A DNA stretch of 64,000 nt from Botryllus schlosseri (taxonomy: Eukaryota). The notes beneath the pieces are model-generated. The model was not told the DNA's origin, did not search any database, and worked only from the letters and a program-made list of their open reading frames with translations. The position numbers and the translations under genes were made by a program. This document shows, piece by piece, positions 1 to 64,000 of this stretch. Every line of letters starts with the position of its first letter. Positions within the stretch are counted from its first letter, which is position 1. The stretch lies in assembly GCA_051294905.1 (NCBI GenBank), contig CM119372.1:38876001-38940000 (forward strand), written 5' to 3'.

Positions 1-89
1 GTCTGCAGGTACTCGCGGAGTGGACGTTATTAAGCTGTTGGAGGTAGTGTCTCCGGTTTTATCACTCCTGTCGCTGTCTTCCTCTAGAA

Positions 90-1626
90 CAGTGGTTCTT
101 AACCTTGCCCCCAGCGCCCCCCAGGGGGCGCTGGCGATCTTGAAGGGGGGCGGAAACGCTCAGGGGGCGATATGGGGGGCGCTGGGCTCAGGGGGGCGAT
201 ATAGGGGGCGCTGGAGAAAAATGGCTTCGCAGTAGATGATGTGGTGATAGGACATACTTAATGAGTATTCAGAGCAAATTAACACCGAAAACTTCGTTAC
301 ATATAACCTTTAAAATACATATAGGTTTAATTGTCCATGGGCGCCTAAATGACTGACACCGAATGTTCCTGTCTTGGCAATCTGAACCCCAGAAGACGAA
401 TTCCATCTGGCAGGGAAAAATTATATGTCAGTGAAGAAATACCAATCTGAAATCGTGTGCGTCTTTTAGTTTAGTACGATTGGGCGACAGGGATATTGCT
501 GTTGGGCGATATCCCCGTTGAGCGATTCTATATTTTTTGATATTGCAGACAGGGGGTCACGAAATAACATCATGCAACGAAGTCATACCAACGGGTTCGC
601 CCGCCCGAATATGTTTAATTATTAGTAACGGGCCCTACAGTTTCCAAGAAACCTCACAATGTTCGCTTTAAGTTTTGATGAGTCTGCGCACACTCAACAA
701 CTCACTGCGCTGACCCTTGGACAACAGTGCGTAACGACTAAAAAAAGGTAATAACTCCGGATTTGTTGTGCGCAACGTAGAATTTCTGTGTGCAGAGACC
801 GTGTCAGCACTGCGCGCGTGCGCAGCTTAGAGGGAACATTGCACCTCACTCAGCTCTACCGGTAAATGGGTTTACGTGAGCAGAGAGAGGATAAAAATTG
901 ATCTCAATTTACATGCAATTCCCGATGATATTGACCAATTCAATCATTAATTAGTGAAATTTTTCGCACTTCGCGCGAATAGGCGAGAATAGCTGCCTCA
1001 GTAAATGGACACCCAATGTAAATACCTAATAGGCTGTCAGCAAATAGCGGACAGCCTACTGGGGGTCTGGGAGTGAAGTCCCCCGGAAGTTTGGTTTATC
1101 ACCCGATGGGGGCCCAGGACCAACGTTTTTTGTTTGGGGGGGGCTGACGAAGTGCTGTTACGGCCCTGGTAACGAATAATTGTACCTGCGGGCACGCCCG
1201 AATATGTTTAATTATTAATTACGTGCCCTTTATTTTCCTATACAACAGCTCACTCAGTGCTACTGGTAAATCCGATTACGTGGGCTGAGAGGATAAAAAG
1301 TTTATAGCGACTTATATATGTAATTACCACCTATTCACTCATGCATTATGGAAAATTTTGGCACCTAGGGCGACCAGGCCACACAAACTTTGCTGAGCAT
1401 CAAAATCACGATATGGGGTTCGTGGGGGCGAAGCCCTCAGAAGATCGGTTTATCACGCTATGGGTGCGCAAGGCAATCGTTTTTAGGGGGGATAACGAAG
1501 TGCTGTTACGGCCCTCCCTCTTACTCATTGTCTTTATTACATTCCTTACAATATGAAGTTGGGGGGCGCTGGAGCACGATAATTTTCGAAAGGGGGCGCT
1601 GGAAGAAAAAAGGTTAAGAACCACTG
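90..1626. mobile_element. Non-autonomous hAT (Buster/Charlie-type) element, copy A
   Basis: TIRs CAGTGGTTCTTAACCTT...AAGGTTAAGAACCACTG; perfect 8-bp TSD CTCTAGAA (82-89, 1627-1634) with central TA; GGGGCGCTGG subterminal repeats; no transposase ORF. Confidence 0.9.
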
Positions 1627-2194
1627 CTCTAGAACATGTCGTATGTTTTGGTGAACTGCTGGAACCATCAAAGACCACAATGACATTATGAAAGCAAACT
1701 TCAATGAGTCAATGTGAATGTTTTACTCGTAAACCTTAGGACATTTTCTTTGCGATGACAGGGCTTTTACCCAAGGTTGTAACCAACTCATAAGGCCCCA
1801 ACCATAATTCCATCTCAATTTTATAGTTTTGACTCGAGTCAAGTCGATTTATTTTCAATTCACCACCGAGTCAAGTCCGAGACCAAGTCAGCGAGCAGAG
1901 GGTTGAGTCCGAGTCATGGTATTATTGCTCGAGTCCGACTCCAAGTCATTGTGTTGATACTGCTCAGTTTCCAGTTTAAGCCATGTTAAATCCGCTTTTT
2001 TTTATAATTCTGCTCGGTGATATCGAATGACATGACATGACAACCATGGTCGGCGTCACTGACTTTTCATCCAGGTTAATCTGCATTGCCAATGGCCATC
2101 CTAAATTCAGCTGCTCCCTCAGTATTTCGACTACGTCATCAACCGTATACTTGTGGATCCAGTTGAGAAATACATGAGTATTGAGCAACCCCTT

Positions 2195-3613
2195 TTATCC
2201 ATCGTTGACGAATGGCTTCATTTCTTCAAACAATTTTAGGACAAGTTCAATGGCCCCTGCATCTCGCTTAATCTGTGTCTTGGTAAGCTCTCTGTGAACG
2301 GGTACATGTCTGCTGACGTCCTCATCCATTCGCCGGTTGACAACTGACAGATGACTGAGAGTGGGCACCCAACATCTGTGGCCAGAAAAGCTGTTGCCCA
2401 TTTTTCCTCTGCGGGTTCACCAATATGGTTCCCGTGCGCGGCAGACGCTCTAAAACTGGGGGCGGGGGTCGTGGAAGTATCTGAAGGGAGGCGCGAAGCC
2501 GCCTGAGAGAAATGATTTTCTTCAACTCGGAATGAGTTTAATTTGTGCTGAAACCTCCAGTTTCAACAATGGAAATAATCCTAATTAGGCCTTTCAATTT
2601 GAATTGTCATAATTCCGCCGTACCATCCACACACTAATGCTAGATTTTGAGGGATACCGAACCTTGAACTAATCAGAAGATGTCCCTGCATGAAATGTAA
2701 CTGGTAAATTCGTGTTTGCTACCATTGGGTTTTGATTTAGGTTGTGGTCAGGTCCGTTCGAGCTAAGATCTAGTGGGGCAATAGAAGGGGTTAGGCACCA
2801 AAATCGCTAAAATATCTATGTGCTACATGTTATCATTGCACATGGTTATGTTTAATAAATTATTCAACTGCAACTACATATTTGAGAAGTGTCTCAACAG
2901 CCATAAATACCTCCCGCGCCACCAAACAATGCATTGGGGTTGCAAACATTGGTTGCTCTTTTTAATACTTTTCGATATGACGATAAGAGGGGGACGAAAT
3001 TTTTTATCAAGGGGCGTGCCGAAAAAAGTTTGAGAACCGCTGATGATGGCCTGCAGGTGTGAAGCATCTTGGTAACAATGCAGGACAGATTCCCATTGTG
3101 GTCTGCGAGTCACTCGTTTCCGATAAAGACATTGGGCATATCTACCATGTATTGGTACTCCACCTAGAGTGCAGGTGTTCTTCCTCTTTCTGCGAATCGA
3201 TTGAACGTTTCTTCAAACCTTCGCTCAAATACTCGCAATACTGGGTCACAGTGTCTGGCTCCCATTTCCCCACCAGTCACCTTTTTCATGAAGGACTTCA
3301 TGTCACCACGCTTACCCTCAGTTGAGGCAATTTCTATGGTATGTTGATAGATTGCTGCATCGACGAGGAGGTGAGGAGGGACTGCCTTGTCAAAACATCC
3401 TCCATCCATGATGTGGATGGTTGTTGTGCTTCCAGCATAGATCAGCTGGATCACATCTAGTAGCCCAGAATATTCCATGTTGTCACCAATCGGTCCAAGA
3501 TAAGATTTCAATAGGTGAAAACCGCTCAACCTTGGAATGACTGGTAAATTTGTCTGCTTCATTATATATATATATATAGCCTTCAGTCGAATCGGAAGAT
3601 CGACGGTCACCAT
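2195..3613 (-). pseudogene. Degraded Academ-like DNA transposase fragments
   Basis: ORF 3164-3613 has VTVDLPIRLKA...VIPRLSGFHLLKSYLGPIG..MEYSGL...HLLVDAA, matching from recall the FDQPL..KA / RLGGFH..MSFLG.IG..M.GSGL motifs of Academ-type transposases; fragment 2195-2401 (H.EL...QIKRD...KPF) is collinear; broken by stops and an insertion. Confidence 0.55.
2442..3042. mobile_element. Degenerate hAT-type MITE interrupting the Academ-like remnant
   Basis: Right end GTTTGAGAACCGCTG; eroded left end CAGACGCTCTAAAAC; no clean TSD. Confidence 0.45.
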
Positions 3614-4412
3614 AGCTACCCCAACGCGCTGTGTGCACTCTTTAAGACTGGCGAAGAAGGTTTTGAGGTCATCAGGGGTAACTGGAAGGAATTCGATCTG
3701 TTAGCGCTGTTTTGCATCATTACCATTGATTCTCTTAATCCAGCCATTCCAGTTGGAATGTTGAAACTCAAAATCGTTGGCTTTATTAACCCAAACCGCT
3801 GCTCATAGTGTGTTACCTGGATAGATGAGCGTCTGATCCAATCTGATGCATACGCCAAGGATCAGAAATTATGGTGAAACAGCGACGAACCATTCAGTAA
3901 CAATTGACAATGAACTCGCACAAGGCCGTGCTGGATTCATAGCCGTTTTTTTACTTCGGTACATTTGCGTCCATCTTATGGAACGGAATGATACAGAAAA
4001 TACCGTTTTAGACCTTGCTGCGTGGCTTAGAACAGTATTTAAGGAATTACTGAACTGGTTTTAGGCATATATATGTGTGTGTTACCCAGTATTACAGTAT
4101 ACAGAATTTGTTGAATCGTTCGGTATCGAATTACTGAACGGTGTACTTATGACTAGATAACTATAGTTATCTATATATGCCCTCAGTGCCATACTTTCAC
4201 ATATATTTCCACAAAACAGCCTGTAGTAAAATGTAAATTTTAACAATCAATTGAGAAACATAAAAAACCATTATTAAACCCATCCTTGGTTACTTATAGC
4301 CGATTAAGAAAAAAAAATTTCAACTTTTTTTATTTTTTTTTATTTTTTCAAAGTTGTCAAATTTAACAGCTTTTTTTCTGGGTTTCCCACAAGAGTTGAA
4401 CTTCAACATTTA

Positions 4413-4900
4413 ATGAACTACCCGGTGTGTGCCAGTCATTACAATGACAGTTTGTTCACTGTGATTGCTAAATGCAGATCTGCCTTCCATCTGTCTGTCT
4501 TGGAGTCAACCATAATAAAATTGACCAATCCGGATTTATGTCGGCAGAAAGATTTTCTATATAATCTCAAAATTTCCCTATTAATATATACCGCTATTTG
4601 TCTGTGTGTTGTCTTCCGTGCATTATAGTATAATTTGATTTTCTCTCGTCTCTTGTTATGACTACCGGTACAGCTGACTTTGCCTAGCGTTAATTTTTTA
4701 TTATTGTATTATTACGTCATACTTTGCCTTTTGGGTTTTCGTTTGAATCTCTCTCTGTATGCTTATTATTGTGCCGTTAACTCTCGATAAGGGGCACACG
4801 AAAAGTCTTCGAGTTAATAAATTCTTTACTGCAATGAATGTAGTTGTGAAAGCAATACTCAAGTTTAGTACCGCCAACCATATTTTCAACATTTTAACAC
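4413..4900 (+). mobile_element. Penelope-like element 3' fragment (family 2): GIY-YIG C-terminus plus pLTR
   Basis: Peptide FTVIAKCRSAFHLSVLESTIIKLTNPDLCRQKDF is homologous to the end of the GIY-YIG ORF at 57363-57845; the 3' region recurs at 37505-37920. Confidence 0.7.
4777..4817 (+). ncRNA. Degenerate minimal type I hammerhead ribozyme
   Basis: Stem I TTAACTC/GAGTTAA flanks TCGATAA-GGGGCACAC-GAAA-AGTCT-TC; core mutated relative to CUGANGA. Confidence 0.45.
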
Positions 4901-5003
4901 ATGTTATAAGAGACCTTGAAAGACATATTGGTAAAGAAATTGTTTGGTAACAATATAGTTCACAGATTTGTGAAATATTTCATAAAATGCCCTTACTATA
5001 GAG

Positions 5004-6543
5004 CAGTGGTTCTTAACCTTTTTTCTTCCAGCGCCCCCTTTCAAAAATTATCGTGCTCCAGCGCCCCCCCCCCAACTTCATATTGTAAGGAATGTATTAA
5101 AGACTATGAGTAAGAGAGAGGGCCGTAACAGCACTTCGTTAACCCCCCTAAAAACGATTGCCTTGCGCACCCATGGCGTGATAATCCGAACTTCTGAGGG
5201 CTTCGCCCCCACGAACCCCATATCGTGATTTTGATGGTCAGCAAAGTTTGGTCGCCCCAGGTAATAAAATTTTCCATAATGCATGAATGAATAGGTGGTA
5301 ATTACATATATAACTCGCTATAAACTTTTTATCCTCTCAGCCCACGTAATCAGATTTACCAGTAGCACTGAGTGAGCTGTTGTATAGGAAAATAAAGGGC
5401 ACGTAATTAATAATTAAACATATTCGGGCGTGCCCGCAGGTACAATTATTCGTTACCAGGGCCGTAACAGTACTTCGTCAGCCCCCCTCCAAACAAAAAA
5501 CGTTGGTCCTGGGCTCCCATCGGGTGATAAACCAAACTTCCGGGGGACTTCACTCCCAGACCCCCATTAGGCTGTCCGCTATTTGCTGATAGCCTATTAG
5601 GTATCTACATTGGGTGTCCATTTACTGAGGCAGCTATTCTCGCCTATTCGCGCGAAGTGCGAAAAGTTTCACGAAATAATGATTGAATTGGTCAATATCA
5701 TCGGGAATTGCATGTAAATTGATACCGTATCAATTTTTATCCTCTCTCTGCTCACGTAAACACATTTACCGGTAGAGCTGAGTGAGGTGCAATGTTCCCT
5801 CTAATCTGCGCACGTGCGCAGTGCTGACACGGTCTCTGCACTCAGAAAATCTACGTTGCGCACAACAAATCCGGAGTCATTACCTTTTTTTAGTCGTTGC
5901 GCACTGTTGTCCAAGGGTCAGCGCAGTGAGTTGTTGAGTGTGCGCAGACTCATCAAAACTTAAAGCGAACATTGTGAGGTTTCTTGGAAACTGTAGGGCC
6001 CGTTACTAATAATTAAACATATTCGGGCGGGCGAACCCGTTGGTATGACTTCGTTGCATGATGTTATTTCGTGAGCCCCTGTCTGCAATATCAAAAAATA
6101 TAGAATCGATCAACGGGGATATCGCCCAACCGGAATATCCCTGTCGCCCAATCGTACTAAGCTAAAAGACGCACACGATTTCAGATTGGTATTTCTTCAC
6201 TGACATATAATTTTTCCCTGCCAGATGGAATTCGTCTTCTAGGGTTCAGATTGCCAAGAGAGGAACATTCGGTGTCAGTCATTTAGGCGCCCATGGACAA
6301 TTAAACCTATATGTATTTTGAAGGCTATATGTAACGAAGTTTTCGGTGTTAATTTGCTCTGAATACTCATTAAGGATATGTCCTATCACCACATCATCTA
6401 CTGCGAAGCCATTTTTCTCCAGCGCCCCCCATACCGCCCCCTTGAGCCCACCGCCCCCCATATTGCCCCCTGAGCGTTTCCGCCCCCCTTCAAGATCGCC
6501 AGCGCCCCCTGGGGGGCGCTGGAGGCAAGGTTAAGAACCACTG
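5004..6543. mobile_element. Non-autonomous hAT element, copy B (inverted relative to copy A)
   Basis: Near-identical reverse complement of 90-1626 with the same TIRs; flanking 8-mers CTATAGAG and GTATAGGT do not match. Confidence 0.9.
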
Positions 6544-7333
6544 GTATAGGTCTACCTGTTCCTGTAGATTCCATTCGACATGCCTGATTGTTTTCATACT
6601 ACATGTAAAATGGTTTGATAAGATTTCTAATCACGGATTCGTTTTGCCCATGTCTGCGCCTCTAGACCTGTACTTACATCGACTGTATTATCGAATCTGA
6701 ACCTTGCAGTATCCATGCGATGCGGAAACCAGATGAATTTTTTCAATTACAAATATATATAACACATTATTCATGAAACCAGATAATGATAAGAATTAGG
6801 AGATGTAAGTGGAAGTACACTTCATACGTAGCAAGTATCTCAATATATCTCACGGTTCGTGCGTGTTGCATTTCGAGTATACTAGCACGACCTCAGACAT
6901 ACAATTTTGTCTAGCTGCATAGGATAAGATCAAGGCCTAAAATTAGATGGCTGTTTGGTATCAAGCGACGGGGGCAATATTTATAAATTTGCTGTTCAAC
7001 CTCTGATACCTGAAATGCCGCAGGGGATCATACTCACGGTGTGCGATAGCATTGAACTGATGCCTCTACCGGATGAAATTCGTGTATAATAATACGCCGA
7101 GATCTTATGAACTACCCGCGATTTCTCTGGGGACAGTGGTTCGTAACCGTAAATGACATTAAATATACCACATTACAGCAGATACGGGGTGATCACTTCA
7201 CTAATATAATTGATTGCGATTACGATTACTTCTGAATCACGCGGGCACGATAACGATTACTGAAAATCTCGAAGTAGTCTATTACAATTACATAGAAAAT
7301 TAATCACGATTACATATACCTTTCATTTTATAC

Positions 7334-8682
7334 CAGGGTTATAAATATATTTCGACCGCGACCCAAATCTGGGTTATAAGTCATATCGCGGCCCAAGCCT
7401 CACACATCGACAGGACTGCATTTTAATGTCAGTATGCCACGTATTTACGGGCGTGTGTGAAATAGAGAAAGCACAGACAGCCTGTTGTGCGCAATGCAGT
7501 TCTGTGAAACATGTGTGACCAAAGCAATTTCTAATCGGGGTTCATTAGTTACCTCGCGGGGCAGCATGTGTACTTCAGGGCTCAGATTGCAAGAACGAGT
7601 GTATTCGGCATATCAGCCAACTAGCAACGGTTAATTTGGGCCATGGTTTCATCGCATTTATCCTGCGTATTTAGCACCGCACTTTGGCCACATCCACATG
7701 CAGGCCAAAACTTTATGTCTTCAAGTGTCCCGGCGCGCACGGAAAGGGCGGCCACGAAATACCGTTGTACACTCCTAGACTAAAGCAGCCCAACGGTATC
7801 CCGAGGCGTTGAGAGAGGCGTTGAGCGATACTAAGGATGTTCTTCTCTTTAGCAATTGCGAATAAAGTTTATTCATGTCTGTAAATTATGCGTACTAAGA
7901 AATATCGGGTTTGTTTGTTTGTTTTATTCGCACAACATTGGCGCTTATCGCCTAAGGTCATTTGCGCCCAGTACATCAATTTCAGTAATGTCAACTGTAT
8001 TTTTACGGTCTTTTCGTCGTATTACGGACGATATCCATGCACGCACTCTTCCACCATCAGTCTCTCTCGATTTTCACGCGCCCGCAACTTAGTCTTTTGA
8101 TGCCATCTTTCACGAGTTTGGCTCTCTCTTTCCCTGGGCTTTTCAAGGCGCTGTATTTACAGCGGGATCGGCGATGAGGAGCCCAGATAAACCTCCGACA
8201 CATAGAAACATGGGAGAGCCGAGACTGGAACCAGTAACCATTGCTGTCATGACTGCAGTGTTTAACCAACTGCGCCACTCGCTTCCCCAGGAATATCGGG
8301 TGAGGCAATTAGAGCTGCGCCATTTCCTTCCCTCTACCGTGCCCGAGTATTACCCACTTAAGTTGGACATTTCCAGTCAAGCCACCGTCAGACAAATCTT
8401 ATCATGAAATGAAACCAATTTTTGTAATACAAAGGTCGGTACATTTTCATTATCACGCCATCGTATAGTAACGACTTTTCTACGTGTCGCGCTTATTGCC
8501 TATAGTGGGCCTATTCAAAACAGTGACCTTGTTTAGGCACAAACCAAGCACATGATATCTCGCGAAGCGAAAATAAATTTTGGTGCTGCTAGAAATTTAG
8601 CAATCGCTTAAGGCGTTTGCGACCCAAATTCTACTGTCCGCGACCCATGTTTGGATCGCGACCCTTACTTTAAAACACCCTG
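7334..8682. mobile_element. hAT-type MITE (CAGGG ends) containing a SINE
   Basis: CAGGGTT...CACCCTG ends, CGCGACCC subterminal motifs, imperfect TSD TTTTATAC/TTTTAGAA. Confidence 0.55.
8095..8287 (-). mobile_element. tRNA-derived SINE
   Basis: Minus-strand A box TGGCGCAGTTGG and B-box-like GGTTCCAGTC followed by a non-tRNA body; 3' boundary approximate. Confidence 0.55.
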
Positions 8683-9699
8683 TTTTAGAATTTAGGCGTT
8701 GAATACTTATTGGAATATAATATAACGATTGAGATGAGAAGGACCAAATTTCTTTAGAACTGTAACATCTTTCGGTCGTTACGCCACACTATATCCATTG
8801 GCCAACTTTGTAGGTGACGATTTCTTGCCAACGTCGACTTTGATTCTAGTTACAACTTACGCTAATGTGGTATATAAGCGGATGGCTATGGCAGCAGATT
8901 CTAATGCTTTTGAAAATTGGATTTCAAATGTAGATTCGAATGTCTTCGAGTCAAGACAATTTGTGCATTGACTCGACTTGGACTCGAGTTATTGCACATG
9001 GATTGACCGAATCATATGCCCGGTATGACTCGACACATGCTATTTTTTATTCATATCTCGTATATTAGTGCCGATGCTTTAAAAATAGACATGTTTAGCG
9101 GGAGAAAAATGAGTATGGTGCAAATTTGAGGCTGTCGATATTACCCAAGAGTATTGCAGAAGTGAGTTGAACCTGACTTGAACTCACTCGATACTGAACA
9201 GCAAACACTGTGACTTGGGTTCGACCCGTTGCTCTCTGACTTGGACTCGGAGTCGGCTCTTGCTGTCATATTACTGCACACCAGCAGATGTCAATCACTT
9301 TATTGCGCGTACAAATGAAAAAACGACGTCAGCGGGAGATCGGGTGCCGCTAAGTAGTTGATTCTCTGTAGTTGGCGGCACTGAAAACATGAATTGCTGA
9401 TTTGCGAAGGACTGAAATACTGTAGATACAGTCGGATTCCAAGAGGAAGCTTGAGAAAAGACTATAATAGTTTATGTAATTCTTTCTAATTCATCAGCAC
9501 TCACCCTGAAACCCCTGAATACCCAACAAGCGGGAATTCCCACTGGCCGACAGCAACTTAGTGTCAAATTCAAACCTAACTTTAAGATGCCAGTATCATA
9601 CCAAATACCTTCCGAATTACGAATTACCGTGCAAAGTTCATTAGCGTCCTAAGCGTGCTTGCCATTGTAAAATACCTGCTTAGGTAGTTGATGATCCAC

Positions 9700-10631
9700 C
9701 AGTGTTGGGATCAAGTCACTACCTTCGAGTCACGAGTCATTTCGAGTCATTGCACATTTTGACTCGAGTCAAGTCAAGTCGATCGATTTTCAAAGGTGAC
9801 TCGAGTCAAGTCAAGTCACTTGATTTTTAAAGGTGACTCGAGTCAAGTCGAGTCAAGTCAAGTCAAGTCACGAGTCAAGTCACAATTCAAGTCAAGTTGC
9901 CTTTTCGAAGTATGAGGCATGATAACGTCATTGCATTTTGCTAGCTGTCTGAGATACAGATTGAGCGGTCATTGATTTTGAACCGATGAACGAATATAGA
10001 GTTGAATATACACGCAAGAAGGCGCTGAATCGCTCACGTATGCGTAGAACTGCTAGACCTCAGCTTAATTACCAGCCAAAATAGAAAATAGATAGGAATT
10101 GATAGGATGCAATACTACACTTATTTACAAATCGATATGATACAATTAGAGCCTGCGCCAATGGTCGAGGACTAAACAATATATATTCGAATTCGATTTC
10201 AATAAAACAAGAGGTTTGGTTAAGGTAAAAACAGAGAACAGAAATTACTTTACTTTGCTAGTTTACGACAACGTAAGCTGTAAGCTTCGATCACTTCGTT
10301 TTGCGGTCAATTTATTTGTGATAGAACAATGGAGGCTCTGTAAAACGCACGATCATTACATGATTGGTCGCTATCACGGTTACACCATCGTTTCGCGAAC
10401 AATCCGAACATATGCAAGATGCAGGGATTTTCATCGACGCCGATTACTTGATGACTTGAAATTGACTCGTGAATTTTGCTCCGAGTCACAAGTCAATCCA
10501 CATTTCTGCTACGCCGAGTCAAGTTAAGTCAAGTCATTTTAGCAAAGTGACTCGAGTCAAGTCAAGTCCCACAAAAAAGGTGACTCGAGTCTGACTCGAG
10601 TCAAGTCATGTCTCGAGTCATCCCAACACTG
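9700..10631. mobile_element. MITE with GACTCGAGTC/CAAGT subterminal arrays
   Basis: TIR CAGTGTTGGGAT...ATCCCAACACTG; related fragments at ~1830-1960, ~8940-9260 and ~31370-31882. Confidence 0.75.
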
Positions 10632-11426
10632 GATTCATGATACAACAACTGCTGCTTAGGCTTTATTAATGTATACCTGTCGGCCGTGGCCGCCGGACAC
10701 CAAACGAAACTTTAACGCGAGGCCTCACTACTATATAACTGTAGACTAATAGGGGTAGCAGGGCACGGCGACGCCTAAACTGTAAATCCATGGTTAGATC
10801 ATGTAAAATTGGAGGAATTACTGCCATTCATTATGCTACAACGCTAAAAGCGCCTAAACCTTGACCTGAAAGTCGTCATCGCCACACGGGATTTTCAATA
10901 CTTGATGTAAGATTGACTGCCACGACTGTACCCACTATCCTATCCTGATGTAGCCTACGGTAGACGTACTGAGTAACGAAGTACTTATAATTTTTACCAG
11001 TACTCATGTAGTTTGCTCTACTTGCAGTTCTTGCTTAAGTAAATCTAATTTTCTTCATATTTTGTGATTTTCATACTTGCTTTTCGCTACTTACAGTTTG
11101 TCAAGTAGCAGTATGTTCTTCCGAAAGGTCGGCTGACTGAGACGGAAAACATTATGGGGACGAAATTTTTATTCGGTTACAAGTAGAATTGTGGATTGGT
11201 GGCATACTGTTATAGCAGTTAATCAGAAATAGCCACATTCGATGCATCTGCGCGACTAATGCTAAATGGCCAATCACACTACAAATAGGTGCAATTCTCA
11301 AACTTATCTCCAGTTACCGTGATACGGAAGCTATGTCACGAGTGGCTTATCACAATTTCATTCATAATCGTGATTAAAACACATCTTAAAGATACTTCAT
11401 TCTTAACAAAATACATAGGCTAAAGA

Positions 11427-11977
11427 AGTGGCGAGATAGCGCAGTGGTAAAATCCGCGGCTACAACACCAATGGATGCGGGTTCGAGTCCGACCGCGGTC
11501 GACTTCCGAATTACGATACCTAAGTGTTGGAGGTTTACCTAGGCTCCTCCTCGTTACCACATCCGCGTCAGCGGTGTCTTACAAAAGCCTAGAGGTGGGC
11601 CGTGCTATAAGTCGGCAGTTACGGAAAATAAAAAGAATTTCGGCCTGGTGTAAATGACCATAGTAGTCGACAGCAGAGGTGGTCAGTAACGAAGTACTTC
11701 TACTTTTTGAAGTACTTGAAGTAGATTTTGCCTACTCAAACTACTTTTTAAGTAGTTATGATTTTAGACTACTTCTACTTCTACTTGACAGTTTTCAGTT
11801 TTGTAGGCAAAAATAAGCGTAGAATGCCTACTTACTTACTTACTTGTGAACCACCACTCCTACTTCTACTTGAGTAGAAATTCCGGCGTTACTTCTACTT
11901 CTACTTGAGTAGCGAAGATGGCTACTTTGACCACCTCTGGTCGACAGACACCATGAATACCCCAAACAAACAAACAA
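11427..11977 (+). mobile_element. tRNA-derived SINE (interrupted by a MITE)
   Basis: A box TAGCGCAGTGG, B box GGTTCGAGTCC, (CAAA)n tail, flanking direct repeat AGGCTAAAGA; uninterrupted relative at ~34972-35225. Confidence 0.8.
11674..11939. mobile_element. hAT-type MITE (CAGAGGTGGTCA TIR, CTACTT-rich)
   Basis: TIR CAGAGGTGGTCA...TGACCACCTCTG; perfect 8-bp TSD GTCGACAG. Confidence 0.9.
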
Positions 11978-12222
11978 AGGCTAAAGAGAAAGTAGTTTAC
12001 CTACAACACAGTTATGTATAGAAAACTAAGTAATCAAACACATAACCGCATTGAGTAAGTAGTGAAAAAAGGCCGATCTATTTCACTCTTGACCATCGAT
12101 CTCTACTCTCATGTTACAAATCAAAATAACTGTCCCTTTCCATTCGCAACTATCCAACGTAGAAGGCTCATTTCCGCGAAGCAGAACCATATAACACGTA
12201 CATATATAATATATATATTTTA

Positions 12223-13385
12223 CTAAGATAAAGTGTGTTCTGCAGTGTAATTAGCGTTTATGGACTCGTAATATTCATTCATTTCTTCCCACAATGTGAT
12301 CAGCTCGAACGGTAGCGCTTTATGATATGTTTTGATAGTTGAGAGACAGTACGGAGTCGGGTCTTTCAATCCCCAACTGGCAAAACTCTTACGGCCATTG
12401 ATTGGCTTGACGCCAACAGCTTTGGCTAGCGTACCCACGAAAGCGTCATCAACCGGGAGCATATACTTCCAGAAAGTGGCAATCCATAATCTCACCACCA
12501 GACTTCCGCTAATCAAGAAACCACCTCCGGACACGTAAGGCGGGTAGAGTTTATCCGGGTACAAACGTCTGCTCACGTAATACCTTGAGGTATTCACGCG
12601 GACTGGCGGTTGGCCCATAAGCGTTGACCCGGTCCAAAGGTCTTGTTCTCTTTCGACTGGAAGAGACATGAGAAATTCCAGAATATTTCTCATATTCATG
12701 AGCATATCGTCATCTCCTTGAATTAAAAAGGGTACATCCATACAGTGTGTCGCATACCATTGCCACAGCAAACAATGCTTCAAGCTTAAATTGTGAAAAC
12801 TGTCCATGAAATCCCATTGCAATATATCGGCATGCGTAGTCAATTCGTCCCACAGTTTATCAGTGTCTTCGTTTGTCACACAATCCCCCAGCAAGAAAAC
12901 TAATTTCACTCTTACCCCTGTCGTGTGGTATGTCCGCGATTCGTTGCCCCATGTTTCCCTGATAGCATCTCTTCGAAATCTATGGTTACAAGTAGACTTG
13001 ATACCCATTAAAAGAAAAACGTCATTTTTGAAATTAAAGCTATTGAAGCCATGCGGGTTGTTCAAACTGTCACATGTGTTGTTATCTGAAACTATCAATC
13101 TGTAATCTCTTTTTTGTGAAATTACTTCGGCACTGGTAGCGTTTATCATCAGGCTCGGGTCCGTGTGTTTATCCATGCTTTCAATGCCAGGCAGTTGATA
13201 CTTGTTGCCGGTGCTGAAATTTAACGTCTTTAGCGCGTTTACAGTGAAATTTATATGGGCGGCGAAACTGCCCTTTGCTTGATAGAATGTCCGGTTTGTT
13301 TTGGTGACGTTGTCTCTCAAACGACCGAATCTTACGCTGTCAGATAGGTTCTGATTGGTCGCGTGCCATTGCGACCTCAGCATTC
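12223..13385 (-). CDS. GT31 beta-1,3-glycosyltransferase (B3GNT-like) paralog 1, catalytic exon
   Basis: Motifs IKS...RRDAIRETWG, VFLLG, DILQWDFMDSFHNLSLK, GDDD, YPPYVSGGGF, PVDDAFVG; acceptor TTCTTACAG|GA at 13386/13385. Confidence 0.93.
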
Positions 13386-13977
13386 CTGTAAGAAATGTTT
13401 ACGTGATTAGAAAATAGACGTCATGTTTACGTGATTAGGCATTAGACGGCATGATCACGTGTTCAAGATGGATCCTCAGCGAGCTGTTTAGAAATCACGA
13501 CTAAACGAAATTAAATTATTACTCTGGTAAACACTACTTTTGTTGACTTTGATCAGACATTGATTTCGACCAACTTTTGGTCGCTGAATTTAGAAATGAC
13601 TCCCGTTTTTCTCTATCACATCGATTTGTTAGGTTAGGCGCCACCACATTGTCTAGTAACCAGGTCCTGATATTTTTAGCATACGCCAAAAATACAAAAA
13701 TAGATTGTTTCTGGCAATTTTCGGATTTTATTTTGGTAGTTATGGCATCACCAGAAATTATTATTTGTATACTCGAATTAACGATGTAAAACACTGTATA
13801 TTCTAATCTGTCATATCAAACGAAAGTCACAAACGTGCAGTGTCCACTTTGTATCATCGATCAGCGAGAGTAAAAACCGAATTAACAACTGCGTTGGAGA
13901 GTCAATTTACCAAATACAAAACCGACCGACTGCTTCTGCAATATCGAGTCCGAATAGTCGGTTCGATATGCGTGTCA

Positions 13978-14348
13978 AGGGTTGCATTTAAACATGGTTT
14001 AAAAAGTGTTTTTAAAAAAGACCTTTAAAAAAATGTGTTTTTTTAAGCAGCAAAAGTTATGCTATAATTGTGTCAATACTTTACAAAAACATGTTGTATG
14101 AGCCTACGGACAATTACCCCCCGATGTAACCCACGTATATCGATATGAGATGGTTGGAACCCTCAAAATAGTTCAACAGCAATATAGTACATATATTTAC
14201 CACAGGAGCTATTTTTACCCTAGATTTTCACTTGTCAATGTCTATCCACTGTGACGTCACAATTGAATATTCGTGACGTTACTGCTTAAAAAAAATTTAA
14301 AAAAATAAATGTATGTTTTAAATTGATTTTTATTTTAAATGCAACCCG
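13978..14348. mobile_element. MITE (AGGGTTGCAT...ATGCAACCC) in the intron of paralog 1
   Basis: Inverted ends; same family as the MITE at 25682-30822 that hosts the Gypsy element. Confidence 0.65.
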
Positions 14349-15209
14349 AATGTAATTACCAACATTGACACAGATCACAATACCACTAATGATATGAATT
14401 AAAAATCGCTGCTGACACGTTTGAATCAGAGCCCTTCACTGGCAAACCGATGGTTAGAAATCACGAGTGGCTTCAATATTCAATATAATATGAAAAAAAA
14501 TATCCAATGTGCGAACAAACAAAAACAGTAACGGACAGAATGTTTGCAAGCCTGTATGTGGTACGCATTGATGGGGATCACTTGTTGCCGACTGAGGCAT
14601 TTTGCACTCTGTAAGTGTGGTGTTCAATTGTTCATCGATGAAACTATATCCCTATTGTCCAACGCGACACAGTTTATCACTCATTGCACCATATGTTGAC
14701 ACTTTCATTACCAAGTTGAAAGTAAATGGAATTATATATACGCATTGGTCTATATGCGGGATGGGTCGCGCGTGTCGGCTACATGGGATAACAGGAAGTA
14801 CGAACGTTGACAACAGCAAAATGCTTAGTCATTGAGCAACATTCCTAATTGCAGAATATCATCAACTGCCCGGGTTGATCAATCCACAGTATATCGTAAA
14901 TCCAGATTTTAGGACTCAACTTTTTGGCCTCGATCCTAAGATTTTCAGTCACATTACATAGATGCCCTGGACGGTAGACTGCGGCCTTCCGAAGGGTTCA
15001 TGGACCTCAATTTAGAAATGAAGCGTAACACACTTGTTTTGTAGCTTCATGCAGACTCATTTCAATACTTGTTGGCATTTCTATCTAAAACCTTCATAAA
15101 AATCTAGATTTTCAAAAAGCCTTATTTTTGGCGTCTTCAAATTTTTATTTTGGGAAGTTTTGGCATTTGGTTACCAAAATGTCAAAAATAACATGGCCTG
15201 CTCATAACT

Positions 15210-15588
15210 TAGGGTTACGATACGTCCTCTTTAAAGAGGATTTGTCCTTTTTTTACTTCTTTTAAAGTGTCCTCGGAGGACGCCCTTTTGTCCTCTTTTT
15301 TTAAGATTATATCCTCTTTGTTGAGAATTTTGGTCAAATTTGCGGCCAAATTCGACTGAGATGCCCTAAATCAGCACCGAAGTAACGCTCCTGCAGGTAT
15401 TACGAGAGCTGAGCCGGAAAATTGACCTTTTTACCACCTGATAATGTAAAGGAAAAAACTGTACTTTCGGCGCTGAGCGAGAAACTTGATCTTTTTTTGA
15501 GTCAACCGACCGCGAACCTCCGGATTTGCAACTTTAGAAATTTTGAAAAAGTGGCCTCGTTTCAGATTTCCAACATATGGTAACCCTA
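15210..15588. mobile_element. hAT-type MITE (TAGGGTTAC TIR)
   Basis: TAGGGTTAC...GTAACCCTA; imperfect TSD TCATAACT/TCATGACC. Confidence 0.65.
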
Positions 15589-15947
15589 TCATGACCGACA
15601 TAAAGTGCTACGTTTAATGTTTTGTGTTTATGGTATAAAACGTTTCAAAAATCACACGGAGTTGAAAATACATCGGGAGACTCCAAATAAACATTTGCCC
15701 TCTCTGGTAGCTTATTACGCAACCGCAGAATTGCAGTGCCCATAGACACTAACAATAGTGAACGTGATTTCGAAGAATATAATTGGTACAGTGGTGAGTT
15801 ACGAATAATTATTTTTAATAGCAGAATCATAACATTGCATGGAATTCATCAACCAGAATTGGCAAATACATGTATCCTATTGAAAGAATCGTCATATACC
15901 AGCCACGTAAAAACGCATGTTTCTGATTTGAATAAATGTAATGATAC

Positions 15948-16122
15948 CTAATATATTATTGGCTTCGGCGGAGCTGTTCACGCTGGCATGGTTGAATTCG
16001 AAAACTGAGAAGTATGTCGTTCCATGATACGTGGCTAAAAGTGACACGATCGTAAGCAACGCAACGGACACAATGGATTTCCATTTCTCCAACCAATATT
16101 CCTTCAGCTCCGCAGGCGTCAT
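15948..16122 (-). CDS. GT31 paralog 1, N-terminal exon (type II signal anchor)
   Basis: MTPAELKEYWLEKWK-SIVSVALLTIVSLLATY hydrophobic segment; phase-1 donor G|GTATC at 15948 joins the 13385 acceptor in frame (G+GA), giving 445 aa; conserved in paralog 2. Confidence 0.85.
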
Positions 16123-16362
16123 TGCAGATATTCCTGATGAAACAAAATGAGGATTCGGGCCGGTTAGATGTCAAAAATCCACTCAAGTTCCTCCATATTT
16201 TCATACGAATTATATCTGTATGTCTGATTCTCAGACTCCAGTCACCAGACCGGTGCGAGCCCGTGTCTACTTTACTGCACAGGAAAGGATAATGATCAGT
16301 GAATCGTACTAGAACTTGAGACGAAGATACGCAACAGTGACCACTGACCAGTGTGATTAAAT

Positions 16363-17265
16363 TAGGGTTGCCATACGTCCGGAATTTCCCGGACATGTCC
16401 GGAATTTCCCTGTTCAAACTAGCGTCCGGGAGGAATTTCCAAAATATGCCAAATGTCCGGAATTTTGAAGACTTGACATAATTTTTTCGTGAATAAGCAT
16501 AAAAATACTATTTTCTGGAAATATTTATGCTGATGCATGATATTTTTCTTCGCGCTGTGCGCGATTTACTGTCACATTCATTGAATTTGATATGGAGACT
16601 ACCACCCTCGCAAAAACTGCAATAAAATATTGACAAAAACAACATTCATTTACTGGAATAAGCCTAATTGTAATCGCAATCATAGGAGAGCGGTATATTA
16701 AGGCCGTTTAAATGCTTTATTCAAAGATAGTGGTGATGTAGGGTGATTTTAAAGCTCCGTGGTGCGCACCGGCATAAGGCTGATGAGCAATCTTATCATC
16801 AGGACATGAACATGACTTAACGATGTGCAATTACGTTCCCTGTATTTTAGAACTCATCATCCTCAACCAGCTCCGCCGCTACTCTGATCAAGTGGGAGGG
16901 GAGTAGTATCTATATAGCAATATATGGAACAACCAATATTATTGACAGAATTCAGTCAAATAATTTAACGACCAAATGCACAGAGAATCCAGATTCATAT
17001 AGCAAGCACCCACCGCCCAGAAATTGCAACGATTACCCTGTAGTGTTGGCTCAAAATCATTGTTCATTTGAGCGGGAAGGGGCTGAAAACATGTGCTTTC
17101 GGTTCCGGTTACACAACACACAGCCACATACTCCTGAACCGGATCGTGACCTCCTCTGGTCTATGAGCAAAGCTTTGCTGGTGTTACGTCATAACTCATT
17201 TTGAAATCCGCTAGTGGGCGCTGAAGAGTGTCCGGAATTTGCGTTGCTAAAATATGGTAACCCTA
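16363..17265. mobile_element. hAT-type MITE (TAGGGTTGCCATA TIR)
   Basis: Perfect 8-bp TSD GATTAAAT; TCCGGA subterminal repeats; absent from the paralogous site at ~35790. Confidence 0.88.
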
Positions 17266-17906
17266 GATTAAATATATCGATGGACATCGTCAACGATGTA
17301 CATAAATAATCGGGATAAGCCTTGTTGAAATTACATGACAACATGCAAAATGTAGGCTACAATACTTAACGGGATGGCCAAAAATGAATCACAGCTGATT
17401 TGAACCAGATATTGAAAATTTGGCTAGAATCGGAATTTATAGTGGGAAAATCGTAAAGCGATTTGTACTTAAACTATAGAGCAGATGTGTAATGTTGCAA
17501 TACATTAAACTGTAATCCTAATTAACCTAACAACATCACTGCGAAAATACGGCGAAAAATATGGTATTTTTAATGGCGTAAATGTGTCTCGAGCTTGAAG
17601 ATATTTTCCAGCTAATCATAGACAATATTCACATTTCAGTGAATTGATTTACTTTGATTATAATAATTATTAAATGACACCGCTATATACTTCAGCATAC
17701 CTAATTTCCAGTGTCTCGCGGTATAGGAGGAGAATCTGTGACATCAACACATTCACGTTCTGCAGCTATGTTAGTTAAAACAGCAGCATCATGAGCAAAT
17801 TTGATCTTGTGCGAGTCACTTACCAGTTATAAGTTATTAACAGCATATCGAAAAAGTCATAACTGGTAATATGGAAGCTGTCAATCTTTGCCAACAAGGT
17901 GATTAG

Positions 17907-18871
17907 TAGGGCAAGTTATTGTTGCACTAAAATCGTGCGAAAGTTGCACTTCAGTTTATTAAAAGTTGCAGTAAAAGTTGCATTGATACTTTTTTATGAT
18001 TGGGGTATTTGGTACTCGAATGGTTCCGTTGTATAACCCAACTTTTTAAGATTTGTGGGGTGTGTCTGCTTGTTCCGATCCTTCCTTCGTTATTCAATGG
18101 ATCATGCATACATTTTATGTTCTTTAGGTTTGAGACCTATATGATCGCATTTCGCTGTCAGCTCCAGCGGAGCTGTCAGATCTGGTAACTTTCCATTTCA
18201 CGGACGGTTGGGCGACTCCGCCTAAAATTACATTTTAATTAGGCTAAGATACAAAGTTCAGAATACTACTGGAGTAAAAATGACTAGCGGTCCGCTGGTT
18301 GGACAGGACATCCCTACCTTATGATGTCATATTACCATATCGCAAGGTTATTGCTTCTTCTTAAGGAATATCCACACACGAATAAACACACAGTCTAACT
18401 CACCAAGGTATGTCGACAAAATGTGACCTCTACGAGACGCAACCAGTTTTTGTTTGTGCGGGCTTCGTCAAAAGCCAAGCTGTATTTCCCCTTCTAATAT
18501 CGTTCGGGCATTGTCATGCTTGGATGGGATCGCTGAACTTTCAACTTGAAAGCCAACGGATGCGTCACAGAGTAGGCTACATTGAGATGCAGTTAATCAA
18601 ATACATTGCTTTTTGGTGTACATCTTAAAGAGAATAGTATGATACCAGAAATAGTTTTACAGCATGTTTCTTAAATCACTCCTTTACATTCAGCGTAATA
18701 CTTGATAAAAAGTTGCAGCAAAAAGTTGGATGAAAAATCGAAAAAAGTCGAAATATAAATTTCCTTCAAACAGCTTAAAACCTCGTGCTACGTAAATTAT
18801 GAGTATTTAGAAAGCTGCCCGAACCCGAAGCTGTAACAAATTTTGCAGCAATTGCAAAAACTTGCTCCATA
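17907..18871. mobile_element. hAT-type non-autonomous element (AAGTTGCA repeats)
   Basis: Perfect 8-bp direct repeat GTGATTAG; imperfect TIR TAGGGCAAGTT/AACTTGCTCCATA. Confidence 0.6.
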
Positions 18872-19762
18872 GTGATTAGATTCGATTCAACATACAGCAC
18901 GAAAAATGAATCGATTGGATTTGAAATCATCGATTTGAATTGCCCGTAACCAGTCTATGATGCTGTGCTTACCTCAATTGTGTGATCGAATCTGGATCTT
19001 CCTCAATAGCCATGCGAAGCGGCAACCACGTTAAACCCAACAATAGGGAATATATCAATTACAAATTTGTATCCTGAAACTCAATAATGATGCGAATTTA
19101 ACGATGTTCACACATCATACAACAGTAACATATGAAGCATGTGTCTCGATACAGCTCATAAGTCATGCGTTGCATGTCAGAAGTACTCTGCCGAGCCTTC
19201 GCGCTCAGAATTCTACCTATCTTACAACGACGAAGGCTCAAAATTAGAATGCGGCTCATTCGTATAAAAGCGGTACAGATACTTCTAAATTTCCAGTTCA
19301 ACATCTGAAACTTCGAATGCCGCAGGGGAACGCACGAGCTGTGTGCGAAAGCATTGAACTGACGCGTATGTCGCGTGAATTTACTTTATAATTAGGTAAC
19401 GCGATGTTATCATCTTTTTGCGATATCGCTTGGAGGATTACAGAAAATGTACAAGTACTTTTGTAGACGATGTAATATTAGACAATATAGGCCTATATTT
19501 TTATAGATTCAGGTTAACTATAATGATTTACTGCAAAAATGATAGGTCACCAGTACGAATATACTCTGCAGAAACCTTTAGAACAGTGGTTCTAGACCTT
19601 TATAAACCCGCGGAACGCTTACGCTAATCTTCAAGCCTTCGCGTAACCCCAAATTTTCTCCGAGTCCTAAAAACAAAAATCTAGCGCAACACATATCTAA
19701 CTAGAGGACTAATACATTACTGTAGAATACTTATGCACGATATGGCCTTTGAACAACTAGAG

Positions 19763-21505
19763 AAGTGGTCGGGAATCTATGGCTCGCGAGCCATATATGG
19801 CTCTTTGGGGTATAAGATATGGCTCTTTGACAAATTTTACTTTTGTACTTAATTTATCAATATTGCAACAACTAGTTGGTAAATTTTCTTGACGGACCGA
19901 ATAATTATTCTCGTGGCAGCATTAGCATGTCTTTTAGAGGTCAAGACAGACGGTCAAATTTAAGTTGAAGTCGCGTCGGCGACGAACACGACTGGCGAAT
20001 TTGATCTACCCGCCATCGTGCGCCTCGAAATCTTGGAATGCATGATACTTTGACATGGCGACGCTTGTAGAACAATGCGGTTTTCAAATACATACTGCCT
20101 TCCTGATCCACGCCGATACTTCCTTGGCAGTGACTTTAACAGTTACAAATTGAAATTAAAAACAATTCAATAGCTATCCAAGTTCTTGGTTGGTAACGTA
20201 AGTAGCTTTCTAGAACCGTATGTATAGTCGGGCTCTTCAAAAATGACTTTTTTCTCAAATCGTTCTGGCTACTTGATAAAATTGTTAGGTTACCTAATTT
20301 AAGCCTACACACAAAATTTGGTTCAATTCCAGCCAGTAACCGCATTGCTACAGGAGAAGTAAGTTTCTATTTATTATATAAATATAAATGATGAAAAATT
20401 TGAAAATTTTCTGTTCACCCCATGAAAGTGTTAGGCTGTCTATAGAAACGATGCTCACCAAATTTGGTTCAATTACAACCAGTGGAAGCGGAGTTATTGC
20501 CGTCGAAAAATTTTGATTTGAATAAAATAGTATTTACGGTGAGCACAATTACAATAAATAAACAGAGAATCGGTCACCGTAAATACTATTTTATTCAAAT
20601 CTAAATTTTTCGACGGCAATAACTCCGCTTCCACTGGTTGTAATTGAACCAAATTTGGTGAGCATCGTTTCTATAGACAGCCTAACACTTTCATGGGGTG
20701 AACAGAAAAATTTCAAATTTTTTATTATTTATTTTTATATAATAAATAGAAACTTTCTTCTCCTGTAGCAAAGCGGTTACTGGCTGGAATTGGACCAAAT
20801 TTTGTGTGTAGGCTTAAATTAGGTAACCTAACAATTTTATCAAGTAGCTAGTACGATTTGAAAAAAAAGTCATTTTTGAAGAGCCCTAATGTATAGGTGT
20901 GTAGCGTTATGTTACGCCGAATACTTGAGAAATCGATAAATATTTAGATTTTCGGAATCAGCCCGGCAATTTTATTTGAATAATATCAGTGATGATGGAT
21001 TCTAAGGTATTTACAATGAGATGCGCGATCACAGGTGCGGCTTGGCCCGAGTGCTTCAACTGTGACTTATCTCACCTTTCTCGCTTTATTTCAGAACAAT
21101 AAATATGAAAATTCCGTGATTTTGGGAATAGAAATATTTAAAATCTAATCATTCAATAACATCGATAAAAATACCAATAATAATCATTGAAGGTTTCACA
21201 ATTTTTCCTCATCCCTGACGACACGTGAGAAACTGTCTCACTTGCATTCCCTAACCCCACGTCGGTGACGTATCACACCCTACAGTGGGTATGTACTGCT
21301 GTAGTGACCATGTTTGGCTTAACCTACGCATGTGGGCAGAAAAATATGGCGCACACTACGAATCCCATATATTAGTGGTACCAGTACGTCACGAATTTTT
21401 AATTGTGACGTAACAGTTGATTGACGTTTTATGGCTCTTTGGGAGATACAGTTGAAAATATTGAGCCAATATGGCTCTTCGGTCGAAAAAGGTTCCCGAC
21501 CCCTG
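19763..21505. mobile_element. Buster/Charlie-type hAT non-autonomous element
   Basis: Ends AAGTGGTCGGGAA...TTCCCGACCCCTG; TGGCTC subterminal motifs; perfect TSD AACTAGAG. Confidence 0.8.
20228..20888. mobile_element. Fold-back MITE with ~315-bp arms and 31-nt loop, nested in 19763-21505
   Basis: Arms 20228-20542 and 20574-20888 are reverse complements; TSD ATGTATAG. Confidence 0.88.
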
Positions 21506-22340
21506 AACTAGAGTGTTGAAAGACGAAAACCATTAAAATACAATTTTCACACACAATGACAACATTATCATGAAAGTTTATTTGAACAGCTTCTTTGAGG
21601 TACAGAACTTCAATATACAATTGAATAGTATATTCATTAGGGTTGTCCAAAATTTGAAAAATTTCGAAAATGCTGCGTTGTAATGTCTTATTCTATAGAT
21701 TATTGATTAAAAACATCAACAAGCCTGAAAGAAGCTCTCAGGAACGTCGTTAAGATTTCTTACAAAGCGTTTGAAAGTAGCCGTCTGCATGTGGGCGGGG
21801 AATCGATGAAGTGGGCGGGCAATCACGAACCTAGAATTTTGATTGGTTGGAACCTGTAATAATAAGCTACTGATTGGCTGAAATACTGATTTTGTGATCA
21901 TTGCTGGTCACGATTTCGTTCTACTCTGTTGTGTTGGTTTGCAGCCATTTCTGTTCGTGGCATTGGCGATATGGTAAATTGACGTTGTTAATGCTGCCAT
22001 CGACAACAGCATAACGATCCAGTAATATATTTTCTACCTGAACACTGTGTATAACAGTTTTGTTACTTCTTGCACAGGAGCTTGGCCAATTAAGATAAGA
22101 ATGAACTAGATGCATGCATCGTGCTACCTTCGAGCCTTCTAAAACATACCAGTTGACAACGACTGTAACTCATAAATTGCAAACCAGTAGTCAATTTCTC
22201 CTTATGGCTTGTTATGGTAAGTCGACGTCTCTCTCTAAAACGAACGCATATTACACTTTTTATTCAAGATTTAACAAAGGCAAAAATGCTATTTACAAAA
22301 GGCATCATTAAAAAGTATATCGCAGGGTCAGTGTTGCAGA

Positions 22341-24668
22341 TCACTGGCCTTTGATAAGAGTAGACTTCCTGCTGTCTCCAAAAATCTTCCTATGCTGTTC
22401 CACAGCTTGAAGCAAACTGTCTCTTTGCTGTTCATTGTCAGTCAAGATTGCAGCATAGTCTGTGCTTAGCTTGACACCTCTTTCTGCGGCATCATTAACG
22501 ACTTTGACAGAACTAACGTAGCAATTCATTTTATTGAATGAATCTGAAAAGTGCCAATCATCAACCGGTTGACGTAGCCAATCCCCAGAGCATTTAAAAA
22601 CTTCAAATATGTACCACGACTGGGGCCCAATAAGGTCAGACAACGTACTGTCCTTGTTGATCTGTATAGTTGCATTCAATGAGGGTGGGCCCCTTCTGAA
22701 ACTGGAAGTTCGCTCTACTTGCAGGAGCGCCTTTGCCATATTTTCCCGGGTTTCCTTGCTTTCCGTCGGTGAAAACAAGGCGTATACAGCGGTTTCCTCA
22801 ACAATATACCAGTCGTGCTTCAAAAGCTTTCGTGAAGCAGCTGTGGAAACTTGCTCATCATATTCCTTATAACTCAACATGTGCTGAACGAATCTCAAGT
22901 CATTACCAGCTGCATCACGACCAATGCTTGAATCCACCCACGCAGGGATATAAAAGAGAACCAAAAATAAATTGAAGCGGCGCAGCAGTTCAACTTCTTC
23001 AGATTTGTAATCTAATTGGTCGGCCCACATGAACATCTTTTGAGCATACAGAATTGTACCCATCCATCTCGCATGGTGTGCTGCACCAGGTTTGTGATGA
23101 CGTATATCTTCATCTGCACCGAGAAGAGCAAGAGCATTAGTCACACATTGCTTGTAGTCATCCCGTGTGAAAAAATCTTTTCTGTTCAACAGTAGCTTGA
23201 ACTTATCAACTATCATTGCAGCTCGTTCAGCAAAACATAGAGGAATAGTCAGAGTCTTGAATTGCTGTTCCCTGTCAAGACTGCTCCAGTTCCTTTTAAG
23301 GTGGGCAAACCATGCATTCTCTGGTCCAGTTGTGGCCTTTTCAAATAAAGATTTCCAAACGTCTTTCACTACCAGCTCATACACATGGTGCCGACATGCA
23401 TGGTAGAACACCTTCCTTCCTAGAAGGTCTTCAAGAATCTTTGCCGCACCCTTCTTCCAGCCGCTGTTGCTTGCTGTAGTGTCAAAAACCAAAGCTGTTA
23501 CAGCATCTTTTATATTCCAACTTTCAATTATGTTGAAAGTGGTTTCTGCTTGCGTCTGACCTGCAGCATTTTGCATCTTTTGAATGCCAAGTAGTTTTCC
23601 TTCTGAGTATTGAGGATGACAAGATAGGACAATTGACAGAGCCTCATACCGATTTCCTAATCTATCCTCTGTGAGCTTTCCATCCCAATGAATAGCAACA
23701 TGTTGAGGTTTATTTTCTGCAAATTTTTCTGAAATATCCTTGGAAATTTCAAGACGATTTGTTTCCCTGGCTCTCTTTGTCGAAGATCTTGACAGAGAGA
23801 ACATTGCTATGTCACCGCCACAAGCCGTAATAAATGCTCCGATCAGCATTGTTGCCTTGTTGTCTGTTATTTGCAATCGATCCAGAGCTTGGGACACATG
23901 GGTATTATTCATAATATTTTTAGGTGCCATCAGCTTAATGGCTGTCGAGGTGCCAAGACCAACATCAGCATCATAATCAGAACTTGAACTCAAACTATCA
24001 CCCTCTTTTGAAGATGAAGAAGATGCTAAAACAACATAGTCATCACTTGAGTCATGTTGAATGTTTTTAACAGTTCTATCCGCCATGGTTGCTGTTTTCT
24101 TTTCGATGTCTTTAGCGAGAATCTTGTCTCTTCCCAACATTATGCATTTGCGAGATTGCTGTTGATCTTCATAGAATGCAATGTCTTCGAGCTTTCTATC
24201 ATGTGATAGATAAATGTCATTTTGTATTATTGCTATCGCATCTGTACTTCCAATATCCCACAACTTGTCCAAATCTTCCGTGAATTTTTTCCTCTTACCC
24301 TTGGGATCACTTTCCCGTTTCATGGTCGCCTTCAGAAAAATATATTTTTTGTTCAGTTTTTCAAGTAATTTCACCGCATTTCCTTTAAGTATTGTGGCAA
24401 TTCTCGCCATTTGCCACACTGTCATGACATCATGAACCACCACATTACATAGCTCACGAGTAGGGGTTGACTGAGGGCAATGTTCTTTCAGATGCAGAAA
24501 GTAACTCATTACTTCTCGCAAGGTTGGTAATCTCGAGCCACAGATGTAATCGCAAGCATATCCGACCAAGTAATGCTCAGATCGAGATCTTGTTCTTCTC
24601 TGTGGCAAGTGCACAGTCTTCCGCCGTTTTGCCTCTGCCATGACAGTAATATTTTTGCCTTCTATCAT
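22341..24668 (-). CDS. DDE transposase, hATm-like, 775 aa
   Basis: HWDGK (D), FDTTASNSG (D), CRHH, RDDY, PGAAHHARWM, VVNDAAERGVKL (E); subgroup assigned from recalled motifs. Confidence 0.88.
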   Translation of the reverse strand: MIEGKNITVMAEAKRRKTVHLPQRRTRSRSEHYLVGYACDYICGSRLPTLREVMSYFLHLKEHCPQSTPTRELCNVVVHDVMTVWQMARIATILKGNAVKLLEKLNKKYIFLKATMKRESDPKGKRKKFTEDLDKLWDIGSTDAIAIIQNDIYLSHDRKLEDIAFYEDQQQSRKCIMLGRDKILAKDIEKKTATMADRTVKNIQHDSSDDYVVLASSSSSKEGDSLSSSSDYDADVGLGTSTAIKLMAPKNIMNNTHVSQALDRLQITDNKATMLIGAFITACGGDIAMFSLSRSSTKRARETNRLEISKDISEKFAENKPQHVAIHWDGKLTEDRLGNRYEALSIVLSCHPQYSEGKLLGIQKMQNAAGQTQAETTFNIIESWNIKDAVTALVFDTTASNSGWKKGAAKILEDLLGRKVFYHACRHHVYELVVKDVWKSLFEKATTGPENAWFAHLKRNWSSLDREQQFKTLTIPLCFAERAAMIVDKFKLLLNRKDFFTRDDYKQCVTNALALLGADEDIRHHKPGAAHHARWMGTILYAQKMFMWADQLDYKSEEVELLRRFNLFLVLFYIPAWVDSSIGRDAAGNDLRFVQHMLSYKEYDEQVSTAASRKLLKHDWYIVEETAVYALFSPTESKETRENMAKALLQVERTSSFRRGPPSLNATIQINKDSTLSDLIGPQSWYIFEVFKCSGDWLRQPVDDWHFSDSFNKMNCYVSSVKVVNDAAERGVKLSTDYAAILTDNEQQRDSLLQAVEQHRKIFGDSRKSTLIKGQ

Positions 24669-24698
24669 AAATTACAGCTACGCCTAAAACATTTAAGT

Positions 24699-25050
24699 AA
24701 CAAGTGTTACATTACGACTATTAACTCACCAACCCACAATGCCCTTGTACATAACCACAACCACTACTAACAAAATCGACCTCATCAGAACAGAAAATGC
24801 TGCTGCAACTAAAACATTGAGCAAGGAACAAGTGTTGCATTACAACTATTGATGCATCAACCCACAATGCGCTTTACAAATTCCCGTCTCTACTAACAGA
24901 CTCGACCTCCGCAAAACAGAAACTACTGCTACAACTGATACATTCGAAGAACCACTGTTACATTACTACTATTGACTCATCAAACCACAACACGCTTTTA
25001 CAGTATTACAGCCGTCACCAACAGACTCAGCAGCAGCAAAACCTACTCCT
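24699..25050. repeat. About three diverged tandem ~125-bp repeats upstream of the transposase
   Basis: Recurring GTGTTACATTAC.ACTATT...CAACCCACAATGC...ACTAACA.A.TCGACCTC near 24700, 24830 and 24955. Confidence 0.7.
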
Positions 25051-25359
25051 TCTGTCAAACACGGTGAAGCACCCAAATCAGAGCTGACAGCCGCCGTCAT
25101 CATTGAAGCATAACCGATTACCCAATCAAGAATCGTGGTTTCGTCATTGCCCGCCTAGTTGCAATTTCGCCGTCGGTGGCCCGCCCACTCTTTGGCAGCT
25201 ACTTTCAAACGCTTTGTAAGAAATCTTAACGACGTTCCTGAGAGCTTCTTTCAGGCTTGTTGATGTTTTTAATCAATAATCTATAGAATAAGACATTACA
25301 ACGCAGCATTTTCGAAATTTTTCAAATTTTGGACAACCCTAATATTCATATTAAAATGA

Positions 25360-25393
25360 ACCCGAATATTTTCGGCTGACACTCGTCAGGGGT
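25360..25393 (-). ncRNA. Minimal type I hammerhead ribozyme (Penelope-associated)
   Basis: Minus strand ACCC-CUGACGA-GUGUCAGCC-GAAA-AUAU-UC-GGGU; intact core; palindromic stem III AAUAUU. Confidence 0.8.
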
Positions 25394-25783
25394 AATCGTC
25401 AGCAACTAGTAGAGAATTCGAAAGAACAGCGTATATCAACAATCGTAACACAAAATATGACGTCACCAGCACGAAATGTCGAATACGAGAGCGTTCAATG
25501 TACTATTTTTAGATGATACACGAACTCTTTTTGTTGACAAAATATTCGAAAATATTCGGGTTCATTTTAATATGAATATACTATTCAATTGAAAGTTTAT
25601 TGCAAATCAGCGGGAGTTGTACTTTTCCCTTTCAGATACCAATTCAGAAATGTAGGGCTTCACCTTAGAAAGTGTCGTCGCTAGGGTTGCATTTAAAGCA
25701 AACGGTATTTTACAACACTTTGTATAAAACATAGGCCTTTTTTAAAAAATGTGTTTTTTTAAGTTGTAAAATTATGCCATAAT

Positions 25784-26038
25784 TGTTATGTTCATGCATT
25801 TTACGTTGGTATCGTTTGCCTCTTATTTGTCTAGGATTAGTAATTACCGCCAAACATTATTTGTTCGTGTGTCGTGCTTCGTATTTATACCCTGTGTTCT
25901 GTTGTCTACAGGTCTTTCGTTTAACTGCACTCTGGATCATGTCGCCTGTCTTAAAGTCACACTGCTGATAATATACTGATTTCTTATTGCAACCTCGTCG
26001 TATTGAGTTATTGTTTAAACAAGATCAAGAACATAACA
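25784..26038 (+). repeat. 5' LTR
   Basis: Direct repeat of 30237-30491; TG...CA ends. Confidence 0.95.
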
Positions 26039-26040
26039 TT

Positions 26041-26059
26041 TGGTGTCAGAAGTCGGATT
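26041..26059 (+). promoter_or_regulatory. Primer binding site (tRNA-Leu-like)
   Basis: TGGTGTCAGAAGTCGGATT just after the LTR, complementary to a tRNA-Leu 3' end. Confidence 0.8.
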
Positions 26060-26088
26060 CATAGTTATTTCTGCGACTGAGAAACATC

Positions 26089-29000
26089 ATGGAAGCAAGT
26101 ATATTGAAGCTTCTAGAGAAGCAGCAGGAAATGATTGTGGAACAACGTGCACAGCACAAAGAAGACATGAAGCAACAAAATGCTCAGCACAAATAAGAAA
26201 TGGCGCGATTAACGCAGAGATTGAATCTCGGTGTATAAACATCTGAAGCTACCGCTCTCAAGTTCGATTCGTTCGTAAAATCAAAGGAGAAATGGGACCA
26301 GTATCTGCAACGATTCAACCAACACCTAGCAATTTACGGCATTTCCAACATGGAGAAACGAAGAGCGTGTCTACTCTCATGGGTCGGACCTGAAACGCAC
26401 TCGCTCCTACGTAATTTGTTCGGTGCTGCTGATGTCACTATGCAAACCTTCGACGCGTTGACTGAGAAGTTGTCTACACACTTCAAGGACTCAATCCATG
26501 TGCAAGCAGCCAGGTACGAATTTTGCAATTGCAAAGTGCAGCCGGGACGATCGTATGCGGATTGGATCGCTACTCTACGCGGAATCTCCAAGGATTGCAA
26601 CTTCACATGCTCAAGAGAAGGCTGTGATCAGAGCTACGTTGATGAGCTAATGCGCGATCTCATCATTAAAGAAACGCCGCACGCGGATGTGAGACGGCAA
26701 TGTCTAACACAAACCAATCCATCCCTTGACGACGTTCTCAAAGTAGCCGCAACATACGTGAGAACGCTGGAAACTGATAGGGTTATTCAGGGCGAGAGTA
26801 ACGGTAAACATACTTCCATCGTCAATAAAATGACGGGAAGTTATCAGAAGGGGAAAAAACTTTCCAAATCCATCCAGGGCAACTTCCCGGAAAGACTGAA
26901 ATCCTGCAGCCGCTGTTTCATCGATCACTAGAGAAAAGACTGTCAATATCGACATGCAGTATGTCAGAAATGTGGTCGTAGGCTAAAGGTCATATCAAAC
27001 CTGTGTGCATGTCTACCAAACCTAGTATCACGCAACAGGTCACATCCGTCAATATCTGCTCAGTGCCACTCCTCTCCTTCGACATCGATCAACTATATCG
27101 ACGCGTAGGAAACCAGATCTGGATCAACTCCAGCATCAACGGCATTTCGTTGCCGACACAGTGGGACACTAGTGCACCCTCCGCCATGGTGGGATTGACT
27201 GGGTACAAAACTTTGGGCTCTCCGAAACTCTCCGTATACCATTGCTCTTTCGTAGCATACGGCGACAAGCCTTTGAAAGTGAAAGGTATTTGCACTGTAA
27301 CCGTGCAGGTGGGTTCCAAAGTTCGAGTTGGCTTAAAATTGGTAGTTCTCGACGAACACCGTGGGCAAATCATTTTTGGTCTTGATTGGAGCGATGCTTT
27401 CTCCATGACCGCTAAGGGAACGTCTGCTTTGGATGCAATTTCCTTGCAGATGGTCAAATCGCAATCATGTAATAGTATTACCATTTGTAATTCGAACGAC
27501 AAATTGGTATCTTTTCAGTCCAAATTTCCCTCCGTTTTCCCTAATGTATTAGGACGATGCACCATAACAAAGGTGACAATTCACTTGAAACCTAATGCCA
27601 AGCCCGTATTCAACAAGCCACGTCCTCTGCCTTTTGCAAGGCAAATCGCTGTTCAAACCGAATTGGATATAGATTAGTCAATCAAGGTATTCTCGAACCA
27701 ATCAATTACAGAGATTGGGCAGCACCAATTGTTGCCGCCACTAAGTCTAATGGATCAGTACGCATTTGTGGTGACTTCAAAGCATTGAATCAACAAATTC
27801 AGATAGATCAACATCCCCTGCCCTCCTTAGATGAAATTCTTCAAGTTACAGGGTGGTTGTATCTTCACGAAAATTGATCTTGCCGATGCTTATTTTCAGC
27901 AAGAATTAAATGATGATGCGAAGAATTTGTGTGTCATCAACACGCAATTCGGTCTATTCCGTTATCGACGCATGTGTTTCGGAGTCGCATCTAGTCTCGC
28001 AAATTTTCAACGCTGTATTGATGCCATGATCGCCGGCTTACCCGGTGTTGCTAGTTTTATCGATGACATTATCGTTACTGGCATTGATGAACGCGATCAT
28101 TTTCGCAACTTAACGCTACTCTTTGAGCGCCTCACCGAATACGGTTTCACCGTCAACTTCGCTAAATGTGAATTTTTCAAAAGTAGTATCGAGTATCTTG
28201 GTCACATAATTAACAAGGATGGCAAAAAAAATCCGTTGAAGCAATCAAACAGTTGCCTAAACCTCGGGATGTTCGCCAGCTACAGGCATTCCTGGGCAAA
28301 GTCAATTATTATCGCGCGTTTATTCCTAATTTCACGAATAAAGCCGCTTCGTTATATCGCCTTCTTCAAAAAGATGCGAAATTCATTTGGAATACGGACT
28401 GTGACGCAGCTTTTCGCATTCTCAAAAACGACGTAATCGACGCTACACAGTTAGCTCATTATGATGTAACCAAGCAGCTCATTTTGTCAACGGATGTTTC
28501 TCAATTCGGAATCGGCGCTGTCCTCTCAATCGAGCACAATGGCGAAGAGAGAAAGATCGCGCACGCATCGAAAACGCTTTCCGATTCGCAAAAATCCTAC
28601 TCTCAAATCGAGAAGGAAGCTCTGTCAATCATTTACGGAGTCACTAAATTTCGTTAATTCTTGTATGGTAGAAAATTTACGCTTGTGACGGATCACAAAC
28701 CGGTTTTAGCTATTTTCTCGCCAGACATGAAAATTCCCGCGATTACAGCGCAACGCTTACAGCGATGTGCGCTAACGCTCATGGCTTATCAATATGACAT
28801 TCGCTATAAACCGACCAATCAGCACGGAAACGCTGACGGTTTATCTCGACTACCAAAGGGTCCAGACCCTGAGTTTGACGAACTGGAAATTCGTGAAATC
28901 GCGGAGATCGCTATTAATATGGCATTCGATGGCTTACCGCTAACCCGCAATGAAATTCGCGACGCGACGCTGAGAGACAAAACCATGAAACTACTGAAAT

Positions 29001-30204
29001 TATCTGTCACTCATGGTAATTGGAATTTAAACACGTACATTGATGATTTTCTTGGATTTCGACTCGCAAACATTCGCTCTCTCTGCACGAAGACATAGTC
29101 ATGCTCAATATTGATGGTTTTCAGCGCGTAGTAATTCCGCAGTCACTTCGCTCGCGAGCCTTATCATTGTTGCACGAAGGACATTGGGGTATCGCCAAAA
29201 TGAAGCAGATGGCTCGACGTTACATTGCATGGCCTTCCATTAATCGCGACATTGAAAATCTCGTGAAGAGTTGCGACGCTTGCCGTGAAGTAATGAAAGC
29301 GCCTGATCGTCAGTATCGCGAATGGCCCAAAACGTCTAAAAGCTTTGAACGAATTCATTTGGATTTCGCAGGTCCAATAAACAATAAAATGTTTCTTGTC
29401 ATCGTCGATGCGCATTCGAAATATCCTTTCGTTAAAGTAATGAATGTCGGTTCTACCACAACCTTGCGTGTAGTCAACGCTTTGAGGGAAGTCTTCTCTA
29501 TTGAAGGCTTGCCCATAACAATTGTCACGGATGGCGGGCCGCAATTCACATCGAATGAATTCGATACGTATTGTTCCAATTCGACAATCAGCCATATCGT
29601 ATCCCCGTATTTTCACCCTGCCTCGAACGGGGAAGCGGAGCGATTCGTCCAGACTTTGAAAGCTGGATTGATAAAAAATTGCGACGGGGGAAAAGATCTC
29701 AACTTCGCGCTCCAAACACTTCTCGCTACTTACCGATGTGCACCGCACCCGGGCATAGACTGGAAAACGCCTGCTGAGATTTTACATGGTTGGCAGCCGC
29801 GCAATTTGTTAAGTTTGTGCTCGCCCGTCGTTAAATCGAAACCCGTTACGCCTAGACAATCCGTCACTCATTTCGAGATTGGTTCCTCTGTTTACGCTCG
29901 CAGTTACCGACGCGGACCAAAGTGGGTTGCTGGCGTGGTGACGGAAATACTGGGACGTGTTGTGTACATTATAAAAACAGATCATGGGTATTGGAGAAGG
30001 CATAAAAACCAAATCCAACCACGCTTGATTTCCACAAGTAATGATACAGCCACACAGGAAGTTGCTCAGCCTCAACAGTCCCAAGCTGAGCAACCATTGG
30101 TCAGGAATAGGGCACAACGCCCTGCAGTTAGTCCTGCTCGAACGTCGGGCAGACGTTATCCGCTTAGAATTAGGACCCAAACTGATTTTTATCGGCCAAC
30201 GTAA
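26089..30204 (+). pseudogene. Gypsy gag-pol broken by stops and frameshifts
   Basis: Gag 26350-26931 with CCHC remnants; protease WDTSA; RT KIDLADAYFQ, FIDD; RNaseH TDVSQFGIGAVL, YSQIEKEAL, TDHKP; integrase LHEGHWG...CDAC, HLDFAGP, TDGGPQF, SNGEAERFV. Confidence 0.92.
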
Positions 30205-30236
30205 ATTACCTTGTACTCTAACTTACAGGGGAGGAC

Positions 30237-30491
30237 TGTTATGTTCATGCATTTTACGTTGGTATCGTTGGCCTCTTATTTGTCTAGGATTAGTAATTAC
30301 CGCCAATCATTATTTCTTCGTGTGTCGTGCTTTGTATTTATACCCTGTGTTCTGTTGTCTACAGGTCTTTCGTTTAACTGCACTCTGGATCATGTCGCCT
30401 GTCTTAAAGTCATACTGCTGATAATATACTGATTTCTTATTGCAACCTCGTCGTATTGAGTTATTGTTCAAACAAGATCAAGAACATAACA
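30237..30491 (+). repeat. 3' LTR
   Basis: Direct repeat of 25784-26038 with about 6 substitutions by eye. Confidence 0.95.
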
Positions 30492-32312
30492 ATAATTGTG
30501 CAAATACTTTCCAACAAACATGTTGTAGGAGCCTACGGATAATTACCACCCGATATAGCAGTCGTATATCGATAAGGGATGGTTGCAACCCTCAAAATAG
30601 TCGGTCCAACGCCAATCGCACAGATATTTCATCGAAAGAGTTATATTTACCCTATATTGTCAATTGCAAATATCAATTCGCTATAACGTCACAATTAAAC
30701 ATTCGTGACGTCATGGCTTTAAAAAAAATAAAAAAACAACAACAAAAAAATGTTTCAAACAAGGCCTTGTATTAAACATGTATGTTTTAAATTGATTTTT
30801 GATTGTTTTATATGCAACTCTAGTCATCGCATTGTTCGGTGGAAACGCAATGGAGTAGCCTATACTTCCAATTGCTAAATTACAAATGAGCTTTTAAAAT
30901 GCGCGGATGAAATTGTCATTTCAGGAGGAAAGGGGCTTCGATTTCGAACCTTACCTTCCCTGCGTACGACACTGCACAGCACGTACCGCCACAACAGTCG
31001 CGATTGGACTGAATACGGAATCCTTGATCCCCCAGTTTTTCGTGGAACACTGGTTAGAACTACTGCTTCAGAACCTTTACCTGGGTACACTGGGTAGGGG
31101 TAGCCTAATCGATACCACTTCTGGCTGCTTACTATATGCGTATGGTTTCTATATGCACCAAGTCGGTAAATTTTATGAATGAAATCTATCTATAATATTG
31201 ATTTTTCCATATATTATTGTAAAATGTTGATCCTTTCTCCGCCCACATGATCATAGTTAGAGGTAATAGAGCTGTATCGCTCACACATACGTAAAATTGT
31301 TAAACTATTTAAGTAATTGCATAGTCTCAGTTTATAGTTACCAGCCAAAATAAAGTAACGAATTGATAAGATGCAATACGCTATCCATTTACATCTTAAT
31401 ATGATACAATTCAAGTCTTTGCCAATGTTTGAGGAGCATATAAATTATATACGAATTCAATTTCAATAAAACAAGATGTTTGACTAAGGTGATAACAGAG
31501 AACAGAAATGGATATTTTGCTATTAAATTACTTTACTATTAGTTTACGACAACGTAAGCTGTGAGCTTCGATCACTGCGTTTGTGGTCAATATATTTGTG
31601 AGTAAACAATGGAGGCTCGGTAAAACACACGATCATTGAGGATTAGTCGCTCGCACGGGTTACAACAGCGTTTTGCGAACGATCCGAACATATGGAAGAT
31701 TCAGTGATTTTTATCGACACCGATTACTTGGTGACTTGAAATTGACTCGTGAATTTTGCTCCGTGTCACGAGTCAATCCGCATTTCTGAAACGCTGAGAC
31801 ACGTCAAGTCAAGTCATTTTAGCAAAGTGACTCGAGTCAAGTCAAGTCACACGAAAAAGGTGACTCGAGTCATCCCAACACTGTATTATACATCGTGCAG
31901 TGTCAAAATGTACTTACGTTGATTGGTCGCATACTTTTAGCAGTTAAATTTAGAGATGTTCACATTCGAAATTGCAAGATGCAACTTCGCGACATACACT
32001 AAATGACTATTGACACTACAGATAGGCGCCATGTTCAAACATATCTCCCATTTCCGTGATACAGAAGCTATTTCAAGAGTGTCTTTTATCACAATCTCTT
32101 CCATAAACGTGATGAAAACACAGAACTGTCAAGTAGACAAGTAAGTAGTAAACTACATAATCGCATCGATAGGTAGGACAAATATGCAAACCTTCTCCAT
32201 TATTGATCATCTCTACTCTCATGTTTCAAGTCAAAGTAACTGTTTCCTTCCCCTCGCAAAAATACTCTGCAGAAGGTCACGCGGCAGAACCATAAAAGAG
32301 ACATATATTTTA

Positions 32313-33478
32313 TCACGATATTGTAGCGATGTTTGCCGTGTAATTGGCGTTTATGGACTCGTAATATTCATTCAGTTCATCCCACAATGTGATCAGCTCG
32401 AACGGTAGCGCTTTGTGATACGTTTTGATTGTCGACAGACAGTACGGAGTCGGGTCTTTCAATCCCCAGCTGGCAAAACTGTTACCGCCATGGGTCGGCC
32501 TGACGCCGACAGCCTTGGCTAGCGTACCCACGAAGGCGTCATCAACCGGGAGCATATACTTCCAGAATGTGGCAATCCAAAGTCTCACCACCAGACCTCC
32601 GCTAATCAAGAAACCACCTCCGGACGCGTAAGGCGGGTAGACTTTATCCGGGTACAAACGTCTGCTCACGTAATACCTTGAGGTATTCACTCGGACGGGT
32701 GGTTGGTCCATAAGCCGTGACCCGGTCCAAAGGTCTTGTTCTCTTTCGATAGGAAGCGACAGGAGAAATTCCAGAATATTCCTCATATTCATGAGCATAT
32801 CTTCATCTCCTTGAAATAAAAAGGGTACCTCCATACAGTGTGTCACATACCATTGCCACAGCAGGCAAGGCTTCAAGCTTAAATTGTGAAAACTGTCCAT
32901 GAAATCCCATTGCAATATATCGGAATACGTTGTCAATTCATCCCACAGTTTATCAGTGTCTTCATTGCTCACGCAAGCCCCCAGCAGGAAAACTAATTTC
33001 ACTCTTACCCCTGTCGTGTCGAATATCCAAGATTCGTTGCCCCATGTTGCCCTAATCGCATTTCTCCGAAATCTATGGTTACAGGTGGACTTGATACCCA
33101 CTAAAAGAAAAACATCATTTTTGAAATTAAAGCTACTGAAGCCATTCGGGCGATTCAAACTGTCGCATGTGTTGTTATCGGAAATTAATAATCTGTAGTC
33201 TCTTCTTTGTGAAATTGCTTCGACACTGGTAGCGTTTTTCATCAAGCTGGAGTCCGTGTATTTATCCATACTTTCAATGCCAGGCAGTTGATACTCGTCG
33301 CTGGCGCTGAAGTTTAATGTATTCATCGCGTTTACAGTGAAATTTATATGGGTGGCGAAACTGCCCTTCGCTTGATAGAATGTCCGGTTTGTGTTGGTGA
33401 CGTTGTCTCTCAAACGACCGAATCTTACGCTGTCATATAGATTCTGATTGGACGAGTGCGATTGCGACCTCAGTCGTC
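32313..33478 (-). CDS. GT31 beta-1,3-glycosyltransferase (B3GNT-like) paralog 2, catalytic exon
   Basis: Closely similar to paralog 1; open frame from acceptor TTCTTACAG|GA (33478) to stop; GDED variant. Confidence 0.92.
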
Positions 33479-34971
33479 CTGTAAGAAATGTTTACGTGAT
33501 TAGAAATTAGACGATATGGTCACTTGTTCAAGATGGGTCTTCTGCGATCTGTTTAGAAATCACGGCTAATCGATATTATTTTTAAACTGACTTGCGGTCA
33601 TATTTGTTTAGATTAAAATTTGTATGAAATATAAAACAGCGGTATGCTCGAATGTTCTCGATTACAAACACAACGCAAGATTTCCAATGGTGAAAAATTC
33701 AGAGCATGTAAGTTTATAAATAAGTATATGCAACGCAGTTTAGAACCAGTATCGATAAATCATCTTTATCGAATGTTCCCTACGATTTTGACAACTTGAA
33801 GTATTATTTTTTCAATACAACATCCATTGTAACAGAATATTTTTCAAACTCGAATACTTTTTGGGTGCATCTTTTAAAGAGTTAACGGCACATTAAAGGG
33901 ATTTAAACAGATTTAAAAGCAAAAAAACAAAAAAGCAAAGTATGACGCAACAGTCAAAATCACAGATCATGAAGTATCATCTGCAAAAATAGCTTCCACT
34001 GGCAAATTGGTAGCTAATGACACGTGATTCCACAAATTTGAAAAGAAATCTTTACTTGAAAGTCACAAGACGAGGAAAAGGCTCTTAGTAAATACTCTGC
34101 TAAGTAAAGTGACATCGAAAACCTTGATTAGTCATAATGGAATAAGGACGAATGGTGCGAACTAGGGATGGATAGTGTGAACCTGTGAAAGGTTAAGATT
34201 CGTGTAAACGCGAATTTTTTTGAAAGTTTCGGCAACAAAGCAAGACGGACGTGAACCTCGCGTTCACGCCGACCCTAGTGCGAACCTATTAAACGCACCG
34301 CGCGAACAACTAGAAGTTAACGTACAAAGTAATTTGATCCGATATGGTGTCAATTTTTGCGCAAATAAATTCTTTACTTATGAGATCCGCAGTGACAAAC
34401 TAGATACGGTTGTTTTACGAACACCAATTACGAATGACCAGGTTGGCACTTCGGGTACCGAACATAAAACTGGTTATTAGAGTTGTCTGTGGAACGTATA
34501 TCATCCCGGTAAGAGAAGCTTTTTTGAAATAACTATTTTGCAACGAGTACACCCAAACCTATAAGCAAGATTGTAGCCACTTTCTCAGTGATATTAACCT
34601 TTGATTGCAAGCACCAAGATGTTGATACAGCGCGTTTGAAATGTACCCAAAACTACGTTATAATAACTTACGGTGTGATATAGTCACCTAAGATCGGTGC
34701 ACCAAATTACGGTAATTTCATGCCACTCAGTAGTTTTTCCAAGGTTCTTGCTGAGGATAAAGTGTCAATCAATATAATGCAGATGCGTCGCCACTGCCCT
34801 ATCATTGTCAGCAATTCAATTTATAGCTAAAAATTTCACCACAAGACTGCGATACAATATAAGATAGGACGGTGTCGAAACGAGTTGGAGTAGTCTTCGA
34901 TATCTGTCACCCATCTGGCCTATAAACGATGTTAAAAGGCATTCACGCTGAATGAAAAGTAAAAGACGATA

Positions 34972-35225
34972 ACATAGCGTAGTGGTATAATCCACAGCTG
35001 CAAAACCAATGGGTTGTCGGTTTGAGTCCGACCGAAGTTGACTCCAGAATTCCTCTGTGCTCCTCCTCGTCATCTCATCTGTGTAAGCGGTGTCTTATAA
35101 AACCTAGAAGTGGAGCGTGCAGTCGGCAGCTACGGAATAAAAAAATAAAAAATATCGACCTGGTTCAGATGAACATGACCATTGTAGTCGACAAACACCA
35201 TATATACTACAAACAAAAAGAAAAC
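34972..35225 (+). mobile_element. tRNA-derived SINE, diverged copy
   Basis: Aligns by eye to 11427-11977 without the MITE; A- and B-box remnants. Confidence 0.7.
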
Positions 35226-35387
35226 CCACATGCCCGTGTGTCGCGTGCCTAATTGTCACATGCAGAAGCGTCGCATGCTATAATGTCGCATGCTCATATG
35301 TCCAGGGTCCACGGACCATTGAATTAATCGCCATATACCAGTCACGTAAAAGCCGCATGTTTCTGATTTGAGTGAATGCACTGATAC

Positions 35388-35535
35388 CTGATATATTATG
35401 TGCTTCGGCGGAGAAGTTCACGTTGGCATGCTGGTTGAGTTGGAATACTGTGAAGTATGTCGTTCCCTGATACGTGGCTGAAAGTGACACGATCGTAAGC
35501 AACGCAACGGACACAATGGATTTCCGTTTCTTCAT
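35388..35535 (-). CDS. GT31 paralog 2, N-terminal signal-anchor exon
   Basis: MKKRK-SIVSVALLTIVSLSATY; phase-1 donor G|GTATC at 35388 in frame with the 33478 acceptor. Confidence 0.85.
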
Positions 35536-36390
35536 ACGATATTCCTTCAGCTCCGCAAGCTTCGTCGCATAATTTCCTGATGAAAAGAAAATGGAGATTA
35601 AGGCTGGTTAAATGTCATAAATTCACTGAAGTTCCTTCATATTTTAAAACGAATTATCTGTAGCCTATGATTCTCAGCCTCCGGTCACCAGAGCAATGCG
35701 GGCCCGTGTCAACTTTACTGCACAGGAAAGGATAATGATCAGTTAATTGTACTAGAACTCAAGACGAAGATACGCAATAGTGACCACTGTGATTGAATAT
35801 ACTGAACTGATGGACATCGGCAATGATATACATGAATAACCGGGATTCGGGACGAGCCCTGTTGAAATTAGGCTACATTACATCATACAAACCGTACAAT
35901 TCCTAACGGAACGACCAAAACCGAATCACAGCTGATTTGAATCAGATATTGAAAATATGGCTAGAATCGGAATTACAGCTGGATATGCGGCAATTGAAAC
36001 GAAAGTTAAAGCGATTAGCACTAAAGCATAGAACAGATGCGTAACGAAACGATACAGTATTATGTGATCCCAAATAACCTAACAACATCACAGCGACAAT
36101 ACTTCCAGCAGCGGATATATGTTGTTGAAGGCGTCAATGTGTCTGAAGCTTAAATATATTTTCCACGATATATTTTTCACAATGTTTACATTTCAGTGAA
36201 TTGATTCACTTTGATGCTTATTACAACGGTCAACACATATTTTTAGGCAGACAAAGTAAGAGTGGTTTTGGGGGTTCTGAAGGGCCCTGATTCCGAATGT
36301 GACCTTGGATTTTTCAAATTGGCTTTATTTTTGGAGATAATTCATGGGGCTATTTTGACTAAAATCTCATATTTCGCTGTATGGGCTAGT

Positions 36391-38474
36391 CAGTGGTTCT
36401 CAACCTTTTTGGCCCGCGGACTATTCTCAAGCTCGCCTATATATCCGCGGACTCAAGCTATATATTAATGAAAATTAGTTTTTTTAAAAATTTACATCCA
36501 AGAGAGTGCGGTATCAACGAAAAAATCAAGCACTGTTTTTCACTCAACACACACTCAATTAGAGCCTTGTCCTTGAAATTGCTTGACAAGTTTATCGAAT
36601 TCCGGAATTGTGGTTGGTAATGTAGGCCTACATCTGATGTCATCTACCGGTTGAAGTCTATTGCGATACTTCTTTTGATCATCGTCAGCGTTGAAAAGTC
36701 AGATTTTCGCAGGTATGTGGTTGGAAATGGCAAAAGAGCTGTTGCAGCTTGCTAGCAAAGATCTGAAAGACTATGCTCCATCGACTGCACAATTGCCCAA
36801 AACTGAGTCAAAGAAGCCTTTTTAAAGTTGTCTTTCCATATCTGTCGGCTTTGCAATGCAAACAACTGTTCATGTTCAGTAATGTAGTCCATATTTCGAG
36901 TTCTACTGTTAATAGACAACTATAGATTGTTTCTGTGATGAGCCCATGTCCCTACGATTTATCAATATCCAAATAACGTCTACAAGTGGACCATAAGTCT
37001 CAGCGTATATCACTCAGCGTATATCGCGCCGAAAACGCGTGCATACGTGTGTATGAAGAGCTGTCATAGGGGTTTACACCTGGCATTTTCGGTATGTGAA
37101 TACTCAGCGTCAAATTCCGCATCCAAGCGTACCAAATTCAAGTCAATCCGTCCAAAATTGTACATTTATAACCAGGATAGAATAGGTTATGACAATTTTA
37201 CCAATGGGCTACCTCGGGCATAAATGTAGGGCATTTTGAAAAATTCCAGTTGGCGATAATAAGGGTTTATAGGCACACCTGTCATATTTGGTATCAGGCC
37301 AGGAAGATGCTAGCGATGCGCAAAGCATACCCGTCTTGCCTGTGACACTTGCAACCAAATGGATTGCCCAAGACACAGAACATTTCAGGAGAACGAATAT
37401 TACTTGGAATGCTGAACAATTTGTTGTAGAGCTTGATGTTTCGTTGTTCATGCGTTTGAAATATACGTGGCGAAACATCGCTTATTGAGGTATCTCTGAT
37501 ATTGCTTTCCAAACTACATTCATTGTAGTATAATTTATTAACTTGAAGGCATTTCGTATGACCCTCATCAAGAGTTAACGGCACAATAAGAAGCATACAA
37601 CGAAAACCAAATTGGCAAGATATGACGTAACAATGTCATAATAAAAAGGAACGCTAGCTGGCCAGAGTCAGCTGTACCGGTAGTCTAATAAAGGGACAAG
37701 AGAAAAATAAAATTATACAATACACAGAAGACGTTACACAGACAATTAGCGGTATATATTTATGGCATACTTAACGATTGTAGACAAACTCTTTCTCCTT
37801 CTTATTGTATATCTCTTGATAAGGGGAACGCGAAAAGTCTTCGAGGTAATAAATTCTACTACAATGAATATAGTTCCGAAAGCACTATTCAAGCTCAGTA
37901 CCGCTAGTCACATATTTGGGTATCTTTGCATTTTATATGACAGCTATTAAGGTGACTAACAGTTCAAGAGTTGTATTTTGCGAATCACCCATCAAGGTTG
38001 AAGCCCAAGTATCAAATCTGAATTTGACGAACCCGGACCAGTACGGGGCTCATGCACTTTCGGACCAAAAAGCTATTTTCTCCGTAAGGCTGTGATGACT
38101 TTGGTCCGAAAGTGAACGAGCCCCGTAGGTCCGTCAATTTCATGTTCCGAAATCATATCGGAAATTGAAGAAAAAACTCTAAATTTCGATATTTTATGTG
38201 GATATTCGACATTCTCAAGCTAAGACTATGTCCGTGGACCTCCAAATTAAGATCTATGATCGTTTGGTAAGGTTTTATCAATTTAAAATCATCTAATATA
38301 ACACATTCAAAATGAGACTTCCGCTTTTCCATTGAAAAACATGGGGAAATATCAGGTTGACAATTTGTCAACGTGTGTGTCGATTAATTTACCGGAAATC
38401 CCTGTGCTCGCGGACTCATCCATGTCCTTCCACGGACTCATTTGAGTCCGCGGACTCAGGGTTGAGAAACACTG
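36391..38474 (-). mobile_element. Deleted Buster/Charlie hAT with a transposase C-terminal remnant
   Basis: TIR CAGTGGTTCTCAACC...GGTTGAGAAACACTG; minus strand ~36560-36880 reads QFW...LLPFPTTYL..S.FSTL, then after a frameshift KYRNRL (hAT dimerisation-domain pattern). Confidence 0.75.
37505..37920. mobile_element. Penelope-like pLTR fragments (family 2) in inverted arrangement, with hammerhead motifs
   Basis: Minus copy ~37505-37790 (UUGAUGA...GAAA...UC at 37538-37578) and plus copy ~37800-37920 (motif at 37811-37846); both homologous to parts of 4560-4890. Confidence 0.65.
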
Positions 38475-41082
38475 GGCTAGATGAAAAAAATCGGCTCAGT
38501 CGTACTACAAAGTTCTGAAATTCAATCTACTTGTTATTTTGACACGCTGAAGACTGTTTTAAATCAAAATACATCAACAGAATTGTATTTCGGGGTATTA
38601 AATCAATCATAATTGGTGATTTTCATGGATATCATGTACAGAAATAAACTTCAACCATAAGTATTTACCTAAATAGTCAAATAAAGTTGCATTAATTGAG
38701 TCAGTTTTATGTCAACCACTTATTTTAAATTCAAAATAATCAGTTGGAATATAATAATATTAACTTATCTCCAAGCAAAATTGGTTCTTGTACTATTTTC
38801 GGCTGTGAGCAATTCAGTGCAGTTTTTCGAAAAGTTCCAGCAATAGGCCTAGTCTGTCATAATATGTTCGTCGCATTTTGACCAGAAAGCTTCCAAGCAT
38901 GTTTAGCGTACAAAGGGCTCTCACTCTCACTCTTAAAAGTGGTATACTCGATAGGTATAGGCATAGGCGCCGACTTTAATTTTTTTACGAGATGGCGAAG
39001 TCTTGTGACGTCATAATTGTTCCATATCGATGACGTCATCGTCGCACGAAAACGCACTTTACTGCATGCCGCTGGTGTACGTGCAGAGTTAAACTATTCG
39101 CGTGACGTTTTAATATCGGCCCTGCACTTATTAATATCAAACCATGCAGTCGAGTTATTAAATGGAATCTCAAAACGGTACGATCATTTGAAGTGTAACT
39201 GCGGTCTGCGCTACCAGTCCGTCCGACGGAATCTGCAGTTGCATCAATGTTATTCACGCGCAATGCCCCGTATGAGTAACGAAATACACTACGCACTGGC
39301 CTTGCAAGTAACACACAACTCTCGAATGCTTCAAGCAGACAATAATGATAATTACAAACGCAAAATCGCACAGCTAATCAGTAATTGTCAATTGCGGTTT
39401 CTTGCTTCGCGTTGACCAACTCGCATCGCGGCAATCGTTTGAGCAATAAAACATTGATGCATTTCCCGATTTGCGTTCGCGAAGCTTTTCGGGAGTACAT
39501 CGGTCAATTCGTAATTTCAATCTGCATGTCGACGGCCGCTAACGCATACTAATTGAAATACATGTTGACGGCCGCACAAATTTCCTTCTAGGGGCGCGGG
39601 TTGGCCACCCCTGGGCTAGAATTAATCCCACTTCCGGACGCATGCCGCGAACTTACCAATAGAAATACACTGTCTATCTAATGCGTAATAGTTTAATATT
39701 CGATAGTGTTGTTCTCGATACGAGTACATCCAGCAATCAAGTTTATCGGAATGTAGAAGGCTCCCTGTTCAAACGAATCGAATAAAATCAGAATTTGTGC
39801 CACCCATAATCTTGTGATGCATCAATATTTGACAATGGCATGGCATGGCCTACTGCACGTTAACAATAAAAGGAACACTGTTCGGAGTACGAATGTATCA
39901 AGTAGATAACAAGAAATATGGATGATGGCAAGTGAGAAAGCGTGTATTCAAATCAGTATCGCCACGAATCGGTTTTGAATGTGACATCATATTGAGTAAC
40001 TTTCGTCGCGACAATTGTTTTCTCATTATATCGGTGTTTAAGCTGTATTGCTACATTTCCCGATTAATGTCACTGGCAAAGCCTTGTTAGAGAAACGAAT
40101 CTGCGCACAAATGAATTCCAATTTGCAGGCACACACCAACACACCCTCCAATTTCGCGCTCCGATTACCTATCACGAAGCTATAGCTAGCTCATGAATGA
40201 TTTTGTAAACGAATATGGGCGCACATAATTTAGATTTAAGAAAAACAGAACGTATATTTTGGGCGCCTGGTCGGGAGAGGAGATCTAGGATGGTGCTTCT
40301 CAGCACACGCTAGGCGCGTAGCCAGTCGAAAAGTTAGGGGGATTTGGATTTTTTTTAAATTTACCAATATAGCATCAATTGAATTCGGGTCATGTACGAT
40401 TGTACAATGTACACATGTGTAAATGGCGATCATATAATATCTTCGTATCGACGATTTTAGGCGTATGATAGGCTTGCCAAAGAGTCCGGGAGTGCTGTCA
40501 ATTAGTGAGTCCCTGATCTCCGGCAAACAATTAAATACGCGCGCGCATTACGCAGTCTCGGCTACAGTTTTCGCAAATCAAAATGTCAGAACTCGTTGAC
40601 ACCGATTTCAAACCTTTGTCGTATTTCAGAACTGGAGACATGATACACATCTTCTGATCGTTACGTTCGAGTATTAGCGGGAATCAATTTCGCACGTTAC
40701 AGTCTGTTTGCAGCGATTCGATGTTATTCAGTTTCGCGATGTCGCTTTTTAATTAATATGATATAAAACAATCACTAATTAGCGTAAACTCGACCGCATT
40801 GTCTCCAAACCAGCGAGAGATAGGAGCCAAAGCATGCTAGGCCCGAGACGCGATAGTTAGGCCATAGGCTAGCAATGATATCTTTCACTCCAGGCCTATT
40901 GCATATGCTATTGTGTAGGCTAGCGATGATATCGTGCACGCCAGGCCGAAGCCGCCAATGCAGATGCGATTGCGCAGTTAAGCGATGATATAGTGTGAAC
41001 TGGGCCTATTGCAAATGCGATTGTTGAAACCTGCGCAACCAGGCTTGATCGAGACGCGATAAATCAGGCTAGCGACGATCAG

Positions 41083-41250
41083 TAGGGGTCTCAGCTTTTC
41101 CGTGGCCACTTACTGGCCACAGATTTTTTTGTGGCCGGCCACGAATATCTCGTGGCCGGCCATGAAAATGCGTTGTCTCGTGGCCGGCCACAGTGAATTT
41201 CGTGGCCGGCCATACAAATTCATCGTGGCCGGCCACGGGTTCATGGCCAG
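41083..41250. repeat. TGGCCGGCCA palindrome array (left)
   Basis: About 5 copies at 20-27-bp spacing after TAGGGGTCTCAGC. Confidence 0.8.
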
Positions 41251-42003
41251 TTCGTGATTATGGCACATCTAGTTGGATCAAAATCCGCCATTTGCATCCA
41301 ATTTGCCAATACTCAAGTAGATCTTCTTCAGTTGCAATACGAACTTGCTGGCGGTAAGGTTTGTATAGACGACTTTCACTATTATCGCACGTACTTAAGT
41401 CACATTACCACTTTATTGAGTAGTTTAGGGATGGGTTCAAAATTTGCACGGCTTTACACGTGTTTACCTTCTGTGTTCGCTGTAGAAATGAATTTAATTC
41501 CCACTGACTATTGAAAAAGTACTCTGGGGCGATGCGTTGTAAACTAACACCGAAACATATGTTCCTTGAACTTCCTTATAGAATCTATATAAATATTTGA
41601 TAGAGTAATGTATGCGCGTACATCTTATTGCTCGGTCAGACAGACGTCTTTATATTAAAAATGGTGTCCACACAGCTTCCACGCCAGGCGATCAACACAA
41701 TGGGATTGCGTGGAAAGATAAAACCGTGGTGCGGACTCGATAGCCTTGCAGCTTCTTCGCATCTCCATCGCCCAAGCCCATTAGTGATGCAAACGTAGAT
41801 AATCTGACTCCCTGCCCCTCCTTCCTTTTCTACATAAAGAAACCGTCATATTTTGCTACAAAAAGTTTGTTTATTCCGTTACCAATTTCACAAAATCTGA
41901 AACAATTGAAGATATGATTACAATCATTCACAATTCATATACAAGTAGTTGAATGCAATGTGTTCAATACATGCTTTTCACAGAAAACACCTAGGGGCAC
42001 GAG

Positions 42004-45000
42004 AGTAGTATAGTAGATCGGTCGTGAGGTGGCAGGGGTTCTTATGGGCCCGCTGGTGACTCGCCGCGAAACTCGTGTTGGTGATTCGCCCTTTTCGACC
42101 CCCCCTATCGCTGGTGAGTCGCCATGTGTTCTTATGGGTGCGGCCGTGATTCGCCCTTTCAGGTATAGGCTGCGTCGGTGACTCGCCGCGAAAACTCGTG
42201 TTGGTGACTCGCCTTTTTTACTATAGGCGGTGGCGGTGATTCGCCTGTCGTGTATTCTTACGCGGTCTCTGGTGACTCGCCATGTGTTCTTATGGGTGCG
42301 GCCGTGAATCGCCCTTTCGGGTATAGTCAACTCTCGCGCTGTGTTGAATATGTATCAAGTAAATAGTCACGTGATTGATTCTTAGATAATGTGTATATTA
42401 CAAATTATTAAATATGACCGATTCGAGTTAATCCCAACGTTTACGGTGAGTGCGACAATGATATATCGTTATTCTTATGGTGGGGGTGGCAAGCGGCTAT
42501 TGTGTCTTGCGGTCGCACGGTAACCCTTTTCAGCATAGGGATCGGTCGCAAGCGGCTCTTATGTCTTATCGCGGAGGTGGCATACGGCTATTGCGTCTTA
42601 TGGCGAGGGTGGCAAGCGGCTATTGTGTCTTGTGGTCGCAGATCTCTGGTGATTCGCTGAATGAACCTTTGTTAATGTGTATATCGTAAATTATTATATA
42701 TGATGTAGTTTAGTCGTGACAAATGACCGATCGTGTTCTAAGTCTTTCCTCGCTATTGATCGCTAGCTGAATAAGACTTCAGATCGGGTTATTCGCACCT
42801 TGTATACCGCTGTTTCGCACCTACAGAATAGTCTGCTGTCCACAGTCGTGACTTCACCGCGATAGCACAATATTCGCAGGTAATATTTCCGCAATAAGTT
42901 TGTCACAGAGCCGTCGCACAATATCCGCGTTCACAAACTAACACTCCAAAAAGGTGTGAAATATTGGTAAAATCCCGCGATCGCTCACAAGATAATACCT
43001 AAGACATAACCATCGCTTGCGACTCGCTGTTACATACATGCCGATCGTTGACAATGTAATATTTTGGTAATTGGTTTGCCACAGAGCCGGCGTAGACGGT
43101 GACTCAAATATCAACAATAGCCGCGTTCACAAACCAACACTTCAAAAACGCGTGAAATAGGTTACAAATCCCACGATAGCTCACAAGATAACACCAAAGA
43201 CATCACCATTTCTCGCGTCTTGTCATTACATACATCCCAATCGCTACAGTGTAATGTGTCGATGGTTGTTACTATCAAGTAATAAGTCATGAATAACAGT
43301 ACCAGCGCAGACCGTGATTCGAAAACCAACAATTTGACACTTACCCGCGATCGCTATATGTTTCATGCCTCTCGAATAGTGGCTGACTTTAGTTGCGTGA
43401 TAAGATCCATGAAAATATTCAATCAATGTGTTAGTTTGTCAACTTGAAATGTAACTCACTACACAGATCAAGTTGAATCGTATTTGAATGTGTTGATCCG
43501 GTACAACTCTAATCCTTTGAGAAATCCATTTACCGCGATCTGTTGATTCGAACGTAACCTGAATATTACTGACTCCAACTTCAGTCGCGTCGGATTATTC
43601 ACACATTCCACGCCGCTGTTTCACACCTATAGAGTCAATACCAACTATAACTCTACAAGAATCACAAGTATGTGCATTATACAGTTATTTTCTTTATCAA
43701 CATGAATTTAAACTCTTAACAAAAACACGCAACTATAATCATTTGCCAACTCTAGCATTACCAAAAAATTCAGGTATTGTTGATTGAAAATCCTTGAATC
43801 CGTATTATTAAGAGTTTTATAGTACGACGTCGGAATCCACTCGCGAGATGTACTAAAGGTAAATCCAGATAATCCAAAATGAAATATTTGGACTTTGACA
43901 TAGTCTGAATTGAAATAGATTGACAAACATGACTAACAACTTTCAACTTAGTCATATTTAGAGATTATACGCACATTGATTCGAAACAAGTAATGAAACA
44001 TTACAACTCGATTCGCGACCTGTCTTTACGTTTGTCAAAGAGAGCTTCAGAAATATTATCACTATGACATCTCAACATTTTAACATCTTGCCATCAACAA
44101 AAGAGTAAAATACAAAAACCTTGTCAAGTCAATCCGTTTGTAACTCACCGAACCAAAGCAAAAAAGTGTCCATACGAAAAGTAGACAAGACTACGCAAGT
44201 AATCACTACAACCCACAAACATATCAAGTTCGGTTTTAGGCATATACCACCAACTCGTCTTTTTGTTCAACTGTAAAAGTCGTTACTATGCCGCAAGACA
44301 AAGAAATTACTATGCGGTATATTTTGTAAGACAAAAGTAATTACTTCTCGGTGTCGGCGACTTGAGGTTAACATAATATATTTGAGTATACGACATTTGA
44401 AAGTATGACCATCGTAGTTTCTTACAATCGAACGCAGGTGTTATATCGAAAATTATCGTGATGTAAACATAAGGATTGTCACATCGATTTAACATATGAG
44501 ATTTCGTAATGGTCTATCATGACTTGATTATTAAATTATTCGCGTTAATTAGACCCGGCGTTGTGGTAAAGGTTATTATGACAGCAACAAACTTTTCAGT
44601 ATCGTTGTTATTAACATATTGAGTTGTAAAACTATGCGTGTCTGAAATGTTCTTTAATGGAAAATTATTCCACCTTGGTACATATCACCCTGCGTATCGC
44701 GGATATCAGAAAATATTTTACAAATGTAATTGTCTCCACTAACCAAGACTAAAGATGAAACAACAATTTCCTTTGTTAAACAATAACCGGTACAATACTT
44801 TATCATCGTAATCAGCAGTGAGAATTGAAACACTTTCGCACATTATCCGGTGTCAAGATATCACACTGGGTGAATTGACATACAGCCGCTTGATTAATAC
44901 TTAATCCATTCGCACCATTTCACATACTTTGATCATTACAAAAGTAAATTGGAATATGTTTGCTGATGCATTCAATTCAGTTAGAAATATCTGGTACACA

Positions 45001-48000
45001 ACAATCGTAATATCAAGGAAGTACTTGCTACGCTGTAATCCACTTAACGTGTTTTGCATTGTTGTTCATTTGTAGTATTGATTGTTTTTGAACCCTCAAA
45101 TAATAATTGCCGACATGAAACCAAACCGCTGAAAGTCGTTACCATCACAACGAAACAATTTGTACGATGTTTTTCAAATGCATCCTATAGTTAGGTGTAC
45201 TAGAATTATTTGTGTAACACATACGCCGACAATGCAATCGAAAATTTTTCCGTTGTCATTCGCTAAAGTAAATGTCATCACAATACTCATCAAGCTGTCA
45301 TCTGTAAATCAAGATTACATCCAACTTGTAGCTGTGTCGTTTAACTACCGGGTTGCATCAGTTTGCTATTTTTGTCATTTAGTGACTGCTGAACATACCA
45401 AACGATACACATTCACTTACGAAATACTGTGTTGGTCGTAATTTCCATCATCGTGATAATCGAAGTACATTTGTTTCGAGTTCATAACAACCGACTACTT
45501 TTCTATGACCCGATATATTTTTGACAAGTTATGCTTAGAAGATTGGTGCATCTCGCGAAAAATAATATACCACTCATATTGATACTGCTACTCCATCGAC
45601 CGGTATTTTCAAACGAGTCGATTTTCAACCGAGCAAAATGTATTACTCGAGTTGTCCTGCTTACTATATTTAAATGTAAACTCACCCGTCTTTCAACAAC
45701 AAACAATGATAAAAAGTACACAAGCAAACACAACAAGTTTTACTTTTGTAGGACACTAATTATTATTCCACGCATCTCATTTCATACTAAGTGTATATGA
45801 AAGATATTCATGGTACACGAATATATTCGCTCATGCTACGAACATACGCAATGATTGGTGACGCTTTCACACTATTTCGATTTAGTGTAACAAAAACAAC
45901 AACAACAATTTTCACTCTCTTGACTTATGAAAACAACAGACGAACCTTCATTCAATATTTTGTTTTTGTCAACTAGTTACTTTTTCATGAGACCCCCACT
46001 ACTCTTACAAAAGTACGAAAGATATTTACATCACACAAAGTAATCAACTTTACTCGATATTCCCATGCTACGAACCTGTACAATGATTGGTGACGCTTTC
46101 AAACTGTTTCGTTACCTCAAGACCTTTATTGTCTGAATGGTTGTTCATGTATCTTATTAATCAAATAGTTCAACACACAACAATAGTACGAACAGAAACA
46201 TCAGAGTTGTTTACACAAAAGTTTGTATGCGTACAGTATGCGAATACCATGTGTAAGTCGAGCGCAATTGCGGTATCCATCCAAGTTTAGTTAACACAAA
46301 TTCATTACAACGGAGCCGCGTAAACTTTCGTGAAAGAAAAGCATACCCACTTCCCGAGGGGTCTGTCAATGTCATAACAATAAACCAGATACTCCAACAA
46401 CAGAGTACATATGTTTTCTAGTCACGATCCTTACATCTTTCACATAGATCAATCTACTTTGCTATCGAAAAGTGCTGAGTCATCATATGGTTATCCTCAC
46501 TAGTAAAACATACTATCATACAAAATGGTCGTTATAGTTTGCACACCAACGGTACATCGTACAAGTAACAAGTCTCGAGAATCCAGTTATTCAAAAAACG
46601 TGAAAGTATTTCTACACCAAGTCGTTATGTTGACGAAAGCGTATATTGTAATACCATGATCGATTTGCATTCGTTGGTCACAAACTGTCACTACTCTAAA
46701 TAATTATTTTTCACTCAAACACAAAAGCATACTTGTCGCCAATCGTTTTCATCAAGTACGAGTTCAAGAAACTTACTACGACATGAATTTTTATTTTTAT
46801 GTAGTGTAAATAGGTAATAATTAATTCAAGTAACACTATATCAACATCATCGAGTTGTGCTAATAGATTTACATGTCTTGTGGTTTTCATCGGGACATAC
46901 AGCACGAACTAACTGTAGACTCCTCTCTGTTGTACAGCTACTCGGTAATCGAAATGCATTAACATGTAAACAACGATCTTGTTTCGTCACACCAAAAATA
47001 TGTTCACTGTCGCGATACTCCGCACAAGACGTGCATAGCCTTTGCACACTCGTAATAGTATACCAACGTCAAGCGATAACCTTTAACAAGACCAACGACA
47101 CTGAACCCACGACGTTTACCTATGTAAAATTACCACTTTCACTTGCCAGTCCATCGTTTACCTGACTAAACATATTATTTTCCTTTGGAGATCTGACGTT
47201 TACCCAGAGTAAGAAACCATTTTCACTTGTAAATATATTTTTTCCTTGGCTAACAAACCTTTTTTCACTTGGAAATATAGTTTTTCCTTGGCTAACAAAC
47301 CTTTTTTCACTTGGAAATATATTTTTTCCTTGGCTAACAAACCTTTTTCACTTGGAAATATATTTTTTCTCTGGCTAACAAACCTTTTTCACTTGGAAAT
47401 ATATTTTTCCCTGGGTAACAAACCTTTTTTTCCCTGAGCAACAAACCATTCTGACTTGGTGGTCCGTCGTTTAGCCGAGTAAAAAGATCATTTTCCTTTG
47501 GAGATCCGGCGTTTACCCAGTGTAACAATACATTTTCACTTGGAAAAATACTTTTACCTAGAGTAACTAATCATTTTCTCCTGGGTAACAATCCCTTTCC
47601 GTCTGGAAACTATCATTTAACTGAGTACCAATACCGTTTTCACTTGGAAATACATTTTTTCCCTGGGTAACAATACCATTTTCGTTTTGAAAACTGACAA
47701 CCACACCGGTCAATTTGATATTTTTGTATATTGTTACAACGAACAGCGACGGAAATATACACAGACTACCGGTTTCAGAGTACACCCCATCGGTCGTATC
47801 ACGTCAATATCATCGGTTAACCACATACAATATACTCTTGTACACCGAAATGCACGCTTTGGAAAATTGGACAATAGGCCTCGATAGTTCTGTGATGTCC
47901 GGGTTCGTGCTTTGGATTTTCCAGAGTCAAAATGTCTGAATAAAACACCTCCTCGACTTTGGTACACGGATATGGTCGGAAAACGGTTGGATTTATGTCA

Positions 48001-48394
48001 CCCATCGCGATAACAATTCCTGGTCGAGTTTTCCTCCCGCATGTTTACTATATTGTGTCTTTATTGGTCAATGTATGTCTCGACATTCAGTTTGAAATCG
48101 GAAATGATAAAGTATGTAACCGGATCCGGATATCAACTCTGAATCGATAAACCAATGAACAATATTCAAAGTAAACATGTCACACCCTGTGTTTCCACGA
48201 AAAAATACCATCCAGACATACATCGCGCTTGTTTGCCCACACCAGTATACGCGCAAATGGAGGTGTGTGACATTGCATGCAATGTGTTGGTATACAAACA
48301 TCGATCCACAGACATTATCATAGCTGGTAGTTTTGATGTAGATCGAATGTCACCCGATAACAATACCAATAAGCCACATTGCAATGACTCTGAG
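42004..48394 (+). repeat. Left inverted arm (~6.39 kb)
   Basis: Reverse complement of 49346-55744. Confidence 0.97.
47215..47430. repeat. ~41-42-bp tandem repeat (about 5 copies plus diverged flanking units), mirrored at 50318-50533
   Basis: Unit TTGGCTAACAAACCTTTTTTCACTTGGAAATATATTTTTTCC. Confidence 0.9.
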
Positions 48395-49345
48395 GTAATC
48401 TGAAGCATGACATACAGACACACAAACATGGAACCGTAACATGGGTTATTCGCACGGCGGTGAAAGTGAACTGTACAGTACATACCAATATTGCGATCAC
48501 AGTCAAATATGCAAACCGTGTACAATCATATAACCAGGTTTTTGTCTGATATGTACAAATCCAATAAATCGATACATTTCTTTTCCCTGGACATCAATAA
48601 TACAATCACCATTCAAATGCATCACTCGAATGTGAGGTTCGTCTGGTGTAAAATCCATATCAAATAACACCAAAGTGTGCCTTCCGTGTTTTATCATTTC
48701 CACCGACGCTTCTTGTCTGTGTCGTAACACTATGGTGCTGGGACTTGAAAAACGACGGATTGTGAAACGGATTGACATGATCTTCGATATGACCAACAGA
48801 ATCGACGTCAATAGCCTTGTGACGATGTCGTTTCAAAATGTTACCGATATGACGAGCGAAACCTCGATCCCTTGCGGTGATGACCGTTTCGAAATGTGGC
48901 TGGACGAATGGGACCCTCAAGATGGCGTGTTTTATGATTGTGTGAAATCACGAGGTAGTGTTCTATTTGTGGTGTACGATTGCAGTCTTCACAGAAACAC
49001 ACCTTATTGGATCACAGTATCAGTCCGAGATTTGCAGAATCACTGTTCGCGATATTTATCTGGAGTCGTTATGTGGGAGTAGCGACATCCATGCATCGTG
49101 ATTTAGTGAAAGACTGATCGCAATCATTTCGAGCACCGTACTTCGATAGTTCACATTGGTCAAACGCTGTAGCCTCAGCAGAAAACTTCGGTTCTCGACA
49201 ACACGCTGGATATTGATCGATGTATCCAATTGATCTGGGTGGTCTGTCTGGAGATAGGGTCATGACTATCTTGTAATGTTACAACGCGATAACACCATCG
49301 AGTAAATCAGTGAACGGTATCGAAATATCGATGTAATAGCGCGGA

Positions 49346-52300
49346 CTCAGAGTCATTGCAATGTGGCTTATTGGTATTGTTATCGGGTGACATTCGATCT
49401 ACATCAAAACTACCAGCTATGATAATGTCTGTGGATCGATGTTTGTATACCAACACATTGCATGCAATGTCACACACCTCCATTTGCGCGTATACTGGTG
49501 TGGGCAAACAAGCGTGATGTATGTCTGGATGGTATTTTTTCGTGGAAACACAGGGTGTGACATGTTTACTTTGAATATTGTTCATTGGTTTATCGATTCA
49601 GAGTTGATATCCGGATCCGGTTACATACTTTATCATTTCCGATTTCAAACTGAATGTCGAGACATACATTGACCAATAAAGACACAATATAGTAAACATG
49701 CGGGAGGAAAACTCGACCTGGAATTGTTATCGCGATGGGTGACATAAATCCAACCGTTTTCCGAACACCGTTATCCACATACCAACCGTCGTCGAGGAGG
49801 TGTTTTATTCAGACATTTTGACTCTGGAAAATCTAAAGCACGAACCCGGACATCACAGAACTATCGCAGCCTATTGTCCAATTTTCCAAAGCGTGCATTT
49901 CGGTGTACAAGAGTATATTGTATGTGGTTAACCGATGATATTGACGTGATACGACCGATGGGGTGTACTCTGAAACCGGTAGTCTGTGTATATTTCCGTC
50001 GCTGTTCGTTGTAACAATATACAAAAATATCAAATTGACCGGTGTGGTTGTCAGTTTTCAAAACGAAAATGGTATTGTTACCCAGGGAAAAAATGTATTT
50101 CCAAGTGAAAACGGTATTGGTACTCAGTTAAATGATAGTTTCCAGACGGAAAGGGATTGTTACCCAGGAGAAAATGATTAGTTACTCTAGGTAAAAGTAT
50201 TTTTCCAAGTGAAAATGTATTGTTACACTGGGTAAACGCCGGATCTCCAAAGGAAAATGATCTTTTTACTCGGCTAAACGACGGACCACCAAGTCAGAAT
50301 GGTTTGTTGCTCAGGGAAAAAAAGGTTTGTTACCCAGGGAAAAATATATTTCCAAGTGAAAAAGGTTTGTTAGCCAGAGAAAAAATATATTTCCAAGTGA
50401 AAAAGGTTTGTTAGCCAAGGAAAAAATATATTTCCAAGTGAAAAAAGGTTTGTTAGCCAAGGAAAAACTATATTTCCAAGTGAAAAAAGGTTTGTTAGCC
50501 AAGGAAAAAATATATTTACAAGTGAAAATGGTTTCTTACTCTGGGTAAACGTCAGATCTCCAAAGGAAAATAATATGTTTAGTCAGGTAAACGATGGACT
50601 GGCAAGTGAAAGTGGTAATTTTACATAGGTAAACGTCGTGGGTTCAGTGTCGTTGGTCTTGTTAAAGGTTATCGCTTGACGTTGGTATACTATTACGAGT
50701 GTGCAAAGGCTATGCACGTCTTGTGCGGAGTATCGCGACAGTGAACATATTTTTGGTGTGACGAAACAAGATCGTTGTTTACATGTTAATGCATTTCGAT
50801 TACCGAGTAGCTGTACAACAGAGAGGAGTCTACAGTTAGTTCGTGCTGTATGTCCCGATGAAAACCACAAGACATGTAAATCTATTAGCACAACTCGATG
50901 ATGTTGATATAGTGTTACTTGAATTAATTATTACCTATTTACACTACATAAAAATAAAAATTCATGTCGTAGTAAGTTTCTTGAACTCGTACTTGATGAA
51001 AACGATTGGCGACAAGTATGCTTTTGTGTTTGAGTGAAAAATAATTATTTAGAGTAGTGACAGTTTGTGACCAACGAATGCAAATCGATCATGGTATTAC
51101 AATATACGCTTTCGTCAACATAACGACTTGGTGTAGAAATACTTTCACGTTTTTTGAATAACTGGATTCTCGAGACTTGTTACTTGTACGATGTACCGTT
51201 GGTGTGCAAACTATAACGACCATTTTGTATGATAGTATGTTTTACTAGTGAGGATAACCATATGATGACTCAGCACTTTTCGATAGCAAAGTAGATTGAT
51301 CTATGTGAAAGATGTAAGGATCGTGACTAGAAAACATATGTACTCTGTTGTTGGAGTATCTGGTTTATTGTTATGACATTGACAGACCCCTCGGGAAGTG
51401 GGTATGCTTTTCTTTCACGAAAGTTTACGCGGCTCCGTTGTAATGAATTTGTGTTAACTAAACTTGGATGGATACCGCAATTGCGCTCGACTTACACATG
51501 GTATTCGCATACTGTACGCATACAAACTTTTGTGTAAACAACTCTGATGTTTCTGTTCGTACTATTGTTGTGTGTTGAACTATTTGATTAATAAGATACA
51601 TGAACAACCATTCAGACAATAAAGGTCTTGAGGTAACGAAACAGTTTGAAAGCGTCACCAATCATTGTACAGGTTCGTAGCATGGGAATATCGAGTAAAG
51701 TTGATTACTTTGTGTGATGTAAATATCTTTCGTACTTTTGTAAGAGTAGTGGGGGTCTCATGAAAAAGTAACTAGTTGACAAAAACAAAATATTGAATGA
51801 AGGTTCGTCTGTTGTTTTCATAAGTCAAGAGAGTGAAAATTGTTGTTGTTGTTTTTGTTACACTAAATCGAAATAGTGTGAAAGCGTCACCAATCATTGC
51901 GTATGTTCGTAGCATGAGCGAATATATTCGTGTACCATGAATATCTTTCATATACACTTAGTATGAAATGAGATGCGTGGAATAATAATTAGTGTCCTAC
52001 AAAAGTAAAACTTGTTGTGTTTGCTTGTGTACTTTTTATCATTGTTTGTTGTTGAAAGACGGGTGAGTTTACATTTAAATATAGTAAGCAGGACAACTCG
52101 AGTAATACATTTTGCTCGGTTGAAAATCGACTCGTTTGAAAATACCGGTCGATGGAGTAGCAGTATCAATATGAGTGGTATATTATTTTTCGCGAGATGC
52201 ACCAATCTTCTAAGCATAACTTGTCAAAAATATATCGGGTCATAGAAAAGTAGTCGGTTGTTATGAACTCGAAACAAATGTACTTCGATTATCACGATGA

Positions 52301-55300
52301 TGGAAATTACGACCAACACAGTATTTCGTAAGTGAATGTGTATCGTTTGGTATGTTCAGCAGTCACTAAATGACAAAAATAGCAAACTGATGCAACCCGG
52401 TAGTTAAACGACACAGCTACAAGTTGGATGTAATCTTGATTTACAGATGACAGCTTGATGAGTATTGTGATGACATTTACTTTAGCGAATGACAACGGAA
52501 AAATTTTCGATTGCATTGTCGGCGTATGTGTTACACAAATAATTCTAGTACACCTAACTATAGGATGCATTTGAAAAACATCGTACAAATTGTTTCGTTG
52601 TGATGGTAACGACTTTCAGCGGTTTGGTTTCATGTCGGCAATTATTATTTGAGGGTTCAAAAACAATCAATACTACAAATGAACAACAATGCAAAACACG
52701 TTAAGTGGATTACAGCGTAGCAAGTACTTCCTTGATATTACGATTGTTGTGTACCAGATATTTCTAACTGAATTGAATGCATCAGCAAACATATTCCAAT
52801 TTACTTTTGTAATGATCAAAGTATGTGAAATGGTGCGAATGGATTAAGTATTAATCAAGCGGCTGTATGTCAATTCACCCAGTGTGATATCTTGACACCG
52901 GATAATGTGCGAAAGTGTTTCAATTCTCACTGCTGATTACGATGATAAAGTATTGTACCGGTTATTGTTTAACAAAGGAAATTGTTGTTTCATCTTTAGT
53001 CTTGGTTAGTGGAGACAATTACATTTGTAAAATATTTTCTGATATCCGCGATACGCAGGGTGATATGTACCAAGGTGGAATAATTTTCCATTAAAGAACA
53101 TTTCAGACACGCATAGTTTTACAACTCAATATGTTAATAACAACGATACTGAAAAGTTTGTTGCTGTCATAATAACCTTTACCACAACGCCGGGTCTAAT
53201 TAACGCGAATAATTTAATAATCAAGTCATGATAGACCATTACGAAATCTCATATGTTAAATCGATGTGACAATCCTTATGTTTACATCACGATAATTTTC
53301 GATATAACACCTGCGTTCGATTGTAAGAAACTACGATGGTCATACTTTCAAATGTCGTATACTCAAATATATTATGTTAACCTCAAGTCGCCGACACCGA
53401 GAAGTAATTACTTTTGTCTTACAAAATATACCGCATAGTAATTTCTTTGTCTTGCGGCATAGTAACGACTTTTACAGTTGAACAAAAAGACGAGTTGGTG
53501 GTATATGCCTAAAACCGAACTTGATATGTTTGTGGGTTGTAGTGATTACTTGCGTAGTCTTGTCTACTTTTCGTATGGACACTTTTTTGCTTTGGTTCGG
53601 TGAGTTACAAACGGATTGACTTGACAAGGTTTTTGTATTTTACTCTTTTGTTGATGGCAAGATGTTAAAATGTTGAGATGTCATAGTGATAATATTTCTG
53701 AAGCTCTCTTTGACAAACGTAAAGACAGGTCGCGAATCGAGTTGTAATGTTTCATTACTTGTTTCGAATCAATGTGCGTATAATCTCTAAATATGACTAA
53801 GTTGAAAGTTGTTAGTCATGTTTGTCAATCTATTTCAATTCAGACTATGTCAAAGTCCAAATATTTCATTTTGGATTATCTGGATTTACCTTTAGTACAT
53901 CTCGCGAGTGGATTCCGACGTCGTACTATAAAACTCTTAATAATACGGATTCAAGGATTTTCAATCAACAATACCTGAATTTTTTGGTAATGCTAGAGTT
54001 GGCAAATGATTATAGTTGCGTGTTTTTGTTAAGAGTTTAAATTCATGTTGATAAAGAAAATAACTGTATAATGCACATACTTGTGATTCTTGTAGAGTTA
54101 TAGTTGGTATTGACTCTATAGGTGTGAAACAGCGGCGTGGAATGTGTGAATAATCCGACGCGACTGAAGTTGGAGTCAGTAATATTCAGGTTACGTTCGA
54201 ATCAACAGATCGCGGTAAATGGATTTCTCAAAGGATTAGAGTTGTACCGGATCAACACATTCAAATACGATTCAACTTGATCTGTGTAGTGAGTTACATT
54301 TCAAGTTGACAAACTAACACATTGATTGAATATTTTCATGGATCTTATCACGCAACTAAAGTCAGCCACTATTCGAGAGGCATGAAACATATAGCGATCG
54401 CGGGTAAGTGTCAAATTGTTGGTTTTCGAATCACGGTCTGCGCTGGTACTGTTATTCATGACTTATTACTTGATAGTAACAACCATCGACACATTACACT
54501 GTAGCGATTGGGATGTATGTAATGACAAGACGCGAGAAATGGTGATGTCTTTGGTGTTATCTTGTGAGCTATCGTGGGATTTGTAACCTATTTCACGCGT
54601 TTTTGAAGTGTTGGTTTGTGAACGCGGCTATTGTTGATATTTGAGTCACCGTCTACGCCGGCTCTGTGGCAAACCAATTACCAAAATATTACATTGTCAA
54701 CGATCGGCATGTATGTAACAGCGAGTCGCAAGCGATGGTTATGTCTTAGGTATTATCTTGTGAGCGATCGCGGGATTTTACCAATATTTCACACCTTTTT
54801 GGAGTGTTAGTTTGTGAACGCGGATATTGTGCGACGGCTCTGTGACAAACTTATTGCGGAAATATTACCTGCGAATATTGTGCTATCGCGGTGAAGTCAC
54901 GACTGTGGACAGCAGACTATTCTGTAGGTGCGAAACAGCGGTATACAAGGTGCGAATAACCCGATCTGAAGTCTTATTCAGCTAGCGATCAATAGCGAGG
55001 AAAGACTTAGAACACGATCGGTCATTTGTCACGACTAAACTACATCATATATAATAATTTACGATATACACATTAACAAAGGTTCATTCAGCGAATCACC
55101 AGAGATCTGCGACCACAAGACACAATAGCCGCTTGCCACCCTCGCCATAAGACGCAATAGCCGTATGCCACCTCCGCGATAAGACATAAGAGCCGCTTGC
55201 GACCGATCCCTATGCTGAAAAGGGTTACCGTGCGACCGCAAGACACAATAGCCGCTTGCCACCCCCACCATAAGAATAACGATATATCATTGTCGCACTC

Positions 55301-55744
55301 ACCGTAAACGTTGGGATTAACTCGAATCGGTCATATTTAATAATTTGTAATATACACATTATCTAAGAATCAATCACGTGACTATTTACTTGATACATAT
55401 TCAACACAGCGCGAGAGTTGACTATACCCGAAAGGGCGATTCACGGCCGCACCCATAAGAACACATGGCGAGTCACCAGAGACCGCGTAAGAATACACGA
55501 CAGGCGAATCACCGCCACCGCCTATAGTAAAAAAGGCGAGTCACCAACACGAGTTTTCGCGGCGAGTCACCGACGCAGCCTATACCTGAAAGGGCGAATC
55601 ACGGCCGCACCCATAAGAACACATGGCGACTCACCAGCGATAGGGGGGGTCGAAAAGGGCGAATCACCAACACGAGTTTCGCGGCGAGTCACCAGCGGGC
55701 CCATAAGAACCCCTGCCACCTCACGACCGATCTACTATACTACT
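49346..55744 (-). repeat. Right inverted arm (~6.40 kb)
   Basis: Reverse complement of 42004-48394. Confidence 0.97.
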
Positions 55745-57227
55745 CACGAGAGATCAGATTCACTTTACATGGCGATAAGTATCTGCACTGCATTCAAATG
55801 TCGAATTATAATGAATAATTGGGACTTGTCTGTGTCATCAAGATTGTTCCCTGAACATTGATTGGGGAAACATTCCATTGTTCCCTGCATCAATCACAAA
55901 TATATCATGCCTATTGGTCAATTCGCAGGCTTGGCAGGGGCATTTTTTCATCGATGGATGGCGCTGCATTTGATGTCGCATCGATCGATGGTGCTGCATT
56001 AGATGACGCAAAGTATCTGGAGTTATCTATTATTATAACAGTAATTTAATTATATAGCAGGCACATTTATGTCCTTATGCTCACCACATCGGTTAGCAGC
56101 TTGATCTAACAACGACACGCGATACAAAACGATCCTTGCACCCAAGTAATCAAGTATCCTCTGGCATACACGGCATCGTTAGTGACTGCGACATGCATCT
56201 CATTCGTATATTATTTGTTTCAACCTGGAAGAATGGCACCTAGGTGGATATATACATACAAATTATATGGGATCGGAAACGTGACCAAAATCAAATTTCT
56301 GGGAACAAGCCCCACATTTTACCAATATGACCGGTAGGTTAGGCTACATCGTTGCCTTTATTCTACATCTACAGCACATCTGCAGTGTGTCAAGTTCAAG
56401 TGCTGCTACAGCATAGAAATATTCATAGACTCATCGACACAATTCTCATCGTGCAACAATATGAGTGCAAGCTCCATTGATGTTGAGGATCTCGAACGTC
56501 GTATGTATTGTATAGCAGTACGTTAATCAAATGTATAAAACCGGATATCGCGGACTCATCATAGACCTAATACAGGAAAGAAGGATTGTATCAGCGTGGC
56601 ATTATCCAATTCACAGCTATTCAGCTATGCTATACGAACAGAGGTGGTCAGTAACGAAGTACTTCTACTTTTTTGAAGTACTCAAGTAGTTCTCCTCTAC
56701 TTCTGGTACTTACTCAAGTAGATCTGATTTTCGCTACTTCTACTTCTACTTCTTAATATTTTGTGATCTACTTACTTACTTGTCGCTACTTTCAGTTTGT
56801 CAAGTAGAAGTAGTTCAACCTTTCAATCAGGAAGATAGCCTGAGGAATTTCGGAGCTGTTTTCACGGAGTATTAACATTTAATTTTCGTAAAAGTTTAGT
56901 AGAGCCCAGAATTTACGTCGCGCTTCGCGCGCCGTGGATACGGAGTGACCAGTATGATTTCACGAAAGTATCGGTGAATATAATTTATGTGGAGGGTTGG
57001 CGTGGTTCCGTTCACGCCAGATTGTCGCCCTTCGCCCATATGAAATAATTCATCACAGTATATATGGCTCATCATAACGTTTGAAACTGATGTTTCGCAA
57101 TGTAGCATTTTCTTGTCATATCGTAATTTAGCATGACCATTGTCCATGGCGTGTCCTAATCTGGAAAAGCTTCTTTGAGGTACAGAACTTCAATATACAA
57201 TTGAATAGCATATTCATATTAAAATGA

Positions 57228-57261
57228 ACCCGAATATTTTCGGCTGACACTCGTCAGGGGT
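57228..57261 (-). ncRNA. Minimal type I hammerhead ribozyme
   Basis: ACCC-CUGACGA-GUGUCAGCC-GAAA-AUAU-UC-GGGU, identical to 25360-25393. Confidence 0.8.
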
Positions 57262-57362
57262 AATCGTCAGCAACTAGTAGAGAATTCGAAAGAACAGCGT
57301 ATATCAACAATCGTAACACAAAATATGACGTCAGCAGCACGAAATGTCGAATACGAGAGCGT

Positions 57363-57845
57363 TCAATGTACTATTTTTAGATGATACACGAACTCTTTTT
57401 GTTGACACAGCCTTGGCTGGTGTATTTTGATAAAAGTCGACTCCAAGGGGCACAAATGAAAGTGTGAGCGACCCTTTCCGAGTATGCGAAATCTGTCGTC
57501 TCGATAATTTTTCGCACAGGCGGGATTATCCAATAAGTGTTTGCCAATTGCAGAATTTATGGCCTTTGATTGGTCCGCATCAATCTTGAGCGGGTGAGTT
57601 AAGGGTGAGCTTTTCATCGAGCGTGTTCTAATGAATCTAGGGACATGCTGATTTATGCGTTCCTGCAAGCGCTTTGACGTTCTTCCCACGTAGCCACAAT
57701 CACAGTGGCACTTAAATTCGTAAACTACATTGCTTTGCTGAAGTGCGGGTAGCACGTCTTTACGTGTTGCGGGGAGCAGTTGCGTTGTCGTGAAAATCAC
57801 GTTGGTCTTCACTGTTTCGTAACACTTATTGACCGCTGAAATCAA
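57363..57845 (-). pseudogene. GIY-YIG endonuclease domain of a Penelope-like element (N-truncated)
   Basis: SNVVYEFKCHCDCGYVGRTSKRLQERINQH...AIGKHL...LESTFIKIHQPRLC. Confidence 0.88.
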
Positions 57846-60800
57846 TTGCTTTTCAAAGCGGGTGGAAATAGGCCCTATCCAAGGTAGATGGATGTAAACA
57901 TCTTTGGTTGTTCGTTCGGTAGGCTCTGTTCGGGTTCATTTTAATATGAATATGCTATTCAATTGTAATCTGGAAAAGTGGACTATTGACTTTTTTAGTT
58001 TTAGAGCTGTTTTAGCATACCACTTTTGAAACTTTCTAGACTAAAAACATGAAATACATATTCTGCTTTTAGAAGTAGTATTAATATTTCACTTTCTATA
58101 CCCAATATCATGTACTTTGAGTTATAATTAATATCAGTTCTTTTGTCTGGATAACACACATGTTGAAGAGTAAAAGCAAGTGCAGTAATGCCTTGTATTT
58201 CTGGAAATATAGCTACGCAATATGGCATTCTTACGGTTCACCATATTTTTTATTAACGTTTAGTAATCACGCAAAGTGTTTACACCGTATCCTATACAAC
58301 TTCTCCGTATTGCTCTTCGACTAAACTACGGGCCTTATAATATGGGGATGGCGCCATACCGTGCTATTTTCCAAAACGTGCTGTTCGATAACACAGAGGA
58401 TTTGCATCGCATTTCCTTATCAATACTATCCTTTGCATCCCACGAGGTGGGCGAATGCTTATGCTATCGAAAATTGGATACCTACTGCTATGCATCAATA
58501 TGAATCAAGCTCGTCACCTATCACATAGCTCAATTTGCACCTTTTTATAATCCATTCAAGCAGGATCGTTTTCACAACTACTTACTTACTTGAGTACTTT
58601 TAAAGTCAGAAAATTCTACTTCTACTTCAAGTAGTTTCAGGTTGCTTATGAAAGAAGTACTTCTACTTGTACTTGAGTAGATTTCTTCGTCGCTACTTCT
58701 ACTTCTACTTGAGTAGCTTTCTTGACTACTTTGACCACCTCTGTATACGAAAGATAACAAACTGTGGAATGGGGCTGTTCCACTTCATTTTGAACACGCG
58801 GTGGCGACAAAGGTAACTCGACCCAAATCTGTTTTGTTGCTATATACTTTACTATGGGACTGGACTAAACATCGACCTAATTTCGTCTCTTGACGTACAA
58901 CGAGGATGGTGAAAGTATCCATATCAACTTAAATCATCCATATGGATATCAAATAGCTGTTAGATGACGAAATGATGCTATTTCTTGGCGTCTTGACCTC
59001 GTGATGGAAGTGCTGAAATTATGATTCTATCCTTATCACCAACTGCAATGGTTCTATCATTATCATTTTCGCCATTTAGCGCCCAATACTACACCAGGTT
59101 GGACTGGGTTCAACACAAACCCTTTCTAGATACATTATTACCTAAACCAAATAGCTGTCTGGTTGAAAGACTTAATGTCCTTCCCATACCTTCCTATTCT
59201 TCAATCTCATCACTATCTGTTGGTGTTTTTAAATGATAAAATACTAATAATACCAACTAGTTCTCATCCTTTCTGATGATTGACAATTAAACAGTGTACC
59301 AGTAGTATTGTAGCAGTTATAATACTAATAATACCAACTATAGATCTCATCCTCTCTGATCATTGACAATTAAACGATGTACCAGTTGTATTGTTGCCGT
59401 TATTTTGTTGAATAAAATGGAACTGTTATAAACTGAAGTTGCAAAGCGTATATAGTCTATAAAGCAAAGGTTCTCGAATATTTTTTTGCCCGACCCGAAA
59501 ATAAATAGTATGGTAAGCACATAAACATTGGATTATAACATTCTAAGCAACGGATTTATGCATGCTCATTAGTCATTATTACATATTAACATAATTATTA
59601 GGAAGAAGGAATGTCAACCTGCTATTTGACAAACCCATGTATGGGACTGAGACAAAAAGCAAAATACTATGGTGTAAACCAAATTGATACAAATAGCATT
59701 ACCATATCCAAGACTTGTAAAACACAAATATGAGCTTGTGAGCCTTGGTCGTTTTTGATCATCGAGTTTGTACTTGAAAATCTTGAAGGTTGTAGCAAAG
59801 TTCGTTGTGCTACCAACATAATAGGTATCAGATAATCAGATACGTATAATAAGAGTCCATGTAGTGAGCAACCGACAATAGTCCTGTTTTGTTGAAGTAA
59901 TATGAGATAGTTGTCTTACAACTAAGCCTGATTGCCAAGTCCTTCAGTTGGAAGTACACAAATGACGCCATGCTTTCAATATCCGACAGTGCTGAGTGTT
60001 CAGGATTTATAATTGGAATGATGGTTGCTTTACACTATCAACTATAGAGTATGCTTCTTTCAATAACGGGTGAATCTCTGTAGATTCAGCTATCCCCTTT
60101 TCCGAATTGTTGAATTGTCAGAACAAGATGCCGTGACTGATGACTTGTACGTTCATTCTTTTGCAACAGCTTTTGACACTGACGTCTCTTCTGCAACCTC
60201 TTTCATTGAACACAGAATAGATGAGGCTGCCTTGACTGAAGTTTCATCAGCTTCATTGTAATTCAAACAAATGATTTTTATATGTTGTAGGACCTCACAG
60301 CAGCAAATGTACAATGTACATAGCATCATTTTCCACAACACACAACACTCATGGGGGTACTGATTTACTGCAGCGGAAGCAGGATAAATCATGCTGGTGA
60401 AATGATATTCTGCAGACTACTTTTCCAGGAGAGGACCAGGCATCCATAATTCTTCGTCGTAAACGGAACCCATCCTCCTGATAACTTTTTGTTTCTAATT
60501 GATGCATCTTCTGCGATCAAATGACCGTCATCCTTACACAATGAGGCATATAACACTTGCCATATCAACGACTCTCGGAAAATTTACAGCAATGTACCGG
60601 TAAGCTGCAACCTGCCAGGGTGCCAATGTCCAGCACGAGGACAAGACGCCAAGAAATAGCCTCATTTTCGTCGGCGAACAGTTATTTGATATCCATATGG
60701 ATGATTTATATTGATGTGGATACTTTCACCATCCTCGTTGTACGCCAAGAGACGAAATTCGGTCCATGTTTAGTCCATTCCCATAGTAAAGCATATAGCA

Positions 60801-60893
60801 ACAAAACAGATTTGGGTCGAGTTACCTTTGTCGCCACCGTGTGTTCAAAATGAAGTGGAACAGCCCCATTGTTTGCAACTACAAGTCCTATAC

Positions 60894-61483
60894 TATAGAA
60901 ATTAAACATGGAACGGCAACGACCGATTTTGCAGCTTCGTTCCGCTCCGCCAAGGCTGGAGTGGAGAGTGGTTTTGCGTAAGCGACTGTAGGATTTCTGG
61001 CAATCCAAAAGCTATCTTCCCGAGCACAGAAATTATTAAATATGGTCTTGATCGAAAGCCACTGTTGCACCGATTCCGAAAATATAAATTAAAATAATGA
61101 TCAGGCACTGATCCACCTAGAATCCGTCCTCAAAGTCGAAATATCGGCATTGTTCGAACAATCAGAGAGTCGCAACGGGTCATTGTTACGGTCATTGTGT
61201 TGCGGTTACCCGATTGTTATGAACAATGCCGATATTTCAGACTTGGAGGACAGATTCTAGGTGGATCAGTGCCTGATCATTATTTAAATTTATATTTTCG
61301 GAATCGGTGCAACAGTAGCTTTCGATCAAGACCAGATTCAATAATTTCTGGGCTCGGGAAGATAGCTTTTGGATTGCCAGAAATCCTACAGTCGCTTACG
61401 CAAAACCACTCTCCTCTCCAGCCTCTGCGAAGCGGAACGAAGCTGCAAAATCGGTCGTTGCCGTTCCATGTTTAATTTCTATA
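60894..61483. mobile_element. Palindromic MITE (~280-bp arms)
   Basis: TATAGAAATTAAACATGG...CCATGTTTAATTTCTATA; 7-bp flanking repeat CCTATAC. Confidence 0.85.
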
Positions 61484-62653
61484 CCTATACCGTTAGAAGA
61501 CATATCAGATCGGGGGAAGCACCGGCCACAGCGAGCTGCGAGCTGCTCTGTGGCCGGCCACAGAATGTTATGTGGATTTCACAGCTTTTCTGGAACTTGA
61601 AAGAGTATTTTCCACATATTCTTGGTTCTTTGATTCTCTAATTGTTTCGTTCGGGTACTTTGATTACGGTATTTAGTATTAAAAACAGGTAAAATGACCG
61701 CATATTGACCGATCCAGTATCTCGATGAAACATAGATTATGTATTCAAGGAGGTATATAGTCGAGTCTACTTGGCGTAAATCGAAAAAATCTGCAATGAA
61801 TTAAGACAAACTTCCAGTACAGTATTGTATTATTCATACATTCATCAGGGCGATCCACGCAAGATTATAAACTGCCCCTACATCCTTAAACTACATGATC
61901 AAATATATGTGTATTACTTCGCATCGCAGACTCATCATAAACGATAAACATGGTTGAAAAACGAAGGACATTATCAGCATCATATTGTTTAATCGTAGGT
62001 TTGCATATTTACAAAATAAAACTAACTATACAATCGATTGCAACAATTGCACTATGCTCATTGCACATCTTACGGTTGAAATTCAATATCAGAACGGGGG
62101 AAGCACCGGCCACAGCGAGCTCTGATCTGTTCTGTGGCCGGCCACAGAATGACATGTGAATCTCACAGCTTTTAAGGGAACTTATAGAGATTTTCTGACC
62201 GATATCTGGTATACCTTGTTTTTTCCAATTCTATGCAGTTGCATACGATTAGCTGTGACGAGTGTCAGCCGAATATTTTGATATATTTCTATAAAAAAAG
62301 ATACAAATCAACACTTACGATCAGTTACCAGTTTTGATAATGTCTTCATCGCTTCTACCTTTCTATACCATTATTTCCTGTTTTATTTAGCCGATATCCC
62401 CCTTTCTAATGCATTCTTTACATAATTTTGTGTGTTTTAATTGATATATAGAGACTAGGCTATTCCAGATCGTTTCATCTTCATCCGCTATTCTTCTGGT
62501 ATTTCGGGTGAAAATGCATATAAACTGAGCTAAATTCTCGTTCTCACCAAGTTCTATTTACTGTACGCCCATAAAGGAACATAATTGATCATAGATTTGA
62601 CCACGATTGGGTCACGTACCATACCAGTATCAATACTTACTTGATAAATTGCA

Positions 62654-62865
62654 GCCGGCCATGAAATTTGGCTATGGCCGGCCATGAAATATAGTCATGG
62701 CCGGCCATGAGAATGAGTTTGACATGGCCGGCCATGGAAATTTCATGGCCGGCCATACTGAAATTTCATGGCCGGCCATGAAAATCACCATGGCCGGCTA
62801 CAGAATAGCACTTTTCATGGCCGGCCACGTAATATCTGTGGCCGGCCATGAAATTATCCGTGGCT
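62654..62865. repeat. TGGCCGGCCA palindrome array (right)
   Basis: About 9 copies at 20-27-bp spacing; its terminal part is inverted relative to 41100-41180. Confidence 0.8.
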
Positions 62866-63347
62866 AAACCTGTCCATTCCCATTACACGAGATCCTCGTC
62901 TAAAGGAAACATCTACTTACCCCCACCCAATAGCAACCTAACTAAGAGATCTATCGACTACTCGGGACCTATCATCTGGAATGCATTACCACCACATATC
63001 CGTGAATTGCCTTATAATAGATTCAAAAAAGCCCTACTTGATCACCTCTTGTCGTTACACTAACACTGTTGCCCTACCTTGCCCAGACATTGCTTCATTG
63101 ATCATTTGCCACCATTGTTTAATTTTTTTTTCTATTTTCCTTTAACTAAACATTTCTTTACAGCCAGTCTGTTCAGAGTCAAGTGTACCTGTTTGATGCT
63201 GGTGTGATCAGACTAGATGACCTTCACGGTCTTATCGATCATTCCTATATACCGAATACTGTGCACGCATATTTCCTGTACCACCATCACTGCCGTTTGC
63301 TATGTATTTTGGTTCGATGAAAATAAAGACTCTCTCTCTCTCTCTCT
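62866..63347 (+). mobile_element. 5'-truncated LINE (CR1/L2 group) 3' end
   Basis: ORF2 C-terminal pattern HYTRS...KRSIDYSGPIIWNALP..IR....FKK.L; 3' UTR with AATAAA then a (CT)n tail. Confidence 0.75.
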
Positions 63348-64000
63348 GTCTCAGCGGGGATCATTACAGATTCTTCTCGCTAATTGACAACACGTGTCTC
63401 GCAAATCCGCTGCGCGGAACACTGATTACACAAATTAGAGTTAGAATGATCTTGTAAAAATGACGGGGTTTCGCGTTTCAAATAGGGATGTTCGACCCCC
63501 GAAACCCCCGTGGCTACGTGACTGGCACACGCGCGTATCGAAATCGAAGACGTCTCTAACGCGGTCGCATCGATTCGCCTGATTACAATTAATGGTCACA
63601 AATCACTTGGGCGTTTGAGCATTTTGTACGAGGTGGCCGCCACCTCGTAAATAGGGTCACGAGGTGGCTGCGCCACCTCGTAACCTCGCAAGTCGGCGCC
63701 TATGGGTATAGGCTATACAGTGACTGCTTCATCGATTTCGACACGATGTTCGCTGCGAGATGAAATGCCTAGTTCGAAACAGTATGTGGAAAATAACCCG
63801 AGGTAAAGTGATCGCAATATATTAACCGACAATTTGCGATCTAAAAGTATTCGCAATAAATTTTACTTGAATTATAATAAACCACTGCATAATGGAAACA
63901 TGTTGCAAACACTGTCGGCATTTTCTTCCAAATTTGACATTGTCGAATGTTAATTTGCAATCGAGAATTCAGGGATCTATAGAACTGTTGTTCTACTATA

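Follow-up and report, generated by a model that had tools for sequence, protein, structure and literature searches.

A near-complete palindrome with Polinton ends in Botryllus schlosseri, probably a satellite of a Polinton/Maverick family

Within a 64,000-nt stretch of Botryllus schlosseri DNA (the window), we characterized an element that is almost entirely palindromic. We assign a probability of about 0.8 to the reading that it is a non-autonomous, non-coding palindromic satellite mobilised by a recently active Polinton/Maverick family; this figure covers that core claim and not the size-selection and hairpin steps proposed below. Mobilisation in trans is well supported by the sequence comparisons: the integrase of an autonomous Polinton (the helper), and probably also its protein-primed polymerase, would act on the satellite ends. 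It is unusual for a non-autonomous partner to come so close to the autonomous one in length, and here a mirror-image structure has been kept across ~25–30% divergence in hundreds of gene-less copies that cluster at ~83% of the helper length. A literature search, with Repbase entries and two key Polinton reviews outside its scope, returned no description of palindromic non-autonomous Polintons. The Polinton replication cycle is known from models only, and the family provides a testable handle on two questions: whether an adenovirus-like genome-length rule applies, and whether there is a single-stranded fold-back intermediate.

Structure and coding capacity of the window element

The element is bracketed by a perfect target site duplication (TSD) and consists of two inverted arms around a unique centre (Table 1). 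The outer parts of the arms are 100% identical over 5958 nt (42000–47957 and 49791–55748), and the inner parts are 99% identical over 422 nt (47973–48394 and 49346–49767), with a spacer of 951 nt between them. In a self-BLAST the arms align over 6,400–6,403 columns at 99.70–99.72% identity, differing at few positions and by small indels. A 6.4-kb repeat at such identity cannot have arisen by chance. All structural features of the original prediction were thereby reproduced: the CACGAG duplication, the AGTAGT...ACTACT ends, ~6.4-kb arms making up 93% of the element and the 951-bp centre. Near each end lies an array of seven direct copies of a short motif, at 53, 78, 143, 175, 201, 233 and 269 nt from the element end.

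Table 1. Features of the palindromic element, in window coordinates
Feature	Position	Strand	Remark
TSD, left copy (CACGAG)	41998–42003
Whole element, 13,741 bp	42004–55744		AGTAGT...ACTACT ends
Palindrome left arm, 6,391 nt	42004–48394	+
Left terminal segment	42004–42848	+	homologue of the autonomous Polinton's inverted repeat
Seven direct GTGAYTCGCC copies	42056–42281	+	candidate protein-binding sites
32-bp tandem repeat, 2.8 copies	42544–42631	+	mirror copy 55113–55204
42-bp tandem repeat, 5.1 copies, inner arm	47220–47430	+	mirror copy 50319–50538
Sole sizeable arm asymmetry	47958–47972	+	15 nt, against 23 nt at 49768–49790
Unique centre, 951 bp	48395–49345		non-coding
Right arm, reverse complement of left arm, 6,399 nt	49346–55744	-	99.7% counting gaps
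Right terminal segment	54900–55744	-	homologous to the helper inverted repeat
Seven-motif array, mirror image	55467–55692	-
TSD, right copy (CACGAG)	55745–55750

The element is without coding capacity. Its longest stop-to-stop frame, 148 aa, lies in the centre (48636–49082) and is intact in none of 12 other copies; another frame, of 139 aa and near the left end, extends beyond the element. None of the 43 frames of at least 60 aa from one arm and the centre reached the Pfam cut-off, and a tblastn search of the element interior with the protein frames of the autonomous relative gave no match, its only five hits having E values of 0.11–0.85. A protein-primed polymerase (pPolB), an rve integrase and the virion module (double jelly-roll capsid protein, packaging ATPase and cysteine protease) are absent. 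The original prediction had put the upper limit for open reading frames at ~135 aa, which was slightly too low, while its statement that none is Polinton-like stood, both against Pfam and against the helper proteins. One sub-threshold Pfam match among the 43 frames is attributable to chance. The centre showed no unusual single-strand fold (z -0.22).

An autonomous Polinton with the same ends

As predicted, the same genome carries an autonomous Polinton with the same termini, a 16,434-bp copy at G000:C16:14142674-14159107 with inverted repeats of 843–860 bp that are 99.2% identical. Of the gene set that defines Polintons/Mavericks (PMC4028283), the helper encodes a DNA_pol_B_2 domain (31.5 bits, cut-off 25.8), that is, a protein-primed polymerase, an integrase with rve (60 bits) and Chromo domains, and an ATPase with a weak match to Pox_A32 (E 0.0035). 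For its 432-aa protein a double jelly-roll capsid fold is predicted (pLDDT 87.5), and Foldseek matched this to the capsid proteins of SGIV, PBCV-1, Sputnik and mavirus with E values of 1e-16 to 1e-12. No protease was detected in the one helper copy examined. Since 32 of 36 scored polymerase loci lack a stop, and all 40 scored hits to a 3-kb capsid-side region are full-length and 97–100% identical, the helper family looks recently active.

Satellite and helper have only their termini in common, ~0.85 kb per end. The window element matches helper positions 1–844 at 86% identity, and its first ~505 bp reach 97.8%. The helper and 9 of the 12 palindromic copies tested share the seven GTGAYTCGCC motifs at matching positions. 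The remaining ~5.5 kb of arm interior lies outside this terminal segment, and the helper interior resembles the arms neither at the DNA nor at the protein level. These comparisons show that the window element retains only the cis-acting ends of the helper: the AGTAGT terminus, the ~0.85-kb terminal repeat and the seven-motif array. Like autonomous Polintons (polintoviruses), it has a 6-bp TSD, ends starting with AG, long terminal inverted repeats and a reiterated AGTAGT at the terminus; AG ends were reportedly recognized as typical of Polintons by Kapitonov and Jurka in 2006. Unlike them, it has no genes and an interior unrelated to the helper, and its inverted repeat accounts for 93% of its length, compared with ~5% per end in an autonomous Polinton.

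Two other derivations of the element can be weighed against these data. Foldback elements also have long inverted arms that contain tandem repeats, so that the element could belong to this or another superfamily and merely resemble Polintons at its ends; concerted evolution of the arms (see below) is a further likeness to the Foldback elements of Drosophila. Membership of another superfamily is very unlikely, because the terminal 505 bp are 97.8% identical to the autonomous Polinton and both have the same motif array and 6-bp TSD. In Foldback elements the arms consist of tandem subrepeats and the TSD has a length other than 6 bp, whereas tandem repeats occupy only a few hundred bases (~0.3 kb) of each satellite arm. 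The prediction that the ends belong to a Polinton family is thus borne out. Alternatively, an autonomous Polinton with ~6-kb terminal repeats could have suffered an ordinary internal deletion; butterfly Polintons with gene-bearing repeats of ~2 kb are described in bioRxiv 10.1101/2025.02.07.637071. We regard such a deletion as extremely unlikely, in agreement with the original prediction, given the short repeats of the helper, the unrelatedness of its interior to the arms and the single orientation of its 3-kb capsid-side region in all 40 scored hits.

Copies of the element in the genome

Perfect 6-bp TSDs, different from one another, and AGTAGT ends were found in all 15 sequenced elements, confirming that there are other copies with their own duplications, and 13 of the 15 are near-complete palindromes. 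A 21-base terminal motif had 1,277 matches in the genome (630 + 647), compared with 0 + 0 for the reversed control, and searches with the centre and with the arm each gave at least 40 candidates. The window element therefore belongs to a family of hundreds of dispersed copies.

Chimeric long reads can yield long palindromes, and the structure could in principle be a fold-back or assembly artefact. The probability of this is negligible: the 13 palindromic copies lie at separate loci, where each is flanked by unique sequence on both sides and has a perfect 6-bp TSD of its own, the arms of the window copy carry their few differences and small indels, and arm and centre sequences are present in contigs of other samples of the species and of a second species label.

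The original prediction also suggested that transcription of the element could yield dsRNA against the family, and a host might accordingly retain it as a hairpin-RNA locus producing small RNAs against Polintons. Read-through transcription would be expected to give a 6.4-kb hairpin, and reads of one RNA run do fall on both strands, but these are ~90 reads out of 12.9 million, all of them partial fits. Furthermore, the arms have nothing of the helper beyond its terminal ~0.85 kb and none of its genes, and hundreds of dispersed copies with fresh TSDs fit a parasite better than a locus fixed in the host. The dsRNA proposal thus found no backing, and we consider a host-retained locus very unlikely.

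Origin and maintenance of the palindrome

The two arms of a copy are far more alike than the arms of different copies. Identity within a copy is 99.3–100% in each of the 13 palindromes, while the same 1-kb arm segment is only 74–98% identical between copies (divergence up to ~25–30%), which shows that the arms evolve in concert. In a tree built from this segment, the two arms of a copy group together as sisters for 12 of 12 copies, and the end branches measure at most 0.001.

Most elements are 12.2–14.2 kb long, or ~74–87% of the 16.4-kb helper, with the commonest length at ~83%. On one contig (C1), 18 of 31 paired termini are spaced 12.2–14.2 kb apart and only 2 are closer than 12 kb. Clades that have diverged by at least 25% have similar total lengths in the same range. 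Length is not an absolute requirement for integration, since a 3.3-kb non-palindromic relative and a 10.3-kb relative with 100% identical arms both have perfect TSDs.

In some relatives the shared sequence extends further into the helper than in the window copy, which keeps the helper repeat alone and so does not itself reveal two identical helper ends. Both ends of six inverted pairs cross the helper repeat boundary into sequence unique to the helper left end. In one relative the arm tracks this left end at 94% identity for ~470 bp beyond the repeat before continuing as family arm sequence, and this was confirmed for both arms. Seven further inverted pairs carry 675 bp unique to the helper right end at both of their ends. 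The occurrence of two-left and two-right palindromes speaks against a packaging signal located at only one end of the helper, and it suggests that such palindromes formed repeatedly or exchanged ends and do not go back to one accident.

We propose that the palindrome is an inverted dimer, which would lift a gene-less replicon to ~74–87% of the helper length, a range that a fixed-size capsid could accept. In strand-displacement replication, the strand displaced from a palindrome might snap back into a full-length hairpin, and mismatch correction in this hairpin, or copy-back synthesis, would keep the arms identical cycle after cycle. Both steps are proposed by analogy; we give selection of the dimer for a capsid-compatible length slightly less than an even chance, and homogenisation of the arms by a snap-back hairpin may be held with similar caution, at not quite even odds. 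The full picture, in which an animal Polinton virus has naturally occurring inverted-dimer mini-genomes that are length-selected by the capsid and replicated through a snap-back hairpin that keeps their arms identical, is more tentative still, and we would bet against it, if not heavily. If true, it would be genomic evidence that encapsidation of animal Polintons follows a genome-length rule and that their cycle includes a single-stranded fold-back stage, and would constitute a natural defective-interfering or satellite system competing with its helper.

A rival account retains mobilisation by a Polinton and gives the palindrome no special role: it would have arisen once by accident, its arms would be kept alike by gene conversion in place, and its ~13.5-kb length would come from the founder. 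Arm-to-arm gene conversion is established for sex-chromosome palindromes, which like the satellite have long inverted arms evolving in concert and unlike it are not mobile, and arms only ~1 kb apart would be good substrates. Among the matches listed in a genome search with the centre, most of it is covered at 38 other places, and at 37 of these the match runs from about position 2/3 to 946–951; this conserved arm/centre junction points to a single founder for the window's lineage, from which the length mode could also have been inherited. In three oversized palindromic copies (C6a, C1x and C1z) one arm contains ordinary nested transposons, and the two arms are 99.88–100% identical, no less than in other copies, which conversion at the chromosomal site could explain. 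The repeats of the two non-palindromic elements are more diverged (99.2% and 98.4%), and the integrated 3.3-kb and 10.3-kb relatives also fit this account. Against it stand the palindromes built on both left and right helper ends, the rarity of short derivatives and the retention of total length by clades at least 25% apart. We therefore treat the accidental origin as a live possibility, placed clearly below even odds. In the original prediction, the part describing a defective or satellite-like Polinton derivative holds; its "copy-back type" and "size-constrained by packaging" parts are still inferences, the former having gained support from the relatives with two left or two right helper ends and the latter from the length distribution.

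The inverted-dimer proposal draws mainly on adenovirus. According to PMC4189039, adenovirus genomes outside 75–105% of full length tend to rearrange, as do helper-dependent genomes below ~27 kb, and a 15-kb vector was packaged as direct and inverted dimers; helper-dependent genomes of less than ~75% of full length thus go into capsids as dimers. PMC2518115 describes tail-to-tail dimers that adenovirus replication generates from one-origin monomers and that are packaged preferentially. The satellite resembles a helper-dependent ('gutless') adenovirus in being a gene-less replicon that has only the termini of a protein-primed linear dsDNA virus and an inverted-dimer architecture, and its 74–87% of 16.4 kb can be set beside the ~75–105% of the adenovirus system. 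The adenovirus dimers, however, are laboratory constructs seen in virions, with a hairpin-forming repeat at the symmetry axis, whereas the satellite is a natural, integrated and evolving family known from genome sequence, with a 951-bp unique loop at its axis. Polintons/Mavericks encode capsid genes, and particles have not been observed, according to PMC8097293.

Snap-back or copy-back defective genomes, defined in PMC13506859 as highly symmetric palindromes formed by reverse-complementary copying, are likewise palindromic and helper-dependent, and some relatives of the window element have two copies of one helper end. Unlike these classical cases, which are RNA-virus genomes made of helper sequence and formed anew in each infection, the satellite family is heritable, old (~25–30% divergence) and mostly of non-helper sequence. 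MITEs and large retrotransposon derivatives similarly keep their cis-acting ends, lose their genes, outnumber the autonomous partner and move in trans, as the satellite appears to from its sequence. Such derivatives are usually far shorter than their partner, and short derivatives usually dominate in cut-and-paste families, while the commonest satellite length is ~83% of the partner's and short forms are rare. Adenovirus incomplete particles with long inverted repetitions were reportedly described by Daniell in 1976. By a rough estimate (1,277 terminal-motif matches at ~14 kb each), helper and satellite copies bearing these ends may jointly account for something like 1–2% of the 495-Mb genome.

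The window element and its autonomous helper

The element at 42004-55744 is 13,741 bp long and consists to 93% of two inverted arms, the inner ends of which are separated by a gap of 951 nt. CACGAG abuts AGTAGT (which starts at 42004) on its left and ACTACT (which ends at 55744) on its right. The arms, the 951-nt centre, the duplication and the ends are thus all as the original prediction had described them.

The longest stop-to-stop frame of the element encodes 148 aa and lies in the centre. We rejected it as a gene, since not one of 12 other copies examined has it intact: nine have stops in the aligned stretch, one has only 36 codons left and two lack the region. None of the 43 frames of at least 60 aa from one arm and the centre gave a Pfam match above cut-off, and Rfam returned no match at E ≤0.1 over 41500-56300. 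We therefore count the window element as non-coding. The single-strand fold of the centre was no better than that of shuffles (z -0.22), and no notable inverted repeat was found within it. The arm interiors (window 44001-48000 and 50001-54000, and the fetched loci L035, L037, L041, L043 and L049) are markedly asymmetric between strands. Reading the strand from the nearer end gives a GC skew between -0.11 and -0.17 (6/6 copies tested), so the 5' half of each strand is C-rich; in helper coding regions the skew is -0.06 to +0.01. The asymmetry is not what simple displaced-strand deamination would produce.

Looking for an autonomous Polinton with the same ends had been proposed with the original prediction, and we found one at G000:C16:14142674-14159107 (contig C16 of the assembly, G000). 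This copy, referred to here as the helper, is 16,434 bp long, with inverted repeats of 843-860 bp (99.2% identical) around a unique interior of 14.7 kb. It carries the four frames listed in the table; no protease was detected in it. Relatives of its capsid candidate are animal 'F54H12.2-like' proteins with identities of 40% or less. The predicted fold of this protein is a double jelly-roll (pLDDT 87.5) that matches the major capsid proteins of SGIV, PBCV-1, Sputnik and mavirus with E values of 1e-16 to 1e-12. On the basis of this gene content and the defining gene set in the consulted sections of PMC4028283, the helper is therefore classed as a Polinton/Maverick.

The autonomous family is numerous and appears to have been active recently. 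Recent activity is supported by the absence of stops from 32 of the 36 polymerase loci scored and by the 3-kb capsid-side region, for which the best 40 of 219 candidates are all full-length, 97-100% identical and occur singly. Ten of these 36 loci stand apart as a second group: beyond residue ~158 they are 93-95% identical to the copy examined, but over the first ~80 residues only ~50-60%, which suggests that the helper comprises two subfamilies differing at the N-terminus.

Similarity between the window element and the helper is confined to the ends, at 97.8% over the first 505 bp and 86% over helper positions 1-844. Neither the arms nor the centre is matched by any protein of the helper. By gene content, the window element qualifies only as a non-autonomous Polinton derivative. 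The shared terminal part contains GTGAYTCGCC seven times in direct orientation, between 53 and 269 nt from the tip, and these positions are identical in the helper and in nine of the 12 palindromic copies tested.

Coordinates and features of the window element, the helper frames and the nested transposons
Feature	Location	Size	Details
Outer inverted arms	window 42000-47957 / 49791-55748	5958 nt	100% identical
Inner inverted arms	window 47973-48394 / 49346-49767	422 nt	99% identical
Sole sizeable arm asymmetry	window 47958-47972 vs 49768-49790	15 nt vs 23 nt	
Helper polymerase frame		1295 aa	DNA_pol_B_2, 31.5 bits (cut-off 25.8)
Helper integrase frame		359 aa	rve and Chromo domains
Helper P-loop ATPase frame		215 aa	weak Pox_A32 match
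Helper capsid-candidate frame		432 aa	no Pfam match
Nested transposons	L056+L057, L052+L053, L033+L034 (three palindromic copies)		asymmetric inserts, one per copy
Nested LTR element		4 kb	identical 329-bp LTRs, ATGT duplication
Nested CACTA-like element		4.2 kb	3-bp duplication
Nested TIR element		2.1 kb	TGCTCA duplication

Copies in the assembly and concerted arms

In the assembly searched (495.5 Mb, 219 contigs), the terminal 400 bp of the window element are found at many places, as a rule in inverted pairs with 12-16 kb between them. Beyond the window element we fetched ten sequences, then four more and part of a fifth. Fifteen elements are complete, and their 6-bp duplications are perfect and all different, so the further insertions for which the original prediction had suggested a search do exist. 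Thirteen of these elements are near-complete palindromes with arms of 4.1-6.6 kb that are 99.3-100% identical; of the other two, one is autonomous and one is a 3.3-kb non-palindromic element with 369-bp repeats. This last relative (L051, G000:C1:19317205-19320506) is flanked by a perfect TTCGTA duplication, and its terminal repeats are 98.4% identical; none of its frames reaches 150 aa, and over a stretch of 347 bp it is 89% identical to the window element's arm. An assembly fold-back is ruled out because the loci are independent, the flanks on each side unique and the duplications individual.

All 15 complete elements start with AGTAGT. This trinucleotide reiteration recalls the CATCAT terminus of adenovirus, which is used for jumping-back in protein priming. 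The window element acts like a non-autonomous transposon and like the defective or satellite genome of a protein-primed virus, and is not an autonomous Polinton. In the literature that we searched, no description of palindromic non-autonomous Polintons was found; prior database entries are possible. For Anolis, an apparent absence of non-autonomous Polinton copies is noted in PMC3014272, and a 2026 preprint (10.1101/2025.02.07.637071) describes butterfly Polintons with ~2-kb gene-bearing repeats.

A 21-base terminal motif has 630 + 647 matches genome-wide, compared with 0 + 0 for a reversed control, which implies roughly 640 elements with intact ends. With at least 40 genome matches each for a centre query and an arm query, we put the palindromic copies in the hundreds. 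The motif had no match in public viral contigs, and 13 matches in metagenome contigs were set aside as chance, none having further similarity to satellite or helper. One element on contig C1 (G000:C1:33469672-33483361) carries two terminal motifs 153 bp apart at each end (33469672 and 33469825, mirrored by 33483208 and 33483361), its terminus being symmetrically duplicated inside the repeat.

Arms and centre are homologous among copies, but for a 1-kb arm segment the identity between copies is only 74-98%. A maximum-likelihood tree built from this segment places the left arm as sister to the right arm of its own copy in all 12 cases, with end branches of at most 0.001 and between-copy paths above 0.2. 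Lineage-specific substitutions and indels are therefore mirrored in both arms, so the arms must be homogenised by some process at a rate well above that of their divergence by mutation. Of the 38 other listed matches that span most of the centre, 37 have their arm/centre junction at the same point (query about 2/3 to 946-951). This conservation indicates that the window element's lineage goes back to one founding palindrome and not to repeated random copy-back events. In one copy, C6b (L041+L042, G000:C6:7666534-7679694), the inner ~600 bp of the arms are 78.8% alike and the outer 5.3 kb 99.9%, which is best read as a recombinant centre that would join two lineages.

A proposed inverted dimer, element length and possible gene conversion

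Helper-type ends and duplication, many independent insertions, a lack of genes, and arms evolving in concert are established. We propose that the helper integrase inserts the satellite and that the helper's protein-primed polymerase would copy it from the shared ends. The palindrome itself would be an inverted dimer of a length suited to the helper capsid, a reading to which we give a probability of roughly 40%. Tentatively, a displaced strand may snap back into a 6.4-kb hairpin, and repair or copy-back resynthesis could then keep the arms identical.

The closest documented behaviour for the satellite's shape is that of helper-dependent adenovirus genomes, and our proposals for the shape are drawn by analogy with it. 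According to PMC4189039, such genomes grow longer by rearrangement when they are smaller than about 27 kb (75% of full length), and a vector of 15 kb is packaged in dimeric form, both direct and inverted. One-origin monomers are turned by adenovirus replication into tail-to-tail dimers that are packaged preferentially owing to their size (PMC2518115), and a snap-back defective genome is the fully symmetric product of reverse-complementary copying (PMC13506859).

As the main rival, ordinary gene conversion may keep the arms alike at each chromosomal site, where they lie close together in inverted orientation, and the length may simply have come down from the founder; we regard this as possible but somewhat doubtful. 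Three palindromic copies longer than 15.5 kb (C6a, C1x and C1z) each have an ordinary nested transposon in one arm, and their arms are as similar as those of the rest, which slightly favours conversion in place. The dimer and size reading is favoured instead by the ends of certain relatives. A query with the terminal 1,200 bp of the helper gave six inverted pairs; at each end of a pair the match extends beyond the repeat boundary (843) and reaches sequence unique to the helper's left side. In one such relative, partly read, the arm tracks the helper left end at 94% for about 470 bp past the repeat, enters the 3' part of a helper frame and then passes into the arm sequence shared by the palindromic family; this relative was confirmed to have both arms. 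The 675 bp adjoining the helper right repeat, used as query, gave seven inverted pairs with right-side sequence at both ends (G000:C15:4002539-4016191 and six others, the homology being read over those 675 bp). Two-left-end and two-right-end palindromes thus both exist, which fits repeated inverted-dimer formation or end exchange with the helper. A packaging signal confined to the helper left end was dropped as an idea, because the two-right-end palindromes argue against it.

Scarcity of short forms also favours an inverted dimer constrained by size over conversion in place. We surveyed lengths from motif coordinates on contig C1, pairing the termini ourselves, and from the 15 sequenced elements. 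The 31 paired termini on C1 fall at 12.2-14.2 kb (18), 14.9-15.5 kb (3), 16.1-16.8 kb (4), longer (4) and below 12 kb (2); of the 16.5-kb pairs, one is an autonomous copy and another a palindrome into which a transposon has nested. Where they carry no large insertion of this kind, palindromic copies are 12.2-14.2 kb long (74-87% of the helper's 16.4 kb), and this holds across clades at least 25% apart in sequence; the exception is a 10.3-kb copy with internal deletions in one arm. Short derivatives are rare, in contrast to cut-and-paste families. The satellite family offers a route to testing if a length rule governs encapsidation of animal Polintons, and if their replication passes through a fold-back intermediate.

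Read coverage and neighbouring features

Four sequencing runs were aligned to window 41000-49345; twenty runs are listed as containing part of the window, none of them recorded as RNA, and the older ones consist of short contigs that all fall short of spanning it. Summed contig depth, which is not a copy number, exceeded the flank level about ten- to forty-fold within the element, and this excess was present in two samples of the species and under a second species label. A bulk RNA run (about 6% read) gave about 90 reads, all partly fitting and on both strands, at a depth of at most 2.2, which is too thin for a judgement on expression or small RNAs. One 440-nt contig with the second species label matches the left flank at 41667-42005 (about 96%, with 10 differences and 4 gaps in 343 nt) and is then unlike the element. 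It is consistent with an empty site at the window element's position in the second species; a break at 42005 would suit such a site because the right flank after the duplication begins with AG.

Elsewhere in the window, retroelements and a galactosyltransferase gene mark the genome as that of an animal. At 26239-30204 (+), LTR-retrotransposon gag-pol pieces are spread over several frames, with matches to RVT_1, Integrase_H2C2 and rve and a weak one to gag, and an adjoining 776-aa open frame at 22341-24671 (-) has no Pfam match at E ≤0.001. On the minus strand, a local gene duplication is seen in two paralogous galactosyltransferase genes, each a single frame, at 12223-13398 (391 aa) and 32313-33491 (392 aa); the distance between them is about 20 kb, and Galactosyl_T scores 131 bits in both.
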